A stretch of DNA of 64,000 bases from Candidatus Bathyarchaeota archaeon (lineage in GTDB: Archaea > Thermoproteota > Bathyarchaeia > Bathyarchaeales > Bathycorpusculaceae): assembly GCA_963707955.1 (NCBI GenBank), contig OY970176.1, positions 96,001 through 160,000 on the forward strand. Direction: 5' to 3'. Positions 1-64,000 of the stretch are shown here, one piece after another (within the stretch, counting starts at the first letter, position 1; the number at the start of each line of letters is the position of its first letter). Under the pieces are notes generated by a model. That model had not been told where the DNA came from. It worked only from the letters and a program-made list of their open reading frames with translations, and ran no database searches. The position numbers were made by a program, and so were the translations under genes.

Positions 1-248
1 GCACCGTTCAACATATGTCGCTTTTTTACGTATATCCCCTTTCCACTTCATTTCGGACAGCGCAATCTTCCTCTTAACCCTCAAATAGAGCATTAATGAT
101 TGAGTGGTCTTGACAAGCGCGCGCTAACCTGTTCACAGCACTCTCCTATTCTCATCTTCAAAAATGGTTGCGCGTACCGTAAGGATCGTTGCCAGAAAGT
201 TTTTAGGCCCGCTCTCCGCTAGACTACTTGAGAATCTTATCGGTGGGC

Positions 249-1160
249 ATGGCCATCAAAAGAGGCATTATTTTTGATATCAAAAAATTCGCAATTGATG
301 ACGGACCTGGGATACGCACAACCATATTCTTCAAGGGTTGTCTTCTGCGCTGCTGGTGGTGCCACAACCCCGAGGGTCAGCTGCCGACATCGGAATTGAT
401 GTACAGAAGAACTAGGTGTGACAGCTGTGCCGAGTGTGTAAGGATCTGTCCGGAAGAAGCAATTTCATGCTCTCTCAAAAGAATATCCATAAATAGGGAT
501 CACTGCAATCTGTGCGGAAAGTGTTGCCAGGTATGTCCAACAGGGGCCCTAACGATTGTTGGAAAGCAAGTGAGTCTAGAAGAGGTCTTGAGAGAGATTG
601 ACAAGGACTCGATTTTCTACGATGAGTCACAGGGCGGCGTGACAGCTTCTGGAGGAGAACCCCTTTTGCAGCTCGATTTTCTAAACGCGCTTCTCAAAGA
701 GTGCAAAGACAGAGACATTCGCACCGCAGTCGATACTTGTGGCTACGCCTCGCATGACGCCATCGACAAAATCAGCGATAAGGTAGACCTTTTCCTGTAT
801 GACATCAAGACTATGGATGAGAAAAAACATATGAAATACACTGGCGTATCAAACAAGCCAATTCTCGAAAATCTCAAGAGATTAGCCGAAAATGGAAGTA
901 ACATTCAGATTCGTTTTCCCATTATCCCAGGAATCAACGATGACAAGGAAAACGTCACCGAAACAGCTGAATTTGTGGCTTCGTGCAGAATAAAGAACAT
1001 AAGTCTTCTTCCTTACCACCGAGCGGGAATCGAGAAGTACAAGAGCCTAAGTAGGACATACAAGTTGAAAAAGATCCAAACGCCATCGGACCAAGACCTA
1101 AGTCTAATCGAAGAAGAACTTGAGGCTTTTGGGTTGAAAGTGAAGATAGGGGGAGGATAG
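249..1160 (+). CDS. Glycyl-radical enzyme activating enzyme (radical SAM) with 2x[4Fe-4S] ferredoxin insert
   Basis: DGPGIRT, GCLLRCWWCHNPE (CX3CX2C), two CxxCxxCxxxCP motifs, SGGEP, LLPYH; adjacent to GRE gene; ATG at 249 preferred over TTG at 228. Confidence 0.95.
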   Translation: MAIKRGIIFDIKKFAIDDGPGIRTTIFFKGCLLRCWWCHNPEGQLPTSELMYRRTRCDSCAECVRICPEEAISCSLKRISINRDHCNLCGKCCQVCPTGALTIVGKQVSLEEVLREIDKDSIFYDESQGGVTASGGEPLLQLDFLNALLKECKDRDIRTAVDTCGYASHDAIDKISDKVDLFLYDIKTMDEKKHMKYTGVSNKPILENLKRLAENGSNIQIRFPIIPGINDDKENVTETAEFVASCRIKNISLLPYHRAGIEKYKSLSRTYKLKKIQTPSDQDLSLIEEELEAFGLKVKIGGG

Positions 1161-1161
1161 C

Positions 1162-3525
1162 ATGAATGAAAGGGTTAGGAAACTGAGGGAACAGAGCATT
1201 AAGACGAAGCCGTATATCACAGCTGAAAGAGCGGTTCTTGTAACGGGGTTTTATGAGAGCGGCGTGGCGAGCCAGCTTTCTGAGCCTGTGCGAAGGGCAC
1301 TTGCGTTCAAGCATGTTCTTGAAAATAAGAAAATCTACGTCGGTCAAGAGGAGCTGATTGTCGGTGAGAGAGGGCCCGCTCCTAAGGCGGTTTCTACGTA
1401 CCCCGAAATATGTTGCCATAGCCTTGAAGACCTCGAAATCCTTAGCACGAGAAAAAAGACGCCATATGCAGTTAATGAGGAAACAAAGAGAACATACAAG
1501 GAAAAGATCATTCCGTTCTGGAAAGGTAGGTCAATAAGAGAGACAATATTCAGTGAGATGTCTCAAGAATGGAAGACCGCTTATCAAGCAGGGGTGTTCA
1601 CTGAATTTCTGGAGCAGAGAGCTCCGGGGCACACGGCTCTAGACAACAAGATTTACGGAAAAGGATTGGTTGATTTCAAGAAAGACATCGCAAGGAGCAT
1701 GCAAAGCCTCGATTTCTTGAATGATCCGAGAGCACACGAAAAGATGGAAGAACTCAGAGCCATGGACATTGTCGCGGACGCTCTTATCTGCTACGGAGCA
1801 AGATACGCTGAAAAGGCGAGAGAACTGCAAAAAAAGGAAAAGAATCAAGCGAGAAGAAAGGAACTGAAGAAGATGGCTGACGTGTGCACTCGTGTGCCAG
1901 CTCACGCGCCACGAGACTTCTGGGAAGCCTTGCAGCACTACTGGTTCATTCACCTCGGAGTAATAACAGAGCTCAACCCTTGGGACGCGTTCAACCCTGG
2001 CAGGCTCGACCAACATCTCTACTCTTTCTACACGAAGGGTTTTGACGACGGAACTTTGACGAAGGAAAGTGCAAAAGAACTCCTGCAGCTGCTTTGGATA
2101 AAGTTCAACAACCAGCCAGCTCCGCCGAAGGTGGGAGTCACGGCAGAAGAAAGCAACACGTACAATGATTTCGCGCTGATAAACACGGGCGGAGTCAAGG
2201 CTGACGGTTCAGACGGAGTGAACGAACTTTCCTATCTGATACTTGACGTCATAGAGGAAATGAGGATTCCTCAGCCTAGTTCGATGGTTCAGATTAGCAA
2301 AAAGACTCCTGACAGTTTCTTGAAAAGAGCATTGAGAATCATAAGGACAGGCTTTGGGCAACCATCAGTGTTTAACACTGACGTCATAATTCAAGAGCTT
2401 CTGAGGCAGGGAAAAAGAATCGAAGATGCGAGAAACGGAGGCGCAAGTGGGTGCGTGGAGACAGGAGCCTTTGGCAAAGAGTGCTACATTCTCACGGGGT
2501 ATTTCAACTTGGTCAAAGTGCTCGAGACCACTTTGAACAACGGTCTGGACCCGAGAACAGGTCAAAAGATTGGACTCGAAACAGGCGACCCCACTAAGTT
2601 CAGTTCTTTTGACGAAGTTTTCGATGCGTTCAAGAGGCAACTCAACTACTTTGTCGATCTCAAGATTAAGGGAAACAACATAATAGAAAGATTGTATGCC
2701 GAACACTTGCCTGTGCCTTTCTTGTCCCTCCTCATAGACGATTGCATATCGAAAGGCAAGGACTACAACGATGGAGGAGCTCGATACAATACGAGCTACA
2801 TTCAAGGCGTGGGACTTGGCACGGTAACAGACTCGCTCGCAGCAATAAGCTATCAAGTTTTCGACACGAAACAGATCGCCATGAGAGAGTTACTCAAGGC
2901 CCTAAAAGCGGACTTCAACGGGTACGAAACCCTCCGTCAGATACTCCTGAACAAAACGCCGAAATATGGAAACGATGACGATTATGCGGACGATGTGATG
3001 AAAGCCGTTTTTGAAGCCTACTACGAGGCAATAGAAGGAAGACCCAGCACGAAAGGCGGCAACTACAGAATAAACCTGTTACCAACGACGGTACACGTCT
3101 ATTTCGGAAGGGTCACAGGGGCCACGGCCGACGGGAGAAAAGCGTTGGAACCATTGTCTGAGGGAGTGTCGCCGGTCCAAGGAGCCGATAGAAAAGGCCC
3201 CACAGCGGTGATAAAATCCGTCTCCAAAATAGACCATGCAAGAACAGGCGGAACCCTGCTTAACCAGAAATTCGCCCCTGAACTCTTGGCCGATGAAGAA
3301 GGATTAGACAAGCTGGCCCATCTCATTCGCACGTATTTCAAACTAGATGGACACCATATTCAATTCAACGTGGTGAATGCTGAGACTTTGCGTGATGCAC
3401 AGAAACATCCCGAAAAATACGGAGATCTCTTGGTAAGGGTCGCAGGATACAGTGATTACTTTGTTAATCTCAGTGTAGAACTGCAGAACGAAATAATCAA
3501 GAGAACTGAACACAAATCCTTCTGA
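1162..3525 (+). CDS. hypD: Glycyl radical enzyme, trans-4-hydroxy-L-proline dehydratase type
   Basis: RVAGY glycyl loop, SGCVE Cys loop, and HypD-typical motifs TYPEICCH, EQRAPGH, WDAF, KFNNQPAPPKVG, ESxTYxDF, LPTT. Confidence 0.88.
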   Translation: MNERVRKLREQSIKTKPYITAERAVLVTGFYESGVASQLSEPVRRALAFKHVLENKKIYVGQEELIVGERGPAPKAVSTYPEICCHSLEDLEILSTRKKTPYAVNEETKRTYKEKIIPFWKGRSIRETIFSEMSQEWKTAYQAGVFTEFLEQRAPGHTALDNKIYGKGLVDFKKDIARSMQSLDFLNDPRAHEKMEELRAMDIVADALICYGARYAEKARELQKKEKNQARRKELKKMADVCTRVPAHAPRDFWEALQHYWFIHLGVITELNPWDAFNPGRLDQHLYSFYTKGFDDGTLTKESAKELLQLLWIKFNNQPAPPKVGVTAEESNTYNDFALINTGGVKADGSDGVNELSYLILDVIEEMRIPQPSSMVQISKKTPDSFLKRALRIIRTGFGQPSVFNTDVIIQELLRQGKRIEDARNGGASGCVETGAFGKECYILTGYFNLVKVLETTLNNGLDPRTGQKIGLETGDPTKFSSFDEVFDAFKRQLNYFVDLKIKGNNIIERLYAEHLPVPFLSLLIDDCISKGKDYNDGGARYNTSYIQGVGLGTVTDSLAAISYQVFDTKQIAMRELLKALKADFNGYETLRQILLNKTPKYGNDDDYADDVMKAVFEAYYEAIEGRPSTKGGNYRINLLPTTVHVYFGRVTGATADGRKALEPLSEGVSPVQGADRKGPTAVIKSVSKIDHARTGGTLLNQKFAPELLADEEGLDKLAHLIRTYFKLDGHHIQFNVVNAETLRDAQKHPEKYGDLLVRVAGYSDYFVNLSVELQNEIIKRTEHKSF

Positions 3526-3834
3526 AAGAATCCCGTTACATCTCAATCGAACAATAACCTCAACCCTTTTATTTGTCTCCAGCAAGAAATCAATCGAATC
3601 CATACGCTGAAAATGCTGTACATAAGTCCTGTGAGAAGTGACGTCTTCGATTGACCCATATTCTCTGTCAAAGTGAAAGTGCTTTGAAGAGAACAGCTGT
3701 ATTACCCTTTTCGTCTTCCATATCTTGTAGGCTTGCTTGCTCTTCTTTCTCTTAGAGTGCACTTCATCCCAGACAATCCGCGTGCCTGCGAAGACTTATT
3801 AGACTAGGAATGTAGAACAGAAACAAGTGAAATT

Positions 3835-4758
3835 ATGTCTAGTGAGCAGGTTTTCAAGAAAGTTCTAGTTGCTATTGATGGCTCACTTCCGTCTGTTATT
3901 GCTGAAGAACTAACAGTCTTCATGGCTAAGAAACTTGATTCAAATGTGACGGTTCTTCACGTAATATCCCATGAGTTCATGGGTTCCCAGCTTGAGAAAT
4001 ATATTCCAATACTCTACAAGGATGTGCCTCTAGGCACTGGAGGTGCTCTCGAAGAACGTGTTTCTGCAGTGCCAGCCTCGGGCGCACAAGAAGCTGTTGC
4101 AAAAGAGATCACGATGTCATATAGACAAAGAGGCACAGACGTGATTGAAGAGGCTGCAGCCCTCTTCAAAGAAGAAGGCATACCGGTGGATCAGAAGCTT
4201 TTAGAGCATGCTGATCCAGCCGAAAGTATAATAAGAGAGGCTGAAAAGGGAAACTACGATTTAGTAGTTATTGGGTCCAGTGGAGAGGAAGAGAAGAAGC
4301 CGCATTTAGGAAGCGTTGCTAAAAAAGCAGCGTTATACGCCAAAACCTCTGTCCTGATCGCCAGAGAAAAAAGACAGATATCAAGAATAATAGTTCCAGT
4401 CGACGGCTCTGAGCATTCAAAAAAGGTTGTCCATTATGCCGCAATTCTGGCTAAAAAGTTGGGCGTTGAAGTGGCATTACTTCATGTTCAAGAGCCTGAT
4501 TTGCCTCCCAGAATCATGAAAGAAATAGGAACCCGAATACTATCCGAAGCAGCTGGCCAATTTGAAGGTATAAAGCCAGATCAGAAGCTGGCATCGGGCG
4601 ATCCAGCCAAGACTATTATTCAAACGGCAAAAAAAGGGGACTACGACCTGATCCTAATGGGACACAAAGGGCATGGCGTCGTTGCCCAATTTTTACTGGG
4701 AAGTGTAAGCGACCACGTAATCCAATACATAGACCGTTCAGTACTCCTAATAAGATGA
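3835..4758 (+). CDS. Universal stress protein, tandem USP domains
   Basis: Two repeats of VxxDGS...D(L)xxxG...LGSV. Confidence 0.92.
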   Translation: MSSEQVFKKVLVAIDGSLPSVIAEELTVFMAKKLDSNVTVLHVISHEFMGSQLEKYIPILYKDVPLGTGGALEERVSAVPASGAQEAVAKEITMSYRQRGTDVIEEAAALFKEEGIPVDQKLLEHADPAESIIREAEKGNYDLVVIGSSGEEEKKPHLGSVAKKAALYAKTSVLIAREKRQISRIIVPVDGSEHSKKVVHYAAILAKKLGVEVALLHVQEPDLPPRIMKEIGTRILSEAAGQFEGIKPDQKLASGDPAKTIIQTAKKGDYDLILMGHKGHGVVAQFLLGSVSDHVIQYIDRSVLLIR

Positions 4759-4830
4759 GAAATCCTTAACCGGCGCGCGCTGGACAAGATTTTTATTCAC
4801 ATAAACATATTCTCAGATGGGTGAAAGAAT

Positions 4831-5872
4831 TTGTCTTGGTACATAGAATTAGGAAAAGCTGCAGACACTTTGGTAAATTACGTTCTAAAAGTAAAGAAAG
4901 AAGAGGACGTTCTCATATATGGAGATGACATTGTCGATGCTGCCGTACTGAATGCAACAGCGGCAGCAGTCAAATCCGCAGGAGCGACGCCCACCATAGT
5001 CATTCACGAGACGCGAGAAATCTCTTTCACTGAACCTCCTAAGCCTCTTGCCGCAGCAATGATGGACTCTGATGTCACGGTGGAATTCTCAGCTAGGGCC
5101 ATATTATATACCAGTGCGCAGACAAACGCCCTGAAGCGGAACCGGGCCTACATTTGTCTAACGTCCCTTGACCGTGAAGCAATGGTTCGAACCTTAGGTT
5201 GGGTGAACTATCCGAAAATGGTTGAGTTGGGAGACAAACTTGCAGAAATGACTACAAAGGCTGATGAAATCAGGATAACCAGCCCCTCAGGAACGAACTT
5301 TTCCGCCAAAATTGGCGGACGAAAGTTCGAGAATTTCGGAAGCACTGCTGACAAAAGAAAAGTGATAATGTTAGGTGGACAGACGGGCGGTTCTCCCATC
5401 GAGGAGACCGAAAATGGCCTGTTAGCATTTGACGGAAATGTGTGGCCTCCAGACGAGATCAAATCGAACATAAGGACCCCGATAAAATGCAAGGTTGACA
5501 AAGGCGTATTAACTGAAATTTCTGGCGGCGTAGAGGCTGACATACTCCGGAGGTATTTAGCAAGCCTTAAAGATCGCAATATGTACCGGATAGCTCACAT
5601 CTGCTACGGATACCATCCTAAGGCAAGAGTAACAGGCGACATATCAGAGGTCGAGAGAGTCTGGGGTTGCTTCCAAGTAGGTCTGGGGTTCCCAAGGGCC
5701 GCTTCTGAGACCAGACCTTAAAGGCGCCTTTGGATGGAGAGCTGCATCGCACGACGACGGCATCATACTGAAGGCATCGATATACCTTGACGGTGAACCC
5801 GTGCAGAAAGATGGAAAGTTCGTCCACCCTGAGTTGTTGCCAATCATAAAAGAGATGGGCGTTGAACAATAA
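4831..5872 (+). pseudogene. M29/aminopeptidase-T-fold protein split by a +1 frameshift near 5685-5690 (pseudogene or sequence error)
   Basis: ORF 4831-5721 aligns to paralog 14837-15883; the shifted frame continues GSQGP...SHDDGIILKASIYLDG...VHPEL to TAA at 5870-5872. Confidence 0.85.
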
Positions 5873-5884
5873 GATCGCAAATCC

Positions 5885-5896
5885 TCTTTTCTTTTT
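5885..5896 (+). terminator. Pyrimidine/T-rich archaeal-type terminator
   Basis: TCTTTTCTTTTT just after the stop at 5872. Confidence 0.4.
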
Positions 5897-6102
5897 AGCG
5901 CGAGACATGAGGTTTTGGAAAACCTCTTTCGCTCTTCCTAATGATTGCTTGAACCACTTGAATGCACGTAAACAGTGATCGAGAGCGTTTTAGCGCGCGC
6001 GAGGATCTATCGTGAAATGCCCTGCATGCGAATTTAGGAACAGGCATACGCGCTCAAGTTTAAATAGCCTCTTTGATCTAAGGAGGCGTGTGGTGAATCG
6101 GT

Positions 6103-6816
6103 TTGCTGAAGATCTTGTTCATAAACCCTGTCGGAACTAGCGCCCTAGATGAGCACATGCTGGAGACGATAAATGAGGTTAAGAGACCGGACGTAAAACC
6201 TAAGGTCGTTCATTTGTGCAAGGGTCCAGTCCACTTGGAGTACCACTACTATGAACATCTGAATCTTGATGAAACTCTAGAGTGGGTGAAGTGGGCGGAG
6301 AAAGAGGAGTACGATGCGGTGGTCATTGGCTGCTTCTATGATCCGGGAGTAAGAGAGGCCAGAGAGCTTGTTTCGATTCCGGTGATTGTTCCGGCAGAGG
6401 CTACGATGCACGTTGCCGCGACTCTTGGGCACAAGTTTTCCGTAATTGTGGGCAGACGGAAGTCGATTCCCAGGATGGAGAGCAATGTGTACGTCTATGG
6501 GCTTGAGAGGAAGCTTGCCTCTTTTAGGACTATAGAGTTCACGGTTCCGAGGATGGGTTCTGAGCCTGAGAAGCTGAAAAAGGCGATATTGACGGAGGCT
6601 AAGAAGGCTGTTGAGGAGGACGGTGCGGAAGTCATAGTCTTAGGATGCACGATGGAATCTGGATTCATGAAGGAGCTGACAAACAAGCTGAAAGTGCCTG
6701 TTCTGGATGCCGTGGTTACTTCGTGGAAGTACGCTGAAATGATGGCTGACTTGTATCGCAAGGTTGGCCTAGCGCACTCGAAGCTCTACGGGTACGAACC
6801 TCCACCGGACGTCTAA
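6103..6816 (+). CDS. Asp/Glu/hydantoin racemase family protein (hydantoin racemase-like)
   Basis: INP N-terminus, IGCFYDPG and LGCT two-cysteine motifs, PVLD. Confidence 0.9.
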   Translation: MLKILFINPVGTSALDEHMLETINEVKRPDVKPKVVHLCKGPVHLEYHYYEHLNLDETLEWVKWAEKEEYDAVVIGCFYDPGVREARELVSIPVIVPAEATMHVAATLGHKFSVIVGRRKSIPRMESNVYVYGLERKLASFRTIEFTVPRMGSEPEKLKKAILTEAKKAVEEDGAEVIVLGCTMESGFMKELTNKLKVPVLDAVVTSWKYAEMMADLYRKVGLAHSKLYGYEPPPDV

Positions 6817-6945
6817 ATTGACAATTCGCCAAAAATGGGCAAAATATGTGTTGGCACTATGTTACGACTGCACACTTGAGAACCCACCCATGCAGAAAAA
6901 CATATATCGTGTATCATAGCTACAGTGCTCCTAAGGAGGAAAAAA

Positions 6946-8595
6946 ATGAAGTCTTTCTTAAGCAGATCAGCTATTTCAAAAGTATACGCCGCTATCCTTG
7001 CAATAATCATCATCGTAGCTATAATTGTAGGCTCGCTGTACGCCGCAGGTTATTTTCCCAGTTCGACACCAACTGCTAGGATACTGCGTTTCACTCATCC
7101 TGCCCCATGGCACATTGACCCAGCCGTCGGCTCAGACCTAGCCAGCGCGTCTTCTCTCATAAACCTGTACGATCCGCTGGTTTTCCCACAGACTGTGGCA
7201 GAGGGCTCAGGCGTTAAACCCTGGATCGCTACAGTCTGGTCGTCTTCGGCAGATGGTCTAACGTGGACTTTTACAATCAGGCAGGGCGTATTGTTCCACT
7301 CAGGGAATGAGCTGAACGCTACGGACGTTGCCTTTAGCATGAACAGACTTCTGACGATAGGCCAGGGGTACTCATACTTATTCACCCCCTACGTGAGCTC
7401 TGCAAATGCAACAGGCCCGTGGACAGTCGTATTCACGCTTGGCAAACCTTTTGCACCGTTCCTACTTTCGCTCGTTAGGCTGTGGATACTTGACTCCAAA
7501 ACAGTGATTGCCCACGAGACGAGTGGTTCCTACGGCGCAAACGGTGACTACGGCATGGGCTGGCTTGATATTTACGATGCTGGTTCGGGTCCGTTCACGG
7601 TCAAATCAAACTCAGTAACGCTTCTGACCATGACATTCTTCTCGAAATACTGGGGAACTGTTGCACCTCTGCACCCAACTGAAGTTGACCTTATCGCAGA
7701 ACCGACCTCAACGACGGAAATAAGCATGATGGATACAGCCCAGCTGGAGATAACATCGCCTTGGCTTTCAGACCTGCAGTATGGGTCTCTGAATGGTACG
7801 AATGGTATCTACATAGCAAACGTTCCTGAACCCAACGAGTATTATTACATGATGAACACCCTGAAGCCTCCATTAGATGACATACATGTGAGGGAAGCAC
7901 TGGCCTACTGTTTGAACTATACGGGCATGATTGCAGGGTTGTATCCACTAAGCGCAGTGTCTACAAGCTGCGTGCCCGCGAGCGTTGCAGGATACCTCGA
8001 CTGTTCACCCTACTATTACAACGTGACCAAAGCCAAAGAGGAACTCGCGATGTCCAAGTACGCTAATAACATCAGTAGCTATTCCATTGACTTCGATTGG
8101 ATCAACACGGTTCCTATAAGGGAACTAGACGCGGAATACTTCGCAAGTTGCGCAAATGCAATAGGCATAAAAATCAACGTTGTCAGTGAAACATGGATCA
8201 AGTTCGAGTCGGACGTCGGTAGCAAAGCCACGTGCCCCGGCATGGCAAACGTTGAGGTGGATTCGGATTACACTGAGGCAGGCTCACTTCTAGAGGCCCG
8301 GTACAGCTCAGCGTCTATGGGAACATGGGAACAGATGGAATGGCTTAATGACTCAACGTATGATAGTATGTTGGAGCAGGCTCTGGGAACGCTCAACCAA
8401 ACCCAAAGATACGCCCTGTATGGAGAGCTGCAGCAATACATAATGAACCTATGCCCAAGCATGTTCATCTTCGACTATACAATGATTTGCGCAGCTCAAA
8501 AGTACGTCAGCTGGCCTATGGCCAACGTAAGCCAGTCTGTTCCATCGATGGGTTATAACTACGACGGAAGGCTGATACAGATACTGGCGCATTAG
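6946..8595 (+). CDS. Peptide ABC transporter substrate-binding protein (family 5, DppA/OppA-like)
   Basis: IDPA, LYDPLV, WTFTIRQGVLFHSG, GSGPF, VREAL; AGGAGG RBS at 6934-6939; N-terminal hydrophobic anchor. Confidence 0.93.
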   Translation: MKSFLSRSAISKVYAAILAIIIIVAIIVGSLYAAGYFPSSTPTARILRFTHPAPWHIDPAVGSDLASASSLINLYDPLVFPQTVAEGSGVKPWIATVWSSSADGLTWTFTIRQGVLFHSGNELNATDVAFSMNRLLTIGQGYSYLFTPYVSSANATGPWTVVFTLGKPFAPFLLSLVRLWILDSKTVIAHETSGSYGANGDYGMGWLDIYDAGSGPFTVKSNSVTLLTMTFFSKYWGTVAPLHPTEVDLIAEPTSTTEISMMDTAQLEITSPWLSDLQYGSLNGTNGIYIANVPEPNEYYYMMNTLKPPLDDIHVREALAYCLNYTGMIAGLYPLSAVSTSCVPASVAGYLDCSPYYYNVTKAKEELAMSKYANNISSYSIDFDWINTVPIRELDAEYFASCANAIGIKINVVSETWIKFESDVGSKATCPGMANVEVDSDYTEAGSLLEARYSSASMGTWEQMEWLNDSTYDSMLEQALGTLNQTQRYALYGELQQYIMNLCPSMFIFDYTMICAAQKYVSWPMANVSQSVPSMGYNYDGRLIQILAH

Positions 8596-8745
8596 TCAAC
8601 GCGAAGCATGTGACACGCAAATACTCTTCCTCACCCTTTTTCTTTGGTAATAGTCTGATTCTAAGAAGACAGCTACGCGCGCAGGCTAAAGTTTTTTAAA
8701 GGTGGGTTTAACGTAAACATATACAAGTTGAAAGCGGGTTAACTG

Positions 8746-9766
8746 ATGAAGTTTTCATCATACATAGCGAGGAGAATTGTATACATTGTATTCAGTTTAT
8801 TCGGTTTGTCTGTGCTAGTTTTCGTGTTAGCGAGGGTGTTGCCAGGGGATGTGGCGCGAATGACTCTCGGACCGAGAGCCCCCCAATTTGCTGTTGACGC
8901 CCTGCGAAAGCAGCTGAGACTGGATGAACCTCTTCCCGTGCAATATTTTTACTGGTTGATTGACCTTTTTCACGGTAATTTGGGCTTCTCTACGTATACC
9001 CGGGGCAGTGTCACAGCAGTCTGTCTTGGAATACCTTCCTGTGTCGCTTGAGTTGATAACGCTGGCAGCGATATTCAATATTTTAGGAGCATTCCTTCTC
9101 GGCGTGATAGCCGGCAGATACTCCTTCAAGTGGCCTGACAACCTTGTCAGAATTGTTTCTTACGTTGGAATATCCGTTCCGGCTTTCGTGATGGCCATAA
9201 TACTCGAACTGCTTTTCGGTTGGTGGTTGCGTATCTTTCCTGTATCAGGAAACCTAAGCGTTGCTGCTCCTACAAGGATAACGGGGTTTGTTACAATTGA
9301 CTCTTTGATAACCGGGAGATTCGACGCATTCGTCGATGTCCTGTGGCACATGGTGTTGCCTGCGCTCGCGCTGTGCATAGGAGGAATGATGCAAGACGCG
9401 AGAATAATAAGGGCAGGCATGGTTGAAAACCAGGACAAGGACTACGTAACGATGGCGAAATGTGAAGGCTTACCCGAACGGCAAGTCATGTTCAAGTACC
9501 TCCTCAAACCGTCGGTCATACCGGCGATAACAGTTATGGGAATGGACATAGCCGCGCTACTTTCGAATGCCTTCCTTGTAGAGATGGTCTTCAATTGGCC
9601 TGGGTTCTCAAGGCTGGGCATCGCATTCATGTTGAACAAAGACCTCAATGGGATAGTCGCCCTTGTCTTAATAATAGGCATAATATATGCCGTAATAAAC
9701 GTCGTCACGGACATCATTGTTGCCTATCTAGATCCAAGAATCAGGCTGATGGAGAGGGGAGAGTAG
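8746..9766 (+). pseudogene. DppB-like ABC permease split by a +1 frameshift near 9000-9020 (pseudogene or sequence error)
   Basis: N-terminal YIARR...LPGD...LDEPLPVQY in one frame; LPVSLEL...SVPAF...EMVFNWPG...LDPRIR in the next. Confidence 0.88.
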
Positions 9767-9767
9767 G

Positions 9768-10658
9768 TTGAGAGTGGATCTGCTTAACGTGCTGAAACAA
9801 CTGCCTCGAAGGTTGGATTTGAAACGCAGGTGGTACAGGTTCTCAAGAAGCCCCTTATCCATAATGGGACTAATAATCGCAGTCGGGTCCATCGCGATTG
9901 CCCTGTCTGCTCCCTTCATCGCTCCCGATCCGAAAAGCGCAGGTATGTATGTCAACCTTGATGCCCGCCTCCAACCTCCGAGCTGGAGCCATTTTTTCGG
10001 CACGGACGATTTGGGAAGGGACATTTTCAGCAGAACCCTTTTTGGGTTTCAGTATTCTCTTGTGATGGCCGCTGTTGTTATCGCCCTTGTGGCACCGCTA
10101 GGCATAGTTCTTGGTCTTGTCGCAGGCTACTATAGGGGGAAATGGCTTGACACGGTAATAATGAGAATAGCTGACATATTCATTGCTGTTCCCCCATTAG
10201 TCTTGGCCTTGGCAGTGGCTTCGCTGCTGACCCCAAGCGCGTTCAATGCAATGATGGCTGTTTCTTTGATGTGGTGGCCATGGTATACTCGTCTAACATA
10301 CAGCACTTCATCGGCGTTGAGGAATGAGTACTTCGTGCAGGCGGCGGAGGTCATGGGCGCCAGCCCAGGCCACATAATGTTCAGCGAAATCCTTCCAAAC
10401 TGCCTTGGCCCTATTCTGACAAAACTAACACTTGACGTGGGCTGGGTGATACTGCTGGGGTCGGCACTGAACTTCGTAGGGCTTGGCGCACAGGACCCGA
10501 CTGCTGATCTTGGAACAATGGTCTCCAAAGGAGCACAGTACATGCCTCAATATTGGTGGTTGACCATTTTTCCGGCGCTTGCGATAGTCTTCATAATCCT
10601 AGGATTCAACCTGTTAGGTGACGGCATCCGAGACATGTTCACGGAAGAGTCGAGGTAG
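9768..10658 (+). CDS. DppC-like ABC permease
   Basis: HFFGTDDLGRDIFSR, EYFVQAA loop, GFNLLGDGIRD. Confidence 0.93.
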   Translation: MRVDLLNVLKQLPRRLDLKRRWYRFSRSPLSIMGLIIAVGSIAIALSAPFIAPDPKSAGMYVNLDARLQPPSWSHFFGTDDLGRDIFSRTLFGFQYSLVMAAVVIALVAPLGIVLGLVAGYYRGKWLDTVIMRIADIFIAVPPLVLALAVASLLTPSAFNAMMAVSLMWWPWYTRLTYSTSSALRNEYFVQAAEVMGASPGHIMFSEILPNCLGPILTKLTLDVGWVILLGSALNFVGLGAQDPTADLGTMVSKGAQYMPQYWWLTIFPALAIVFIILGFNLLGDGIRDMFTEESR

Positions 10659-10662
10659 CAAA

Positions 10663-11640
10663 ATGGAACTGTTAGACATCAAAGACCTCATCGTCGGCTA
10701 CAATACATACAGAGGTAAACTAAAGGTATTGAACGGCGTACACTTGACAGTGAATGAGGGAGAAAAGGTTGGGGTAATAGGCGAGTCGGGCTGCGGAAAG
10801 ACCACCACCATGAGGACAATTCTGAGAATCCTAGCTAACAACGCTGTTGTCGACTCGGGCGAGATTCTCTTCAAGGGTGAAGATCTGCTTAAGATGAGTA
10901 ACAAAGAAATGACCGATGTAAGAAGAAAGCACATAACCATGATATTTCAAGATCCGACGGCGGCTCTCAACCCAGTGTTTAAAGTTGAAACACAGTTGAT
11001 GGACGTCATCAGGTATTCAGGAACGATAAAGGACGAGAAGGTTACGAAGGAGAAGCTCATGGCCAAGTCTCTGTTACTACTCAAAGAGGTGGCGCTACCA
11101 GATCCGGAAAGAGTGTTGGATAACTTCCCATTCCAACTGAGCGGAGGCATGAAACAGAGAATCTGCATCGCAATGTCATTGGCTACGTCTGGCGATCTTC
11201 TGATAGCCGACGAGCCCACAACAAGTCTTGACGTGACAATACAGGATCAGGTTTTTCGGCTCATGAAGAGCCTCGTGGAGAAGAGGAATCTGTCGGTCAT
11301 TCTGATATCTCACGCGCTCGGCGCCGTACGAGGAACCGTCAACAGGGTCTATGTGATGTACGCTGGAGACATGATTGAAACTGCAGAAACTGAGGAGTTA
11401 TTCACAAACCCGTGGCACCCCTACACACAAGAACTCATAAAATCCGTTCCGAAACTGACGGGAACTGGCTTTTCAGAAGGCATAAAAGGCAGGATTCCAG
11501 ACTACATGAACCCTCCGCCCGGGTGCAGGTTCAATCCCCGCTGTCCCTACGCACTTGACAGGTGTCTAAAGGAGAAGACACAGCTCTTGGGCGAAAGCGG
11601 CGGACACCAAGCAGCTTGCTGGCTGTACGACAAGAGGTGA
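10663..11640 (+). CDS. DppD-like ABC ATPase
   Basis: GESGCGKT, LSGGMKQR, IADEPT, HPYT, C-terminal CRFNPRC. Confidence 0.94.
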   Translation: MELLDIKDLIVGYNTYRGKLKVLNGVHLTVNEGEKVGVIGESGCGKTTTMRTILRILANNAVVDSGEILFKGEDLLKMSNKEMTDVRRKHITMIFQDPTAALNPVFKVETQLMDVIRYSGTIKDEKVTKEKLMAKSLLLLKEVALPDPERVLDNFPFQLSGGMKQRICIAMSLATSGDLLIADEPTTSLDVTIQDQVFRLMKSLVEKRNLSVILISHALGAVRGTVNRVYVMYAGDMIETAETEELFTNPWHPYTQELIKSVPKLTGTGFSEGIKGRIPDYMNPPPGCRFNPRCPYALDRCLKEKTQLLGESGGHQAACWLYDKR

Positions 11641-11645
11641 ACTCA

Positions 11646-12617
11646 ATGGAAAGAAAAGAAGACTTACTCGTCGTACAAGACTTGACTAAACACTTCAAAA
11701 CTCCTCACGGCGTCGTCAGAGCAATTGACGGTATAAACTTCAATATTAAGCTAGGCGAAACCTTTGGCCTGGTAGGAGAATCGGGCTCTGGCAAAAGCAC
11801 AACGGGCTATGTAATAATGGGAATCTACACACCGACATCGGGCAAGATACTTTTCAAGGGCAATGACATTTCGGTGCACGTAAAGCAGCGCCCCAAAAGC
11901 GTCAAAAAAGAGATGGCAATAGTCTTCCAAGATCCAGCCTCATCACTGAACTCCACGAAAACCGTCAAAGACATAGTCGGCTTGCCCCTGAAAGTGCACA
12001 AAATGGTCAAGAATGACGAAGAATTGAATAAAAGAGTGACCGAGCTCTGTGAGGCTGTTGAGCTGCCCGCTGAAGATTTCATGTATCGACGACCGAGAGA
12101 TCTCGGAGGCGGTGAAAAACAGGCCGTCGCCGTCGCGCGTGCCATTGCCACAAACCCATCATTCATAGTTCTAGACGAACCCACATCAGCATTGGACGTT
12201 TCAATTCAGGCAAAAATCATGAAGGTCCTGATGAAGCTGCAACAGGAGCTCAACCTGTCCTACTTGTTCATAACCCACGACCTGAGCCTCATGAGAAACG
12301 TGTCCTCCAGAGTGGCAATAATGTATCTGGCAGAGATCGTCGAGTATGCACCTACACCAATCTTCTTCAAAAACCCCGTGCACCCCTACACTCAGATGCT
12401 GCTCTCTTCCGTGCCAGTAATGACAAAAGAGGAGGAGAAGCTCAAACCCAAGGGAGTGACATCAAAAGGCGAAGTCCCCAGCGCCATTAACCCACCGCCA
12501 GGCTGCCGCTTCCACACCAGATGCTCCCTTGCCAATGCGACGTGCAAGACAAAAGAACCTGCCTTCGTGATGGTAGAACCTGAGCACTTCGTAGCATGCC
12601 ACATGGTGGCAAAGTAA
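11646..12617 (+). CDS. DppF-like ABC ATPase
   Basis: [15 protein letters not shown] (variant signature), LDEPT, HPYT, CRFHTRC...VACH. Confidence 0.93.
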
Positions 12618-12650
12618 ACCGTCGTGCGCGCTAACGCACGTGGTCTCTGG

Positions 12651-13844
12651 TTACGAACCGGTTTCTTTCAGCATCAAGCCGCAGACTGCCTCGGCACCGG
12701 TGAAGGCGGTGCACATGATGACTGCTGGCGTGAAGGATCCGGTGGCCGTGGAGAGATAGCCCGCCAACCAGGGAGCGATAATGGCTCCGATGTATCCTCC
12801 GACGAGTGTTAGCCCGCCTGCAGTTGCTGAGTATGACGCTCCCATGAGCTCAACAGGCATCGCTAGGATTATGGGTGCCATGCTTCCGATGAGGAAACCA
12901 TAAACTATCGCTGATGTCCACAGTGGAAGGCCTAGGGTTGTTCCGGTGAAATAGAGTGCGACTGCAGCGGCGATGGACGTAACCCATATGAAGGGTTTCC
13001 TTATGTGCACGCGGTCAGAGATCATGGGCGTGATGAAACTGCCCGGAACCATACACAACATTATCATCAATGTTACGAGTCCCGCAGCAGTCCCATCCAT
13101 TCCCTTCTGTGTTAATATTAGTTGAAGAAATCCGAACAGGCCAATTTGAGGTGCGAGGAGAAATAGACATGTAATCATCACTATCCACATCTGCTTGCTT
13201 CTAAGCACAACGAAAAGAGACTTTTTGAAAGGAACCCCCTGCTCTTCGCTGGAGAGCATATTCTCATCGGTCCTCAAATTGACTGGTCTTTCCTTTGCTA
13301 ACAATATCCACACTAGGGTCATAGCCAAAGCAAGAATGCCGACGGCGAAGAAAACGCCTTGCCAAGATCCAGTGAGAGGAAGCAGCACGACTGGAGTCAA
13401 TACGAAAGAGGATGCCATGCCGACCTCCATACCCGTGAATATGATGCCGCTGGCTAACGCGTATTGTTTGTATGGGAACCATACGCCCGTCACTTTGGGC
13501 ATGTTCGGGTAGGCAATAGCGTAGCCTGACCCGCACAAAAACATCGTTGTCGCCAGCATGGGGAAACTTGTCGCGAACGCCCTTAGAAGCCCAAAGACAC
13601 CCATTATCAGTCCGCCCATTAGGACGGTTCGTCTAACGCCGAATCGGTCTGCAAACAGACCTGTTGGAATGCAGAGTATAACCAGGGCTAGTGGAACTAG
13701 CGCTAGTAGGAACCCATATTGCGCATCAGTTATGCCTAGCGTCTTCTCTATTGGCGTGATGCAGAACCAAGAAAGTCCCAGAGAGAACATCATCAGCCAT
13801 GTCAGGGCTACCATCGCCCATCGATAAGACGAAACTTCAGTCAT
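12651..13844 (-). CDS. MFS transporter
   Basis: About 12 hydrophobic segments, GLFADRFGVRR motif A. Confidence 0.92.
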   Translation of the reverse strand: MTEVSSYRWAMVALTWLMMFSLGLSWFCITPIEKTLGITDAQYGFLLALVPLALVILCIPTGLFADRFGVRRTVLMGGLIMGVFGLLRAFATSFPMLATTMFLCGSGYAIAYPNMPKVTGVWFPYKQYALASGIIFTGMEVGMASSFVLTPVVLLPLTGSWQGVFFAVGILALAMTLVWILLAKERPVNLRTDENMLSSEEQGVPFKKSLFVVLRSKQMWIVMITCLFLLAPQIGLFGFLQLILTQKGMDGTAAGLVTLMIMLCMVPGSFITPMISDRVHIRKPFIWVTSIAAAVALYFTGTTLGLPLWTSAIVYGFLIGSMAPIILAMPVELMGASYSATAGGLTLVGGYIGAIIAPWLAGYLSTATGSFTPAVIMCTAFTGAEAVCGLMLKETGS

Positions 13845-13867
13845 CTTTTGCCTTCCAATTCGGTGAG

Positions 13868-14197
13868 CTAGCTTTCACGTTGTTTTGAGTCCAAGTATCT
13901 TGCTTTGAGTTCTCTTGCAAACTCCTCAACTATTTCGTCGATGGCTTTCTTGAAGCCTTCCACATCATACATAACAAGAAACTTCTTCTTATCCACTATG
14001 GCCTTTATCCCCTTCAAAAACGGGTCAGGAGCCAATCCTGTGACGTAATTCGGAAGCTCGGCTAGCTTGCTCAAGGCGTCAAGAAGCCTGAAAGGTCCGT
14101 AGAGCGGCGGCTCATTCAGACAGCCCTGCGCACTCGTTGCCAGAAAGACGGCTATTTCCAGTAAATAGTCATTTCCAGTAGCTTTCTTCTCGGACAT
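13868..14197 (-). CDS. Cyclodipeptide oxidase B-subunit-like protein (AlbB/DUF6092-like)
   Basis: FLATSAQGCLNEPPLYGPFRLLDA matches the recalled AlbB pattern YLLSSGRGLLEEPADYGIYRCTDG; 109 aa, helical, 6 bp downstream of a nitroreductase. Confidence 0.8.
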   Translation of the reverse strand: MSEKKATGNDYLLEIAVFLATSAQGCLNEPPLYGPFRLLDALSKLAELPNYVTGLAPDPFLKGIKAIVDKKKFLVMYDVEGFKKAIDEIVEEFARELKARYLDSKQRES

Positions 14198-14203
14198 TTC
14201 TCA

Positions 14204-14752
14204 TCAGTCCAGACTAGTTGGAAACTTGCGACCATACTTGTTCAGAAAAGCGATCTCCCTCAACGGAATCCGCGCGGGCGGCTTTGGAGCCTGTGCTGCA
14301 TAGCCAACTACCACCAAAAGCTCAGGCTCTACACCGTCAGGAATTTCAAGCATTTCTTTCACGGCGAATCGGGAAAAAGATTTCACTACGCACGTTCCCA
14401 AGCCAAGCGCGTGGGCTGCCAAAAGCATGTTTTCAACAGCCATCGAACAGTCTGCCACTGACATGTAATCCCTTCCCAGGGTTCCACCGTCCCTGTACTC
14501 TTTCTCCCTGTCTGAACAGACAAGTATTGCTAGCGGGGTTTCTCCAAGGTAGCCGGGCGACATTTTTCGAATAACCTCAAGAAGATTCCTATCGCTTACC
14601 ACGATGAATTTCCAAGGTTGAATGTTGCTTCCCGAAGGAGCCCAACGTGCTGCATCCAGTATTTTCTCTATAAACTTTTCAGGCACAGGATTCGCCTTAT
14701 ACCGGCGAACGCTTCTCCGACCAAGAATAGCTTCAAAAACATCCATTTTCAT
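14204..14752 (-). CDS. Nitroreductase-family flavoprotein, cyclodipeptide oxidase A-subunit-like (AlbA-like)
   Basis: RRSVRRY, APSGSNIQPW, SPGYLG, AVENMLLAAHALGLGTC; operonic with AlbB-like gene. Confidence 0.85.
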   Translation of the reverse strand: MKMDVFEAILGRRSVRRYKANPVPEKFIEKILDAARWAPSGSNIQPWKFIVVSDRNLLEVIRKMSPGYLGETPLAILVCSDREKEYRDGGTLGRDYMSVADCSMAVENMLLAAHALGLGTCVVKSFSRFAVKEMLEIPDGVEPELLVVVGYAAQAPKPPARIPLREIAFLNKYGRKFPTSLD

Positions 14753-14836
14753 CCATCCGCTTCTGGCATGTGAGTTCTTCAGAAAGTCTTATATTAATTT
14801 TCCAAAGAATACTGGTAATCTGAAAGGTGAAAGAAA

Positions 14837-15883
14837 ATGCCACAGTTTTACGAATACGAGTTGACAAGAGCAGCGCACAAGCTGGTCGCTGAAATGTTCA
14901 AGTTGAAGAAGGACGAAACCTTTGTGATAACTGCGGACACCGAATCAGACCCTCGGGTGGTTGAGGCAACCGCTGGGGCAGCATTCGCTGTCGGAGCCAA
15001 ACCCATGGTCATTTGGACGGCGTCACCCTTGGGCGTAGGCAAAGCGGCAGACCCGATGCTCCCAGTAGAAGCGTTGACGGTTGCGTTGAACAAGGCTGAC
15101 GCGTGGGTTGAATACAACAACGAGTGGCTCCTGTACTCAACGCCGTACGAAAGGGCAATGAAGGAAAACAAGAAGCTCAGGCATATGTGCTTGGTCGGCA
15201 TGAACGTTGACATGATGGTCAGAGTCATTGCGAGAGTCGACCTGCCCACGTTAGGCAAGTTCCAAGACAAGCTGATCGCTCTGACAAAGGCTGCCAAACA
15301 CGTCAAAATGACGACACCTGCAGGAGAAAACATTGAATTTAGCAATGACCCCAAGAGACCGATGATATGCGAAGTCGGATACGCTGACACGCCAGGATCC
15401 CACATGCTCGGTGGCCAAATAGGCTGGTCGCCGATCTTCAAATCTATCAACGGGGTCATAGCCTTCGACGGCTCAGTCGTGCCCCCAATCGGCCTAACAA
15501 AGGCTCCCATAAAACTTCACGTCAAAGAAGGAAACATTGTCAAAATAGAAGGCGGAAAAGACGCACAGACCTTCGAAGCTTGGCTAAAGAGCTTCAAGAG
15601 TCCACTAATGCTACGAATAGCTCACGTCTGCTACGGGGTCAACCCAGGTGCCAAGCTGACTGGAAACATAGTTGAAGACGAGAGAGTCTGGGGAGGCACC
15701 GAATGGGGAATAGGCTACGTTGGTCAAATGCTGACGGGCGGCGAACCGATTCAGGCGCCCTCTCACACGGACGGCATATGCTTGAACACCTCAGTTTGGC
15801 TCGACGGTAAACAGATCTTTGACAAGGGCATGGTAGTTCACCCAGAGCTCGCCAAACTTGCAAAGAAACTCGGGAAATCCTAG
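14837..15883 (+). CDS. M29/aminopeptidase-T-fold protein with variant metal site
   Basis: NGVIAFDG, RIAHVCYGVNP, VEDERVWG, SHTDG, LDG. Confidence 0.85.
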   Translation: MPQFYEYELTRAAHKLVAEMFKLKKDETFVITADTESDPRVVEATAGAAFAVGAKPMVIWTASPLGVGKAADPMLPVEALTVALNKADAWVEYNNEWLLYSTPYERAMKENKKLRHMCLVGMNVDMMVRVIARVDLPTLGKFQDKLIALTKAAKHVKMTTPAGENIEFSNDPKRPMICEVGYADTPGSHMLGGQIGWSPIFKSINGVIAFDGSVVPPIGLTKAPIKLHVKEGNIVKIEGGKDAQTFEAWLKSFKSPLMLRIAHVCYGVNPGAKLTGNIVEDERVWGGTEWGIGYVGQMLTGGEPIQAPSHTDGICLNTSVWLDGKQIFDKGMVVHPELAKLAKKLGKS

Positions 15884-15912
15884 TTCCTTTCCGTTTTCAT
15901 GGTCTGCAAACG

Positions 15913-16962
15913 GTGAGATGTATGATTGACAAGAAGAAATTGGCTGATGGCGCTGTGAACATGCTCAAAGTGAACATGGGACTCAAGAGAGGCGAAAAAC
16001 TCCTGGTCGTCACAGACATCCCGACAGTTGCGGAGTGGGAATCAAAAGACAGCGCCAAGTTGACAGAGGCATTGGAAAGATCGCTTCTAGCCAAAACAGT
16101 GAGCGAAATCGCTGGTGAAAAGTTTCCAGACTGCAAAGTTGAGTTCTACGTTTATCCGTCCATAGGTAAACACGGCACGTACCCGGGAAAAGAAGTTGAA
16201 GAAAAAATGAAAGCCGCTGATGTGGACATTGCAATAACCACTTACTCGCTGACACACACCGACGCTCGGGTAAACTCCTGCAAAGCAGGCGCTCGAGTTG
16301 CAAGCATGCCCATGTTTGTTGCAGAAATGTTCTATACCGGCGGACCGATGGCATCCGATTATCGTGAAATAGACAAAGAAACGAAGAAAATCGCGAACCT
16401 AATCACAGGAACTAACGAAGCGAAAGTAACGTCTCCAGGAGGGACAGACATCACTTTCAGTTTGAAAGGCAGAAAAGGAATGGTTGACGCTGGAATCTTC
16501 ACTGAGAAAGGCTCTTGGGGCAACCTTCCGTCAGGAGAAGCCTACTGCGCGCCCGTCGAAGGATCCGCCAACGGTAGGCTCGTCGTAGAAGCCAACTGGT
16601 ACCCAGACCTCAAGGAAAAGATGACGCTGAAATTCCAGAACGGTTACGTCACCGAGATAATTGGCGGGGGAAAAATCGGCGACGAATACAGAGGCCTACT
16701 CGACTTTAGCAAAAAAGCAGAACCCTACACTTCCAGAAGGAACCTCGCAGAGCTTGGGATAGGAACAAACCCAAATGCGAAACGGCCTGACAACATTTTA
16801 GAATCCGAAAAGATCAAGGGAACCGTTCACTTAGCCATCGGCGATAACTCTCACATGGGAGGCAAAGTGTCCGCAGACCTGCATCAGGACTTCATTATTC
16901 CAAAGCCCACATGGATGCTCGACGGAAAAGCCATGATGAAAGATGGGAAACTCGTAATATAA
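15913..16962 (+). CDS. M29 aminopeptidase (aminopeptidase T-like), canonical metal ligands
   Basis: NLPSGE, AELGIGTN, ESEKIKGTVHLAIG, HQD. Confidence 0.92.
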   Translation: MRCMIDKKKLADGAVNMLKVNMGLKRGEKLLVVTDIPTVAEWESKDSAKLTEALERSLLAKTVSEIAGEKFPDCKVEFYVYPSIGKHGTYPGKEVEEKMKAADVDIAITTYSLTHTDARVNSCKAGARVASMPMFVAEMFYTGGPMASDYREIDKETKKIANLITGTNEAKVTSPGGTDITFSLKGRKGMVDAGIFTEKGSWGNLPSGEAYCAPVEGSANGRLVVEANWYPDLKEKMTLKFQNGYVTEIIGGGKIGDEYRGLLDFSKKAEPYTSRRNLAELGIGTNPNAKRPDNILESEKIKGTVHLAIGDNSHMGGKVSADLHQDFIIPKPTWMLDGKAMMKDGKLVI

Positions 16963-17330
16963 AGCGAACTTCATTCTCCATTTCTTTTTCAATTCTGAAT
17001 TCTGTTCCTCATCAGCTTTTTCCAAGTTCTTATGAAAAAATGTCGCCATATCCCAACTGGAAATCATTTTTCATCTCACCCTCTATGATTCTCTGTAACG
17101 AGAAATCATCCGAATCCGTTCGCGCGCACGTGAAACTGGCTTCGTTGAGAATGAGGGGTTTGACATTGCGGAAGTTTGAGAGGATTTATCGTAAGCTTCT
17201 CCTGCTTAGCCTACGTGGAGTTTCGTTGGCGCGTCAGAAAGGCGTTGCCTCAGAGTGCGCGGTTTCGTTTGGTTTGGTTGATAAGACCTTGCGAAAGCTT
17301 AAGCTCCCTCGGCACTCGCTTTGCCAACGA

Positions 17331-17345
17331 ATTAAGGTTATATAC
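17331..17345 (+). promoter_or_regulatory. BRE/TATA promoter of tRNA-Tyr
   Basis: ATTAAGG-TTATATAC about 33-45 bp upstream of the mature 5' end. Confidence 0.6.
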
Positions 17346-17377
17346 TATTTCGTTTTTTGTTATTCTCGGTCGGGCAC

Positions 17378-17593
17378 CGGGCGGTAGCTCAGCCTGGCAG
17401 AGCTTCCGAGTCAGCATAGCGCCAAACACTGGCTGACGGAGACGCTGTAGAAGCCTACCAAAGGTGGGCATCACCCAGCCTACCAGGCTAACAGGCAGAA
17501 ACCGGATCGCCGCAGGAGAGTTGGAGTATTACCTTCAGCTCGGCGATTTCAAAATGAGGGTTTAGCTTCATGAAAGTCCTGCCCGCCCGACCA
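17378..17593 (+). tRNA. tRNA-Tyr(GTA) with four introns: 30/31 (17409-17443), 37/38 (17451-17500), 53/54 (17517-17547), 59/60 (17554-17576); CCA encoded
   Basis: Spliced product CGGGCGG TA GCTC AGCCTGGCA GAGC T TCCGG CTGTAGA CCGGA TCGCC GCAGG TTCAAAT CCTGC CCGCCCG A CCA is a perfect cloverleaf with C1-G72 and A73; BHB-type motifs at the junctions. Confidence 0.92.
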
Positions 17594-17594
17594 A

Positions 17595-17925
17595 CACAAT
17601 CCATTAGACGTAGTAGGCGACGCAGACGCGGAACGTTATCGACTTGCATTAAACGCTGTTTCCTCGGATCCAAACGTTGGAATAATTCTGGTGATCGTAC
17701 TTCTTCAAACATCCTACATTGAGTCGGATGTGGTTGACGCAATAACTGAATCGCAAGTAACCTACGGCAAAGCCGTGATCGTATGCACTATAGGAGGAGA
17801 CTTCGCACAAACATTGGTCAAAATGTCAGAGGAAGACCGCATACCATCATACAAAAACCCCGGAGAGGGCAGTCAACGCGTTAAACGCGCTTATCAAATA
17901 CGGCAAAGCGCTGGAAGACAAATAA
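17595..17925 (+). pseudogene. 3' fragment of ADP-forming acyl-CoA synthetase alpha subunit, with frameshift at A-run 17853-17857
   Basis: HNPLDVVGDADAERY...DPNV...IPSYK then shifted TPERAVNAL...; no start or N-terminal domains. Confidence 0.8.
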
Positions 17926-17964
17926 AAGAGAAAGATCGGGGCACACTGAAATTAACCCCACAAC

Positions 17965-19176
17965 TCATGTTATTTGCCTGTAATCGAAGTCGTCTTCCAG
18001 AAGATGATTCTTGTACTTTGTGACGTCGGTCTCTTGTTGCATTAATCTAGTCAAGGTCGACGTGCCTTTTCTGTCTCCTAGAAGGATTGCTCCTACGATT
18101 TTGCCTTGGTCCAGAACGATCTTCTTGTAGACGCCTCTTTGCTTGTCGATTCTTTTGATCTCCTCGTATTGGGGTCCTTCGGGGCTCACCAGTCCCATTG
18201 AAGTTAGACTTATTCCCGCGATTTTTAACGTCGTGGACTGTATTGTGCCGTTGTAAACATGTTTTTCGCCTTCAAGCATGTTTGCAGCTGCTACTCTTGC
18301 TTGCTCAATAGCCGGAGGGATTATGCCGTAAACCTTTCTATGAAACTCCAGTACGTCTCTAGCAGCATAGACTTCATCAGCGCTGGTTCGCAGGTAATCA
18401 TCGACGACTACTCCCTTGTTTACTTTGATCCCCGCGTCTGCAGCGAGTCGGATGTCAGATCTCACGCCTGCTGATATCAAAATGAGCTCGCCTGAAACTT
18501 CCTTTTCATTATCAAGTGCTACTCCAGCAACTGCCTCTTTGCCAAGGATTTCGGTTGTTTTTACGCCAAGCTGCATGCCTATACCAAGTTTTCTAAGGTC
18601 ATTCTCCAGAATCGATGAGCCGTCTTGATCTAACTGCCTCGGTAGCAACATGGGGAAAATTTCTACAACTTCGACTTTTTGGCCCAGCTTCATTAAGCAA
18701 TCGGCAAATTCTATGCCTAGAAGTCCACCTCCGATGACTATTGCTTCCCTTGTCTTCGTTGCATATTGCTTTATAGCGATGGCATCTTCAACGGTGCGAA
18801 GAGTAAAAATTCCCTTCTTCTCTATGCCCGCTATAGGTGGAACGAATGCGTGGGCTCCGTTTGCCAAGAGAAGTCTGTCGTAGTTTGCTTTTAGGCCACC
18901 TTCAAGCGTGATTTCTTTATTCGCTGGGTCTATCCGCATGATTTTCTTGCCTAGTTGAACCTTAATGCCGAGCTTCTCATACCACTTCGGCGCATAGGAG
19001 TAGATCTCTTGCGGTTCTTTTTCTCCCGAAAGAACCTCGTATAGTCTCGGTCGAGGATAGTACAGATGATTTTCATCTGTGTAGACTGTAACTTCGTGTT
19101 CAGGAGCAGCATTTTGCCTTATGGCCCTTGCTGCTGTGACGCCTGCCACTCCGCAACCGATGATCGCGATACGCAT
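17965..19176 (-). CDS. FAD/NAD(P)-dependent oxidoreductase (rubredoxin reductase/NirB N-terminal-like)
   Basis: IIGCGVAG, LLLANG, IGGGLLGIE, TSADEVYA, YKKIVL. Confidence 0.9.
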   Translation of the reverse strand: MRIAIIGCGVAGVTAARAIRQNAAPEHEVTVYTDENHLYYPRPRLYEVLSGEKEPQEIYSYAPKWYEKLGIKVQLGKKIMRIDPANKEITLEGGLKANYDRLLLANGAHAFVPPIAGIEKKGIFTLRTVEDAIAIKQYATKTREAIVIGGGLLGIEFADCLMKLGQKVEVVEIFPMLLPRQLDQDGSSILENDLRKLGIGMQLGVKTTEILGKEAVAGVALDNEKEVSGELILISAGVRSDIRLAADAGIKVNKGVVVDDYLRTSADEVYAARDVLEFHRKVYGIIPPAIEQARVAAANMLEGEKHVYNGTIQSTTLKIAGISLTSMGLVSPEGPQYEEIKRIDKQRGVYKKIVLDQGKIVGAILLGDRKGTSTLTRLMQQETDVTKYKNHLLEDDFDYRQIT

Positions 19177-19239
19177 AGGAATGCTCACCGAATCCTTGAT
19201 TGAGATTCCGTTAAGCAACCTCTTCTTAAATGTGGTTCG

Positions 19240-20649
19240 TCATTTTTTGGTGAGCTCTGAAAGCTCTCTGATGTCATGTATCTCGATCAGGTTGCTAGAA
19301 TGCTGTTTGGACGTTCTGAAGGCTGCGGTGAAAAGAATTGTGTCTCGGTCGCGGATGATGCCCATTGAATGAAGCTTGTTTGCGGTCGCAAGAATGTGGT
19401 CTTTCTCTTTAACGTAGTTGATGTGCACAGGATAGACGCCGAAAGACAGTTCAAGTTGTCTCTTCACGCGGTTATCAGGTGTAACGGCGATTATTGGTTG
19501 TATGAGCTTGAATCTTGAGATCATTCGAGCTGTGTAGCCTGATCGGGTTAGTGTGACAACTTTGTCTATGGGCATTTCTTGGCATATCCTTTGAACGGCT
19601 TTGCTTATCGTGTCTGAGGTGTTGATGAACCCTTCGTCTTCGACGTGGCTTTCGATTGCCTTTTCAGTTTCGTTCGCAATTCTTGACATCATAGAGACAG
19701 ATTCTACAGGGTACTGCCCTACTGCTGTCTCTCCTGAAAGCATGGTTACTTCTGTTCCATCCAATATTGCGTTTGCGACGTCGCTGACTTCGGCTCTTGT
19801 TGGACTCGGCTGGTGTGTCATCGATTCAAGCATTTCTGTTGCAGTCACAACGGTCTTTCCTCTCTGATTGCATTTTCTTATTATTGATTTCTGGAGCTGC
19901 GGGACTTTTTCTGGTTCTATTTCAACGCCCAGGTCGCCTCTTGCCACCATGATTCCGTCTGCAGCGTCGAGGATCTGATTGAAGTTTTCGACACCTTCCG
20001 AATTTTCTATCTTGGCGATGACTGCGCCTTTGAACCCGTCGGCCTCTTTCTTCAGGGTGTTCACGTCCTGAGCATTTCTTGTGAATGAAAGGGCTATAAA
20101 CTCAACATCACTCTCCTTTGCGAGATCTATTATTTTCAGGTCTTTGCTGGAGAGGGTTGGAACTGTCAGTTTCTTGTTCGGGATGTTGACTCCTTTTCCG
20201 TCGTCTATTTCACCGCTCGTTGTCGCAAGCAGTTTCAGGGTATCTTTCCGTTTTTCTTTGACTGTGGTTCTCAGCCTGCCGTTGTCGATAAGAACAGTGT
20301 CTCCGACATGCATTTCTTCATAGATGTTGTTATTGAAGCCTATTTTTTCGTTTCTGCCTACGTCAAGAGTGTCGCCTTTGTTGACAGTTTTTCTGCCCAT
20401 TGCTTTGAGCCTTATTTCAGGGCCCTTCACGTCGATGATTATTGGAATGTCTGCTACTTCTCGAAGACTGCTAATCATGATCCTGTACTGATCAAGCGTC
20501 CCATAAGCAGTGTTTATTCTGGCACCGTTCATACCTGAACGGTACATTTTTCTAAGCGTGTTTCTGGAAATGCTAGCTGGACCGATCGTGCAGATGATCT
20601 TGGTTTTCTTCACCCACTCATACTCCAATGCCATTTCAAAAGGCGCCAC
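19240..20649 (-). CDS. pyk: Pyruvate kinase
   Basis: TKIICTIGP, DVKGPEIR, IAKIEN, MVARGDLGVE, PTRAEVSDVANA, MLSGETA. Confidence 0.96.
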   Translation of the reverse strand: MAPFEMALEYEWVKKTKIICTIGPASISRNTLRKMYRSGMNGARINTAYGTLDQYRIMISSLREVADIPIIIDVKGPEIRLKAMGRKTVNKGDTLDVGRNEKIGFNNNIYEEMHVGDTVLIDNGRLRTTVKEKRKDTLKLLATTSGEIDDGKGVNIPNKKLTVPTLSSKDLKIIDLAKESDVEFIALSFTRNAQDVNTLKKEADGFKGAVIAKIENSEGVENFNQILDAADGIMVARGDLGVEIEPEKVPQLQKSIIRKCNQRGKTVVTATEMLESMTHQPSPTRAEVSDVANAILDGTEVTMLSGETAVGQYPVESVSMMSRIANETEKAIESHVEDEGFINTSDTISKAVQRICQEMPIDKVVTLTRSGYTARMISRFKLIQPIIAVTPDNRVKRQLELSFGVYPVHINYVKEKDHILATANKLHSMGIIRDRDTILFTAAFRTSKQHSSNLIEIHDIRELSELTKK

Positions 20650-20719
20650 TTGGAGTTCACAGTGAAGAAAAGTGATAAGTCCTATTAGAAGATTACACTA
20701 GTGTATATGGAGGATTTTC

Positions 20720-21409
20720 ATGATCTGCAATCTGTTTGTCTTTAGGCATGCTGAAACAACTGATAACAGCCGTGGAATATTCTCAGGTTGGCGAGACTCA
20801 GAACTTACCTTGAAAGGACTCTCGCAAGCACAGGAGATTGCAGAGCAACTAAGGCGAGAGAAAATTGACTATGCGTTCACCTCACATCTTAAGAGAGCTC
20901 GAAAAACTCTTGAAATAGTCCTTGAAAAGCATCCTGCTATCCCTGTTTTTACGGATGACGGGCTCATCGAACGTTGCTACGGCTTGCTTCAGGGCAAAAG
21001 CAAGAGAAGGGTTGCTGAGGAAAGGCCTGAATGGTTCGCTCAAATTCACAGGGGCTATGATTTTCCGCCGCCAGAGGGAGAAAGTTTAAAGATGGTTGAA
21101 AATCGAACGTTGCCCTTCTTGTTGCAGCTTCAAGAATGGCTCCGACAGAACCCGGCTAACGTGGCAATCTCGTGCCATGGTAACTCTCTGCGCCCAATTC
21201 GTCGAGTCTTCGAGCATCTGAGCTTAAAACAGATGCTTCAGATTGAGAATCCCCAAGATCGTGCAATGTCTTATGCCCTTCATGTTCACAGTGTTAATAT
21301 TGGAGGCCCTAGAAGAAACACCGTTAAAGCGGACTGGCAAGGCATACTGGTTCCTCAGCAAGTAAGATTGGCAACAGATCAGCGAAACCCATTGAAGAGA
21401 TATTACTAG
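20720..21409 (+). CDS. Histidine phosphatase family, cofactor-dependent phosphoglycerate mutase-like
   Basis: RHAE, FSGWRD, ERCYGLLQG, PPPEGESL, HGNSLR; divergent from pyk. Confidence 0.88.
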   Translation: MICNLFVFRHAETTDNSRGIFSGWRDSELTLKGLSQAQEIAEQLRREKIDYAFTSHLKRARKTLEIVLEKHPAIPVFTDDGLIERCYGLLQGKSKRRVAEERPEWFAQIHRGYDFPPPEGESLKMVENRTLPFLLQLQEWLRQNPANVAISCHGNSLRPIRRVFEHLSLKQMLQIENPQDRAMSYALHVHSVNIGGPRRNTVKADWQGILVPQQVRLATDQRNPLKRYY

Positions 21410-21580
21410 TTCCCAATAATGCTGCGCCGGAAGATCACTAGTGCACCTTGGCGCTTGCAATACAAAATTAGCGCGCTATCTTGTCTCTTCATTATGAAGA
21501 ATGTTGGTGAGATGGTTTGTCGGATAACTTCGGAAAGTTTAATTTGCTTGAGAAGATTAACAAGTTTAACGTGTTGAGAA

Positions 21581-21721
21581 ATGATGAAACCGAGAGAAGA
21601 AGAACAGATATGTGAGCGATGCGGTTATCCCATCGATGACTACAAATGTGTTTGCCCATACTGCGGTAAATCTTTTGGTTGCGATTGCTGCATAGGCCCT
21701 GACGCGGTAACTGGCGGTTAG
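21581..21721 (+). CDS. 46-aa cysteine-rich micro-protein (not in the ORF track)
   Basis: MMKPREEEQICERCGYPIDDYKCVCPYCGKSFGCDCCIGPDAVTGG: CxxCG, CPYCG, CDCC. Confidence 0.75.
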   Translation: MMKPREEEQICERCGYPIDDYKCVCPYCGKSFGCDCCIGPDAVTGG

Positions 21722-21757
21722 AAGCCGAAGCTTTATCCTGAGATATTTGTTTGGTGA

Positions 21758-24641
<2,884 letters not shown>

Positions 24642-24849
24642 GAGCAACTAAGAACTGGCATCTCATTCTCGTCCCTTTTTTGTTGCCAACTGCAAAATAG
24701 GAACAACTTGCTATTAGACTATCCGTCTGCCGTCAACAAAATGTCGTTCAGTCATGCAGTCGGCTGCGTAACGCGCGCGCTAATTCTGACGCAAAACTGG
24801 AGTTTCGTTCCTTCTAAGTAACCCGATGCTTCGGACAGAAATGCGCAGA

Positions 24850-25488
24850 CTATTTGATCTTGAGAGGTCTGCAATAGAACTGGTTGAAGCCCGCAAGCAG
24901 AGAGGAACCGCTCTTGAGGCCCGTGTAACAGTGTTCTTCGATCGTTAAATCATCGATCATGCGGTGTTTCTGGTAGGATTCTTGACTTTTCCATCCCATG
25001 AATCCCACGAACTCAGCAGGGTTGTAGTAATTGTAGAAAGTGCGGCAGAATCCCAGTCCTCCAACCGAACGCAGATCCTTTAACAGTTCACGTACCATTT
25101 TGTTCCAGGGGACCAGTTTTTTCATGGCCACTAATCCATGGCAGATTACAACCATTTCAGGCGGGTTTTCACTAGGCTTGGCGTAGGAGACTTCATCAAT
25201 TTCCCTGCAGAAGATTTCAAAGTACAGTCCTGGCTGAAAGTAGGCTGCGCCAATCCTGTCGTCTCTTCTCACCTTCATAATGCCTTGAGCAGCATCGTTG
25301 TGAGCTTTCTCCACTGTCCACTTGGTGTTACTCCAGATGATGTGCGGCTGCTGGATGCACTGGTAAAAATCTCTCTCCAGCACGCCTATTTCTCGGGTGA
25401 ACCTCTTCTCGGCTTCACGAAAACCATTGACCTGCTTCTCAAGTTCACCCTCGGGTACAATCGCAGTGCAAATAGTAAACATGGGCAT
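24850..25488 (-). CDS. Hypothetical protein, probably tandem ABM-like (dimeric alpha-beta barrel) domains
   Basis: Two repeats ending W-x4-A/S-H/Y (KWTVEKAH, GWKSQESYQKH). Confidence 0.55.
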   Translation of the reverse strand: MPMFTICTAIVPEGELEKQVNGFREAEKRFTREIGVLERDFYQCIQQPHIIWSNTKWTVEKAHNDAAQGIMKVRRDDRIGAAYFQPGLYFEIFCREIDEVSYAKPSENPPEMVVICHGLVAMKKLVPWNKMVRELLKDLRSVGGLGFCRTFYNYYNPAEFVGFMGWKSQESYQKHRMIDDLTIEEHCYTGLKSGSSLLAGFNQFYCRPLKIK

Positions 25489-25827
25489 ACCTTTCCCACC
25501 AAACGTTTTTCAGTATTAGCGATTCATGCAAGATAAGAATTTTGCGTTCTTCCTCTGTGAAGATGCAAAGAATTTAGATCTTGTAAGAGTCTCTTCTGCC
25601 CATCTATGGGGCTTTCGTCAGGAAAACTGGTGAGCGCTGCCAGTCACTCTATGTCGTTTTGGATGAGGATTTCCATGATTTCTTGAAGGCTACGACCGAA
25701 ACATCGGGTCTTCCAGTTTCATGAAGATTAAGTGCTTTCATTTGTGACGTTGGCCTGGTTCACAGGCTAATTCTTATATTACTTTCTGCGTGAATACGTT
25801 TTCAAAGACTTTGAACAGGTCTGTCAG

Positions 25828-26994
25828 ATGGCATCTAATGGTTCTAGAAGAGTTGGGTTGATAAAGCCTTCAGCAATCCGTAGAATGCTCGAGCTTTCAG
25901 CAAGAGTAAAGAATGTGATTCATCTGGAGCAGGGTGAACCGGATTTCGTAACTCCAGGGCACATATTGGATGCGGCTGTTCAGGCGGCCAAGAAGGGTTT
26001 CACGCATTACACGGAAATTGACGGAACAATGGAGCTGCGTGAAGCCATAGCTGAAAAACTTGCGAGGGAGAACGGTATCGACGTTGACCCGCAAACAGAG
26101 GTCACGGTGACTGCTGGCTCTCAAGAAGCCATGTTTATCACTGCCCTCGGTTTTCTAAACGCTGGTGATGAAGCCCTAATCCTCGACCCCTACTATCCAG
26201 CGTATTTTGAGGACACTCTCCTAGCAGAAGCCTTGCCGGTTTCCGTGCAGCTTGATGAAAAGAAGGACTATGCAATAGACGTTAGACTCTTGGAAAACCA
26301 GCTGACAAAGAAAACTAGAATGATCTGGATGTGCAATCCTTCGAACCCAACGGGACACGTGTTCTCAGGACAGGACCTCGAAATCATAGCTGAATTCGCC
26401 AAACAGCATGATTTGATCGTCTTCTCTGACGAAATATACGAGAAGATCATCTACGATGATGCGAAACACATCAGCATAGGCTCGTTGCCAAGCATGGAAG
26501 ACAGAACGATAACAGTGAATGGTTTTTCAAAAGCATATGCTATGACAGGCTGGCGAATCGGATACGTAGCGGCTGAAGAGGGGCTGTCTGCCACCCTGCG
26601 CAAACTGCACTATTACGCAACGCTGTGTCCAAACGCACTCTCGCAAAAGGCAGCCTTTGCTGCACTAGCAGGTCCTCAAGACTGCGTTCAAAGAATGGTT
26701 GAAGAGTACGACAGAAGAAGAAGATGCGTGCTCAATGAACTCGACAAAGTTAAGGCCGTATCGTGCAGTCGACCGAAAGGGGCATTCTATGTTTTTCCAG
26801 ACTTTTCAAGCTTCGAAGAGTCTGATGAGGCGCTTGCCTCGTATCTGTTGAAGGACGCTGGGGTGGCGACTGCACCGGGTTCGGGTTTCGGGAAAGCAGG
26901 AGAGGGTCATCTGAGAATATCCTACTCAGTCTCCTATGAGCAAGCCAAAAAGGGAATAAAAAGCATCAGAGAAAGCTTAGAACGTAAAATGTGA
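25828..26994 (+). CDS. PLP-dependent aminotransferase class I/II
   Basis: GEPDF, NPSNPTG, DEIY, SKAYAMTGWRIG. Confidence 0.95.
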   Translation: MASNGSRRVGLIKPSAIRRMLELSARVKNVIHLEQGEPDFVTPGHILDAAVQAAKKGFTHYTEIDGTMELREAIAEKLARENGIDVDPQTEVTVTAGSQEAMFITALGFLNAGDEALILDPYYPAYFEDTLLAEALPVSVQLDEKKDYAIDVRLLENQLTKKTRMIWMCNPSNPTGHVFSGQDLEIIAEFAKQHDLIVFSDEIYEKIIYDDAKHISIGSLPSMEDRTITVNGFSKAYAMTGWRIGYVAAEEGLSATLRKLHYYATLCPNALSQKAAFAALAGPQDCVQRMVEEYDRRRRCVLNELDKVKAVSCSRPKGAFYVFPDFSSFEESDEALASYLLKDAGVATAPGSGFGKAGEGHLRISYSVSYEQAKKGIKSIRESLERKM

Positions 26995-27389
26995 CCTGCA
27001 CACGCTTATTGGTGTGTATCGTACGCTTGTGGTTAAGACAGTCCATAGAATTCTGGTAGCCACCGATTTTTTAGCGCGCATGCTTGTTCCTAAATTGCGT
27101 TCAAGAGGCGGGTATAGCGTTTTCCGATGGGGGATTGTTACTGTCACGGTTCGAGCTGGGTGGTCTCGTGCTTACACCCTCCCCCCCGGGTATCGTATAT
27201 GGTCCAAATATGTTTGAAGAGTAAAATGAGTAGCGCAAGCTGCTTCCCGAAAGAATTCAGGAACACGCTAGCGCGCTACTCAGAATATGCGGCTGAAGGG
27301 AAAGAACCAAAGAGTTGGTTGAAAAGCATCCGCCAGACGGGTAGACAGAACGTGCGCTTATTAGTAGAAAAGTCTATTTCGTTATTGTC

Positions 27390-28295
27390 ATGTCGTCGGC
27401 CGATGTCGCAGTAAAAGTGTTTCGTGAACTGGAAAGCGAAGACCTTCGAGTGTTGCAGGCCATAGAAACTGCGATGAGTCAACACGAGTTCGCTCCGAAA
27501 GAGCAGATCGCAAAGTTCACAAGGTATGACTTGGCCCGAGACACAGACTTCAGGCTAACTCGAGTCCACAAGTTGGGCCTAATTTATCAGAAGCGCGGCG
27601 CCTACGTCGGCTACACCCTGAATTACGCCGGATACGATTGCTTATCGATAAACGCCTTAGTCAAAGCCGGAGTGCTTGAGGCGTTTGGCAAGCCGTTGGG
27701 CGTAGGCAAAGAAACCGATGTCTATGATGCTTTGGACCCTAAAGGCAAGCGAATCGCCGTCAAGTTTCATAGACTGGGAAGGATCAGTTTTCGACAGACA
27801 ACACGCAAAAGAAGCTACACGACCGAGCGTAGTGCAGGATGGCTTTATGAGTCACGACTCGCGGCGGAAAGGGAATTCCAGGCTCTTAAGCTTCTTTTTC
27901 CTTGTGGAGTAGCTGTGCCGGAGCCGTTGAATCAAAATCGTCACGTCGTAGTCATGGGGATGATTGAGGGTGCAGAACTCGGTAATTGGAAAAGGTTGGC
28001 CAGGCCCGATAGAATTCTTCGAGAAATTCTGCGCAATGTTCGGAAAGCCTTCTTGAAGGCAGGCGTTATTCATGCTGACCTGAGCGAGTACAACATCATC
28101 GTGAAACCTGATAAGCACATCTTGATAATTGATTGGCCACAGTACGTTAAGAGGGATCACCCTAACGCTGAAGAGTTGCTGAAACGCGATGTCCAGAACG
28201 TTCTGCAGTATTTTGAACGCAAGCATCGGCTAAGTGTAAAAATTCAAGAATGCTTGAATTATGTTACTGGAGAGAGTAGGACCATTATCTTATAG
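27390..28295 (+). CDS. rio2: RIO2 serine/threonine kinase
   Basis: N-terminal wHTH with GYD, GVGKE, KFHRLGR, HADLSEYN, IDWPQ. Confidence 0.93.
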   Translation: MSSADVAVKVFRELESEDLRVLQAIETAMSQHEFAPKEQIAKFTRYDLARDTDFRLTRVHKLGLIYQKRGAYVGYTLNYAGYDCLSINALVKAGVLEAFGKPLGVGKETDVYDALDPKGKRIAVKFHRLGRISFRQTTRKRSYTTERSAGWLYESRLAAEREFQALKLLFPCGVAVPEPLNQNRHVVVMGMIEGAELGNWKRLARPDRILREILRNVRKAFLKAGVIHADLSEYNIIVKPDKHILIIDWPQYVKRDHPNAEELLKRDVQNVLQYFERKHRLSVKIQECLNYVTGESRTIIL

Positions 28296-28524
28296 GAATG
28301 TCAAGCATTATGTAGAGAACGTTGTTGCCGCGCAACAGGACGTTTCCGTAGTTCGTGATCAGCTGGTCGTCCTTGGACTCGGTGGCCCCTTCCAACAGAA
28401 TGTTCATGTGGCCATCGCACTTGATCATCTTGCCCTTGTACTCGCCGCCGTTCTTCAGCACGACTGCGATTTCTGCGTTCAGCTGCTTGATGAGGACGTT
28501 TAGCGGTTTCTTGCTGGGTTCCAT
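28285..28524 (-). CDS. Sm-like archaeal protein (LSm)
   Basis: VVLKNG..YKG...DGHMNILL (Sm1), LLRGNNV (Sm2). Confidence 0.93.
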   Translation of the reverse strand: MEPSKKPLNVLIKQLNAEIAVVLKNGGEYKGKMIKCDGHMNILLEGATESKDDQLITNYGNVLLRGNNVLYIMLDIPIR

Positions 28525-28777
28525 TTGAGCACCTTGGTCTCTGAACGTGATCACACATAAGCTCAAGTCATCACGTATAAAAGCCTTATGAAAGGCAACC
28601 TCGCAACCGCAAGACGCGAAACTGTTTCGAACAGAGTTGAAGCGGTGCTGCATAAATCAGAAATGACCCTCACGTGCCATCGACCTTTTCACTGTCCATT
28701 CGCGATCGTAAGCCACAGGAAAATCCGGTTTTCTGTAGAATAAAGACTTAAGTGACTTTCCACATGGTAGGAAATGA

Positions 28778-29722
28778 TTGAAAATGAAGATAGTCGTCTT
28801 AGACCATGTTTACCTGGAAGAGAAGCACGTCAAAAGACTGCGGTCGCTCGGCGACTTGAAAGTTTTTGAAGAGCCGCCTAAGACTAGTGAAGAATTGAAG
28901 GAGAGAATAAGAGAAGCAGAGGTGGTCATAGTTGGGTGGAGCAACCTGACCAGAAGTGTCATGGATTCGGCTGAGAGACTGCGAATGATTTCGATATGGG
29001 CCACGACTTGCCACTACGCTGACCTTGAAGCGGCAAGAGAAAGAGGAATCGTGGTGACTCATGTTCCAGGCTACGCTACGGAAGCCGTCGCGGAGTATAC
29101 CTTCGCTTTGCTGTTGGCGGCGGTCAGAAGACTGACGCTAGCAGATAAGCATGTCAGAGAGGGAAAATTCGACTGGAGTCCCTTCGCAGGCAGCGAATTA
29201 GCTGGGAAGACTCTCGGAGTGGTCGGCACGGGAGCTATCGGTTGCCGAGTGGCTGAGATAGGCCGCGCCTTAAGAATGCACGTGCTGGGCTTTGACAAGT
29301 ATCCTAATCTCAAGAGAGCAAAAGAGGTTGGTATGAGCTATGCTGATCTGAAGACGTTGCTGAGAGAGAGCGATGTGGTAACTTTGCATGTTACTTTGAC
29401 GTCGGAAACGGAGAAGCTATTGGGAAAAAAGGAGATCGCAACCATGAAAGATGGAGCGGTGATTATTAACACGTCCCAGGGAAGGGTGATAGATCAGGAG
29501 GCTCTGGTTGAAGCGTTGAGGTCAGGAAAACTGTCCTACGCAGGATTGGACGTCTTTGAGGATGAACCGCCAGCCAAGAACAATCCTCTTTTCAAGCTTG
29601 GCAACACTGTGCTTTCTCCGCACATCGGTTTCAACACTGTCGAAGCAGAGGCAAGATGCACGGACATCTGTGTCGACAACGTTGCAAAGTTTCTTGAAGG
29701 AAAACCGCAAAACGTTTGCTGA
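28778..29722 (+). CDS. D-isomer-specific 2-hydroxyacid dehydrogenase
   Basis: GVVGTGAIG, INTSQG, LDVFEDEP, SPHIG. Confidence 0.93.
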   Translation: MKMKIVVLDHVYLEEKHVKRLRSLGDLKVFEEPPKTSEELKERIREAEVVIVGWSNLTRSVMDSAERLRMISIWATTCHYADLEAARERGIVVTHVPGYATEAVAEYTFALLLAAVRRLTLADKHVREGKFDWSPFAGSELAGKTLGVVGTGAIGCRVAEIGRALRMHVLGFDKYPNLKRAKEVGMSYADLKTLLRESDVVTLHVTLTSETEKLLGKKEIATMKDGAVIINTSQGRVIDQEALVEALRSGKLSYAGLDVFEDEPPAKNNPLFKLGNTVLSPHIGFNTVEAEARCTDICVDNVAKFLEGKPQNVC

Positions 29723-29753
29723 GAGGCATGAGCTTGTTTCAAGGTGAGTTAAC

Positions 29754-30962
29754 ATGCGTCTGACCAAAGAAGAAGAGCAAATGCTCAACGGAGAATGGGG
29801 TGCAGGAACGCAGAAAGCGATGGAGTTGCTCTTGGCAATAGGAGAAGCGTATGACGCGGAAAGGATGATTCCTGTGAGTCGTGCGCACGCTGCTTCAAGC
29901 GGCCAAGAGGGAGACTTGTACTTCGTGGAGCTCTTGGCTGATGGAGGCGCAAGATGCCGAGTGCCGACCAGCACGAACCCGGTTTATGACATAGGTTATT
30001 TTCACGGTTTTTTTGACAACATTCCGAGAGACGAGGCTGAAGTAGCTCGGAGAGTGATGGAAGCCTACAAACGAGTGGGCGCCATGCTGACCTGGAGCTG
30101 CGTGCCCTACATGTCAGAAAACATACCGTTGTACGGTGAGACCGTCGCCTTTTCGGAATCGAGCGCCACGCCGTACGTGAATTCCGTCATCGGCGCAAAG
30201 ACGAATCGCGAAGCAGCTCAGAGCGCGCTGGCCGCCGGAGTGATCGGCAAAACTCCTGAATACGGCCTGCACATCAAAGAAAATCGCAGAGGCACGGTTC
30301 TCATCGACGTCGAAGCTTCCCTGAAAGACGAGTTTGATTACAGTCTGCTAGGCTACTGCGTTGGCAAGGCCGTGGGCTATGGAATCCCAGTGCTGACTGG
30401 AATAGCTAGACGTCCGAGTACGGAGGAATTGATAAACTTCTGTGCGATGTCCAACACGTCCGGTGCCATATCCATGTTTTACATGCCCGGACTCACGGTG
30501 CAGGCCTCAACGGTTCAGGAAACCTTCCAAGGCGACGTTCCAGAGGAAAAGATCGTTGTTACGGACAAGGAGCTTAAGATGGTCATTGAAGAACTTCAAA
30601 CGGCGAGTGGAAGAATCGATTTCGTTCAGCTTGGATGTCCCCATTACACTCTTAAACAGGTTGGGGAGGTCGCAGAGCTCTTGAGCGGAAAAAAGGTGCA
30701 CAAAGACGTGTCTTTCTGGGTCTGCACGTCGGCGACAACGAAAATGCTGGCCGACAGGGTCGGCTACACACGCGCGATAGAGGAAGCTGGTGGGCACGTT
30801 GTGGTTGACACGTGCATAGACGAGCCTTGCTGGGTCACGTACAAAGACAAAGTGGGCGTGACGGACTCGCCTAAGTGCGCCTACTATCGTAGATTCAAGG
30901 ACGTCAAGGTGATGAGGCTTCGTGACTGCATTGACGCTGCGGTCGAGGGCAGGTCGAGATGA
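29754..30962 (+). CDS. Aconitase X catalytic (large) subunit, DUF521
   Basis: SCVPY, FSESSA...NSVIGAKTNRE, GCPH, DTC, TDSPK. Confidence 0.9.
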   Translation: MRLTKEEEQMLNGEWGAGTQKAMELLLAIGEAYDAERMIPVSRAHAASSGQEGDLYFVELLADGGARCRVPTSTNPVYDIGYFHGFFDNIPRDEAEVARRVMEAYKRVGAMLTWSCVPYMSENIPLYGETVAFSESSATPYVNSVIGAKTNREAAQSALAAGVIGKTPEYGLHIKENRRGTVLIDVEASLKDEFDYSLLGYCVGKAVGYGIPVLTGIARRPSTEELINFCAMSNTSGAISMFYMPGLTVQASTVQETFQGDVPEEKIVVTDKELKMVIEELQTASGRIDFVQLGCPHYTLKQVGEVAELLSGKKVHKDVSFWVCTSATTKMLADRVGYTRAIEEAGGHVVVDTCIDEPCWVTYKDKVGVTDSPKCAYYRRFKDVKVMRLRDCIDAAVEGRSR

Positions 30963-31384
30963 GAAGCTTGGAGACGTTATTGAAGTGTCACAGGATCATA
31001 GGAGGACGCGGAGAGGGTGAGGCTCTGGTGTCTCATGAGCCGATCTGCTTCTACCTTACGGACCCTAAGACCGGAGTCGTCAGGGAGAAAACGCATGAGC
31101 TGGCCGGGATGAACATTGCGAACAAGGTGCTCGTATTTCCGTCGGGCAAGGCCAGCTCCGTGGTTCAGATAGACGGTTTGTTCAAGCTGGCGTCACACGG
31201 CCTTGCTCCGAGGGCGATGATTGTCAAGGATGTTGAAACGGTGCTCATCGTGAGTGCATTCATAGCAAAAGTGCCTCTTGTAGACAGGTTGGAAAAGAAT
31301 CCGTTCGAGACTATTCACAATGGCGACTTTGTCACGGTAGACGCGGACAAAGGAATTGTTACGGTGGCAAGCCGAAGAGGTTAA
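30959..31384 (+). CDS. Aconitase X swivel (small) subunit, DUF126
   Basis: GEGEALVS, DPKTG, KVLVFP.GKASS; ATGA overlap with large subunit. Confidence 0.9.
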   Translation: MRSLETLLKCHRIIGGRGEGEALVSHEPICFYLTDPKTGVVREKTHELAGMNIANKVLVFPSGKASSVVQIDGLFKLASHGLAPRAMIVKDVETVLIVSAFIAKVPLVDRLEKNPFETIHNGDFVTVDADKGIVTVASRRG

Positions 31385-31954
31385 CATTCCTCAGTTCGCG
31401 TTTTCACTCTTCTAAGACGCTTACGTTTTATTGCACCTGGTTGTTCCGAAATTGAAGAGGACGGCCGTTTTTGTGGAAAAAAAATAATTTTTTTTGAGCG
31501 TTCAGGCTTGCGCAGAGTGCTGTTTGAACAGCGTCTCATGGAACCGTCTTGAGACCTCAGAGCTAGTCTTGCTTGCAAGTCCTTTTCGAGTGGCACTGGA
31601 ATTTAGAGAAAATCATGCGCACAAGAGAATGGAAATTTCTTCTGGAATTTGTTGACAAAATTTTTATTCAAGGCTTAGGTCTCAAGCGCGCTTTTGTTCT
31701 CTTTTAGTTACTCAACAAGACTAGAAAGCATCGTGTCCAGAAGGTCTATTTCCTCAGAAGGTTCTCCCTTGACTTTGCTTTTCTTCATGTTTTCCACCTT
31801 TAGCAAGATAGCCCTGCTCAGATAATCAATTCATGATTATCGTGCGTGCGCTAGGTGCCATGTACTTTGATCGAACAGAATCCTCAAGCATGAAATTTTT
31901 AAATGTTGTTTGAGTGTACTCTTACCCAGAAACCAGGTCAAACAAGTGGCACTT

Positions 31955-33046
31955 ATGAGGGAAGAACCCCGAGTTGTCGTGGTGGGAGCTGGAGCGATCG
32001 GGTCGTCAATCGCGGGCTGGATTGCGCCCAAGTATGGAAACTTGTCCTTGCTCGCACGCGGCGAGACTCTTGAGGTCATTAAGAACCGGGGACTGAAGTC
32101 TTACTTGAAAGGAGGGAGATTAACCGCAGCAGCGTTGCCTGTGCATGGCATAGGGTCGCTGGTCGAGATCGCACTGCCTGATGTCATCGTTATCACTGTG
32201 AAGAATTACGACCTTGACACCACCTCCCACGGCCTGAGGGCACATCTGGGAGATCATGAACCCATCGTCGTAGCTTTGCAGAACGGCGTCCAGAACCAGC
32301 AAGTTCTCCCCAGATACTTCGGCAGAGTAGTTTATGGCGTTGTCTGTTACAACGCTTGGCGGGATGGTCCTGGAGAAGTGGGACACGAGCCTCGGGGTTA
32401 TGTCATTCTGGGCACGCCTGCAAATGACCTACAAGACGAGGCGCAAGCGGTTGCGAGGATCTTTGGGTTGGGCTTGGACTGCGTGACCACGGATCGCTTG
32501 CAAGACGCAGTCCACTGTAAATTGGTGATCAACCTTGCGAATGCTTTGATGACGCTCGTGGGGTTTCAGAGGCGCCCAATCGGGTCCTTCAACCTCTTGG
32601 TGCGTATGACGTTGAAGCTGTTTTGGGAAGGCATCCAGCTTCTTCAAGCAGCCGGGTTCCATGAACACTCTCTAGGGCCGATTCCGTCGTGGAGATCCAT
32701 CAAGATGGGGGCCACGCTGCCAGCCTTCATGATGGGCGCCCTGTATAGGCTTAACACAAAAAGGCTCGGTCTGAACAGCATGGCTCAAGACGTTTTCGGA
32801 GGCAGGACTACCACGGAATTGGAAACGCTGAACGGGTACATGCTGGACCTTGCCCGGCGAGCGGGATTCTCCACACCGATTAACGAAACCATTTACGAGG
32901 TCGCGAAAGAGCGCTTTGGCCCGAATTTTCAGCCCATCTCTGAGCAGGAGTTGTGGGGTATGATTGAGCGAAAAGTGCGCCGGATGAAATCGAAGGGCAA
33001 CCTACAAAGCACAGCGCGATCTCTGCAGTCTTTAGCGTGCTTCTAA
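31955..33046 (+). CDS. Ketopantoate reductase (PanE/ApbA) family protein
   Basis: VVGAGAIG, TVKNYD, LQNG, KLVIN, SMAQD, TELETLNG. Confidence 0.88.
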   Translation: MREEPRVVVVGAGAIGSSIAGWIAPKYGNLSLLARGETLEVIKNRGLKSYLKGGRLTAAALPVHGIGSLVEIALPDVIVITVKNYDLDTTSHGLRAHLGDHEPIVVALQNGVQNQQVLPRYFGRVVYGVVCYNAWRDGPGEVGHEPRGYVILGTPANDLQDEAQAVARIFGLGLDCVTTDRLQDAVHCKLVINLANALMTLVGFQRRPIGSFNLLVRMTLKLFWEGIQLLQAAGFHEHSLGPIPSWRSIKMGATLPAFMMGALYRLNTKRLGLNSMAQDVFGGRTTTELETLNGYMLDLARRAGFSTPINETIYEVAKERFGPNFQPISEQELWGMIERKVRRMKSKGNLQSTARSLQSLACF

Positions 33047-33966
33047 CGGTTTTCCATTGCGTCTGCGATTATCAGATAGAAGGCTGCTAGTCCTTTCCAT
33101 TTTCCCCATTTCTCGGCGACTTTGCGAGCTTCTGTGCCTGAGATTTTTTTGTCGTGGCAGTAGTGGTGGGAAATGATTCTTCTCAAGCCCAGGTCATCAG
33201 CGGGGACAACGTCAAGCTTGCCCATTCCTCTGGCTATAGTGAGTTCAGCCGTCCAGACTCCTATTCCGCGTATCTTGTCGAGTTCGCTGATGATCTTTTG
33301 GGCATCATCGTAGCGTTTGAAACCCTCCAAGTCCAGCTTTCCGTCGGCAATCATCTTGGAAACCTCGTTGACGTACTCCGCTTTCTTCTGAGACAAGCCG
33401 CATCTGCGCAGTTGTTCAGGCTTTACAGAAGCCAGCTCCCGTGGCGTTGGATAAGCATAATACTCTTCGCCATCCAATCTGAGTGTCTTGCCGAAGGCTT
33501 TGACCAGTTTTGTCTCTAGAACGTGTGCTACGTTGAGCGAGATCTGCTGTTCGGTGATCGAGTCGATTAGAGCTTCAAAGACATTAGGCGTAGTAGGGAT
33601 TTTCAGCCCTCTCAACCTGTGGACGATGTGTGCAAGGACTTCGTCTTTCTTGGCGTGTTCGTAGAAGGGTTTGAGGTCCAAATCGATGTTAAGCAGGCCA
33701 CTCACCGTCTGTTTGGCGGCTGTTTTGTCGGCCTCCGATATGCTTTGATCTGATCTCAATTCAACTGATATTTTCGGGTCGTCTACGGTTCCTAACGCTT
33801 TCATGGTGGCGAGAATCAGCCTATCGTCGACTCGTACGATTTGCCAGAATTTTCCGTTTTCATACTTGCGGATGTTTCTGTCACCGTTAGAAAAGATGAT
33901 GGCGCTCAGGTTGAAATCAAAGGGTGGTGCGCACTTCAGAGTCAATGTTTCGGTGTGGGCCAACAT
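33043..33966 (-). CDS. alkA: DNA-3-methyladenine glycosylase II (AlkA, HhH-GPD)
   Basis: FEALI..I..QQIS, IRGIGVWTA, PADDLG. Confidence 0.9.
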   Translation of the reverse strand: MLAHTETLTLKCAPPFDFNLSAIIFSNGDRNIRKYENGKFWQIVRVDDRLILATMKALGTVDDPKISVELRSDQSISEADKTAAKQTVSGLLNIDLDLKPFYEHAKKDEVLAHIVHRLRGLKIPTTPNVFEALIDSITEQQISLNVAHVLETKLVKAFGKTLRLDGEEYYAYPTPRELASVKPEQLRRCGLSQKKAEYVNEVSKMIADGKLDLEGFKRYDDAQKIISELDKIRGIGVWTAELTIARGMGKLDVVPADDLGLRRIISHHYCHDKKISGTEARKVAEKWGKWKGLAAFYLIIADAMENR

Positions 33967-34081
33967 GGTTCTCCTGCGGAGATTTGCCTACTCTTTTCAG
34001 ATTCATGTTAAAAAGGCTGCCCCTAGGACGTTTTCGCGAGGCCGCAAGGCAAAAATCAGTGATTGGCTAACCTAATCAGTT

Positions 34082-34912
34082 ATGAGACCTGATTATCAAA
34101 TAGTGTTTCTCGGGACGGGTGGCGGCCGGTTTGTGACAATGACGCAGAGGCGACGCACTGCCGGTATTCGGATCATTGGTGATGGACTGAATTTACACTT
34201 GGACCCTGGTCCCGGGGCGCTTGTGCATTCGATAGAGGAAGGGCTTAGCCCTCAGCGTATCAACGCTGTGCTTGTTTCACATTGCCATCCGGACCATTAC
34301 ACCGATGCGGAGATGCTGATTGAAGCAATGACGAGAGGTATGACTCGAAGACAAGGCTTGCTTGCTGCGCCTAAGAGTGTTTTGGAGGGCAGCGACGCGT
34401 GTGAGGTTTCGATCTCCAGGTATCATCAGCAAATGGTCGGACAAAAAATAGAAGTGGCGCCAGGGCTGAAGTTCGAAGTTGGTAACATCACCGTCTCAAC
34501 TACTGAAGCGAGGCACACTGATCCTGACGCAGTCGGTTTCAGGTTTGAAACTGGGCTCGGGGATTTCGCCTACACGAGCGACACGGAATATTATGAAGGC
34601 ATAGCCAAATATTATCAGGGACTCCGTCTGTTGGCTCTGTGCGTCATGAGACCTTCAGGGAAACCTTGGAAGGGCCACATGTCCACAGAAGACGCGATAA
34701 GAATTGTTGATGAAACTCATCCTGAGCAGGCTGTCCTGACGCATCTTGGGATGAGCATGCTTCTTCGGGGACCCGAAAAAGAGGCAATGCTGATTCAGGA
34801 GAAGACAGGTGTTCCAGCAATCTCTGCGGTGGACGGCATGGTCGTTCTTTTCGGCGAAAGCATCAAGATGGAGACAGGAAAGGGTCAGAAGGACCTGACA
34901 GGTTTTTTGTGA
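34082..34912 (+). CDS. MBL-fold metallo-hydrolase
   Basis: FLGTGG, DPGPG, SHCHPDH, YTSDT, LTH. Confidence 0.9.
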   Translation: MRPDYQIVFLGTGGGRFVTMTQRRRTAGIRIIGDGLNLHLDPGPGALVHSIEEGLSPQRINAVLVSHCHPDHYTDAEMLIEAMTRGMTRRQGLLAAPKSVLEGSDACEVSISRYHQQMVGQKIEVAPGLKFEVGNITVSTTEARHTDPDAVGFRFETGLGDFAYTSDTEYYEGIAKYYQGLRLLALCVMRPSGKPWKGHMSTEDAIRIVDETHPEQAVLTHLGMSMLLRGPEKEAMLIQEKTGVPAISAVDGMVVLFGESIKMETGKGQKDLTGFL

Positions 34913-34946
34913 AGGATTTTTAACTCGCACCGCTTCATAGTTAGGC

Positions 34947-35639
34947 GTGAAGGATGTAAGGTCCATGCGAATCGTGCTGCGAATAGGCGGTTCCATCGTT
35001 GCTTCGCCAATTAACCCGGTCTTAATACGCGAGTACGCTAATCTCTTGAGGGAATTGAAAGCGCAGAAGCATGAGTTGGTCGTTGTTGTCGGCGGTGGAA
35101 ACTTGGCGAGAGAGTTGATTGCTGTTGCTAAGGACGTCGGACTTGACGAACCAGCTCAGGACGAAATCGGGATTTCCATCTCAAGAGCCTTCGCCCAGCT
35201 TCTCATGAAAAAACTGGGCACCCTTAGCTGTGAAAGGGTTCCGCTGACGGTGGAGGACGCTGCAGAATGTCTCGCTAAGGGAAAGGTCGCCATCATGGGT
35301 GGTTTGAAGCCCGGCATGACAACCGACACGGTTGCAGCGATGGTCGCCGAGAGAGTGAAAGCCGACCTGCTGCTGAAAGCAACGGATCAAGAAGGTGTCT
35401 ATGATAAAGACCCAAGGAACCACCCAGATGCGGTGAAGCTAGATCATCTGAGCTTTGAAGACTTGGCGAGAGTGTTCTCCCAAGGCAAGCACGCGGCTGG
35501 TATTCATCAGATAATCGACCCCGAAGCCGTCAAGATTCTGAAGCGTCATCACGTTAGGGTTGCAGTTGTCAACGGGTTCAAAATCGAGAATGTCTTAATG
35601 GTCATCAAAGGAAAACATGTTGGCACATTGATTGACTAG
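34947..35639 (+). CDS. pyrH: UMP kinase
   Basis: [26 protein letters not shown]. Confidence 0.93.
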
Positions 35640-35805
35640 GCAAAATTCCTGTTCTCTTTCCAACAGGCTTGGCCGTCACTGTTTATGAGTCTGCGTAGAG
35701 ATATCAGTGCGCATTCGGGGCTATCCGAAATGGCGACGCAAAAACTTAAGGCCGTAGAAGCGCTGAAAACCTGTGGAAGAGCTGTGCGCAGGAGGTTTCA
35801 AAGGT

Positions 35806-36258
35806 TTGAGTAGACTTTACCCGAACCGGCCGATTGTGGGCGTCGGCGCAATTATCATACAGAATGGTAAGATTCTGCTCGAGAAGAGGAAAAATGACCC
35901 AGGAAGGGGCAAGTGGAGCATTCCTGGGGGCTTAGTGGAACTGGGTGAAAGTCTCGAAGAGACCGTGATAAGAGAGGTCCAAGAAGAGACTGGCCTCGTG
36001 GTTGATGCGCCTAAACTTATCGATGTTGTCAGCCAAGCTACTTTAGACGAAAGCGGTAAGGTGAAGTATCACTTCGTAATAGTCGACTACCTCGTCAAGC
36101 TTAAGGGCGGAACGGTTAGAGCCGCAAGTGACGCTGCAGAACTTGAGTGGGTCCCGTTTGACGAAGTTGAACAGAAGGATCTTATAAGAAGTTTCAGAGG
36201 CTTTTTCGAGAAGAACAGGAAGAGACTAGAGAAGATGATTTCTTCTTCCGGAGAATGA
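35806..36258 (+). CDS. NUDIX hydrolase
   Basis: GGLVELGE...REVQEETG Nudix box; TTG start after GGAGG. Confidence 0.92.
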   Translation: MSRLYPNRPIVGVGAIIIQNGKILLEKRKNDPGRGKWSIPGGLVELGESLEETVIREVQEETGLVVDAPKLIDVVSQATLDESGKVKYHFVIVDYLVKLKGGTVRAASDAAELEWVPFDEVEQKDLIRSFRGFFEKNRKRLEKMISSSGE

Positions 36259-36291
36259 CCAATGCTTATGCGATGTGCGATCATTAGTCAA

Positions 36292-37743
36292 TCATTCGAA
36301 GAAAAGTCTCGTTTCTCCCATGGTTTTCACATCCATTGCTTTGATTTTAGCAACGATCGGAAAGTCTCTCACTGCTTTTCCGAGGACGAGACAATTGTGC
36401 GGTGGCAGGTCTCTGGCTATTGATCTCACCGTTTCTGCATCTACTCTCGAAGCTCTTGAAACGACGTCCAAATCATGCTCGTTCGTGAAGTTGAAGAGGA
36501 ATATGTTGTCTGCTTGACGATAGATGTTTTCCCTTATCGTGTCAGGTTGATTGGTTATGAATGTTGTGAAGATGCCGAAATGGCGCATGCGTGTGACGAT
36601 GTCGTCCCAATAAGTCTCACGTAAGTAGAGGTGGGCTTCTTCTGCGAAGAGGAACACCGCCTTGAGCTTCCAGTTCGTCAGGGATTCAACGAGTCTTCCA
36701 AGAATGTGCTCGACGACTATCTGCCGGTCAATCGTCGAAGTGTTCCGCAGGTTTATGACTATGGCACCACCTTCTTCTTTTGCCTTCAGCAAGGATTCTT
36801 CTAGTAAAGCGGCCTCAGCAAGGTTGTCTGTGAAAAAGCCCGAGTTTACTAACGTGTGGTATCGTGAGAACAGTGCGTCGCGAACGTGTTGGTTGCAGTT
36901 GCAATTACGTATCGCTTCTCCTAAGTCATGCAATGTCAGGCTGTCTCTCTGTTTCAGTTCTTTCCATATGTGTCTAAATTCACGAGCAGATGTGCCTGGG
37001 AGATGAAGCGCGTGAACAAGGATGCCGAGTAAGACGTGTAAGCTCATCTGTTTCAGGGCTACCTTGAAGTTTTGTGAAGGCGTTAAAACGTGTATCTTGT
37101 CATGGTTGGTGTTTCTTTTGCCTTCAGATGTTATCCCCAGGCTGAGGTACTCACCGTTCAAGTCGAAGACGACGACTGTGGCCTTGTAGCCCAGCAGGTT
37201 TATCATCAACAGCTTGGACAGGTGGGATTTGCCTGTTTCCTTTTTTCCTGTTATGATGTTCAGTCTTCCATCTAGTGATGTGGCGTCTATCGTTAGAAGT
37301 GAGGAGTCTTTCATGGCGCCCAGGACTATTGGGAGTTTTCCGCTTATCTTGGCGAGCTTGAGCAGTGTCGAGATCGGTAGTTTTTTTATTGTCGATTGTG
37401 AGCGTGAGGGAAGCCAAGAGCTACTCGGGTTCAAGCTGTCGTTCTCGACGGTTGCTCTGATCTTGCAGATGAGCAGGCTGGCGTCTTGAATGTAGGTGAT
37501 GTGTGGAGCAATTTCAAGAGGATCAATGTCCTCGCCTTGAAGCAGTTCTCCACCGTCTGGCAGACTGCGAAGAAGCTCTTCTAGGACGCCTGGAACTGCG
37601 GCAAATTGCACGTCGATTACCTGCGCGATCAGGGCTCTTCTTGCTTCTTCGTCTTGAACGAGCAAGTAATCTCCTTTTTCGACGGTTTCGTTCGGGAAAC
37701 TCAGAACGTAGATCGCATTGCCCTCTTTTTTGTAGAGCTTCAT
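36292..37743 (-). CDS. herA: HerA-family ATPase (DUF87)
   Basis: N-terminal barrel, GKKETGKS Walker A, FDLNGEY, FAEEAH Walker B, RMRHFG, TNQP. Confidence 0.85.
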   Translation of the reverse strand: MKLYKKEGNAIYVLSFPNETVEKGDYLLVQDEEARRALIAQVIDVQFAAVPGVLEELLRSLPDGGELLQGEDIDPLEIAPHITYIQDASLLICKIRATVENDSLNPSSSWLPSRSQSTIKKLPISTLLKLAKISGKLPIVLGAMKDSSLLTIDATSLDGRLNIITGKKETGKSHLSKLLMINLLGYKATVVVFDLNGEYLSLGITSEGKRNTNHDKIHVLTPSQNFKVALKQMSLHVLLGILVHALHLPGTSAREFRHIWKELKQRDSLTLHDLGEAIRNCNCNQHVRDALFSRYHTLVNSGFFTDNLAEAALLEESLLKAKEEGGAIVINLRNTSTIDRQIVVEHILGRLVESLTNWKLKAVFLFAEEAHLYLRETYWDDIVTRMRHFGIFTTFITNQPDTIRENIYRQADNIFLFNFTNEHDLDVVSRASRVDAETVRSIARDLPPHNCLVLGKAVRDFPIVAKIKAMDVKTMGETRLFFE

Positions 37744-37745
37744 GG

Positions 37746-38762
37746 TTAGCTCTCTCCTTTGCCGAAGGGTCCGAACAGAAGTTTGTGCATGTCTGGTCTG
37801 TTGATGATCTGAAGCCCGCATTTGCGCGTGATGAAGTGCTGCATTGCTAGCACTTCGTTGGCTGTGAATGTGCACAGGATGTGAGCTAACCGGAGGGTTT
37901 CAGGGTAGCTCTGCGAGATCAGGTCGTTGCCTAGTAGTCTCTCAACTGCTTCGACTCTCAGCTCGTGAGGAACCTCTGTGTCGATGTCGAGTCTGAAGGC
38001 ACAGTTTCCACTGCTTAACTTGGCAACGTAGACTTCTCCCAACGGAACCATTGGAGGCTTGAGTCTAAAACCGATGGTCTCAACCAGGTATGGAGGTCTT
38101 TGTTCGAACGTGAGATCTGTTATGAGGGAACCGTTGACTCTGAGGTTTGTCATTTTTGAAAAAGCCAAGATAACATTGCCTCTTTCCCTTCCGTCTTTCA
38201 GGATTTCTTTCATGCGACGTGTCGGCGTGTCTGCTGTTCCAGCGGTTAAGGAGCCGTCGAAAAGGATCAGTCCGTTGTTCAGGGTTTTTGTGAGCATCGC
38301 TTGTAACCATCTTTCGAGGAGGTTTGCTATTCGTGTCGGCATCTGCAAGAGGCTCGGCGCGCTTTGGTGGCCTGGTTCCCGTGTAGAAGCTAAATATGCT
38401 CTTTCCAGGGTGTTGTAGACTTCCCTTTTGTTTTCTTCCGTCACCTGAAAGATGAATGGGCCTATTCGAGTGTACCTGTAGTTTTCTCTCTGTTTCCAGA
38501 CATTTGCGCCTCTGACGGCTATCACTATTCCTGCGCATGTTTCGGCAATCTTCATGGTTGACGTGTCTACTGCTGCAACAACAGTTTGTTCATGTCGGGG
38601 TTTGAGGAGCATGGGTTCAAGTTTAAGCTTTAGTGTTTCAACGGTTTCCTCTGTGCTGACTTGTTGAATTAATTGCTCCTTTTGTTGAAAGTAGTGATTG
38701 TGTCGGTAACCTAACGAATATAAACTAAGTGTGGTGAACTGGTGTGGGAGCGTGGTGTCCAT
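37746..38762 (-). CDS. nurA: NurA-family nuclease
   Basis: VAAVDTS, ER, LFDGSL, SK, YPETLRLAH; directly upstream of herA; start uncertain (38762 or 38822). Confidence 0.85.
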   Translation of the reverse strand: MDTTLPHQFTTLSLYSLGYRHNHYFQQKEQLIQQVSTEETVETLKLKLEPMLLKPRHEQTVVAAVDTSTMKIAETCAGIVIAVRGANVWKQRENYRYTRIGPFIFQVTEENKREVYNTLERAYLASTREPGHQSAPSLLQMPTRIANLLERWLQAMLTKTLNNGLILFDGSLTAGTADTPTRRMKEILKDGRERGNVILAFSKMTNLRVNGSLITDLTFEQRPPYLVETIGFRLKPPMVPLGEVYVAKLSSGNCAFRLDIDTEVPHELRVEAVERLLGNDLISQSYPETLRLAHILCTFTANEVLAMQHFITRKCGLQIINRPDMHKLLFGPFGKGES

Positions 38763-38863
38763 TGCAGGTTGTGGAAAGTTATATTTTGGTGTTGTTGCAA
38801 TAGGGTATTGTGCAATCACCAAGATTCACCAATAGCCAATTGTTTGAGGAGGACATATTTAAG

Positions 38864-38890
38864 TGTTGTGCATGTACAAGATGTACAACA
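38864..38890. promoter_or_regulatory. Palindromic operator candidate between nurA and the divergent wHTH gene
   Basis: TGTTGTGCAT-N7-ATGTACAACA (9/10 inverted match) right after ATTTAA box. Confidence 0.5.
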
Positions 38891-38912
38891 CAATAAACAA
38901 CAAGGTGAGCCA

Positions 38913-39314
38913 TTGACGGAGACAGAAGCAAAACAGCCGATACGGTTAAAGATGAAGATAGGTGAAATAGAGTTCGAGATTGAGTGCCAAGAAGATCAGC
39001 TGCAGACAACCGTAGACAAGATTCTCTCAACTGTGACTGAGAGGTTGAGAGAAACTCCTCTAATGATGGAGAGGTCCGCCCAGCCGCCAAGGGCTGAAAC
39101 CTGCAAGGGCATAATTCAGAAACTGTGGGAGGAAGGCTGGTTCGCAGTTGCCAAGGGCCTAAGCGAGGTGCACAGCGAGTTGGCAAGACGGGGCTTCCAC
39201 TATGACCGGACCGCGGTCGCCCATGCCCTGATCGACTTGGTCAAGGACGGCGTCTTGACGAGAGAAGGAAAACCCCGCAGGTACCAATACGCTCAAAAAA
39301 GACCGGCTTCCTAA
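38913..39314 (+). CDS. Hypothetical protein, N-terminal beta-hairpin + C-terminal winged helix
   Basis: LKMKIGEIEFEIE; LWEEGWF...LSEV...ALIDLVKDGVLTR...RYQY; TTG after GGTGAG. Confidence 0.75.
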   Translation: MTETEAKQPIRLKMKIGEIEFEIECQEDQLQTTVDKILSTVTERLRETPLMMERSAQPPRAETCKGIIQKLWEEGWFAVAKGLSEVHSELARRGFHYDRTAVAHALIDLVKDGVLTREGKPRRYQYAQKRPAS

Positions 39315-39333
39315 ACGATCTGCAATTGTATTG

Positions 39334-39852
39334 CTAGGCTAGAATGCCAGTTCTTGCCTTGATTCTTGGTAGAATGTCTTTTTGAAGCTGAACTAGGCCA
39401 AAGGTTGTGATCTTGTAAGTGTCGTCAGGGGTTTTCGTCACCATCTCGTTTTTTACGAGTTCGCCCAATCGTGTGCTCGTTATTTTTGCGTCTTTTCCGA
39501 GTTTTGCTTGGAGTTCTTCCTTGGAAAGACCATCGACTTGGGTCTTGCCCATTCGGCGTCCCATATGATTAGCTAGAAGCAGCAAGGCGAGAGTCTCGTT
39601 GTCCGTCAACTTGTTTCTTGGCACGAGTATGTAGGGGCCCTCTTCTGCAAAGGCCAAGACTTTCTCGCTGTCCTTAGCTAGGGTTTTCAGGTCAACGCTT
39701 AACGTCAGTTTTCTTGCAATTTCAAACGAAGGAAGTAGCTCGCCAAAGAATTTGTTCAGTAGCAACCAAACTTCTTCTGGGTTCCCTGAGAGTGTTTTTT
39801 CAACGTCCTTGTACCTGATGTGAACCATCAAGCTGCTTGGTTCTTCACTCAA
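39334..39852 (-). CDS. Hypothetical winged-helix protein
   Basis: LSKEEL...TRLGELVKNEMV...YKITTFG. Confidence 0.75.
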   Translation of the reverse strand: MSEEPSSLMVHIRYKDVEKTLSGNPEEVWLLLNKFFGELLPSFEIARKLTLSVDLKTLAKDSEKVLAFAEEGPYILVPRNKLTDNETLALLLLANHMGRRMGKTQVDGLSKEELQAKLGKDAKITSTRLGELVKNEMVTKTPDDTYKITTFGLVQLQKDILPRIKARTGILA

Positions 39853-40319
39853 CCGATCTTACCCCTGAGCTTGGCTAGGACTTCGTTTTCAACCCATCTG
39901 TCGCCTTGAATCGTGAGCTTAAATTCAGGTCTGTTGGGATCTGGTTTGAACACTTGCCCTCGCTTCGTCATTTCGTTTAGTCGAGCTGGGACCATGCATT
40001 TTATTCCGCTTGACTCTAGAAGCTTCGTTGTCTGCGCCGCAGTGTTCTTCTTCCCTTCTGAAGCATACAATGTCAAGCCTATCGCTTCATAGTGTGTTAG
40101 GTTTTCGTGGGCTACTATTACAGGCCCCTCTGTTGTGGATTCAACGATACCTTTCAGTTGAACCCCTGACGGAATCAAACGGCTTGAGACAAGGTCAGAC
40201 ACTTTTTGCATGAAATTGTCTGGAAAGTTCTCGAGTATCTTGAGGACTTCTTGGGGGTTCTCGCCCTCAACTATGATTTCACCGAAGGGCGTTTTGATTC
40301 GTGCTTCAACCCTGTTCAT
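39849..40319 (-). CDS. Hypothetical winged-helix protein
   Basis: GEIIVEG; ARLNEMTKRGQV...FKLTIQG; 4-bp overlaps with both neighbours. Confidence 0.75.
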   Translation of the reverse strand: MNRVEARIKTPFGEIIVEGENPQEVLKILENFPDNFMQKVSDLVSSRLIPSGVQLKGIVESTTEGPVIVAHENLTHYEAIGLTLYASEGKKNTAAQTTKLLESSGIKCMVPARLNEMTKRGQVFKPDPNRPEFKLTIQGDRWVENEVLAKLRGKIG

Positions 40320-40816
40320 TCAGCGTCTCCTCGTGAACGTAGAGCTTCTTTTTCAGCGAGGATGTATACGTAGCCGGTGTTGGTGCTCCAACGTCTGATC
40401 TTTTCTTTCTTGACTAGCTCCATCAGGACCGCTGCGAGCGTGCGCACTGAGTGTTCCAGTTCATTTGCCTTTAATGCTTCGCTTAGCTCGTCGATCGTGC
40501 GTGGGCGCCACTTTCCCCAATCGGTTTCGAGAATTTTTAAGAGTGCCTCATCGAGTTTTGCCGTATACGATATCTGTGGGTATTGTTGGGATGGAGGTCT
40601 TTCTGCGTTGGGAGCCCCAGTCTTGACGGTTAGTGTTGCCACCTTCTTAGGTTTCACTTTTTCAAATGCCTTGTCGATGTCGCTTATCAGGCTCGGCAAG
40701 GCTTTCATCGTATCAAGAACTTGTTCGTAGGCCCCGGTGACCTCGACCTCATAGTCCCCCATCTTCACTCGAAGGGCAAAACTTCCACTGGTTTTTCTCG
40801 GTTTCTTCTGCTGCAA
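40316..40816 (-). CDS. Hypothetical winged-helix protein
   Basis: LRVKMGDYEVEVTG; RPRTIDEL...VLMELVKKEKIRR...YVY. Confidence 0.75.
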   Translation of the reverse strand: MQQKKPRKTSGSFALRVKMGDYEVEVTGAYEQVLDTMKALPSLISDIDKAFEKVKPKKVATLTVKTGAPNAERPPSQQYPQISYTAKLDEALLKILETDWGKWRPRTIDELSEALKANELEHSVRTLAAVLMELVKKEKIRRWSTNTGYVYILAEKEALRSRGDAE

Positions 40817-40974
40817 ACCTATCCCAAGATATAGGAAAGTGACAACTCCTTTTAGGATTTGCGCATTTGGACATGTTACGATTTTCGATATATGTTGCAG
40901 GTGGGAAGCATTGTATTAAATATTAAGATACAATAGTTGACGTTGTATCGCCTTCTCAAAGATGGTGAAAATCC

Positions 40975-41610
40975 TTGGCAAAGAAAGGGCTTTCCGTCTG
41001 GATCTTCAGCTCCCTGACGTTCGTATCGGTTGCGCACCTGATTGAGGCGATTTACGTTTTGGTTTCTGGAAGCGAAATCAAGCTTCTTAAGCTCTATCCC
41101 TTTGTCGGCGGGAGTTTGAGCGGTGTTTCGCCCGTTCTGTATCTATGGCTATCTGCTTTGGCGAGCTTGGTTTTTTGGGGGATGACATGTGCAATAGCTT
41201 TTGAGAACCCTATGGAAAAGCTCTTGAAGAAGGCGGTTGCAGACGCCAAGAAGCAGAGTGTTGCTGAGACCAAGGTGGTTGAAGATAAGAGTGAAATTCT
41301 CGATGCGATGTACGAAACGTTAGAGTCTAGCAGTGAGACTATCGCAAATGTTAAGGACATGATCTGCAACGTGAGGACAGAAGTGAAAGAAATTCAGCCC
41401 TTGGCGACGACCGTTGATCTGATCAGGCTAGAGTTGAACGACTTGGCGAAAGAAGTGGAAAAGCTCGAGGATAATGTGAAGTACTCTTATGTATGCTTGG
41501 CATGCGGAAAGCCTTTGTTGCCTGAATTCAAGATATGCCCATACTGTGGCGAGGATGCCAGACTGCTGAGGACTCCTGTCATAGCTGTGACTGATCAAAA
41601 GCAGAAGTAG
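40975..41610 (+). CDS. Membrane protein with coiled coil and C-terminal zinc ribbon
   Basis: Two TM segments, heptad region, CLACG...CPYCG. Confidence 0.75.
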   Translation: MAKKGLSVWIFSSLTFVSVAHLIEAIYVLVSGSEIKLLKLYPFVGGSLSGVSPVLYLWLSALASLVFWGMTCAIAFENPMEKLLKKAVADAKKQSVAETKVVEDKSEILDAMYETLESSSETIANVKDMICNVRTEVKEIQPLATTVDLIRLELNDLAKEVEKLEDNVKYSYVCLACGKPLLPEFKICPYCGEDARLLRTPVIAVTDQKQK

Positions 41611-41623
41611 GTTTCCATTGTTT

Positions 41624-43528
41624 CTATTCTAGGGCTTCTTTAAGCCTTTGTTTCAGCACCTTACTTACAAGTGCTGCGTTCGCCTTGCCCCGCAAGTTGT
41701 TCATGGCTATGCCCATTAGGACGCTGAAGCTACTTTCTCCATGCTTCTTGATCAATTCCTTGTTTTCCTCAACAATCTTGGTCACCAACTTCTCCAGTTC
41801 AGCCTGAGGGATGGCTTGCAAGCCAAGCTCTCTGATAGCTTCTTCAATAGTTCTGTCCTCATTCTTTGACAGCCAAGTGAACACTTCCGAGATTGCTTCT
41901 TTCGCAAGTTTTCCTTCCCCTACGAGGCTGAAGATGCCGCTCAGTTGTCTGTCTGACACTTTTTCCACTCTGATGCCGTCTCGTTTTATTGCCTTCAGAG
42001 TCTCGGTCATGAATGCTGCGATGGTTGTTGGTGGGACTTTACTCTGACTTACTATGTTTTCAAACAGTTCACTGTATTCGGAGTTCAAGACCTGCCTAGC
42101 CAGCTTGTCATTAAGCCTGTACTCTTTCTGCAGCCGTTCGAGTTTCTGTTCTGGGAGTTCTGGTAGATGAGAACGAATTTCGTCCACGTAGTCTTGTGAG
42201 ATTTGAACGGGTGGGATGTCTGTTTCCGGATACATTCTTGCTGCACCGGGGCGAGGTCTCATGTAGCGTGTTGTCCCGTCAGGGTTTGGTCCTCGCGTTT
42301 CTTGAGGTACGCCTGCTATCGCTTCTCGTGCTCTTTCAACCACGGCTCTTAACGCGTCTTCAGCGTTTTCCTGATTGTCTGCGACAAGAACCACGGCGTC
42401 CTCGTCATGGGCTTCAAGGTTCTTTCTCAGTTTTTCAACCTCTTCTGTCGTTATTCCGTAAGCTGGTAGCTCATCCGTGTGGAATATCCCCCCTACTCTT
42501 CCCCAAAACTTGGCTCTGTCAGCCATCTCTGTTCCCAGCCGCAGTCCAGGGCCTAGTTCCCATTTCAGGAGGCCCTTGAACTTCGGCAATTTAACGGCCA
42601 GAACTTGCTGCTTTTTCTCTAGGGCTTTTTGAATCACTTTGCACTTCGTATTCTTGAAGACATCTTCCACGTTGAAGAACTCGGCCTTCACTTGGTCGTC
42701 TTCAACTCCGCTCTTCCTTAGTTCTTCGCTTATTCTTATGAGGTTCAGCTGACGACGAACTTCGTACTCGACGACGATTGAAACAAGTTCGAGTTCTTGT
42801 AGACCTTTGATTTCTATGAGAGCTCCTCTAGGGATCGATATGTTTACGTCTTGGCGGATTGAGCCGAGGCCGCGTATTACTTTTCCAGTTGCTCTCAGTA
42901 TCCTTCCGATTGCGAGTGCCACTTCTTCGGCTTCATTAGGCGACTTTATGACTGGCGCGGTGGCAACTTCTATCAGTGGTATGCCCAAGCGGTCAATGCG
43001 ATATTTTATTGTGCTTCCTTTCTCTTCGCCTGTTTTTCTCGCAGCGTCCTCTTCTAGGCTTGCATGTTGAATTGGAACCGTTTTTTCTCCCACTTTGATT
43101 TCTCCGTTGAGGGCTACTACGCATGTTCTTTGAAAACCTGTGGTGTTTGAGCCGTCTATCACTGTCTTGCGCATCACGTGTATTTCGCCAACGGGGTTAG
43201 CATTCATCATTAGAGCCGCTGTCAGGACTGTTTTGACGGCTTCCTTGTTCAAGGCGTGGGGAGGTTCTTCATCCATCTCAACAAGGCATGACGTCGCATT
43301 GTTTGCCTCGTAGAGGATTTTGACTCCCTTTTGAAATTCGAAGAAAGCCGCAGGGTCCACTTGACCCAGCTCGCTCTGGGTCGGTCTGAGTCTGCGCAGA
43401 AAAGTTATTTCTGGTTCTTCTTTGAAGAGTGCTGGCTTGCAGCTACAGAACAGTTTCGTCGAAGTGTTCAGTTGCTGGTGGATTTCTAAGCCGACTATCA
43501 ACCCGATTTTTCCGTAATCTAGCTCCAA
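41624..43528 (-). CDS. gatE: Glu-tRNA(Gln) amidotransferase subunit E
   Basis: GLEIHQQL, DGSNTTGFQRT, RLGIPLIE, RPRPGAARMYPETD. Confidence 0.97.
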   Translation of the reverse strand: MELDYGKIGLIVGLEIHQQLNTSTKLFCSCKPALFKEEPEITFLRRLRPTQSELGQVDPAAFFEFQKGVKILYEANNATSCLVEMDEEPPHALNKEAVKTVLTAALMMNANPVGEIHVMRKTVIDGSNTTGFQRTCVVALNGEIKVGEKTVPIQHASLEEDAARKTGEEKGSTIKYRIDRLGIPLIEVATAPVIKSPNEAEEVALAIGRILRATGKVIRGLGSIRQDVNISIPRGALIEIKGLQELELVSIVVEYEVRRQLNLIRISEELRKSGVEDDQVKAEFFNVEDVFKNTKCKVIQKALEKKQQVLAVKLPKFKGLLKWELGPGLRLGTEMADRAKFWGRVGGIFHTDELPAYGITTEEVEKLRKNLEAHDEDAVVLVADNQENAEDALRAVVERAREAIAGVPQETRGPNPDGTTRYMRPRPGAARMYPETDIPPVQISQDYVDEIRSHLPELPEQKLERLQKEYRLNDKLARQVLNSEYSELFENIVSQSKVPPTTIAAFMTETLKAIKRDGIRVEKVSDRQLSGIFSLVGEGKLAKEAISEVFTWLSKNEDRTIEEAIRELGLQAIPQAELEKLVTKIVEENKELIKKHGESSFSVLMGIAMNNLRGKANAALVSKVLKQRLKEALE

Positions 43529-44880
43529 TCGCAGCCACCTTTGTGTTGCTCACAACTCATCTTCTCCGCAAGGGTTCTTAGCGAAAACTCTCCCGCAATG
43601 TTTGTTTTCAATAGTCTCTTTGCCTCTTCGCTGTCCTCGGTCTGTCCAAGAACCCACATGAGTTTGACAAGAGCCGTCTCGGGAAGCATGTCCTCCAAGG
43701 GGATCACGCCTAGAGCTTGTAAATCACGACCTGCGTCGTAAACGTTCATGTTTACGCGTCCCCAGATACACTGAGACGTCATTGCAATGATAATGCCCTG
43801 TCCAACAGCTTTTCTCAAGGCCTCGTAACAGGCTTTGCTGATGTGACCCAGACCTGTGCCTTCAATGACTATGCCCTTGTACTTTTTCTCTGTATAGAAA
43901 TGTATGATTGCCGGGTCCATTCCAGGGTAGAATTTTATCAACGAGACGTTTTCTTGGAAGTCTGGCCTTAGCATGAGTGTTCTTGATCGGTCTCGTTTCT
44001 GATAGTCTTGTGTTAGCATGACTATTTTGTCTTTTTCTACCCTCGCAATCGGTGTTGCATTCACAGACTTGAAAGCGTCTCTTCTGCTCGTGTGGCATTT
44101 TCGGACTTTTGTTCCCCTGTGAAATGCTATGTAGTTGTCTGAGGGCGTCTCATGCATTGCTACTACTACTTCAGCGAACGGCGCTTTGGCCGCGGCCCAG
44201 ACAGCTCCCAAGAGATTTGTAGCGGCATCTGAGCTCGGGCGATCTGCTGAACGTTGCGAGCCAACGATTATAACTGGGGCTGGAAGGCTTTGTAATGCGA
44301 AGCTAAGGGCTGCGGCAGTGTATCCCATGGTGTCTGTTCCGTGGGCTACGACGACGCCGTCGACTCCTTCTGACATCTGCTTTGCAACGGCATGAGCGAT
44401 TTGAGTCCATTGTTGGGACCCAATGTTTTCGCTGAAAAGGCTCAGAAGTATCTGGGTTTCTATGCGTGCCACGTCTGCCAGTTCGGGGACAACGCTGTAG
44501 AGGTCGTTTGCGGTCAAAGCTGGCCTAACGCCGCCTGTTCGGTAATCCACGCGGCTGGCTATTGTTCCACCCGTGCTTATTATGGTGGTTCTTGGAAGCT
44601 CTGGCTTCTGTTGTGGAAGAGGTGGCGCTGCAAAGGTCGGTTCTATGCCTTCTCCGACTTTCTCAACCTTCGTGTCTGCCGTTATGGCTATGCCGATGTT
44701 GTAACCATTTTTCAGCTTCACGACAACGTGCTTTTCATCACCGTACTCAGATCGCGGGATCAGAATTCCTTCGTAGACCTCGTTTTCTCTGGTTACACGA
44801 ATCACATCGCCTATGTTAGCCCGAGCCTTTTTGATTGCCTCAAGGGCTTTGCCTCGGTAGCCCGTTTCTTTTTCAGCCAT
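43519..44880 (-). CDS. gatD: Glu-tRNA(Gln) amidotransferase subunit D
   Basis: TGGTIASRVDY, HGTDT, SQRSADRPSSD. Confidence 0.97.
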   Translation of the reverse strand: MAEKETGYRGKALEAIKKARANIGDVIRVTRENEVYEGILIPRSEYGDEKHVVVKLKNGYNIGIAITADTKVEKVGEGIEPTFAAPPLPQQKPELPRTTIISTGGTIASRVDYRTGGVRPALTANDLYSVVPELADVARIETQILLSLFSENIGSQQWTQIAHAVAKQMSEGVDGVVVAHGTDTMGYTAAALSFALQSLPAPVIIVGSQRSADRPSSDAATNLLGAVWAAAKAPFAEVVVAMHETPSDNYIAFHRGTKVRKCHTSRRDAFKSVNATPIARVEKDKIVMLTQDYQKRDRSRTLMLRPDFQENVSLIKFYPGMDPAIIHFYTEKKYKGIVIEGTGLGHISKACYEALRKAVGQGIIIAMTSQCIWGRVNMNVYDAGRDLQALGVIPLEDMLPETALVKLMWVLGQTEDSEEAKRLLKTNIAGEFSLRTLAEKMSCEQHKGGCDWS

Positions 44881-44882
44881 TT

Positions 44883-46478
44883 TTAATTCTCCAACGTTTT
44901 TGACATGTAAACTCCATCGTAATCGTAACCGAACCGCTTGTAGTATTGCTTTGTACCAAGGGCACTTATAACTAAAATCTTCTTAAAACTGTACTCTTCC
45001 AGAGTTATGCGCTCCGCTTGGGCGAGCAGAATGCCTCCGTAGCCCTTGTGCTGCCAGGCTTTTGCAAAGTGTTCGCCAACGGGGACAAGTGAACCGTAAA
45101 CATGCAGTTCCCGCACTATTGTGCACATTGTGGCTTTCACTTCTGGTCTGTGCGCCTTTTCAGAGGGAACCCTAAGTCTCAGATAGCCGATCAGGATGTC
45201 GCTTTCAGGGTCTTCTGCGGATATGAAGATTTCTTGGCCTTCTGAGGCCTTGTATCGTGTGGTTAGAGTCCGGATTTTTTCTGGGTCAACGTTTACGTTA
45301 TCGCTTCTCAGCCTGTGGCCGACTTCTCTGCAGCGTATACACCTGCATCTAAAGCCTTTTTCTTGAACCTTCTTCTGCACTAGTTGGCGGAGGTTGCTCT
45401 TGTTGACGCCTGCAACTATCAGGGGCGCAGGGATATCGCGCTGGACTCGCATCACGCGTATCCACGGCGGTATGATTCTTTTGACTTCTGCGATGAGGTC
45501 TGCTGCTTCCTCGTTTGTGTAGGGTGTGAACGTGCCTTGACGGTACCATTCATAGGCTTTTGTGTCTTTCAAAACTAAGCATGGATAGATTTTGACCATG
45601 TCTGGTTTGAATTTCGGGTTGGTGAAAATTGTCTTGAAGGCTTCAAGATCTTGTTCTCGGTTGGTGCCGGGAAACCCAGGCATCAGATGGTAGACGACTT
45701 TCAGCCCAGCGTCCTTCATTATTCGTGTTGCCTCAACAACTTCTGCGAGTGTATGTTTTCTACCAACGAGATGATAGATTCTGTCGCTTGGGTATTGAAC
45801 GCCCATTTCCACACGGGTTACACCCATGTTGAGCATTTGGTCCACGTGTGCTTCTTTCGCCCAATCTGGACGCGTTTCAACAGTTAATCCCACGTTACGC
45901 ATTCTGCTCGTTTCTGCGTTCTTCTTCGCCTCTTCCAGACTGGCTGAATCTTTCTGAGTGATTGCATCCAGGCAGCGTTGGATGAACCAGGTTTGGTAAT
46001 CTGCTGGAGTGGCAGGAAAAGTTCCTCCCATGATTATCAGTTCTACCTTGTCAACTTGGTGTCCTATTGCTTTCAACTGTTGGATGCGCGTCTTCACTTG
46101 CAAGTAGGGGTTGAAGTCGTTTTGCAGGCCTCGCATTGCTGCGGGTTCAAAGCCAGTGTAGCTCTGGGGAACTCCCTGTTTTGGTCCTCCTGGGCAGTAG
46201 GCGCAGGGCTCATCTTGTGGGCATGGGTATGGCTTAGTCATTGCGGCCAAGACTGTGACGCCTGACATTGTCCGTGTTGCCTTTCTTCGTAGCAGTGGGA
46301 GAAGTTTGCGTTTTTCTTCTTGCTTGAGTATGTTTATTATTTCCGAGTTTGAGGGTATCCTTTGGAGCCGGTACTTGGAGGCCGCTTTTGCCTTTGCGCG
46401 GTCCAGATCGCTGGAGCTAGGTGCGGGAATGTGCATGAGATTTCTGATTATTTCTTCTATTGGTTTGTCCTCGTTCAA
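44883..46478 (-). CDS. elp3: Elp3 tRNA U34 modification enzyme (radical SAM + GNAT)
   Basis: RTMSGV, C.YCPGG, MGGTF, ETRPD, RELHVYG, QHKGYG. Confidence 0.96.
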   Translation of the reverse strand: MNEDKPIEEIIRNLMHIPAPSSSDLDRAKAKAASKYRLQRIPSNSEIINILKQEEKRKLLPLLRRKATRTMSGVTVLAAMTKPYPCPQDEPCAYCPGGPKQGVPQSYTGFEPAAMRGLQNDFNPYLQVKTRIQQLKAIGHQVDKVELIIMGGTFPATPADYQTWFIQRCLDAITQKDSASLEEAKKNAETSRMRNVGLTVETRPDWAKEAHVDQMLNMGVTRVEMGVQYPSDRIYHLVGRKHTLAEVVEATRIMKDAGLKVVYHLMPGFPGTNREQDLEAFKTIFTNPKFKPDMVKIYPCLVLKDTKAYEWYRQGTFTPYTNEEAADLIAEVKRIIPPWIRVMRVQRDIPAPLIVAGVNKSNLRQLVQKKVQEKGFRCRCIRCREVGHRLRSDNVNVDPEKIRTLTTRYKASEGQEIFISAEDPESDILIGYLRLRVPSEKAHRPEVKATMCTIVRELHVYGSLVPVGEHFAKAWQHKGYGGILLAQAERITLEEYSFKKILVISALGTKQYYKRFGYDYDGVYMSKTLEN

Positions 46479-46536
46479 CTTGAAGGCGACCGTTATGGAT
46501 TAATTTGAAACATGCAAATAAACCGAGCTTCCAGCT

Positions 46537-48105
46537 TTACCGTTTAGAGTAGACGATCTTTCCATCGACGATGACCATTTCCACCGTTACATCGCGTATC
46601 TTCTCCGGCGGAATCTTCGTCAGATCATGTGACACTATCGTGAGGTCTGCATGTTTTCCAGCTTCAATCGTCCCTTTCTTCTCCTCATCGAAGGAGGCAT
46701 AGGTTGCGTTCAACGTGTACGTTTTCAAAGCCTCTTCAACATTGAGTCTTTCCTCCACGTTGTCTTTCCTTGTCACGGCTGCCCATATGCCAAGCAGGGG
46801 ACTGATCTGTTCAATTGGGCAGTCTGAGCCAGAGGCAACTGTCACTCCTTCCTCTAGAAGTGTTTTGAATGGGTAAGCCCAGCGTGCTCTTCTGCGGCCG
46901 ACACGGTCGTGGATCCAGAAGTCGGAAGCGACGAAGTGAGGTTGCACTGAGGCCACTAAGCTTAGGCGCTTCATGCGGGGAATGAGTTCTGGGTTCAAAA
47001 TGGAACAGTGTTCGATTCTATGTCTGTGATTTTGTCTTGGCACCTTTTTCAGGGCTTCTTCAAAGGCTTTCAGAACGTTTTCCATTGCTCGGTCGCCTAT
47101 GGCGTGAACGCCGAGCTGCAGCTCGCCACTGTGAGCTTTCAAAACAATTTGACATAGCTCTTTTTGGGTGTAGAGCATCATCCCCCGTTTTTCAGGGTCA
47201 TCAGAATAGGGTTTTTTCAGTGCGGCCGTGCGGGCTCCCAGTGAGCCGTCCGCCAAGACTTTGATGAAGCCAATTCTTATCATGTCGTTTCCAAAGTTCG
47301 GAAGCAATCCTAAGCTAAGAGTCTCATCCAAGAGCTTCACGGGCACACCAATGTAAACTCTCAACAGTAGCATGCCCTCGGAGTACAGCCTTTGCAAGAC
47401 GCGCATTTCTTCAGCGGACCTTACAAGCCAATGGACTCCTGTAAGCCCAGCCTCCACGGCTTTCCTGCAGGCCAAAAGGCATGCTTTCTTAAGCTCTTCC
47501 TTGCTTGGTTTTGGGATTACTTTCCAAACAAGACTCATGGCGTTTCCTCGAACGATGCCGTTAGGTTGACCGGTGGCTTCTTCTAGGTCTATCTTTCCTC
47601 CTTTGACCGTCGTTTCCTTTGTTATCCCAGCAAGTTGCAAGGTTTTGGTGTTAGCGACGCCTAAGCATCCGCAGACACGGCTCAGGAAGACAGGTTTATC
47701 TGCAACCGCGGCGTCCAGGTCCATGCGGGTTGGATATCGTTTTTCTGCAAGTTTCTCTTGGTCCCAACGTCCTCCGAGAATCCAGTCTAGTTCAGGACTC
47801 TTATCGATATGTTCGCGCAGTTTTTCTTGGATCTCCCGTATCGATTTTACCTGTCTCAGGTCTAGGTTCTGCAGAGAAAAGCCAAATTCTAGCATATGCG
47901 CGTGGCAGTCAACAAGTCCTGGAATAATGGTCCTGTTCCTGCACTCGATAACCTTTGTGTTTTGGCCCTCGTGTTTGTGGATTTCCTGGTTGGAACCTAC
48001 GGCAGTTATCTTGCCGTCTTGAATAGCAATTGCTTGGGCCCTGGGCTGCTTAGGATTTAGCGTCACCACATTGGCATCAAGAAGTATAAAGTTAGATTCT
48101 GACAT
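46537..48105 (-). CDS. YtcJ-like amidohydrolase
   Basis: PGLVDCHAH, KVLADGSLGARTA, HAIGD, RIEH, GSDCP. Confidence 0.92.
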   Translation of the reverse strand: MSESNFILLDANVVTLNPKQPRAQAIAIQDGKITAVGSNQEIHKHEGQNTKVIECRNRTIIPGLVDCHAHMLEFGFSLQNLDLRQVKSIREIQEKLREHIDKSPELDWILGGRWDQEKLAEKRYPTRMDLDAAVADKPVFLSRVCGCLGVANTKTLQLAGITKETTVKGGKIDLEEATGQPNGIVRGNAMSLVWKVIPKPSKEELKKACLLACRKAVEAGLTGVHWLVRSAEEMRVLQRLYSEGMLLLRVYIGVPVKLLDETLSLGLLPNFGNDMIRIGFIKVLADGSLGARTAALKKPYSDDPEKRGMMLYTQKELCQIVLKAHSGELQLGVHAIGDRAMENVLKAFEEALKKVPRQNHRHRIEHCSILNPELIPRMKRLSLVASVQPHFVASDFWIHDRVGRRRARWAYPFKTLLEEGVTVASGSDCPIEQISPLLGIWAAVTRKDNVEERLNVEEALKTYTLNATYASFDEEKKGTIEAGKHADLTIVSHDLTKIPPEKIRDVTVEMVIVDGKIVYSKR

Positions 48106-48373
48106 GCTCAGGAATATTGAGTGAGAAAAATAAAAACCTTAAACCCAGTTTTGTCCAGGCTTTCTCTGAAGAATTACCCTTTTCTCGTAGTTCCGCCTGT
48201 TTCTATACCTTGGACTCGGGCTCTTCTTGGATGTAGCCTGTATTTTTGGAGTTTGAGACCTGACTTTTCCGGCTTTGGAAAGCGAACCGTGAGTAGGCAT
48301 TTATGTACACCGTCTCTACGTAGAACGTAGAGTAACTCTTAAACATTTCCAGTTGTCATTCTGTTAGGATCAG

Positions 48374-48483
48374 GCGGGGGTCGCCGAGCATGGCCAAAGG
48401 CGCAGAGTCGCCTAGTGCGACGCGGTAGCTTCAGGAGCCTGTCCTGTAGAGGTTCGTGGGTTCAAATCCCACCCCCCGCACCA
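48374..48483 (+). tRNA. tRNA-Leu(CAG) with 22-nt intron at 29/30 (48406-48427); CCA encoded
   Basis: GCGGGGG/CCCCCGC acceptor, CAGGC/GCCTG anticodon stem after splicing, long variable arm, GTGGG-TTCAAAT-CCCAC. Confidence 0.93.
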
Positions 48484-48511
48484 CAGTTCGCGCGCGCTAC
48501 TCCTTTCTTTC

Positions 48512-49720
48512 TTACCTTGTCATCATTCTTCTGAAAACGGGCACGGCTATTGCTGTCATGATCGCTCCGAACACTATCATTATTGTAAGCTCAGTGGTTA
48601 TGTCCGGTATTCCTGCGCCTAGAACCATGACTTTTCTGAGGGCTTGCGATGCGTAGGTAAGGGGAAGTACTTTTGAGATGTCTTGCATGTACCAGGGCAT
48701 TTGCTGTATAGGGAAGAATACTCCGCTGAGGAACATCATGGGGAACATCAGCGTCATCATCATCATCTGCGCTGTCTCTTGGTCTTTTGCGAAGGACGTT
48801 ATTACGATGCCGAGGCCGACGAAGCTGAACACGCCCAACAAGAGCAGCGCGAAGACAAGCAGGATGCTTCCTTGAATTGAGACGCGAAACAAAACGGTAG
48901 CCATCACTAGTATAATGGTTCCCTGCAGCAGGCCTCTGGCAGTCTGACCTAGGGTTTTCCCAAGTATTATGGACAGCCTGTTGATTGGTGCAACCATCAT
49001 TCCGTCCAAAGTGCCGATTTCCTTCTCTTGGGATATGGCCACAGGAAGCCCTGTCATGACGCTCATCATTACGGTCATGGCCATTATTCCTGGCGCGATG
49101 AAGTCGAAGTAACTGGGGGTTCCTGGTACAACTCCTTCTGTCTGAACACTGTAAGGCTGCACGTAGGCGAGGGAGTTGTTGTCGTTGACTACCGCCGGGT
49201 TTAAGCCCGTAACCTTATTTCGGGCTATCGATGTGCCCATCTGGTCGAAAACACCTGTCAAAGCTGCCTGAATGGTAGCCGATACTTGCGGGTTAGACTG
49301 GTCGATTATGATGATCAGAGTACCTTGTTCTCCGTTCAAGATGCTCTCAGTGAAATTGCTTGGGATGACTATGCCTCCTTCGATATCGCCTTTCTGAACC
49401 ATGCTTTTGATATCGCTCACACTTGATGCGTTGGAAAGAGCAATCATTCTTGGGCTTGTCCCGCTGTTAATCTGTTGCAATGCCATTGTAAAATTCTTTC
49501 CCAAAAAAATGGAATTACCATAACCTATATCCTCATTCACGAGGGCAACTGGCAAGTTGGTCGGGGCGCTACTACTTGATGGATATATAAAGCCAACCAT
49601 GACCATCATGAACAACGGCATCAGGATAAGTAAGACTAGCCCCAACCGGTTCCTGAACAATTCCGTTAAATCTTTCCAAGCTATCCTGAAACTGTGTGAA
49701 AGCAAAGTTCTTGCACCCAT
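48512..49720 (-). CDS. ABC-2 type exporter permease
   Basis: EKEIGTL, FLSGVFFP, LPLTY. Confidence 0.92.
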   Translation of the reverse strand: MGARTLLSHSFRIAWKDLTELFRNRLGLVLLILMPLFMMVMVGFIYPSSSSAPTNLPVALVNEDIGYGNSIFLGKNFTMALQQINSGTSPRMIALSNASSVSDIKSMVQKGDIEGGIVIPSNFTESILNGEQGTLIIIIDQSNPQVSATIQAALTGVFDQMGTSIARNKVTGLNPAVVNDNNSLAYVQPYSVQTEGVVPGTPSYFDFIAPGIMAMTVMMSVMTGLPVAISQEKEIGTLDGMMVAPINRLSIILGKTLGQTARGLLQGTIILVMATVLFRVSIQGSILLVFALLLLGVFSFVGLGIVITSFAKDQETAQMMMMTLMFPMMFLSGVFFPIQQMPWYMQDISKVLPLTYASQALRKVMVLGAGIPDITTELTIMIVFGAIMTAIAVPVFRRMMTR

Positions 49721-49726
49721 GTTATA

Positions 49727-50749
49727 TCACCTTATCCTTCCTTGGGGAGCCCCAAAGCGTCGACGACCCATCGCCATCGGTATCTTCTGGTCTGCGCTAT
49801 CTCTTACCTCGTGACCAGTTATGTGCAAGAACACGTCCTCAAGTGTGGGCTGAAGGTTTTCAATAGAGTTTATCTTTCCGCCTTTCGCCCTCACTGCGTC
49901 AATTACTGAGTCGAACGCCTCATCGCCGTGGACGATGATTCTCAAGTGGGTAGAATTTTCTTGAGTAACAGCATCGGTGCATTGACACGCCCGGATTGCC
50001 TCAATAATACTAGGTGATAAATTTCCAATCTCCAGTTTCAATATTGTTGTGTCGGCTCCAGAAATCACTCTTTTCAAATTCGTTGACGTATCAAGCGCAA
50101 CTATCTTAGCATGGTCCATGATGCCGATGCGGTCGCATAGCAAATCAGCATCCACCATCATGTGCGTCGTTATGATAATCGAGGTGTGATTTTCTCTATT
50201 GAGTTTCTTTATGAACTCTCTGATCTCAACGGACGACTGAGGATCCAAACCTAAAGTAGGCTCATCCAAGAATAGCACTTGGGGCATGTTGAGCAACGCC
50301 CGTATTACGTTCATCCTCTGTCGCATGCCAGTGGAAAACGTACCTGCTTGAGCGTTCTTCCATTTGGTAAGCTGAACCAGCTCTAGCAGATCGTCAATTC
50401 TCTTATTTAAGATATCTTTAGGGATGTTGAAGAGATTTCCGAAGAAAACCAAGTTCTCTTTGGCTGTCAACCGGTTGTACAATATCATTTTTTCGGACAC
50501 GATGCCTATTAGTTTCCGCACCTCGGTATCATCCTTCACTATGTCGTAACCGCCAACCGTGGCGGTTCCCTTCGTGGGCCTCGCTAACGTGGAGAGCATG
50601 CGTAAGGTTGTGCTCTTACCAGCTCCGTTAGGACCGAGCAGACCAAATATCTCGCCTTTTTTCACATCAAACGAGATGCTGTCAACCGCAACGAAATCGC
50701 CGAAGGACTTCGTCAAGTTCTTGACATCGATTATTGGGTCATTTTCCAA
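49727..50749 (-). CDS. ABC exporter ATPase (DrrA-like)
   Basis: GPNGAGKS, FSTGMRQR, LDEPT, PTLEDVF; TTG start after GGTGA. Confidence 0.93.
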   Translation of the reverse strand: MENDPIIDVKNLTKSFGDFVAVDSISFDVKKGEIFGLLGPNGAGKSTTLRMLSTLARPTKGTATVGGYDIVKDDTEVRKLIGIVSEKMILYNRLTAKENLVFFGNLFNIPKDILNKRIDDLLELVQLTKWKNAQAGTFSTGMRQRMNVIRALLNMPQVLFLDEPTLGLDPQSSVEIREFIKKLNRENHTSIIITTHMMVDADLLCDRIGIMDHAKIVALDTSTNLKRVISGADTTILKLEIGNLSPSIIEAIRACQCTDAVTQENSTHLRIIVHGDEAFDSVIDAVRAKGGKINSIENLQPTLEDVFLHITGHEVRDSADQKIPMAMGRRRFGAPQGRIR

Positions 50750-50766
50750 GAGAGCATCACCGCCAG

Positions 50767-50785
50767 ATATTGTTCGTTGCAATAT
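50767..50785. promoter_or_regulatory. Candidate PadR operator
   Basis: ATATTG-N7-CAATAT inverted repeat between divergent ABC and padR genes. Confidence 0.4.
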
Positions 50786-50841
50786 ATCGTAGTAAAATAT
50801 AAATATTCCGATAATACTCAGATGAGAAAGATGAACCCAAA

Positions 50842-51453
50842 ATGCAGTGCGAAGACGAAATAACTGCTGGGCACTGGCTTAAGGAAACGCAGAAGGGCTA
50901 TATACGCATTGCCGCGCTGATTCTTCTCAACAAGAAGCCGTATCACGGCTATGAAATAATGAGAGAGATCAAGGAAAGAACCATGGGTTTTTGGAGACCA
51001 ACCGCTGGCGGCATCTATCCCATACTTCGAAACCTAGAAGACTCTAGATATATCGAGGGAAAATGGGAGGTTCAGAAGAAAAGGAAAAGAAAGATATTTC
51101 GAATCACAGAAGCGGGCAAGCAGGTTCTGAGGCGGTCTCTGGCCAAAGAGAGTCAAATTGCCAATAGTATGAGCGGCTTGTTCACGGAATTTATGAAAGA
51201 CGTGTTGGATTTGGAGAAGACCGTTTCAATCCCAAGAATACCGAACCTTTTCTCAGTCTTCCTTGAAGAGAGAAAAGAAAAACCAGATGATACGATGAAC
51301 GTCTTACAAAGCAAGCGTAAACAGATTGAGAAAATGATAAAAGAGTTACAGAAAGAGCTAGCGGCAATCAAAAGAAGAGTAACCCAAGCAGAACGGTTTG
51401 AACAAAAGGGCAGAAAGCGAATCTTAACAATGGAAGCAAGCAACGCAGAATGA
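50842..51453 (+). CDS. PadR family transcriptional regulator
   Basis: HGYEI, GGIYPIL, RKIFRITEAG. Confidence 0.92.
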   Translation: MQCEDEITAGHWLKETQKGYIRIAALILLNKKPYHGYEIMREIKERTMGFWRPTAGGIYPILRNLEDSRYIEGKWEVQKKRKRKIFRITEAGKQVLRRSLAKESQIANSMSGLFTEFMKDVLDLEKTVSIPRIPNLFSVFLEERKEKPDDTMNVLQSKRKQIEKMIKELQKELAAIKRRVTQAERFEQKGRKRILTMEASNAE

Positions 51454-51512
51454 TGATTAAGCTTGACATTAACTCTAATTCTAATGATCAGAAGGCAAAT
51501 CAGGTGTGAAAT

Positions 51513-51923
51513 TTGAGTTTTGTCAAAGTCGCTGAGACTTCGGAGATTCCTCTGGGCAAGATGAAGCACGTTGAAGTAAACGGAAAAGAGATGATGCTCG
51601 CAAACGTGGATGGCAAAATCTATGCAACAAGTGACCGATGCAGTCACATGAACGCGAGGCTTTCTATGGGCACTTTGGACAAGAACATCGTGACTTGTCC
51701 CCAACACTTCTCACGATTTGATGTGATTACGGGGAAAATGGTCTCGGGGCCAGTAGAAATGACAGGCAGAGCAAACATATTTGAAAAGTGCCCCGAAGAA
51801 GTCCAGAAGACCATATCGCAATTGGTCCAACGTCAAAGAGAAATACAAAAGTTTATCAAAACCTATGATCAGCCCACCTACGAAGTAAAGGCAGAGGGCA
51901 ATGACATCTTGGTAAGAGTTTAA
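51513..51923 (+). CDS. Rieske [2Fe-2S] ferredoxin
   Basis: CSH...CPQH. Confidence 0.9.
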   Translation: MSFVKVAETSEIPLGKMKHVEVNGKEMMLANVDGKIYATSDRCSHMNARLSMGTLDKNIVTCPQHFSRFDVITGKMVSGPVEMTGRANIFEKCPEEVQKTISQLVQRQREIQKFIKTYDQPTYEVKAEGNDILVRV

Positions 51924-51938
51924 GGTTAATGTGATGAC

Positions 51939-52571
51939 ATGAGAATCGCCGTTTTTGGCGCAACTGGGAACACAGGCATACGACTCGTCGAACAGGCACT
52001 TGCAGCCGGAGATTATGTTGTAGCTTATGTTCGTAATCCATCCAAGCTAAACATTAGCCATGAGCATTTGAAGGTTATTCAAGGCGAATTGACTGATGAG
52101 CCTTTGATCGAAAGTGCAGTAAGCGGGGCAGACGCGGTGATTAGTGCTCTCGGTCCAAGAGGCGATTCTAAAAACAAACCAATTACGCGCGGAATGCAGA
52201 GCATCATTACGGCCATGAAGAAACAAGGCATACGGAGACTAATCATAACTTCAACCCTTAGCGCTAAGGATCCAAACGACCCGCTGAATTTCAGAACCAA
52301 AGCTCTGGTCAACCTTGTTAAAGTCACGATGCATGATGCGTATGAAGAAATAGTCAGCGTCGCAGAAACGGTACGCGACTCCGATCTTGATTGGACCATC
52401 GTGCGTTTGACAATGCTTAACAATAATCCCAAATCTGGAAAAGTCAAAGCTGGCTATGTAGGCAAGGGCGAAGTGGGGACGTGGATTTCACGTGCAGATT
52501 TGGCCGATTTCCTGCTCAGACAAGTGCAGGATACGAAGTATCTGCGGCAAGCGCCTGCCATTAGCAATTAA
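51939..52571 (+). CDS. NAD(P)H-binding atypical SDR (flavin/biliverdin reductase B-like)
   Basis: FGATGNTG, DWTIVR, ISRADLA. Confidence 0.9.
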   Translation: MRIAVFGATGNTGIRLVEQALAAGDYVVAYVRNPSKLNISHEHLKVIQGELTDEPLIESAVSGADAVISALGPRGDSKNKPITRGMQSIITAMKKQGIRRLIITSTLSAKDPNDPLNFRTKALVNLVKVTMHDAYEEIVSVAETVRDSDLDWTIVRLTMLNNNPKSGKVKAGYVGKGEVGTWISRADLADFLLRQVQDTKYLRQAPAISN

Positions 52572-52620
52572 TAGCGATTCAAAATAGCCGAGAAAAGCAC
52601 GAAGAACGATTGAAGGTGAA

Positions 52621-52952
52621 AAACAGACTTTTGTGAAAGTTGTGGAAACGTCTGAGATCCCTCTGGGACAAATGAAGGACTTCAAGTTCGTGTAAAAACA
52701 GATTTTGATTTCGAACGTAAAAGGTATTTATTACGTCGTCGGAAACATTTGCACACACAGGAATGGGGAACTATCAAAAGGAACACTTGAGGGAGACATG
52801 GTAACGTGCCCCAATCACAAAGCAAAATTCGACGTCACAACGGCAAAGTGGTCTCAGGCCCAAGGGTTCTCCTCATGCACCCAAAAATCAAAGACGAGCC
52901 TACTTACGCGGTGAAAGTTGAAGGAAAAGACATCCTACTGGAACACGACTAG
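52621..52952 (+). pseudogene. Rieske ferredoxin paralog pseudogene
   Basis: FVKVVETSEIPLG, in-frame TAA at 52693-52695, CTH...CPNH, frameshift near 52841, then KVVSGP...PTYAVKVEG. Confidence 0.85.
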
Positions 52953-53144
52953 TTTTTTGTCTTGGTAAAGCGAACGGAACTGAAGTCAAAAGACCTGATT
53001 TGCAGCACTTTCATCTGCCCTCAAGATTTGGACGTCAAGTCAGCAGACTACCATAGCGCGGATCGCGTATTCCAGAATTCTCTTGGGAAGTAGCTTGTGC
53101 TACTCATTTTGCTCATCAACCATATTTGGACCATATAGGATACC

Positions 53145-53470
53145 CGGAGGGGAGGGCGTGAGCAAGCAAGCACCCACTCGAGCCCTAACGGTAGTCGTCA
53201 GAAAACGTCATGCCTGTCTCCTGAACAGAATTTAGGAATAAGCATGCGTGCGAAACGGCCACCAATGTCTGCGTAGCGGTCAAGGCCGACGCAAATCCGG
53301 TCTAATTCTGGGAGAACAGCAGGCTCACCGTGGCACTGAACGAGCAGAGAATCAGCATCATTTGGACAACAAGCCATCCGCCAAAACACGTATTAGATCA
53401 TGTGAGCAATCTGCCTCTTAAGCCAGGTGATATCTCGGCTCTTGCGCTTCAAGGTCAACGGAGGCAAAGG
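53145..53470 (+). ncRNA. Candidate structured cis-regulatory leader of mgtA
   Basis: Nested helices and a TGCCTC/GAGGCA stem covering the GGAGG RBS; no known family recognised. Confidence 0.4.
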
Positions 53471-53472
53471 TC

Positions 53473-56121
53473 ATGGAAGTTGCGGGTGCATCCAAAAAGA
53501 AGGAAACGAAGAAGACACCGAGCCGGTCTCAATCAACCAGCCTAGATGAGATTCTGGCCTTGCCCGCCGAAGACGTTCTTGCAAGGTTGGGCACTTCTCC
53601 GTCAGGCCTGACCTCTCAAGAGGCAAGAAGCCGCCTTCAAACGTACGGCCCTAACGAACTTGCTCGGAGAAGAAAACGTACTGGCGCCATCGAGTTCTTC
53701 TACCACCTCAGGAATCCGCTTGTATTCATACTGCTTCTTGCCGGTGTGATCTCAATTCCTATTGGACAGATAACAGATGCCATAATCATATTCATAATAG
53801 TGCTCTTTAGTGTGGTTCTTGATGTCTATCAAGAGTCCAAGGCTGAAAAGTCCGCTGAGATGCTGCAGAAAAGGGTGGTCACAACCGCAACGGTCCTTAG
53901 AGACTCTGTCAAGACTGAAGTGAGGCTTTCCGAGGTAGTTCCAGGCGACATAGTCTATCTTTCTGCCGGAGATGTCGTGCCGGGTGACTCGAGGTTGATA
54001 AGCCTGAAGGACCTGTACGTGGACCAGTCAGGATTGACAGGCGAGTCGTTCCCAGCGGAAAAAGCGGTGGCAGCACCGGCAACGCCTAAGGGTGCAACGA
54101 TCACCGAAGCAGATAACCTCGTGTTCCTAGGAACCTCGATCGTAAGCGGAACTGCAACCGCGGTTGTAGTGAGAACCGGGGGCTCAACCGAGTACGGAAA
54201 AATCGCAAAAGAGCTCGTTGCAAGAGCACCTGAAACGGAATTCGAAAGAGGGCTTAGGAGATTCGGTTTTCTCATAATGGAAGTCGCCTTGGTTCTCGTC
54301 ATATTCATTTTCTTCGTAAACGTCTTCCTCAAACCAGTGTTTTTGGGCGCGCTCGGCCAATCAGACGTTCTAACATCCCTTCTATTCGCCGTGGCCATTG
54401 CAGTAGGGCTGACGCCTGAACTTTTGCCCATGATAGTTTCGGTGAACCTTTCAAAGGGAGCCCTCGAAATGTCGAAGAAGGACGTCATAGTCAAGCGTCT
54501 GGCGTCCATTCAGAATTTCGGGAACATGGATGTCTTATGCACTGACAAGACAGGTACGCTAACGCAGAACATGATTACGCTTACTCTGCACGTTGATATG
54601 GAAGGAAGAGACGATGAAAAAGTGCTGTTGTATGCCTTCGTTAACAGCTACTATGAAACGGGGCTGAAGAGCCCTCTTGACGATGCTATACTTCGGTACA
54701 AGCAATTGGATGTGAAGAACTTCGACAAAGTGGACGAAGTGCCATTCGATTTCATAAGAAGGCGTGTCTCCATCGTTGTCGAACATGAAAACGCGCGATT
54801 AATGATCACTAAGGGAGCCCTTGAAGAAATTGCCGATGTGTGTACGAAGTTTGAATTTGGAAACGAGATAACTCCCTTGACAAGTGAAGAGCAGAAGAGA
54901 ATGAAGGACAACTATAACAAGTTAAGCTCACAGGGGTTCAGAGTTATCGGAGTCTCCTACAAATGGGTCGAAGAAAAATCAACCTATTCCGTGAATGATG
55001 AGACGAACATGATTTTCTTGGGCTTTGCAGCTTTTATGGACCCACCTAAAGAGAGTTCTAGAGAATCGCTACAGCTCTTAAAAGAAGCTGGAATAGAGTT
55101 GAAGATTCTTACCGGTGATAATGAGCTAGTCACCAAGAAAGTCTGTGAACAGCTCGGATTCGAGATCAAAGGGGTTGTTCTCGGAAACGATGTTGCTAAG
55201 GTTCAAGATCATGCTCTTGCAAGAATTGTGGAAGGAGCCAACGTCTTTGCAAGGGTTAGCCCAGCCCAAAAGGATAGAATCATGAGCGCTTTGAAAAGGA
55301 ATGGACACGTCGTTGGTTTTCTCGGAGACGGAATAAACGATGCAACGTCAATGCATACAGCAGACGTTGGGATATCCGTTGAGAACGCCGTTGACGTTGC
55401 CAAGGAGTCAGCTGACATCATATTGCTGCACAAAGACCTGACGGTGTTGGGTGCGGGGGTTCTTGAAGGTAGAAAGACTTTCGGTAACACGATGAAGTAC
55501 ATTTTGATGGCCATTAGCTCGAATTTCGGAAACATGTTCAGCGCCGCTGGAGCATCCATGTTCCTGACATTCTACCCAATGCTTCCAACACAAATACTTC
55601 TTAACAACATGCTGTACGACGTGTCCGAGGTGACCATCCCAACAGACAACGTCGACAAAGAATACATCCAAAAACCAAAGAGACTAGATACTACTTATAT
55701 AAGGAATTTCATGCTTTTCTTCGGACCGATAAGCTCGATCTTCGACTTCTTAACATTCCTCATCATGTTTCAAGTTTTCAGCATGTACACTCCAAACTAT
55801 TTCCATTCGCTGTTTCAGACGGCCTGGTTCATCGAGTCCTTGTGCACGCAGACGCTAGTCATATTTGCAATAAGAACAAGGAAGTCACCCTTCTACAGAA
55901 GCAAACCGAGCAAGCCTTTATTGGTGACAAGCATAGCGATCGTCGGCGTAGCTCTAGTCTTGCCTTTCACACCATTAGGTGGCCTGTTTGGATTTGTCGC
56001 ACCTCCGCTCAAGTTCTTCCCGTTCCTAGCAGCTTTCATCGTGGCCTACTTAACACTAGTGGAGTCTCTGAAAAGGGTGTTCTACAGGCGGTACGCCCAA
56101 CGCCTAGAGCATTACGCGTAA
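53473..56121 (+). CDS. mgtA: Magnesium-translocating P-type ATPase
   Basis: TGES, AVGLTPELLP, DKTGT, PFDFIRRR, GDGIND, SSNFGN, NNMLYD. Confidence 0.95.
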   Translation: MEVAGASKKKETKKTPSRSQSTSLDEILALPAEDVLARLGTSPSGLTSQEARSRLQTYGPNELARRRKRTGAIEFFYHLRNPLVFILLLAGVISIPIGQITDAIIIFIIVLFSVVLDVYQESKAEKSAEMLQKRVVTTATVLRDSVKTEVRLSEVVPGDIVYLSAGDVVPGDSRLISLKDLYVDQSGLTGESFPAEKAVAAPATPKGATITEADNLVFLGTSIVSGTATAVVVRTGGSTEYGKIAKELVARAPETEFERGLRRFGFLIMEVALVLVIFIFFVNVFLKPVFLGALGQSDVLTSLLFAVAIAVGLTPELLPMIVSVNLSKGALEMSKKDVIVKRLASIQNFGNMDVLCTDKTGTLTQNMITLTLHVDMEGRDDEKVLLYAFVNSYYETGLKSPLDDAILRYKQLDVKNFDKVDEVPFDFIRRRVSIVVEHENARLMITKGALEEIADVCTKFEFGNEITPLTSEEQKRMKDNYNKLSSQGFRVIGVSYKWVEEKSTYSVNDETNMIFLGFAAFMDPPKESSRESLQLLKEAGIELKILTGDNELVTKKVCEQLGFEIKGVVLGNDVAKVQDHALARIVEGANVFARVSPAQKDRIMSALKRNGHVVGFLGDGINDATSMHTADVGISVENAVDVAKESADIILLHKDLTVLGAGVLEGRKTFGNTMKYILMAISSNFGNMFSAAGASMFLTFYPMLPTQILLNNMLYDVSEVTIPTDNVDKEYIQKPKRLDTTYIRNFMLFFGPISSIFDFLTFLIMFQVFSMYTPNYFHSLFQTAWFIESLCTQTLVIFAIRTRKSPFYRSKPSKPLLVTSIAIVGVALVLPFTPLGGLFGFVAPPLKFFPFLAAFIVAYLTLVESLKRVFYRRYAQRLEHYA

Positions 56122-56414
56122 CAGTCCTAGGCCAAACGGAAGTCGTGTTGCCATGCTTCACGGCGCTCACGTTCCCTTCCTTGGCTTCGAAAAAGCGGAG
56201 ATTGAGCGCACAAGAAAAACCTATTCCAGTGTGTAGTTGACGCGTCACCAAGAAACAAGGGATATGCTTCTGTATAAGTATTAACCGTGAAGAAACATGC
56301 GGAATCAGTCACGAATGTATTTTGAGCTCGGAATCCCCGTGCTGACATGCCTTTCCAAGAAAGAGTCAGCATTACCATTGGAAACCTATAAATTCTTAAC
56401 GATAAGGAATAGGC

Positions 56415-56606
56415 GTGGTGAACGACAGGATAAAAGAATACTTGACTGCAGGGATTGCGCTAATAATCATCTCTCTAGGCAATTTCGCTTACATCGTGGT
56501 CCGGGTGTTATCGTATCCTGAAAGCGCGACCAACTTCAGACAGTCTCTTCTATGGTTGCTGCTTCAGTTTTCAGCTTCCTTGCTATGCGCTGTTCTCGGC
56601 GGATAA
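56415..56606 (+). CDS. Small two-TM membrane protein
   Basis: 63 aa, two hydrophobic segments, upstream TATAAA. Confidence 0.45.
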   Translation: MVNDRIKEYLTAGIALIIISLGNFAYIVVRVLSYPESATNFRQSLLWLLLQFSASLLCAVLGG

Positions 56607-56659
56607 CTTCTTGCTATTCATACGGAAAGGCAAAAAGCCTCAAGTCAATCGCCATTGTC

Positions 56660-56986
56660 CTAGGATTGCTCTGTCCAAGAGTACGAGCACTTTGTGCATC
56701 TGAAATGCTCCAATGTTCTTTCTCGCGCGATACCCGCGTGCTCGCCAAGAATTCCGGAGGACGAGCGGAACGCTTCCTTGTTTCCACATCTTGGACATCG
56801 ACGGGAAACCTTTGAATAGCCGCCTCCTGAGGGTCCGGACACATAAATGTACCCAGAATCATTTCTTTTCTTTTGCTTCCCCAGCGGCGTTTCAGACTTC
56901 GCGGGAATTACGATTCGGCACTTTGGACACAGAAAGCCTTCCTTTGTTCTGGTCATGCGGGAGCCGCATTTATCACAAAACTCCAT
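56660..56986 (-). CDS. TFS/RpoM-like double zinc ribbon protein lacking the catalytic DE hairpin
   Basis: MEFCDKCG...CPKC; CPRCGN.EA...FRCTKC..SW. Confidence 0.85.
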   Translation of the reverse strand: MEFCDKCGSRMTRTKEGFLCPKCRIVIPAKSETPLGKQKKRNDSGYIYVSGPSGGGYSKVSRRCPRCGNKEAFRSSSGILGEHAGIARERTLEHFRCTKCSYSWTEQS

Positions 56987-57080
56987 GATCATCCACGCAG
57001 TTGTTTCCAAAGAATAATGATAAAGGTTCCTTCAATACCTTTCTGATAGCGTGCGCTAACATGTGTGTTTAGTTGCGTTT

Positions 57081-57578
57081 CTAGGGAACCTTTTCAAAGG
57101 CCGATTTGGATGCGCCGCAGATTGGGCATGTCTCGGGCGGTTCGCGTTCGGAGATGTGGCCGCAGACCGTGCAGACATAGTAATCTGTAGAGCGCTGTGC
57201 TATCAAGTGGCTCAGAGCTCTTTTGTACAGGCTAGCATGCTCCGCCTCGACGTCCCGGGCCTGCGAGAAAACTGAAACGGCTGCCTCTTCACCTTCCTGT
57301 TCGGCTTCTTGGAGCATCCTCAGGTAGTAGACTCCGTTCACTGCGTTCTCTGATTGGAATGCTCTCTCCAGATTGGTCTGCGTGTCTGCAACGGACTCCA
57401 GCAAAGCGAAATGCCTGCGCGCATGGACGCCTTCAGCCGCAGCGACAGCCCTGAACAAGTGAGCTATCTGCGGTAACTCTTCCATTTCTGCTTTTTTTGC
57501 GAACATCAAAAGCCTTTGATAGGCCTTGGCTTCGCCGACGAAAGCCTCATGAACATTGTTTGAGGTTCTCTCTTTCAC
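57081..57578 (-). CDS. Rubrerythrin
   Basis: AFVGE, AEGVHA, VEAEHA, CTVCG...CPICG; GTG after GGAGGA. Confidence 0.93.
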   Translation of the reverse strand: MKERTSNNVHEAFVGEAKAYQRLLMFAKKAEMEELPQIAHLFRAVAAAEGVHARRHFALLESVADTQTNLERAFQSENAVNGVYYLRMLQEAEQEGEEAAVSVFSQARDVEAEHASLYKRALSHLIAQRSTDYYVCTVCGHISEREPPETCPICGASKSAFEKVP

Positions 57579-57892
57579 GAGTAATCCTCCTTCTAATAGA
57601 TTGTTTTCCACGGGATAAGTTTTTGCACACCACTGCAGTGTGTGCACAGAGAATATGGCTAGCCGTTTTTGGGGCTGAGGCTGCCAACATGAAGAGTCCC
57701 GAAGAATAACCGAGAATGTTTTGTTTGAGAAACTGCTAGTCATTGGTCTTCAGGCCATTGTTGTCTAACGTCAGTCACGTATACAAGAAATCGGGCTTCT
57801 GAGTCTTAGCAGTTTTCAAAGAGAACGACTTTTTAAAAAGGCAACTTTGGGACGAGTGCAGAGTGGCGAAATTTGCCAAATTGCGAATTGTG

Positions 57893-58099
57893 TTAGTCGT
57901 ACTTTTTCAGTTTTATCATTTTCCTATAGTTTCTCAGGTCTGCGGCCACTTTCTTCAGCATGTATAGTTCTTCCATCGTGTTGTGGAAACTAGTGAATTC
58001 TTCGTGGATTTTTTGTACGACTGCGCTGTTTTGGTCCATGGCTTTGGTCTCCGCGGTTTGTGGTGCGCTGAGGGTTTTCATCGTTTTTTGGCTAACCAC
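57893..58099 (-). CDS. Small hypothetical protein
   Basis: 68-aa amphipathic ORF in an otherwise empty gap. Confidence 0.45.
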   Translation of the reverse strand: MVSQKTMKTLSAPQTAETKAMDQNSAVVQKIHEEFTSFHNTMEELYMLKKVAADLRNYRKMIKLKKYD

Positions 58100-58276
58100 T
58101 CAGCCATTTTCCGTCACTGAGGAGAAAGGAGAAGGCTTCGAGAACGGAAAAAAACCGTTTTGGCTTTCGTGGTTAGCCTTCAACCTTGAACCTCCAGCAC
58201 ATCGTAAGACTTAAGAGTTGAGTCCTCTATAAAAACCTTGTTTAGTTAGAAAACATATGCCAATTTGAAAATGATG

Positions 58277-58831
58277 CTAGCCTATGGCCAAAATGCCTTC
58301 TAAAATCTTCTTTTCTGGAACGTCCAGCTGTTTCGACAGCCATGCTTTCAACATTGATGCTTCCTTAGGAAGCTGGCCGCTGTACGTGATGACCTGGTTA
58401 TCCTTTACTGCGTCTACTTGGAACGCTTTCTCTGCCTCTCGGTACATGAAAGACAATGTATGAGCCTGAGTAGCCATCGTCTGAAAGTCTTCCCACAGCT
58501 TGCATCGAAGAATCACCGGAGGCCCTCGGGTTTCTTTAACCTGCACGTTTTCGCTTTTTGTTCTTTCCAAGAGTTGCGGCGCGCCTGGCTGTGACTCTTG
58601 TGACGCAGAAAGGTAAGTGATGAGGTTTGTTATTTCGTTCTGCAACGTGGTCAATCGCTCCTCGACTTTTTCGACTTTTCCGCTAAGTTCGCCTGTGTCG
58701 CCCATCCTTTCTGTCACGTTGCCCAGTTCGTTGATCAGCCTGTCCAAGTCCTTTTCGTGCTCCTTGAGAACGTTGACAATGAAGTCAAGGGCTTCTAGGG
58801 CTTCATCCTTCGATGGAATCTTCTTCGACAT
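58277..58831 (-). CDS. Hypothetical coiled-coil protein
   Basis: EALDFIVNVLKEHEKDLD coiled coil plus globular C-terminus. Confidence 0.7.
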   Translation of the reverse strand: MSKKIPSKDEALEALDFIVNVLKEHEKDLDRLINELGNVTERMGDTGELSGKVEKVEERLTTLQNEITNLITYLSASQESQPGAPQLLERTKSENVQVKETRGPPVILRCKLWEDFQTMATQAHTLSFMYREAEKAFQVDAVKDNQVITYSGQLPKEASMLKAWLSKQLDVPEKKILEGILAIG

Positions 58832-59037
58832 CGCTGTTTCTCCGCTGTTTGGTCATCCTATTACACACCATGCTTTGTAAATAAACTTAGCGAATCCTCA
58901 AAATGTATCGTTGTGAAGAGCTACCTATCCTTATTAACAATAATGTGCAGCAGGTTGTGCTGAATGGAAGATCCCCCTGGAGAGAGTTAAAATATCGGTT
59001 TCTAGAGTCACTTAGGTGCTCGCTGGAAGGCGTATTC

Positions 59038-60459
59038 ATGCACGACACGTTGAACTTCTCTGGAAAAGAGGCCGTCCTCAAGTTCATCTTAGAAAACAAC
59101 ATAAAGATACTGAACCTATGCCACATTCCCGAGGAGGGGAGGCTGAAGACCCTTAGCTTTTCCACTGCAAATAAGGACAGGGTTCATGACATATTGGAGT
59201 TCGGCGAAAGGGTTGATGGCTCAAGCTTGTTTTCGTTTATTGACCCTGCGAAGAGTGACATTTACATATCGCCTCGTCTGGGCAAAGCTTTTGCAAACCC
59301 TTTTGCGACACTGCCAACGTTGAACATTTTGTGCGAGTATTTGGATGAGAATGGGAAACCGTTGAACATTGCTCCCGAAAACGTATTGGCTAAGGCCGAA
59401 GAAAAGCTTCGGTCTTCGAGCGGTATTGCCTTAAAAGCTTTGGCTGAGCTTGAATTTTACATAATTGCTGAAAGACAGACTGAAATGCTATTTCCAGGTG
59501 CACCAGACAAGAATTATCATGAATCCTCCCCCTTCGCAAGGTTTGAAGACATTCGAAACGAAGTCTTGGCCACGCTAGATGTCATTGGAGTACCGACTAA
59601 GTACGGGCATGGTGAAGTTGGCCGCGCAGTGGAAAGTGACGGCAAGATTTTGGAGCAGCATGAAATCGAGTTCGCACCGGAGAACCTCTCAGACATGGCT
59701 GACACGATAGCAGTGTCAAAGTGGGTTATCCGAAATGTCTGCCTGAGACACGGTGTGTCTGTCTCGTTTGTTCCAAAGATTGACTTGAACCATGCGGGAA
59801 GTGGAATGCACGTTCACATGTGCGCGCTGAAGGATGGGAAAAACATCGTTGTCAACCATGAAGGAGACGTCAGCATCGAAGCCCTGAGCATGATTGGTGG
59901 ACTGTTGAAGTTCGCTCCAAGCCTCGCAGCCTTCGGAAACCCAACCCCAGTATCGTACTTGCGCCTTATTGCGCGCAGTGAATCGCCCATGCACATCTGC
60001 TGGAGTGCGAGAAACCGTCTCGCCCTGATCCGGATACCTCTCTGGTGGAAGTTCAAGCAAAAAATCGGCAAGACTGAAAGTTGCCGAGAGACCTTCGAAT
60101 ACAGGGCTCCCGACGCCTTCGCTAATGCTCACCTGCTCTTTGCAGGATTAGCCATAGCCGCAAACTACGGGTTGGAAAACTCTAAGGAATCGCTGAAGAT
60201 CGCCGAAGACTTGCATGCAGACCCTGCGCGTCATGAAGAGAAGCGATTCCGGGTTTTGCCTCGCTCGTGTGCCGAGGCTGCAAAGAACCTTGCGAAAAAC
60301 AGAAAGTACTACGAAGCTAGTGGAGTCTTTCCGCGACCGCTGATTGACAAGACAATTTCAAAGCTGAACAGCTACAAGGATGGAAACCTGTGGAAGGAAC
60401 TTTCCAACAAACCAGAGGCAATGCAGAAGGCGCTATCGCAGTATTTACAATACGGCTAG
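59038..60459 (+). CDS. Glutamine synthetase type I family protein
   Basis: DGSS, ELEFY, HGEVG, QHEIE, GSGMHVH, NRLALIRIP, EYRAPD. Confidence 0.9.
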   Translation: MHDTLNFSGKEAVLKFILENNIKILNLCHIPEEGRLKTLSFSTANKDRVHDILEFGERVDGSSLFSFIDPAKSDIYISPRLGKAFANPFATLPTLNILCEYLDENGKPLNIAPENVLAKAEEKLRSSSGIALKALAELEFYIIAERQTEMLFPGAPDKNYHESSPFARFEDIRNEVLATLDVIGVPTKYGHGEVGRAVESDGKILEQHEIEFAPENLSDMADTIAVSKWVIRNVCLRHGVSVSFVPKIDLNHAGSGMHVHMCALKDGKNIVVNHEGDVSIEALSMIGGLLKFAPSLAAFGNPTPVSYLRLIARSESPMHICWSARNRLALIRIPLWWKFKQKIGKTESCRETFEYRAPDAFANAHLLFAGLAIAANYGLENSKESLKIAEDLHADPARHEEKRFRVLPRSCAEAAKNLAKNRKYYEASGVFPRPLIDKTISKLNSYKDGNLWKELSNKPEAMQKALSQYLQYG

Positions 60460-60553
60460 TTGTGCTGGCACCGTTAAGAAATGCTTATATTTTAACTAAT
60501 AAGACAAGAAACTTTATATCCTTCACTGACACATGTCTTATTCGTGAACAAAC

Positions 60554-61663
60554 ATGGAAAACTTGTCTAACGTCCAGACGTGGATAATGAAATGTTGCGG
60601 ACCACGATCACAAGAGACGTATCGGAAAGAGATTCGGAATTTCAGAAACTTTATACTCGCGCGCGGCGTTGACGTTGAAACTCTCAAAGACGAATACAGA
60701 AAAGCCAAGTACGCGGGCGAGATGGAGAAAGAGAAGTTTCTCGACCAAATACACGATCTTGTTGAAGTCTACGGTTGCCACATCAAAACCCTCGCGTACT
60801 CTTCGATGCATGAGGCACTAATCTTAAGCGTGATCCGCAGTTATCTAGTGAAAGGATGCGGCATGAAAGACGTTGAAGTGACACTGCCTAAACATGTTTT
60901 CGTCAAGTACCATAACAGAGACCTGAAGAAAGAGGATATTCGGAAAATCGTTGACCACGCGACATTGAGAGACAGAACCTTTTTCCTGATGATGGCCGAA
61001 AGTGGCATGAGACCTGAGACTCTTTGTGAACTCAGTTACGCCGACATTAAAGAAGAATTTGAAAGTGGCAAAGTGCCTATGAAAGTTGAGTTGCCTAGTC
61101 TCATTTTGAAAGACAATCCGAGCGCGCGATTCACTTTCATCGGCGAAGACAGTCTGCATTTTCTCAAGGAATACCTCGCGGGAAAGAAACTGTCAGACAA
61201 GGACTTGATTTTTTCGGCGATACGGCCAGCGAGTTTAACTGCAAACTTGCGCCCGAGCGCGTTTAGTAGTAGTTTCGGGAGGATCGCAACGCAGACAGGA
61301 CTAGCTGAAAGAGGCAAGAAAGGCGAACGGAAAGCGCCAAGACCGATTAGACTTTATGGGTTTCGGAAATATTTCAACAACAATATGAGGACAGATCGCG
61401 CTTACGTCGAGTTTTGGCTCGGACACACCGACGCAAAGCAACACTATGTCAGCAACGACGTTGAGGAACATCGGAAACGGTATTCCGAAGGTTATCCGTT
61501 CTTGAGGGTGTATGAGTCCGTCATTGACAACGCGTCAATCATTGAGGATCAGAAGAAGAAGATCAACAAGTTAGAAGAGCTGATTGTTGACATATCGAAA
61601 CAAATAGTAGAACAACAGAAACAGATTGACAGACTCGCGGAACTCGATGAGAAGAAAACCTGA
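60554..61663 (+). CDS. Tyrosine recombinase/integrase
   Basis: SGMR, LYGFR (Y at the usual H), WLGH, QHY; C-terminal coiled coil. Confidence 0.9.
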   Translation: MENLSNVQTWIMKCCGPRSQETYRKEIRNFRNFILARGVDVETLKDEYRKAKYAGEMEKEKFLDQIHDLVEVYGCHIKTLAYSSMHEALILSVIRSYLVKGCGMKDVEVTLPKHVFVKYHNRDLKKEDIRKIVDHATLRDRTFFLMMAESGMRPETLCELSYADIKEEFESGKVPMKVELPSLILKDNPSARFTFIGEDSLHFLKEYLAGKKLSDKDLIFSAIRPASLTANLRPSAFSSSFGRIATQTGLAERGKKGERKAPRPIRLYGFRKYFNNNMRTDRAYVEFWLGHTDAKQHYVSNDVEEHRKRYSEGYPFLRVYESVIDNASIIEDQKKKINKLEELIVDISKQIVEQQKQIDRLAELDEKKT

Positions 61664-61691
61664 ACGGCTCAACCTTCCCTTTTCTTTCTAA

Positions 61692-62210
61692 TCAAGACTC
61701 ATTGAGTAAACTAGAAAACTCGGCGAGCAGAATCCGAACGACGTTATTTTTCAGAAGTGCGTGTCGTTGTCTCGCGCGTCCTATGGGGCTGAAAGGCGGA
61801 AAACGTTTCAGTTCTCCCGCTAAGAATGTTTCCGCCGCCTTCACAAACATGTTGAACTTCCCCCTAGACGGTTCTGGAAACATCTGACCCGCATAGACGA
61901 GTAACTCGTAAGACTTCTCAGGATCGCCGTAAACAAGTTCGGCTGTGACTTCCCGAGCCACACTCAACAATTCTGCTCGCAAGTCGTTCTGAATCAAAGC
62001 TGATGGTTCTGTTTCATGGTTTGACTCTGAGACTTCGCTCTTCTTAGGCTTGAACGATTCTTCCAAACATCTGTCAAGTTGCCTCAGTTTAGTCGAATCT
62101 TTCGTTAGGTTATTCTCAAGTCGAATCAGTTTTCTAAGAAGGTCTCTGTCCAAATCAGGGTACTTGAGTCTGTATTTTTCAACGAGTTGAGAGACAGTTG
62201 TGTCGCGCAT
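61692..62210 (-). CDS. Hypothetical protein of the integrated element
   Basis: 172-aa helical ORF divergent from abrB-like gene. Confidence 0.6.
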   Translation of the reverse strand: MRDTTVSQLVEKYRLKYPDLDRDLLRKLIRLENNLTKDSTKLRQLDRCLEESFKPKKSEVSESNHETEPSALIQNDLRAELLSVAREVTAELVYGDPEKSYELLVYAGQMFPEPSRGKFNMFVKAAETFLAGELKRFPPFSPIGRARQRHALLKNNVVRILLAEFSSLLNES

Positions 62211-62312
62211 ACTGACATTTCTCCAACGATTTTCCGTGAAGTCAGAGACATTTTAATGTCGGTGAACGGTGATATAAACGTTCGTACATATCACTGTCTT
62301 GGTGAACAAAAA

Positions 62313-62498
62313 ATGCCGTCTGAAGAAATTCACAAAGTCATCCGACTTGGCCATTCTCTTGTTGTTGTGCTTCCGAAACCTTGGACTACATATTTCAAGT
62401 TAACCGACAAAGACAAAGTCCGCGTCATCTGCAACGGTTCTGTTCAAATCAGCATTATGAAACCTCAACCCAACGAGGAGAGTGCGCCACATGACTGA
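62313..62498 (+). CDS. AbrB/MazE/SpoVT family DNA-binding protein
   Basis: KVIRLGHSLVVVLPKPW...L...DKV; GGTGA RBS. Confidence 0.85.
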   Translation: MPSEEIHKVIRLGHSLVVVLPKPWTTYFKLTDKDKVRVICNGSVQISIMKPQPNEESAPHD

Positions 62499-62589
62499 AG
62501 ACTCAACCGAACGACGTGAGATCATTAAACGCCTTCAAGACTCCACGAAAGAACTGCTCGCGAAAATTGACAAGATTCTGACCGAGTGA
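62491..62589 (+). CDS. 32-aa helical micro-protein
   Basis: MTEDSTERREIIKRLQDSTKELLAKIDKILTE; GAGGAG RBS, overlaps abrB stop. Confidence 0.55.
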   Translation: MTEDSTERREIIKRLQDSTKELLAKIDKILTE

Positions 62590-62607
62590 GTACACGGCGG
62601 CGGAATC

Positions 62608-62727
62608 ATGGGCGAATCTCTTGAGGGATGTATTGGTTTCTACGGACATCCGTTGCCGCCGAACAAGTGCAAGACGTGCCGCGAACGCGACTTATGTAGA
62701 CGTACGACAAAGGCGGCGAGAAAATGA
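62608..62727 (+). CDS. 39-aa four-cysteine micro-protein
   Basis: MGESLEGCIGFYGHPLPPNKCKTCRERDLCRRTTKAARK; ATGA overlap with primase. Confidence 0.6.
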   Translation: MGESLEGCIGFYGHPLPPNKCKTCRERDLCRRTTKAARK

Positions 62728-63764
62728 CTGAGGAAGAAACTGTCAGGTTGATAGGCGAACTCTTTGTTGCGAGAAGAGATTGTCACTGCGTTCAGACACA
62801 ACACGGATACGTAAAAATCGATGAACCTTTAACCGACGATATCCTCAGAGAACACGTTCAAGGGAAGAAAACCCTCGGTAGTTATCAGCTCACGAAAGAC
62901 AGTCACGTAAAGTGGTTGTGTTTTGACTTTGACCCTGAGAAACTACACGATCCGAAAGAGGCGGTTCTGAAGGTTCTCAAAGTTTGTTCTGAAGAGAAAG
63001 GAGACACAGATGGAAAGAAGACACCGCGAATCTTTCCGAAAGCAATCTTGTTAGAGGCAAGTCGTTTTCCTGATCCGTCTTATCACGTTTGGGTATTGTT
63101 TCAACCTGACGTACCCGCTAAGGTTGCTCACTGGCTCGGACTCAGAATGTTAGAACTCGGAAGTCTGAACCCTAAAGAAGTCGAGGTCTTTCCGAAACAA
63201 ACAGAGCTTTCAGTTGATAGGCCGTTTGGGAACTTTGTCAAACTACCGTGTGGCTTTCATCAGGTAGAAAAGAAGTGGTCTCGGTTTCTTGATCCGTCAA
63301 CCTTTGAACCCTTGTCTCTCTCGATACTCAGTGACGTTCAAGGGATAAACTTCCTTGAGTCCGACTTGAAAGAGATAGAGGCGTTTGAAGAGAAGAGACA
63401 CGTTCAAGTCACGTTTACTCTCCCACAAGAACGCGAACCGTTGAAAGACAAAGAGGAAGAACGCATCGCACGGTTTCTCGCGAAATACTGGCGACAACCC
63501 ACACCAGATAATAAAAGCGGAAACAGAAACTATCTTGAAATGGCCTTTCTCGGATGGGCGATCAAAAAAGGCATACCATTCGAGTCCGCATACAGAATCG
63601 TTGAACAAGTCACGACTCTGACTTCAGACGAGGAACGTGAACAGAGACTTCAACTTGTTCGGTATCACTATCAGAACCGACGAAACATCGGGTCGAACCT
63701 TCTCGGCATCAGCGGTTTGAAAGAAGTCATAGGGGAAACTCTGACGGAGGGTCTGACGACATGA
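62724..63764 (+). CDS. Archaeo-eukaryotic primase (AEP/PrimPol) with helical PriCT-like C-terminus
   Basis: WLCFDFD (DxD), YHVW, EVFPKQ, GNFVKLP; GNRN..helical tail. Confidence 0.8.
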   Translation: MTEEETVRLIGELFVARRDCHCVQTQHGYVKIDEPLTDDILREHVQGKKTLGSYQLTKDSHVKWLCFDFDPEKLHDPKEAVLKVLKVCSEEKGDTDGKKTPRIFPKAILLEASRFPDPSYHVWVLFQPDVPAKVAHWLGLRMLELGSLNPKEVEVFPKQTELSVDRPFGNFVKLPCGFHQVEKKWSRFLDPSTFEPLSLSILSDVQGINFLESDLKEIEAFEEKRHVQVTFTLPQEREPLKDKEEERIARFLAKYWRQPTPDNKSGNRNYLEMAFLGWAIKKGIPFESAYRIVEQVTTLTSDEEREQRLQLVRYHYQNRRNIGSNLLGISGLKEVIGETLTEGLTT

Positions 63765-64000
63765 GTGCGCGTGAACTTGAACACGCCGAACAATCTGAAA
63801 GATCAAGACTCTTACAAGCTCAGCCGCATGTTCTACATCCCGCTGGCGGCATCTATGAAAACTTTGTCTACGAACCCATCTCCGCGAGAGAATATGTCTG
63901 GGCGACGATAGAAGGCCACAAAGGGATCAGTCAGAAACAGACCGAGTATGAAGATGATGAACATCAGAAAAGACCTCACTTCTCAATCAACATCGACGGA
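63761..64000 (+). CDS. 5' part of an ORF coupled to the primase (truncated by window end)
   Basis: ATGA overlap, GGAGGG RBS, 80 codons without a stop. Confidence 0.65.
   Translation, partial: MSARELEHAEQSERSRLLQAQPHVLHPAGGIYENFVYEPISAREYVWATIEGHKGISQKQTEYEDDEHQKRPHFSINIDG

What the first reader, a model, noticed from the sequence alone, without database searches (positions are those of the whole stretch)
4831..16962. Putative archaeal cyclic-dipeptide (diketopiperazine) uptake and catabolism system
Seen: one 12-kb locus holds a five-gene Dpp-type importer, a hydantoin-racemase-like enzyme, three M29-fold peptidase paralogs, an MFS transporter and an AlbA/AlbB-like gene pair; no cyclodipeptide synthase or NRPS is in the window. 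Known: AlbAB-type oxidases act on 2,5-diketopiperazines and normally sit in CDPS biosynthetic clusters; hydantoin racemases epimerise the alpha-carbon of cyclic amides. Inference: an importer plus hydrolases instead of a synthase points to catabolism: import, redox or epimerisation of the ring, ring opening by the variant M29 proteins, dipeptide cleavage by the canonical M29. I know of no characterised pathway with this composition.
Basis: partly seen in the sequence, partly recalled or inferred. Interest (0 to 1): 0.9.

Follow-up and report, generated by a model that had tools for sequence, protein, structure and literature searches.

The report
Conserved anaerobic cyclic-dipeptide breakdown gene module
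An uncultured sediment archaeon carries a peptide importer, three peptidase-fold metal enzymes, a ring racemase and a cyclic-dipeptide-oxidase-like enzyme next to a hydroxyproline dehydratase; the set recurs in many anaerobes and may break down cyclic dipeptides, whose degrading enzymes are unknown.

Summary
The set is not a chance neighbourhood. Seven bacterial loci from several phyla carry a one-strand string of NicX-like (1-2 copies), M20 peptidase, nitroreductase, DUF6092, five ABC genes and usually a racemase.

New points:
- Two of the three "M29" paralogs belong to the NicX family (PF26233) with a His/His/Asp site. The third keeps the two-metal M29 pattern.
- The conserved core is a NicX-like gene, a second peptidase (M29 or M20) and the importer. 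The oxidase pair and the racemase are frequent add-ons.
- The island starts at 228, with a hydroxyproline dehydratase (HypD) and its activase. Other hydroxyproline or proline genes recur beside NicX-like genes elsewhere.
- The frameshift in the first paralog is an assembly error.

Synthase-less oxidase clusters with racemases, peptide importers and peptidases were described in 2024 (PMC11055893). The class is therefore known, but its function is not. This scan noted related modules on other DNA (e1-5110783, e1-1454419, e1-4792138).

Best reading: import and hydrolysis of cyclic dipeptides, probably rich in proline or hydroxyproline (confidence 0.45). No substrate has been shown.

The parts
228..1160 (+). 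Glycyl-radical activating enzyme, probably the HypD activase
   Evidence: Radical_SAM plus Fer4 domains. NCBIfam NF043069, T4HPD activase: 414 bits against a cut-off of 425, so just below it.
1162..3525 (+). trans-4-hydroxy-L-proline dehydratase HypD (glycyl radical enzyme)
   Evidence: NCBIfam equivalog NF043068: 1329 bits against a cut-off of 1100. Best PDB hit 6vxc HypD, 1087 bits. HypD and its activase also lie inside or beside the module in L016, L017, L018, L022, L024 and L026.
3835..4758 (+). Tandem universal stress protein; neighbour of unknown role
   Evidence: PF00582, 7.9e-48. Conserved in the same-genus genome (L011).
4831..5872 (+). NicX-family M29-fold paralog A. Intact gene of about 346 aa; the apparent stop at 5721 is an assembly error.
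   Evidence: PDB 7cn3 NicX, 1.4e-8. 36% identical to paralog B. One extra base at 5682 compared with L011. That base is left out in contigs of runs X1, X3 and X4. The downstream frame carries the conserved SHDDG motif.
6103..6816 (+). Hydantoin/allantoin-racemase-like two-thiol epimerase
   Evidence: PF01177, 1.6e-37. PDB 3qvj 4.5e-23, 5lfd 1.3e-21, OpaE 9qbx 1e-18. Cys77 and Cys182 align with the ACFGDPG and LGCGG motifs of the solved racemases.
6925..8595 (+). Family-5 (Dpp/Opp/Nik type) substrate-binding protein
   Evidence: PF00496, 2.2e-52. Best PDB hit E. coli DppA, 8e-25. Relatives scoring 267-504 bits lie next to NicX-like genes in other phyla.
8746..9766 (+). ABC permease (DppB type), read in two frames in this assembly
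   Evidence: PF00528. Residues 1-95 and 74-340 of the same-genus orthologue map to two frames of the window.
9768..10658 (+). ABC permease (DppC type)
   Evidence: PF00528 plus OppC_N.
10618..11640 (+). ABC ATPase (DppD type)
   Evidence: ABC_tran plus oligo_HPY.
11562..12617 (+). ABC ATPase (DppF type)
   Evidence: ABC_tran plus oligo_HPY.
12651..13844 (-). MFS transporter, same strand as and downstream of the oxidase pair; not a conserved member of the module
   Evidence: PF07690, 9.5e-40. Found in only 2 of 66 related loci.
13868..14197 (-). CDO B subunit (DUF6092, AlbB-like)
   Evidence: PF19585, 5.3e-21. PDB AlbB chains 9exv_C (8.4e-5) and 8uc3_D (0.03). Glu29, Pro30, Tyr33, Phe36 and Arg37 align with NdasCDO-B E32, P33, Y36, F39 and R40. 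The Tyr is invariant in 46 of 46 homologues.
14204..14752 (-). CDO A subunit (nitroreductase fold, AlbA-like)
   Evidence: PF00881, 9e-36. The two best PDB hits are the CDO A subunits. R12, R13, R16, S42, N43 and S125 align with NdasCDO-A R28, R29, R32, S58, N59 and S145.
14837..15883 (+). NicX-family M29-fold paralog B, the most conserved gene of the module
   Evidence: PDB NicX 7cn3, 8.8e-14. Close relatives carry PF26233 'NicX'. H263, H310 and D312 are invariant in A1 and align with NicX H265, H318 and D320. 61-96% identical relatives were found in 79 loci of many phyla.
15913..16962 (+). M29 aminopeptidase-like paralog C with the two-metal ligand pattern
   Evidence: PF02073: 29.2 bits against a cut-off of 27. 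PDB NicX, 1.8e-9. E209, E280, E299, H306, H324 and D326 follow the E...E...E...H...H.D spacing given for CgnB and the M29 peptidases in PMC10070186. This match is by pattern, not by structure.

Best explanation
The island 228-16962 is a catabolic uptake module for small peptide-derived ring amides. The most likely substrates are 2,5-diketopiperazines (cyclic dipeptides) rich in proline or hydroxyproline.

Proposed steps (none has been assayed):
1. The binding-protein-dependent Dpp-type ABC system imports the compound.
2. A NicX-family M29-fold enzyme, with a single His/His/Asp metal site, opens the ring by hydrolysis.
3. A second enzyme of ordinary peptidase type splits the resulting dipeptide. 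Here this is M29 paralog C; in many bacteria it is an M20 peptidase.
4. The hydantoin-racemase-like two-thiol enzyme epimerises ring alpha-carbons, so that D-containing rings can also be used.
5. The AlbAB-like flavoenzyme dehydrogenates the ring side chains, or reduces dehydro forms, using an acceptor other than oxygen.
6. Released hydroxyproline goes to the adjacent glycyl-radical dehydratase HypD.

What is shown: the gene identities, the conserved catalytic residues, the conservation of the gene set as an operon, the lack of any synthase, and an anaerobic host.

What is inferred: the substrate class and each enzymatic step.
For: 1. Identity of the parts.

2. Conservation. The scan gave 461 pattern matches, of which 387 were confirmed; the best 80 were kept, giving 79 loci. 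Among the 66 of these that are at least 8 kb long:
- 44 hold the Dpp-type ABC system
- 43 hold a second peptidase (M29-C type in 30, M20 in 14)
- 19 hold the nitroreductase+DUF6092 pair
- 28 hold the racemase
- 10 hold none of these

3. Among the 19 loci with the pair, 15 have the ABC system, 17 have a second peptidase and 12 have the racemase.

4. Seven bacterial loci show the one-strand order NicX-like (x1-2), M20, NTR, DUF6092, SBP, two permeases, two ATPases, and usually the racemase: L046 Aerophobetes, L049 Caldisericota, L053 Coprothermobacterota, L063 Bipolaricaulota, L040 Cryosericum, L043 Thermodesulfobiota and L031.

5. Genome-level co-occurrence in a 401-genome sample of the phylum. 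A NicX-like gene, taken as at least 35% identity to paralog B (my own cut), is present in 17 of 31 DUF6092-positive genomes and in 20 of 370 others.

6. Ring-amide logic. Characterised CDOs act on diketopiperazines (PMC11055893). The racemase's solved relatives act on hydantoin, on allantoin, or on a cyclised NRPS peptide (OpaE; PMC12661438 and PMC7530659, search listings with the opening lines of their abstracts only). NicX acts on 5-hydroxy-2-pyridone (PMC7910607). DUF917 and hydantoinase/oxoprolinase genes take the place of NicX-like genes beside other CDO pairs.

7. Catabolism rather than synthesis. The ABC system is of the binding-protein-dependent type, which imports (established knowledge). 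No CDPS or NRPS was found in the genome. No CDPS was found in 5 of 5 other carrier genomes.

8. Hydroxyproline link. HypD heads the island. HypD, Pro_racemase-family, AcnX or OCD-type genes lie within 10 kb in 13 of 66 loci. In the phylum sample, 9 of 16 HypD-positive genomes and 28 of 385 others have a NicX-like gene.

9. The enzymes that hydrolyse diketopiperazines are reported as unknown, and tested peptidases do not cleave them (PMC3852281, passages read).
Against: - No substrate evidence of any kind.
- The most common form of the module (NicX-like + peptidase + ABC) has neither the oxidase pair nor the racemase. Taken alone, it would also fit linear peptides.
- Anchored on DUF6092 in the phylum sample, only 2 of 30 other loci (one genus) have a NicX-like gene next door. 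Seven have DUF917 instead, 6 are A-B fusions, and many are bare pairs.
- In one archaeal family the pair and the NicX-like gene share a genome but are unlinked.
- The co-occurrence counts are dominated by that family (f34), and related genomes are not independent samples.
- Known CDOs need oxygen. This host shows no terminal oxidase and no acceptor is identified.
- The cysteine that binds FMN covalently in known CDOs is present here but offset by one residue in one alignment. It is kept in only 19 of 52 homologues.
- Hydroxyproline or proline genes are absent from 46 of 66 loci even under the loose count.
- Dpp/Opp-type binding proteins of thermophiles can bind sugars (recalled from the literature, not checked here).
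Confidence: 0.45

Rival explanations
1. The module imports and cleaves linear small peptides that resist ordinary peptidases. Examples are X-Hyp and Hyp-Hyp imido bonds from plant hydroxyproline-rich glycoproteins or collagen, D-residue peptides, and N-blocked peptides. The NicX-like enzymes are specialised dipeptidases. The oxidase pair and the racemase are side activities on a subset of substrates.
For: The commonest form is only NicX-like + M29/M20 + ABC. HypD and other hydroxyproline genes are nearby. Runs that hold this DNA are labelled freshwater sediment, peat and soil, where plant glycoproteins are plentiful. The fold is that of an aminopeptidase.
Against: Two different conserved hydrolase-fold enzymes are more than a dipeptide needs. 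In 19 of 66 loci the CDO-type pair, and in 28 of 66 the ring racemase, lie within 10 kb of the NicX-like gene, and in the seven bacterial loci they sit on one strand with the importer; no member of either family is known to act on linear peptides (PMC11055893; recalled for Gondry 2001). The NicX-like proteins have lost the first metal site of the M29 peptidases.
Confidence: 0.25
2. The substrates are five- or six-membered ureide rings (5-substituted hydantoins, allantoin-like compounds, dihydropyrimidines). This would be a variant of the hydantoinase route: racemase, then ring opening by the NicX-like enzyme, then an M20 or M29 enzyme acting as carbamoylase.
For: The racemase's closest solved relatives are hydantoin and allantoin racemases. 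Other CDO pairs sit with DUF917 and hydantoinase/oxoprolinase genes. The 2024 paper proposes hydantoin, allantoin or purine metabolism (PMC11055893, section 6).
Against: The importer is of the peptide type. The M20 partner scores best against ArgE/DapE-type deacylase and peptidase models, and no hydantoinase/carbamoylase-family model appears among its 25 best NCBIfam hits. Paralog C looks like an aminopeptidase, which needs a free amino terminus. The hydroxyproline link has no place in this scheme.
Confidence: 0.1
3. The NicX-like proteins are true Fe(II) ring-cleaving dioxygenases acting on a hydroxylated N-heterocycle (a pyridone or pyrazinone), as NicX does.
For: Paralog B keeps His265, His318, Asp320, Glu177 and His189 of NicX.
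Against: The host has no heme-copper or bd oxidase and keeps an oxygen-sensitive glycyl radical enzyme in the same island. By their record titles, the carriers belong to lineages known mainly from anoxic habitats, such as Atribacterota, Bathyarchaeia and Thermotogae; the link to anoxic habitats is my recollection. The Ser302 ligand cannot be aligned, and substrate-guiding His105 is an invariant Tyr. No nic-type genes lie next door.
Confidence: 0.05
4. The module imports a diketopiperazine or peptide signal and tailors it, or it makes a peptide natural product. The M29-derived proteins would then act as peptide-binding scaffolds, like CgnB and CgnE in crocagin biosynthesis.
For: CgnB and CgnE show that M29-derived proteins can be non-hydrolytic (PMC10070186, passages read). 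Paired paralogs with one degenerate site recur (13 of 66 loci with two or more copies). The 2024 paper mentions novel peptide metabolites.
Against: There is no synthase, precursor peptide or exporter in the conserved set, whereas an importer and peptidases are conserved. The NicX-like site is invariant rather than degenerate.
Confidence: 0.05

Closest known systems
Synthase-less (non-CDPS) cyclodipeptide-oxidase gene clusters (Andreas et al., Nat Commun 2024, PMC11055893; section 6 read)
   Same: A nitroreductase+DUF6092 pair with no CDPS. Neighbours include a hydantoin racemase, a di/oligopeptide ABC transporter and peptidase genes. The clusters occur in archaea and in anaerobes.
   Different: The text of the paper names DUF917 and AroM, not the NicX family. 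It does not name HypD. It proposes purine/hydantoin metabolism or new secondary metabolites rather than diketopiperazine catabolism. Its Supplementary Fig. 1 and data files could not be seen and may show such neighbours.
AlbAB and NdasCDO cyclodipeptide oxidases (PDB 8uc3, 9exv)
   Same: Two-subunit architecture. The catalytic Tyr and the E-P-x-x-Y-G-x-x-R motif of subunit B are conserved, as are the FMN-contacting Arg, Ser, Asn and Ser residues of subunit A.
   Different: No CDPS partner. The host is anaerobic, so oxygen is an unlikely acceptor. The FMN-linking Cys is not general among homologues (19 of 52). The pair shares a strand with an MFS gene here, and with an importer operon in bacteria.
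NicX, 2,5-dihydroxypyridine 5,6-dioxygenase of Pseudomonas putida (PDB 7cn3; PMC7910607)
   Same: It is the only solved relative found by sequence for all three paralogs. Paralogs A and B keep its His/His/Asp metal triad, and B also keeps Glu177 and His189.
   Different: Similarity is remote: NicX is matched only at E 1e-8 to 1e-13, and identity was not computed. No Ser302 ligand can be aligned. Tyr stands in place of His105. There is no nicotinate pathway context. The hosts are anaerobic, so a hydrolytic reaction is more likely than an oxygenase reaction.
M29 aminopeptidases (AmpT 2ayi, PepS 4ics, AmpS 1zjc) and their non-hydrolytic derivatives CgnB/CgnE (PMC10070186)
   Same: Same fold family. 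Paralog C passes the Pfam M29 threshold and keeps the two-metal ligand pattern.
   Different: Paralogs A and B fail the Pfam M29 model and have lost the first metal site (Gln for Glu, no His).
Hydantoinase process genes (hydantoin racemase, hydantoinase, N-carbamoyl-amino-acid amidohydrolase)
   Same: The same logic: racemise a ring stereocentre, open the ring, then hydrolyse the linear product.
   Different: The window holds no amidohydrolase-fold or ATP-dependent hydantoinase. The importer is of the peptide type rather than an NCS1 permease. The second hydrolase is of the aminopeptidase or deacylase type.
Anaerobic hydroxyproline catabolism by HypD and its activase (PDB 6vxc; NCBIfam NF043068)
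   Same: The window's first two genes are this system.
   Different: Here HypD is joined to an import and hydrolysis module that may supply the hydroxyproline. No P5C reductase reached its cut-off in the genome.

Membership tests
Cyclodipeptide oxidase (CDO, AlbAB type) | Two adjacent genes: a nitroreductase-fold A subunit and a DUF6092 (PF19585) B subunit | tested here: met
   The genes lie 7 nt apart on the minus strand.
Cyclodipeptide oxidase (CDO, AlbAB type) | Catalytic Tyr of subunit B (AlbB Y37, NdasCDO-B Y36) with the neighbouring Glu, Pro and Arg | tested here: met
   Tyr33, Glu29, Pro30 and Arg37 align. Tyr, Gly and Arg are invariant in 46 of 46 homologues.
Cyclodipeptide oxidase (CDO, AlbAB type) | FMN-contacting residues of subunit A (Ndas R28, R29, R32, S58, N59, S145) | tested here: met
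   R12, R13, R16, S42, N43 and S125 align.
Cyclodipeptide oxidase (CDO, AlbAB type) | Cysteine forming the covalent 8-alpha-S-cysteinyl FMN link (Ndas Cys121) | tested here: inconclusive
   Cys102 aligns with the AlbA Cys but is one residue off against NdasCDO-A. It is kept in 19 of 52 homologues.
Cyclodipeptide oxidase (CDO, AlbAB type) | Oxygen-dependent alpha,beta-dehydrogenation of diketopiperazines; filament assembly | not testable with these tools
   This needs enzyme assays and electron microscopy. The host lacks terminal oxidases.
NicX family (PF26233) | Sequence membership | tested here: met
   PDB 7cn3 hits at 8.8e-14 (B) and 1.4e-8 (A). Relatives up to 89% identical to B carry PF26233, which is named NicX. 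The family is not in the local Pfam copy.
NicX family (PF26233) | Fe(II) ligands His265, Ser302, His318, Asp320 | tested here: inconclusive
   His, His and Asp are invariant. Ser302 falls in a stretch that does not align, and no Ser or Thr is conserved there.
NicX family (PF26233) | Dioxygenase function: substrate-guiding His105, nicotinate-pathway neighbours, aerobic host | tested here: not met
   Tyr100 is invariant in place of His105. No nic genes are nearby. No terminal oxidase was found.
Peptidase M29 (aminopeptidase T/S) | Pfam PF02073 above the gathering score | tested here: met
   Met for paralog C only: 29.2 bits against 27. Paralogs A and B give no Pfam hit.
Peptidase M29 (aminopeptidase T/S) | Two-metal site ligands (Glu, Glu, Glu, His, His, Asp) | tested here: inconclusive
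   Paralog C shows the pattern E209, E280, E299, H306, H324, D326 by spacing against CgnB. There is no structural check. Paralogs A and B have Gln194 and lack the His of site 1.
Hydantoin/allantoin racemase (Asp/Glu racemase superfamily) | PF01177 fold with two catalytic cysteines | tested here: met
   Cys77 and Cys182 align with the motifs of 3qvj and 5lfd. The substrate was not tested.
Dpp/Opp-type ABC importer | Family-5 binding protein, two permeases, two ATPases with the oligo_HPY domain | tested here: met
   One permease is split by a probable assembly indel.
Dpp/Opp-type ABC importer | DppA residues that hold the peptide termini (Arg355, Asp408; their roles are recalled) | tested here: inconclusive
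   Arg355 lies in a 5-residue insertion that is absent here. Asp408 aligns with Val, next to a Glu. The alignment is of low similarity (E 8e-25; identity not computed).
trans-4-hydroxy-L-proline dehydratase HypD | NCBIfam equivalog score above the cut-off | tested here: met
   1329 bits against 1100. PDB 6vxc, 1087 bits.

The most novel reading that the evidence does not exclude
NicX-family M29-fold proteins of anaerobes are the missing diketopiperazine hydrolases. Together with a dipeptidase, a ring epimerase and an oxygen-independent CDO-type flavoenzyme, they form a widespread, horizontally spread pathway. Through it, anaerobic archaea and bacteria would feed on cyclic dipeptides, especially proline- and hydroxyproline-containing ones, and pass the hydroxyproline to HypD.
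Probability: 0.3. Interest if true: 0.85.

Novelty: new variant of a known kind. Interest (0 to 1): 0.62.

Why it matters
Diketopiperazines are among the commonest small peptide products in nature and in food. According to the one paper on their degradation that I read, it is unclear which enzymes hydrolyse them, and tested peptidases do not (PMC3852281). A further phrase search found no later enzyme.

This module offers named, clonable candidates for each step. It is present in cultured anaerobes such as Atrimonas thermophila.

It would also give a first physiological role and context for three things:
- the synthase-less majority of CDO-type flavoenzymes, which are 88% of known clusters (PMC11055893);
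- CDO chemistry without oxygen;
- the large anaerobic branch of the NicX family.

Finally, it suggests a supply route for the hydroxyproline consumed by HypD in sediments and peat.

Tried and rejected
- Structure model of paralog B from the 9-sequence alignment A1: mean pLDDT 59.6. This is too poor for a fold search, so none was run.
- RNA evidence: no RNA holder was listed for the stretch.
- PF26233 could not be searched, because it is not in the local Pfam copy.
- Papers: 'DUF6092' gave 0 hits. A six-term search on diketopiperazine degradation gave no catabolic gene cluster. Phrase searches for diketopiperazine or cyclic dipeptide hydrolase gave 5 papers, none naming an enzyme gene. A search joining hydroxyproline gene clusters with aminopeptidase, dipeptide and ABC terms gave 2 unrelated papers. 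The Thermococcus hydroxyproline-cluster papers mention PFL-like genes nearby but no peptidase or ABC genes (passages only).
- The 12 kb upstream of the window holds unrelated genes: a tRNA ligase, aspartate dehydrogenase, a GNAT, an aminotransferase, a deacetylase and CdvA.
- Downstream, synteny with the same-genus genome ends right after paralog C. I therefore do not count the flavoprotein 17965-19218 or the pyruvate kinase as parts.
- MFS as a module member: rejected (2 of 66 loci).
- Chance neighbourhood: rejected on the conserved gene order across phyla.
- DppA terminus-binding residues: the alignment is too weak to use as evidence.

Full report
OBSERVATION

Pfam gives the following:
- a family-5 binding protein (6925-8595)
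- two permeases (8960-9766 and 9768-10658)
- two ATPases with the oligopeptide C-terminal domain (10618-11640 and 11562-12617)
- an Asp/Glu/hydantoin racemase (6103-6816)
- an MFS transporter (12651-13844, minus strand)
- a DUF6092 protein (13868-14197, minus strand)
- a nitroreductase (14204-14752, minus strand)

Among solved structures, the two best matches of the nitroreductase are the A subunits of the two cyclodipeptide oxidases, 9exv_A at 1.4e-30 and 8uc3_A at 1.9e-27. The only matches of the DUF6092 protein are the two AlbB chains.

The three M29-like ORFs are paralogs. A and B are 36% identical, and C is 26-27% identical to either. The only solved relative found by sequence for each is NicX, the 2,5-dihydroxypyridine dioxygenase with an M29 fold.

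The whole 2.35-Mb single-contig genome (97% complete) has one DUF6092 gene, no cyclodipeptide synthase and no NRPS condensation domain. The controls were positive.

CORRECTIONS TO THE ANATOMY

Paralog A is not a 296-aa protein. Compared with the same-genus genome, the window has one extra base at 5682. The remaining 57 codons, including the conserved SHDDG motif, continue in the next frame to 5872. Contigs of three sequencing runs, among them the probable source sample, lack that base. The frameshift is therefore an assembly error and the gene is intact.

The first permease is likewise split between two frames relative to the same-genus orthologue. I could not check this against reads.

RESIDUE-LEVEL CHECKS

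The B subunit keeps Glu29, Pro30, Tyr33, Phe36 and Arg37. These align with E32, P33, Y36, F39 and R40 of NdasCDO-B, and Tyr is the proposed catalytic base. Across 46 homologues collected here, the Tyr, the Gly after it and the Arg are invariant.

The A subunit keeps the FMN-contacting Arg12, Arg13, Arg16, Ser42, Asn43 and Ser125. The FMN-linking cysteine is present (Cys102) but is offset by one residue in one of the two alignments. It is kept in only 19 of 52 homologues.

The racemase has both catalytic cysteines, Cys77 and Cys182.

Paralogs A and B keep the NicX ligands His265, His318 and Asp320 as invariant H263, H310 and D312. Gln replaces the first M29 glutamate. Paralog B also keeps Glu177 and His189 of NicX. 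Ser302 cannot be aligned, and His105 is an invariant Tyr.

Paralog C passes the Pfam M29 threshold (29.2 bits against 27). It shows the six-ligand spacing reported for CgnB and the M29 aminopeptidases. I matched this by pattern only.

The variant ones are NicX-family proteins: their relatives carry PF26233, which names NicX.

IS THE COMBINATION CONSERVED?

Within the genus, the full island is syntenic in one genome. In another genome it is split into two loci. A neighbouring genus has DUF6092, paralog C, the racemase and the nitroreductase in a different order.

Paralog B is strikingly conserved. One search found 1804 homologues at E<=0.001, and one search found bacterial relatives 61-75% identical.

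A pattern scan of one genome per species gave 461 matches. Of these, 387 were confirmed and the best 80 were kept, giving 79 loci with up to 10 kb on each side. I searched their six-frame ORFs with the window's proteins and a DUF6092 profile. Among the 66 loci of at least 8 kb:
- 44 have the Dpp-type ABC system
- 30 have a paralog-C-type M29 gene
- 14 have an M20 peptidase, so that 43 have one or the other
- 19 have the nitroreductase+DUF6092 pair
- 28 have the racemase
- 13 have two or more NicX-like copies
- 10 have none of these

These counts are not dereplicated. Three pairs of loci overlap on the same contigs (L016/L024, L018/L026, L020/L038), and several MAGs contribute two or three loci.

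The pair lies within 10 kb of a NicX-like gene in Bathyarchaeia and in records titled Cryosericum, Thermodesulfobiota, Coprothermobacterota, Aerophobetes, Caldisericota, Syntrophobacterales, Bipolaricaulota and Thermotogae.

In seven bacterial loci the order on one strand is NicX-like (x1-2), M20, NTR, DUF6092, binding protein, two permeases, two ATPases, and usually the racemase. CDPS was not found in 5 of 5 of these carrier genomes.

THE SURVEY FROM THE OTHER SIDE

In an even sample of 401 genomes of the phylum, 31 have DUF6092. I fetched the 30 loci other than the window. Results:
- 2 loci, both of one genus, have a NicX-like gene nearby
- 7 have DUF917 genes, mostly with a hydantoinase-like gene and a racemase
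- 4 have a paralog-C-like gene
- 6 are A-B fusions
- the rest are bare pairs, some of them on short contigs

At genome level the link is stronger. Taking at least 35% identity to paralog B as the cut (my own choice), 37 of the 401 genomes have a NicX-like gene. These comprise 17 of the 31 DUF6092-positive genomes and 20 of the 370 others. One family (f34) supplies 12 of the 17, and there the two loci are unlinked. Related genomes are not independent, so this is supportive but not a statistical test.

The oxidase pair is thus a movable accessory. It joins either a NicX-like module or a DUF917/hydantoinase module.

THE HYDROXYPROLINE LINK

The two genes at the start of the window are a trans-4-hydroxy-L-proline dehydratase and its activase. 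The dehydratase scores 1329 bits on the NCBIfam equivalog against a cut-off of 1100, and 1087 bits on PDB 6vxc. The activase scores 414 bits against 425.

In six Bathyarchaeia loci, HypD and its activase lie between or beside the module's genes. Elsewhere, non-homologous genes of proline or hydroxyproline catabolism recur beside NicX-like genes:
- Pro_racemase family, 5 loci
- AcnX, 6 loci
- DHDPS family, 4 loci
- DAO, 7 loci
- a 2Fe-2S/flavin subunit, 5 loci
- an OCD-type reductase in the same-genus locus L013

Overall, 13 of 66 loci have a specific marker and 20 of 66 have any of these genes.

In the phylum sample, 9 of 16 HypD-positive genomes have a NicX-like gene, against 28 of 385 others. 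The 16 comprise 14 over the cut-off plus 2 truncated copies. Again one family weighs heavily.

Upstream of the activase the genes are unrelated. Downstream of paralog C, synteny ends. The island is therefore 228-16962.

MECHANISM

The conserved core is an importer, a NicX-like enzyme and an ordinary peptidase. That is the minimum needed to use a cyclic dipeptide: take it up, open the ring, split the dipeptide.

The two accessories belong to families whose known members act only on ring amides. CDOs act on diketopiperazines. The racemase's relatives act on hydantoin, allantoin and, in OpaE, a cyclised NRPS peptide (listing only). NicX itself acts on a pyridone.

Binding-protein-dependent ABC systems import (established knowledge), and no synthase is present. 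This points to catabolism.

The host has no heme-copper or bd oxidase, and an oxygen-sensitive radical enzyme sits in the island. An oxygenase role for the NicX-like proteins is therefore unlikely, as is an oxygen-dependent CDO cycle. The electron partner of the flavoenzyme is unknown.

Proline-containing diketopiperazines form most readily, and ring stereocentres epimerise easily (recalled chemistry). This would explain both the racemase and the hydroxyproline and proline neighbours.

I put this reading at 0.45. The main rival, at 0.25, is uptake of linear hydroxyproline- or proline-rich peptides, or other peptidase-resistant peptides. Hydantoin-type rings get 0.10. A true dioxygenase and a tailoring or biosynthetic role get 0.05 each.

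COMPARISON WITH PRINT

Andreas et al. [quoted passage not shown] Only 12% had a CDPS. The rest were enriched in hydantoin racemases, DUF917, AroM, di/oligopeptide ABC transporters, OPT and EamA transporters and 'different types of peptidase genes', and some were in anaerobes. The authors suggested purine metabolism or new peptide metabolites.

The class is therefore known and this locus is a member of it. I did not find the following in the texts I read:
- that the NicX family is the conserved heart of one large variant
- the two-hydrolase core
- the link to HypD and other hydroxyproline genes
- the catabolic diketopiperazine reading

Perzborn et al. 2013 (PMC3852281, passages read) state that it remains unclear which enzymes hydrolyse diketopiperazines. 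My phrase searches found no later enzyme.

Earlier notes of this scan on other genomes describe related modules: a synthase-less CDO pair in a Bipolaricaulota import operon (e1-5110783), a racemase/DUF917/M29 operon (e1-1454419), and an archaeal HypD beside an Opp/racemase/HyuAB cassette (e1-4792138). They agree with this reading but are not independent evidence.

VERDICT

The locus is a new variant of a recently described but functionally unexplained class. Interest is 0.62, because it turns an open question (which enzymes degrade cyclic dipeptides, and what synthase-less CDOs do) into a short list of clonable candidates.

Noticed in passing
window 5682 and about 8960-9030: The assembly carries single-base indels. 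The extra base at 5682 is absent from contigs of three runs. The first permease is split between two frames relative to the same-genus genome. Other apparent frameshifts in this genome may be artefacts as well.
   Followed up: partly
window 228-3525: HypD and its activase head the island. No P5C reductase (TIGR00112) reaches its cut-off anywhere in the genome; the best hit, 19.6 bits, is an aspartate-dehydrogenase-like ORF. What consumes the P5C made by HypD is open.
   Followed up: partly
window 16911-17387: A 158-aa ORF overlapping the end of paralog C has no Pfam or NCBIfam hit. Only its first 56 residues are conserved in the same-genus genome. It may not be a gene.
   Followed up: no
window 17965-19218 (minus strand): Pyridine-nucleotide-disulphide oxidoreductase with a rubredoxin-reductase C-terminal domain, just beyond the island. 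It is a conceivable electron partner for the flavoenzyme, but it was not found beside the module in the same-genus locus L011 or in the 79 loci.
   Followed up: partly
L132, L138-L142 (phylum sample, family f27): Nitroreductase and DUF6092 are fused into one ORF of about 300-350 aa. This matches the fused CDO-AB forms mentioned in PMC11055893. Three of them have a weak radical-SAM-like hit about 1.5 kb away.
   Followed up: no
L088 (record titled Firmicutes bacterium UBA3567), 1-14470: A one-strand string carries the Dpp system, DUF917, a NicX-like gene, two racemase paralogs, a second DUF917, a third racemase, an M29-C-like gene and a fourth racemase. This is an unusually rich version that combines both kinds of ring-opening partner.
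   Followed up: no
L064, L068, L073-L075 (Bathyarchaeia): Here the NicX-like gene stands without importer, peptidase or oxidase pair. In four of the five loci (L068, L073-L075) it sits next to a DAO-family flavoprotein. All five also have an ARMT1-like phosphatase, an FMN reductase and a CGI-121 homologue. This is a second, different context for the family.
   Followed up: no
L013:7452-8441 (same genus, G003): An ornithine-cyclodeaminase / pyrroline-2-carboxylate-reductase-family gene is inserted between the racemase and paralog A. This is another proline-pathway gene inside the module.
   Followed up: partly

What the first reader, a model, noticed from the sequence alone, without database searches (positions are those of the whole stretch)
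17378..17593. tRNA-Tyr interrupted by four introns
Removing 35, 50, 31 and 23 nt at 30/31, 37/38, 53/54 and 59/60 yields a perfect 77-nt tRNA-Tyr. Central helices: CTTC/GGAG, CTGT/GCAG, CGCA/GGCG (one mismatch), TTCA/TGAA, each with 3-nt bulges cut after the second base. Intron sequence (139 nt) exceeds exon sequence. Outer helices of the 37/38 and 59/60 motifs form only after the 30/31 and 53/54 introns are removed, implying ordered splicing. The highest count I recall for archaeal tRNAs is three (Thermoproteales); standard scanners would probably miss this gene.
Basis: partly seen in the sequence, partly recalled or inferred. Interest (0 to 1): 0.85.

Follow-up and report, generated by a model that had tools for sequence, protein, structure and literature searches.

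The report
Four-intron tyrosine tRNA gene, Bathyarchaeia
This is the genome's only tyrosine tRNA gene, cut into five pieces by four small protein-spliced introns, a layout shared by at least 30 related uncultured archaea and one intron more than reviews give as the archaeal maximum.

Summary
Confirmed. Window 17378-17593 (+) is a tRNA-Tyr(GTA) gene with four bulge-helix-bulge (BHB) introns of 35, 50, 31 and 23 nt at 30/31, 37/38, 53/54 and 59/60. Splicing in silico gives a 77-nt cloverleaf that ARAGORN calls tRNA-Tyr. ARAGORN and Rfam both miss the unspliced gene. No other Tyr tRNA was found in the 2.35-Mb genome.

Of 54 distinct homologous genes from related Bathyarchaeia, 30 carry all four introns, 8 carry three and 16 carry two. 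All splice to 77 nt. Exons are 97% identical on average, while the intron helices change by compensatory substitutions (96.5% of cells paired, against 32-44% when partners are slid).

The genome encodes a catalytic plus a structural EndA subunit, and RtcB. No RNA data exist, so splicing and its order are inferred.

Reviews state a maximum of three introns. Earlier notes of this scan report four-intron tRNA-Trp and tRNA-Lys genes in Bathyarchaeia, and a 2024 Asgard supplementary table that I could not read.

Two extras:
- The canonical intron holds a conserved, covarying element complementary to the D loop.
- In two relatives the introns 53/54 and 59/60 lie beside a LAGLIDADG homing-endonuclease gene and an orphan intron-less copy of the tRNA's 3' end. 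This suggests how these introns spread.

The parts
17338..17344 (+). TATA-like box (TTATATA), about 34-40 nt upstream of the mature 5' end; likely promoter
   Evidence: Direct reading. An A/T box, usually preceded by CGAAA, stands at a similar distance upstream of the homologous genes in the other loci printed. Promoter function is inferred.
17378..17408 (+). Exon 1: tRNA positions 1-30 (acceptor 5' strand, D arm, 5' part of the anticodon stem)
   Evidence: Nearly invariant in 54 distinct homologues.
17409..17443 (+). Intron 1 (35 nt) at 30/31; strict hBHBh' motif
   Evidence: Central helix paired at all 4 positions in 51 of 51 genes. A 6-bp inner helix carries compensatory changes (for example GC 32 / AU 19). 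A 2-bp outer helix is invariant.
17444..17450 (+). Exon 2: positions 31-37, with anticodon GTA at 17447-17449
   Evidence: GCTGTAG is invariant in 54 of 54 genes.
17451..17500 (+). Intron 2 (50 nt) at the canonical 37/38 site; central helix plus anticodon stem, with no adjacent inner helix (relaxed hBH form)
   Evidence: Central helix paired in 54 of 54 genes. The outer helix is the anticodon stem and is contiguous only after intron 1 is removed. Inner positions 1-3 are paired in only 3-4 of 54.
17480..17489 (+). Element inside intron 2 complementary to the D loop and 3' D stem (window 17391-17400)
   Evidence: Longest complementary run averages 8.74 nt, against 5.87 nt in shuffled introns. 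The helix is 98% paired in 54 genes. Two pairs change on both sides: UA 37 / CG 14 / UG 3, and UA 26 / CG 16 / UG 5 / other 7. In this window it is 7 bp, then one C x A mismatch, then 2 bp.
17501..17516 (+). Exon 3: positions 38-53 (3' anticodon stem, variable loop, 5' T stem)
17517..17547 (+). Intron 3 (31 nt) at 53/54; HBh' motif with a 3-bp central helix plus an A51 x G mismatch
   Evidence: H1-H3 are paired in 33 of 33 genes. H4 is A x G in 22 and A-U in 11 of 33. The inner helix is 5-6 bp with compensatory changes.
17548..17553 (+). Exon 4: positions 54-59 (TTCAAA of the T loop), only 6 nt
   Evidence: It reads TTCAAA or TCCAAA in all 54 genes.
17554..17576 (+). Intron 4 (23 nt) at 59/60; central helix TTCA/TGAA and a 5-bp inner helix; the outer helix is the T stem
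   Evidence: Each inner-helix pair is split about evenly between AU and GC types (for example AU 20 / GC 18). The T-stem outer helix is paired in 35-38 of 38 genes only after intron 3 is removed.
17577..17593 (+). Exon 5: positions 60-76 (T60, 3' T stem, 3' acceptor strand, A73, encoded CCA)
17517..21471 (.). Stretch with no counterpart in the closest congener, starting exactly at intron 3
   Evidence: G007 (L002) is collinear with this genome up to exon 3: 95% identity in the upstream flank and 91% in the gene. Homology resumes at genome position 117472, which is window 21472. The stretch holds a pyridine-nucleotide oxidoreductase, a pyruvate kinase and a histidine phosphatase gene.

Best explanation
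Window 17378-17593 is the single, functional tRNA-Tyr(GUA) gene of a Bathyarchaeia archaeon. It is probably transcribed from a TATA-type promoter about 35 nt upstream as a precursor of at least 216 nt. Four short introns interrupt it at 30/31, 37/38, 53/54 and 59/60.

[quoted passage not shown] The genome's two-subunit (catalytic alpha plus non-catalytic beta) splicing endonuclease cuts in the two 3-nt bulges, and RtcB joins the exons. The 77-nt product has C1-G72, A73, G37 and a 5-nt variable loop.

The four motifs cannot all exist at once:
- The outer helix of motif 1 (A23-G24 with C32-U33) and the central helix of motif 2 (C32-U35) share two nucleotides.
- The central helix of motif 3 uses C48-A51, of which G49-A51 are T-stem nucleotides that motif 4 needs for its outer helix.

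So the precursor must refold between cuts. Intron 1 most likely goes before intron 2. Introns 3 and 4 could go in either order.

Shown: gene structure, conservation, covariation, presence of the enzymes. Inferred: transcription, actual splicing, and its order.
For: The spliced product is a perfect tRNA-Tyr by ARAGORN, while the unspliced gene gives 0 genes.

No other Tyr tRNA was found:
- 0 of 43 ARAGORN calls on the genome are Tyr.
- 0 of 40 Rfam tRNA matches lie at another Tyr-like locus.
- There are no second copies of exons 1, 3 or 5.

Homologues: 80 loci were parsed into 54 distinct genes. Of these, 30 have four introns, 5 lack only 53/54, 3 lack only 30/31, and 16 have two. All give 77 nt. 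These loci were fetched partly with patterns that require introns, so the shares are not prevalence.

Exons against introns: 13 of 77 exon positions vary, and mean pairwise exon identity is 0.968.

Structure counts on alignment A1:
- 96.5% of 2120 cells are paired, against 32-44% when partners are slid.
- 16 of 47 pairs change on both sides.
- 0 of 500 shuffles reach the observed values.

Enzymes:
- A 185-aa EndA paralogue best matches crenarchaeal catalytic subunits (2cv8, 3p1z_B, 3ajv_B, 2zyz_B; E 2e-39 to 3e-29) and keeps the His.
- A 189-aa paralogue best matches 1a79, but has Thr at the position aligned to the His of 1a79's KEH stretch; that this His is the catalytic one is recalled.
- RtcB is present, E 2.4e-178.

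The DNA is reproduced in contigs of three runs. Conserved promoter-like boxes stand upstream.
Against: There is no RNA evidence of any kind.

In this genome the central helix of motif 3 has an A x G mismatch. RNAfold prefers a competing 8-bp helix (GGAUCGCC with GGCGAUUU) that buries the 3' splice site of intron 3. The BHB-constrained folds of the full precursor lie 2-8 kcal/mol above the minimum-free-energy fold.

Motif 2 has no adjacent inner helix.

Several isoacceptors of this genome (Met, Glu-CUC and others) were not located. The tRNA inventory is therefore incomplete, and a very divergent second Tyr gene cannot be strictly excluded.
Confidence: 0.9

Rival explanations
1. The gene is a decaying or non-functional copy whose inserts are not removed. 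Tyrosine decoding would then rely on another, undetected tRNA.
For: No RNA data. The tRNA inventory is incomplete. Motif 3 is imperfect in this genome.
Against: Exons are almost invariant in 54 genes while introns diverge, and stem changes are compensatory (for example acceptor pair 5-68 CG 53 / AU 1). No other Tyr-like exon exists in the genome. A conserved promoter-like box stands upstream.
Confidence: 0.03
2. The boundaries are different. For example, 17517-17576 would be a single 60-nt insert, or the cuts would lie one base away, giving another mature sequence.
For: Some junctions allow alternative pairings. RNAfold shifts helix 1 by one base and prefers another helix at intron 3.
Against: Only the stated boundaries give a 7-nt T loop, 5-bp T and anticodon stems, and G37/A38. 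TTCAAA between introns 3 and 4 is conserved in all 33 genes that carry intron 3. Three-intron relatives have either intron without the other (5 genes lack only 53/54), so the two are separate units.
Confidence: 0.03
3. This is an account of origin, not a rival to function. Introns 53/54 and 59/60 are not old in this lineage. They came in by recombination with a foreign tRNA-Tyr allele. That allele would ultimately trace to a cassette in which a free-standing LAGLIDADG homing-endonuclease gene travels with an intron-bearing tRNA-Tyr copy (in one relative a copy lacking only its first 10 nt), and the two introns split the enzyme's presumed T-arm target.
For: Distribution in and beyond the genus:
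- 7 congeners lack both introns (L002-L008).
- 5 of the 6 sampled congeners match the uninterrupted T-arm pattern.
- Collinearity with G007 ends exactly at intron 3.
- L018 (2 introns) and L036 (4 introns), of one genus, share both flanks at 94-96% identity but differ in intron 2 and the T stem.
- An identical 23-nt intron 4 occurs in families f7, f1 and f11.

Cassettes in relatives:
- In G190 a tRNA-Tyr 3' part with introns 3 and 4 (the contig ends inside intron 2) is followed by an antisense 244-aa LAGLIDADG ORF (PF14528, E 1.2e-8) and, 1.75 kb on, by an orphan intron-less T arm to CCA.
- G406 has the same order with a frameshifted ORF. It also has a 46-aa ORF fragment right behind its functional four-intron gene.
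- Homologous ORFs sit between tRNA-Pro and an orphan tRNA-Pro 3' end in G061 and G224.
Against: This genome has no such ORF (tblastn) and no orphan tRNA-Tyr end.

Only 2 genomes show the ORF beside tRNA-Tyr. No homologue was detected in any of the fetched tRNA-Tyr loci other than those of G190 and G406; downstream flanks of up to 1.5 kb were held for only part of these loci, the genome-contig loci holding 300 nt.

In family f11 introns 3 and 4 are diverse and look vertically inherited.

The cleavage site of the enzyme is unknown. MAG binning errors could mimic sharing across families.
Confidence: 0.35

Closest known systems
Multiple-intron tRNA genes of Thermoproteales (Sugahara et al. 2008, cited in the reviews PMC4033280 and PMC8450103; passages read)
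   Same: Same kind of small BHB or relaxed-BHB introns at canonical and non-canonical sites. They are cut by a heterotetrameric endonuclease of broad specificity. Nearby introns must be removed one after another. Standard scanners miss such genes.
   Different: Those papers give a maximum of three introns per gene; here there are four, leaving a 6-nt and a 7-nt exon. The host is a mesophilic sediment Bathyarchaeia, not a hyperthermophile. No intron copies occur elsewhere in this genome, so there is no sign of the intragenomic intron transposition proposed for Thermoproteales.
Cyanidioschyzon merolae nuclear tRNA-Ile(UAU) with introns in the D stem, at 37/38 and in the T loop (PMC3728597; passages read)
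   Same: Introns flank and include the canonical one. RT-PCR there showed that the outer introns are removed before the 37/38 intron, the order inferred here for introns 1 and 2.
   Different: That is a eukaryotic nucleus with three introns. Its processing was shown experimentally; here it is only inferred.
Intron-rich tRNA genes of Atabeyarchaeia and Freyarchaeia (PMC11291895; passages read, Supplementary Data 4 not visible)
   Same: Uncultured soil and sediment archaea in which most tRNA genes carry introns, often several, at non-canonical sites.
   Different: A different phylum (Asgard). The main text gives no per-gene maximum. Earlier notes of this scan say the supplementary table lists four-intron genes. 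I could not check this, because the held copy of the zip is cut before that table.
Caldiarchaeum subterraneum tRNA-Thr(GGU) locus heterogeneity (Sugahara et al. 2012, PMC3293823; abstract read)
   Same: An intron-richer tRNA allele lies next to a 1.8-kb mobile insert, with an orphan fragment of the older allele. The authors propose intron gain through a mobile element.
   Different: There the insert encodes a recombinase and leaves a 5' fragment. Here, in relatives G190 and G406, it encodes a LAGLIDADG endonuclease and leaves a 3' fragment. The window's own genome has neither.
Collaborative homing of a free-standing endonuclease and an intron that splits its target (cyanophage psbA); recalled, no call
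   Same: It works like the proposed origin: the nuclease gene sits beside the gene, and the intron, not the nuclease gene, interrupts the target site.
   Different: That case is a group I intron in a phage protein gene. Here it would be protein-spliced BHB introns in an archaeal tRNA gene. Cleavage specificity is untested.
Haloferax volcanii tRNA-Trp intron, a box C/D guide that pairs with its own exons; recalled, no call
   Same: A canonical-site intron with a conserved segment that base-pairs with the exon of the same precursor.
   Different: No C/D boxes are visible here and there is no Rfam match. The target here is the D loop, and the function is unknown.

Membership tests
Archaeal protein-spliced (BHB) tRNA introns | Two 3-nt bulges on opposite strands, separated by a 4-bp helix, with the cuts at symmetric positions in the bulges | tested here: met
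   All four motifs have this geometry, with the cut after the second bulge base (direct reading). The central helix of motif 3 has 3 bp plus an A x G mismatch in this genome.
Archaeal protein-spliced (BHB) tRNA introns | At least one flanking helix (h or h') beside the central helix | tested here: met
   Intron 1 has a 2-bp outer and a 6-bp inner helix. Intron 3 has an inner helix of 9 bp here. Intron 4 has a 5-bp inner helix. Intron 2 has the anticodon stem as outer helix, of which only 1 bp is contiguous before intron 1 is removed.
Archaeal protein-spliced (BHB) tRNA introns | Removal restores a canonical cloverleaf | tested here: met
   ARAGORN calls the joined exons tRNA-Tyr, 77 nt. All 54 distinct homologues also give 77 nt.
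Archaeal protein-spliced (BHB) tRNA introns | Splicing endonuclease of a type that accepts relaxed or non-canonical motifs, plus a 3'-phosphate ligase, encoded in the genome | tested here: met
   Two EndA paralogues are present, one resembling crenarchaeal catalytic subunits and one lacking the His at the site recalled as catalytic. RtcB is present. That such two-subunit enzymes have broad specificity comes from PMC4033280 (passage read).
Archaeal protein-spliced (BHB) tRNA introns | Excision and exon ligation observed in RNA | not testable with these tools
   Not testable with the runs on offer; see Tried and rejected.
Archaeal tRNA-Tyr | Anticodon GUA; C1-G72 first pair and A73 (identity elements, recalled); short variable loop | tested here: met
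   The ARAGORN drawing shows the gta anticodon, the c-g first pair, a discriminator A and a 5-nt variable loop.
Free-standing LAGLIDADG endonuclease cassette with replacement of a tRNA gene end | Endonuclease ORF beside the tRNA gene, plus an orphan duplicate of the tRNA end | tested here: not met
   The window's genome has no homologue by tblastn and no orphan copy. The feature is met in relatives G190 and G406 (tRNA-Tyr) and in G061 and G224 (tRNA-Pro).

The most novel reading that the evidence does not exclude
The two T-arm introns (53/54 and 59/60) are cargo and shield of a selfish element. A free-standing LAGLIDADG homing endonuclease would cut intron-less tRNA-Tyr DNA in the T arm. Repair would copy in an allele whose T arm is split by two BHB introns, and is therefore immune, together with the nuclease gene. 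The nuclease gene later decays or is lost by recombination between the duplicated 3' exons, leaving 'unexplained' non-canonical introns such as those in this window. This would be an archaeal, protein-spliced-intron version of collaborative homing. It would also be a concrete answer to how non-canonical tRNA introns are gained and spread between lineages.
Probability: 0.3. Interest if true: 0.8.

Novelty: new member of a known kind. Interest (0 to 1): 0.5.

Why it matters
Reviews and the tRNAscan-SE 2.0 paper put the ceiling for archaeal tRNA genes at three introns. Here a four-intron gene is the normal, conserved form of an essential tRNA in many Bathyarchaeia, an abundant uncultured sediment group.

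Two practical consequences follow. Genome annotations of these organisms probably lack tRNA-Tyr, which would understate tRNA complements. And intron-aware scanners need to iterate at least four times and accept 6-nt exons.

The gene is also a compact natural test bed for how a precursor refolds between successive endonuclease cuts, because the motifs are mutually exclusive and there is a covarying intron-to-D-loop helix.

Intron presence and absence between close relatives, and the endonuclease cassettes beside the gene in two relatives, make the old question of how non-canonical tRNA introns arise directly testable.

Tried and rejected
RNA evidence. One search for sequencing runs listed no RNA holder. 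Only DNA contigs could be laid.

Integrase-type insertion in this genome. There is no second copy of the tRNA-Tyr 3' end (up to 3 mismatches genome-wide; up to 7 errors within 4.6 kb downstream). The genes in the extra 3.9 kb are ordinary metabolic genes.

Intragenomic intron transposition. Short-word blastn of each intron against the genome gave only chance matches of 13-18 nt.

A known RNA hidden in the introns. Rfam at E up to 10 gave one noise match (YrlA, 13 bits against a gathering score of 69), which merely aligns the D arm.

Splicing order from thermodynamics. The result was inconclusive. Constrained folds reached -79.8 to -86.1 kcal/mol, against -87.9 for the minimum-free-energy fold.

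Full tRNA inventory:
- A T-arm-anchored scan added 4 candidates.
- One D-arm-anchored scan was faulty and missed known genes.
- The corrected scan found only chance hits beyond known genes.
- Met, Glu-CUC and some other isoacceptors remain unlocated.
- ARAGORN mislabels intron-bearing genes; the gene it calls Thr at genome 2016540-2016645 is tRNA-Phe.

Literature. Searches for 'four introns' or 'up to four introns' with tRNA, archaea and BHB, and for Bathyarchaeia with tRNA introns, found no archaeal four-intron tRNA and nothing on Bathyarchaeia tRNA introns in the held library. Supplementary Data 4 of PMC11291895 could not be seen.

A first regular-expression parser of the homologues failed and was replaced by an anchor-based one. 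That parser needed one manual fix, for L039/L064.
Full report
OBSERVATION

The stretch 17378-17593 (+) reads as five exons and four inserts.
- Exons: 17378-17408, 17444-17450, 17501-17516, 17548-17553, 17577-17593.
- Inserts: 35, 50, 31 and 23 nt.

With a plain count the anticodon stem gets a C x C mismatch. With the standard count the joined exons give a 77-nt sequence that ARAGORN draws as a perfect tRNA-Tyr(gta). It has a C-G first pair, discriminator A, G37, a 5-nt variable loop, a TTCAAAT T loop and an encoded CCA.

The unspliced gene is invisible to every scanner tried:
- ARAGORN on the window found 0 genes.
- ARAGORN with intron mode on the locus found 0 genes.
- Rfam at gathering thresholds gave 0 matches in the window.
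- The Rfam tRNA model gave 40 matches on the whole genome, none at this locus.
- Rfam at E up to 10 on 17300-17680 gave one noise match.

tRNAscan-SE was not available.

IS IT THE ONLY TYR tRNA?

Fuzzy searches for exon 1, exon 3, exon 5 and an uninterrupted T arm found only this locus.

The inventory is not complete. Two anchored scans added four candidates and nothing Tyr-like, and a faulty scan is disregarded. Several isoacceptors remain unlocated. ARAGORN also misnames genes with non-canonical introns. For example, the gene at genome 2016540-2016645 is tRNA-Phe, not Thr.

Among all candidates found, the Tyr gene (216 nt) is the longest. ARAGORN also called three genes with introns of 386-782 nt (477-873 nt long); I judged these false and left them out. 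The next longest of the rest is 151 nt.

REALITY OF THE DNA

Contigs of four coded DNA runs of one freshwater-sediment study were laid on 17100-17900.
- The probable source run and a second run each span the whole stretch without a difference.
- A third run covers 17414-17900 without a difference.
- The third and fourth runs also hold a relative's gene. It has 19 differences and other flanks, and only TTCAAA stands between 17516 and 17577. This is a two-intron form living in the same samples.

RELATIVES

A BLAST of the locus against 40 related genomes gave a homologous gene in all 20 loci fetched. Sixteen have introns only at 30/31 and 37/38. One also has 59/60. Three have all four: this genome, G034 and G035. 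All seven congeners fetched have two.

In an even sample of 401 genomes of the order:
- 49 match a pattern that requires an intron at 59/60.
- 134 match an uninterrupted T arm.
- One genome matches both.
- 219 match neither exact pattern.

A scan of one genome per species (185,579 species) with a pattern requiring introns at both 53/54 and 59/60 gave 33 loci. Every one is titled Candidatus Bathyarchaeota or Bathyarchaeia, among them B26-1, B26-2 and the chromosome CP070759.1. So the organism is a Bathyarchaeia.

Of 83 loci holding the gene, 80 could be parsed; three are cut by contig ends. They collapse to 54 distinct genes:
- 30 have four introns.
- 5 lack only 53/54.
- 3 lack only 30/31.
- 16 have two.

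All splice to 77 nt. Many loci were fetched with intron-requiring patterns, so these shares are not prevalence.

STRUCTURE TESTS

Exons are nearly fixed: 13 of 77 positions vary, and mean pairwise identity is 0.968. Introns diverge.

Pairs were counted by distance from the splice sites.

Intron 1:
- The central helix is paired at 4 of 4 positions in 51 of 51 genes.
- A 6-bp inner helix varies by compensatory changes.
- A 2-bp outer helix (A23-G24 with C32-U33) is invariant.

Intron 2:
- The central helix is paired in 54 of 54 genes.
- There is no adjacent inner helix.
- The outer helix, the anticodon stem, is contiguous only after intron 1 is out. Outer pairs 2-4 are paired in 54 of 54 genes after removal, against 3-7 of 54 before.

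Intron 3:
- Three central pairs are paired in 33 of 33 genes.
- The fourth is A x G in 22 (this genome included) and A-U in 11.
- The inner helix covaries.

Intron 4:
- The central helix is mostly paired.
- The 5-bp inner helix is split about evenly between AU and GC at each pair.
- The outer helix is the T stem, formed only once intron 3 is gone.

The same structure was counted on a MAFFT alignment of the 54 genes. It gave 96.5% of 2120 cells paired, against 32-44% with partners slid by 1-3 columns. Sixteen of 47 pairs changed on both sides. No shuffle out of 500 reached the observed pairing, covariation score or double-change counts. The structure was derived from these sequences, which favours it in the slid control. 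The double changes do not depend on that.

MACHINERY

The genome has two EndA paralogues, each with the N and C domains.

The 185-aa protein best matches the chains 2cv8_A, 3p1z_B, 3ajv_B and 2zyz_B and keeps the His. By recall these chains are crenarchaeal catalytic subunits.

The 189-aa protein best matches 1a79, but has Thr at the position aligned to the His of 1a79's KEH stretch; that this His is the catalytic one is recalled. I therefore read it as the structural subunit of an (alpha-beta)2 enzyme. That type is reported to accept relaxed motifs at non-canonical sites (PMC4033280, passage read).

RtcB is present.

A TTATATA box stands at 17338-17344. Similar boxes, often preceded by CGAAA, stand at like distances upstream of the homologues.

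HOW IT MOST LIKELY WORKS

The precursor cannot show all four motifs at once. Motif 1's outer helix and motif 2's central helix share C32-U33. Motif 3's central helix (C48-A51) takes T-stem nucleotides that motif 4 uses as its outer helix. This is read directly from the sequence.

I infer that intron 1 is cut first. The anticodon stem then forms and presents intron 2. RNAfold supports this: after removal of introns 1 and 3, the minimum-free-energy fold is a cloverleaf with the intron-2 motif.

Introns 3 and 4 each have a central plus an inner helix in the full precursor, so either could go first.

Energies do not settle the order. Constrained folds of the precursor lie 2-8 kcal/mol above the minimum-free-energy fold. 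In this genome a competing 8-bp helix buries the 3' site of intron 3.

In Cyanidioschyzon merolae tRNA-Ile, which has a similar layout of three introns, RT-PCR showed the outer introns leaving before the canonical one (PMC3728597, passage read).

A CONSERVED ELEMENT IN INTRON 2

The 3' part of the canonical intron carries a run complementary to the D loop and the first base of the 3' D stem. Most genes pair CTACCAAGC with GCTTGGTAG. This genome has 7 bp, a C x A mismatch, then 2 bp, at 17480-17489 with 17391-17400.

The longest complementary run averages 8.74 nt, against 5.87 nt for shuffled introns. The helix is 98% paired. Two of its pairs switch between U-A and C-G.

It lies directly next to the strands used by motifs 1 and 2. 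I suspect it holds the D arm open while intron 1 is presented. This is a guess. No C/D boxes or Rfam family fit.

ORIGIN OF INTRONS 3 AND 4

In this genus they are found only here. Collinearity with the nearest congener, G007, runs through the upstream flank (95% identity) and the gene up to exon 3 (91%). It stops at intron 3 and resumes 3.9 kb downstream. The extra DNA holds ordinary metabolic genes.

In another genus, a two-intron gene (L018) and a four-intron gene (L036) share both flanks at 94-96% identity but differ in intron 2 and the T stem. This points to replacement of a patch inside the gene.

One 23-nt intron-4 sequence is identical in genomes of three families. This genome's differs from it at three positions.

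That same variant sits in cassettes in two relatives:
- In G190 a tRNA-Tyr 3' part with introns 3 and 4 (the contig ends inside intron 2) is followed by an antisense 244-aa LAGLIDADG ORF that overlaps the tRNA end. A DUF5655 ORF comes next. Then, 1.75 kb from the gene, stands an orphan intron-less copy of positions 49-76.
- In G406 a 46-aa fragment of the ORF follows the functional four-intron gene. A second locus holds a four-intron copy that lacks its first 10 nt, a frameshifted ORF and an orphan intron-less 3' end.

Homologues of the ORF occur in 14 of 401 genomes of the order. ARAGORN finds a tRNA gene in 8 of the 12 loci fetched. In two of them (G061, G224) the order is tRNA-Pro, antisense ORF, orphan tRNA-Pro 3' end, and the orphan's T stem has a different sequence.

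This fits a homing-endonuclease element that overwrites tRNA gene ends with an immune copy. For tRNA-Tyr the immunity could come from the two introns.

The evidence against this origin for the window's own gene is as follows. This genome has no such ORF and no orphan end. No homologue was detected in any of the fetched tRNA-Tyr loci other than those of G190 and G406; downstream flanks of up to 1.5 kb were held for only part of these loci. In family f11 the two introns are diverse and look old. The enzyme's target is unknown.

A related model, intron gain through a mobile insert, was proposed for Caldiarchaeum tRNA-Thr (PMC3293823, abstract read).

NOVELTY

Fujishima and Kanai 2014 (PMC4033280) and the tRNAscan-SE 2.0 paper (PMC8450103) state a maximum of three introns (passages read).

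My searches found no archaeal four-intron tRNA and nothing on Bathyarchaeia tRNA introns in the held library.

The Atabeyarchaeia paper reports 228 introns in three genomes, with over half of the genes multiply interrupted (PMC11291895, passages read). Its Supplementary Data 4 lies beyond the part of the zip that is held.

Earlier notes of this scan report four-intron tRNA-Trp and tRNA-Lys genes in other Bathyarchaeia-like genomes, and state that this table already lists four-intron tRNAs. I could not check that claim. Other notes describe LAGLIDADG cassettes that replace tRNA gene ends in other archaea and in CPR bacteria.

I therefore file the gene as a new member of a known kind. It is a real, conserved four-intron tRNA gene, above the ceiling given in reviews but probably not the first. 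It comes with two side observations worth following: the intron-to-D-loop helix, and the endonuclease-linked T-arm introns.

VERDICT

Confidence that this is a functional four-intron tRNA-Tyr gene is 0.9. Interest is 0.5.

Noticed in passing
window 17480-17489 with 17391-17400; alignment A1 columns 15-23 with 114-123: The canonical (37/38) intron carries a conserved 9-nt element complementary to the D loop and 3' D stem. Two pairs covary between U-A and C-G across 54 genes. It may be an intramolecular helper for folding or for ordered splicing.
   Followed up: partly
L088 (G190:C38:5500-9452); L089-L091 (G406:C9): A free-standing LAGLIDADG homing-endonuclease ORF lies antisense, directly behind a tRNA-Tyr gene or gene part that carries the T-arm introns (four-intron in G406; cut by the contig end in G190). 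An orphan intron-less copy of the tRNA's T arm to CCA lies further downstream. The ORF is intact in G190. In G406 it is frameshifted at one locus and reduced to a 46-aa fragment at the other.
   Followed up: partly
L095 (G061:C89) and L097 (G224:C51): Homologues of that endonuclease sit between an intact tRNA-Pro(CGG) and an orphan tRNA-Pro 3' end whose T stem has a different sequence. ARAGORN called a tRNA gene in 8 of the 12 loci fetched with endonuclease homologues.
   Followed up: partly
L018 (G030) against L036 (G058): Two species of one genus share both flanks of the tRNA-Tyr gene at 94-96% identity. One has two introns and the other four, and they differ in intron 2 and the T stem. This points to replacement of a patch inside the gene.
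   Followed up: partly
window 17594 to about 21471: About 3.9 kb directly behind the tRNA gene is absent from the closest congener, G007. It holds an oxidoreductase, a pyruvate kinase and a histidine phosphatase gene. tRNA-Tyr is also a rearrangement point in other congeners.
   Followed up: partly
The anticodon label is doubtful. The window run without intron mode and Rfam both missed it.
   Followed up: no
genome G000:C1:2016540-2016645 (+), outside the window: The gene that ARAGORN labels tRNA-Thr(cgt) is tRNA-Phe, with one intron near positions 28-31. Several other intron-bearing genes in the ARAGORN list are probably mislabelled in the same way.
   Followed up: partly
order sample, genus g33 (89 genomes) and g36 (23 genomes): Almost none of these genomes match either exact T-arm pattern (1 of 89 and 2 of 23 match the uninterrupted form; none match the 59/60-intron form). 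Their tRNA-Tyr genes must differ in sequence or layout and were not examined.
   Followed up: no
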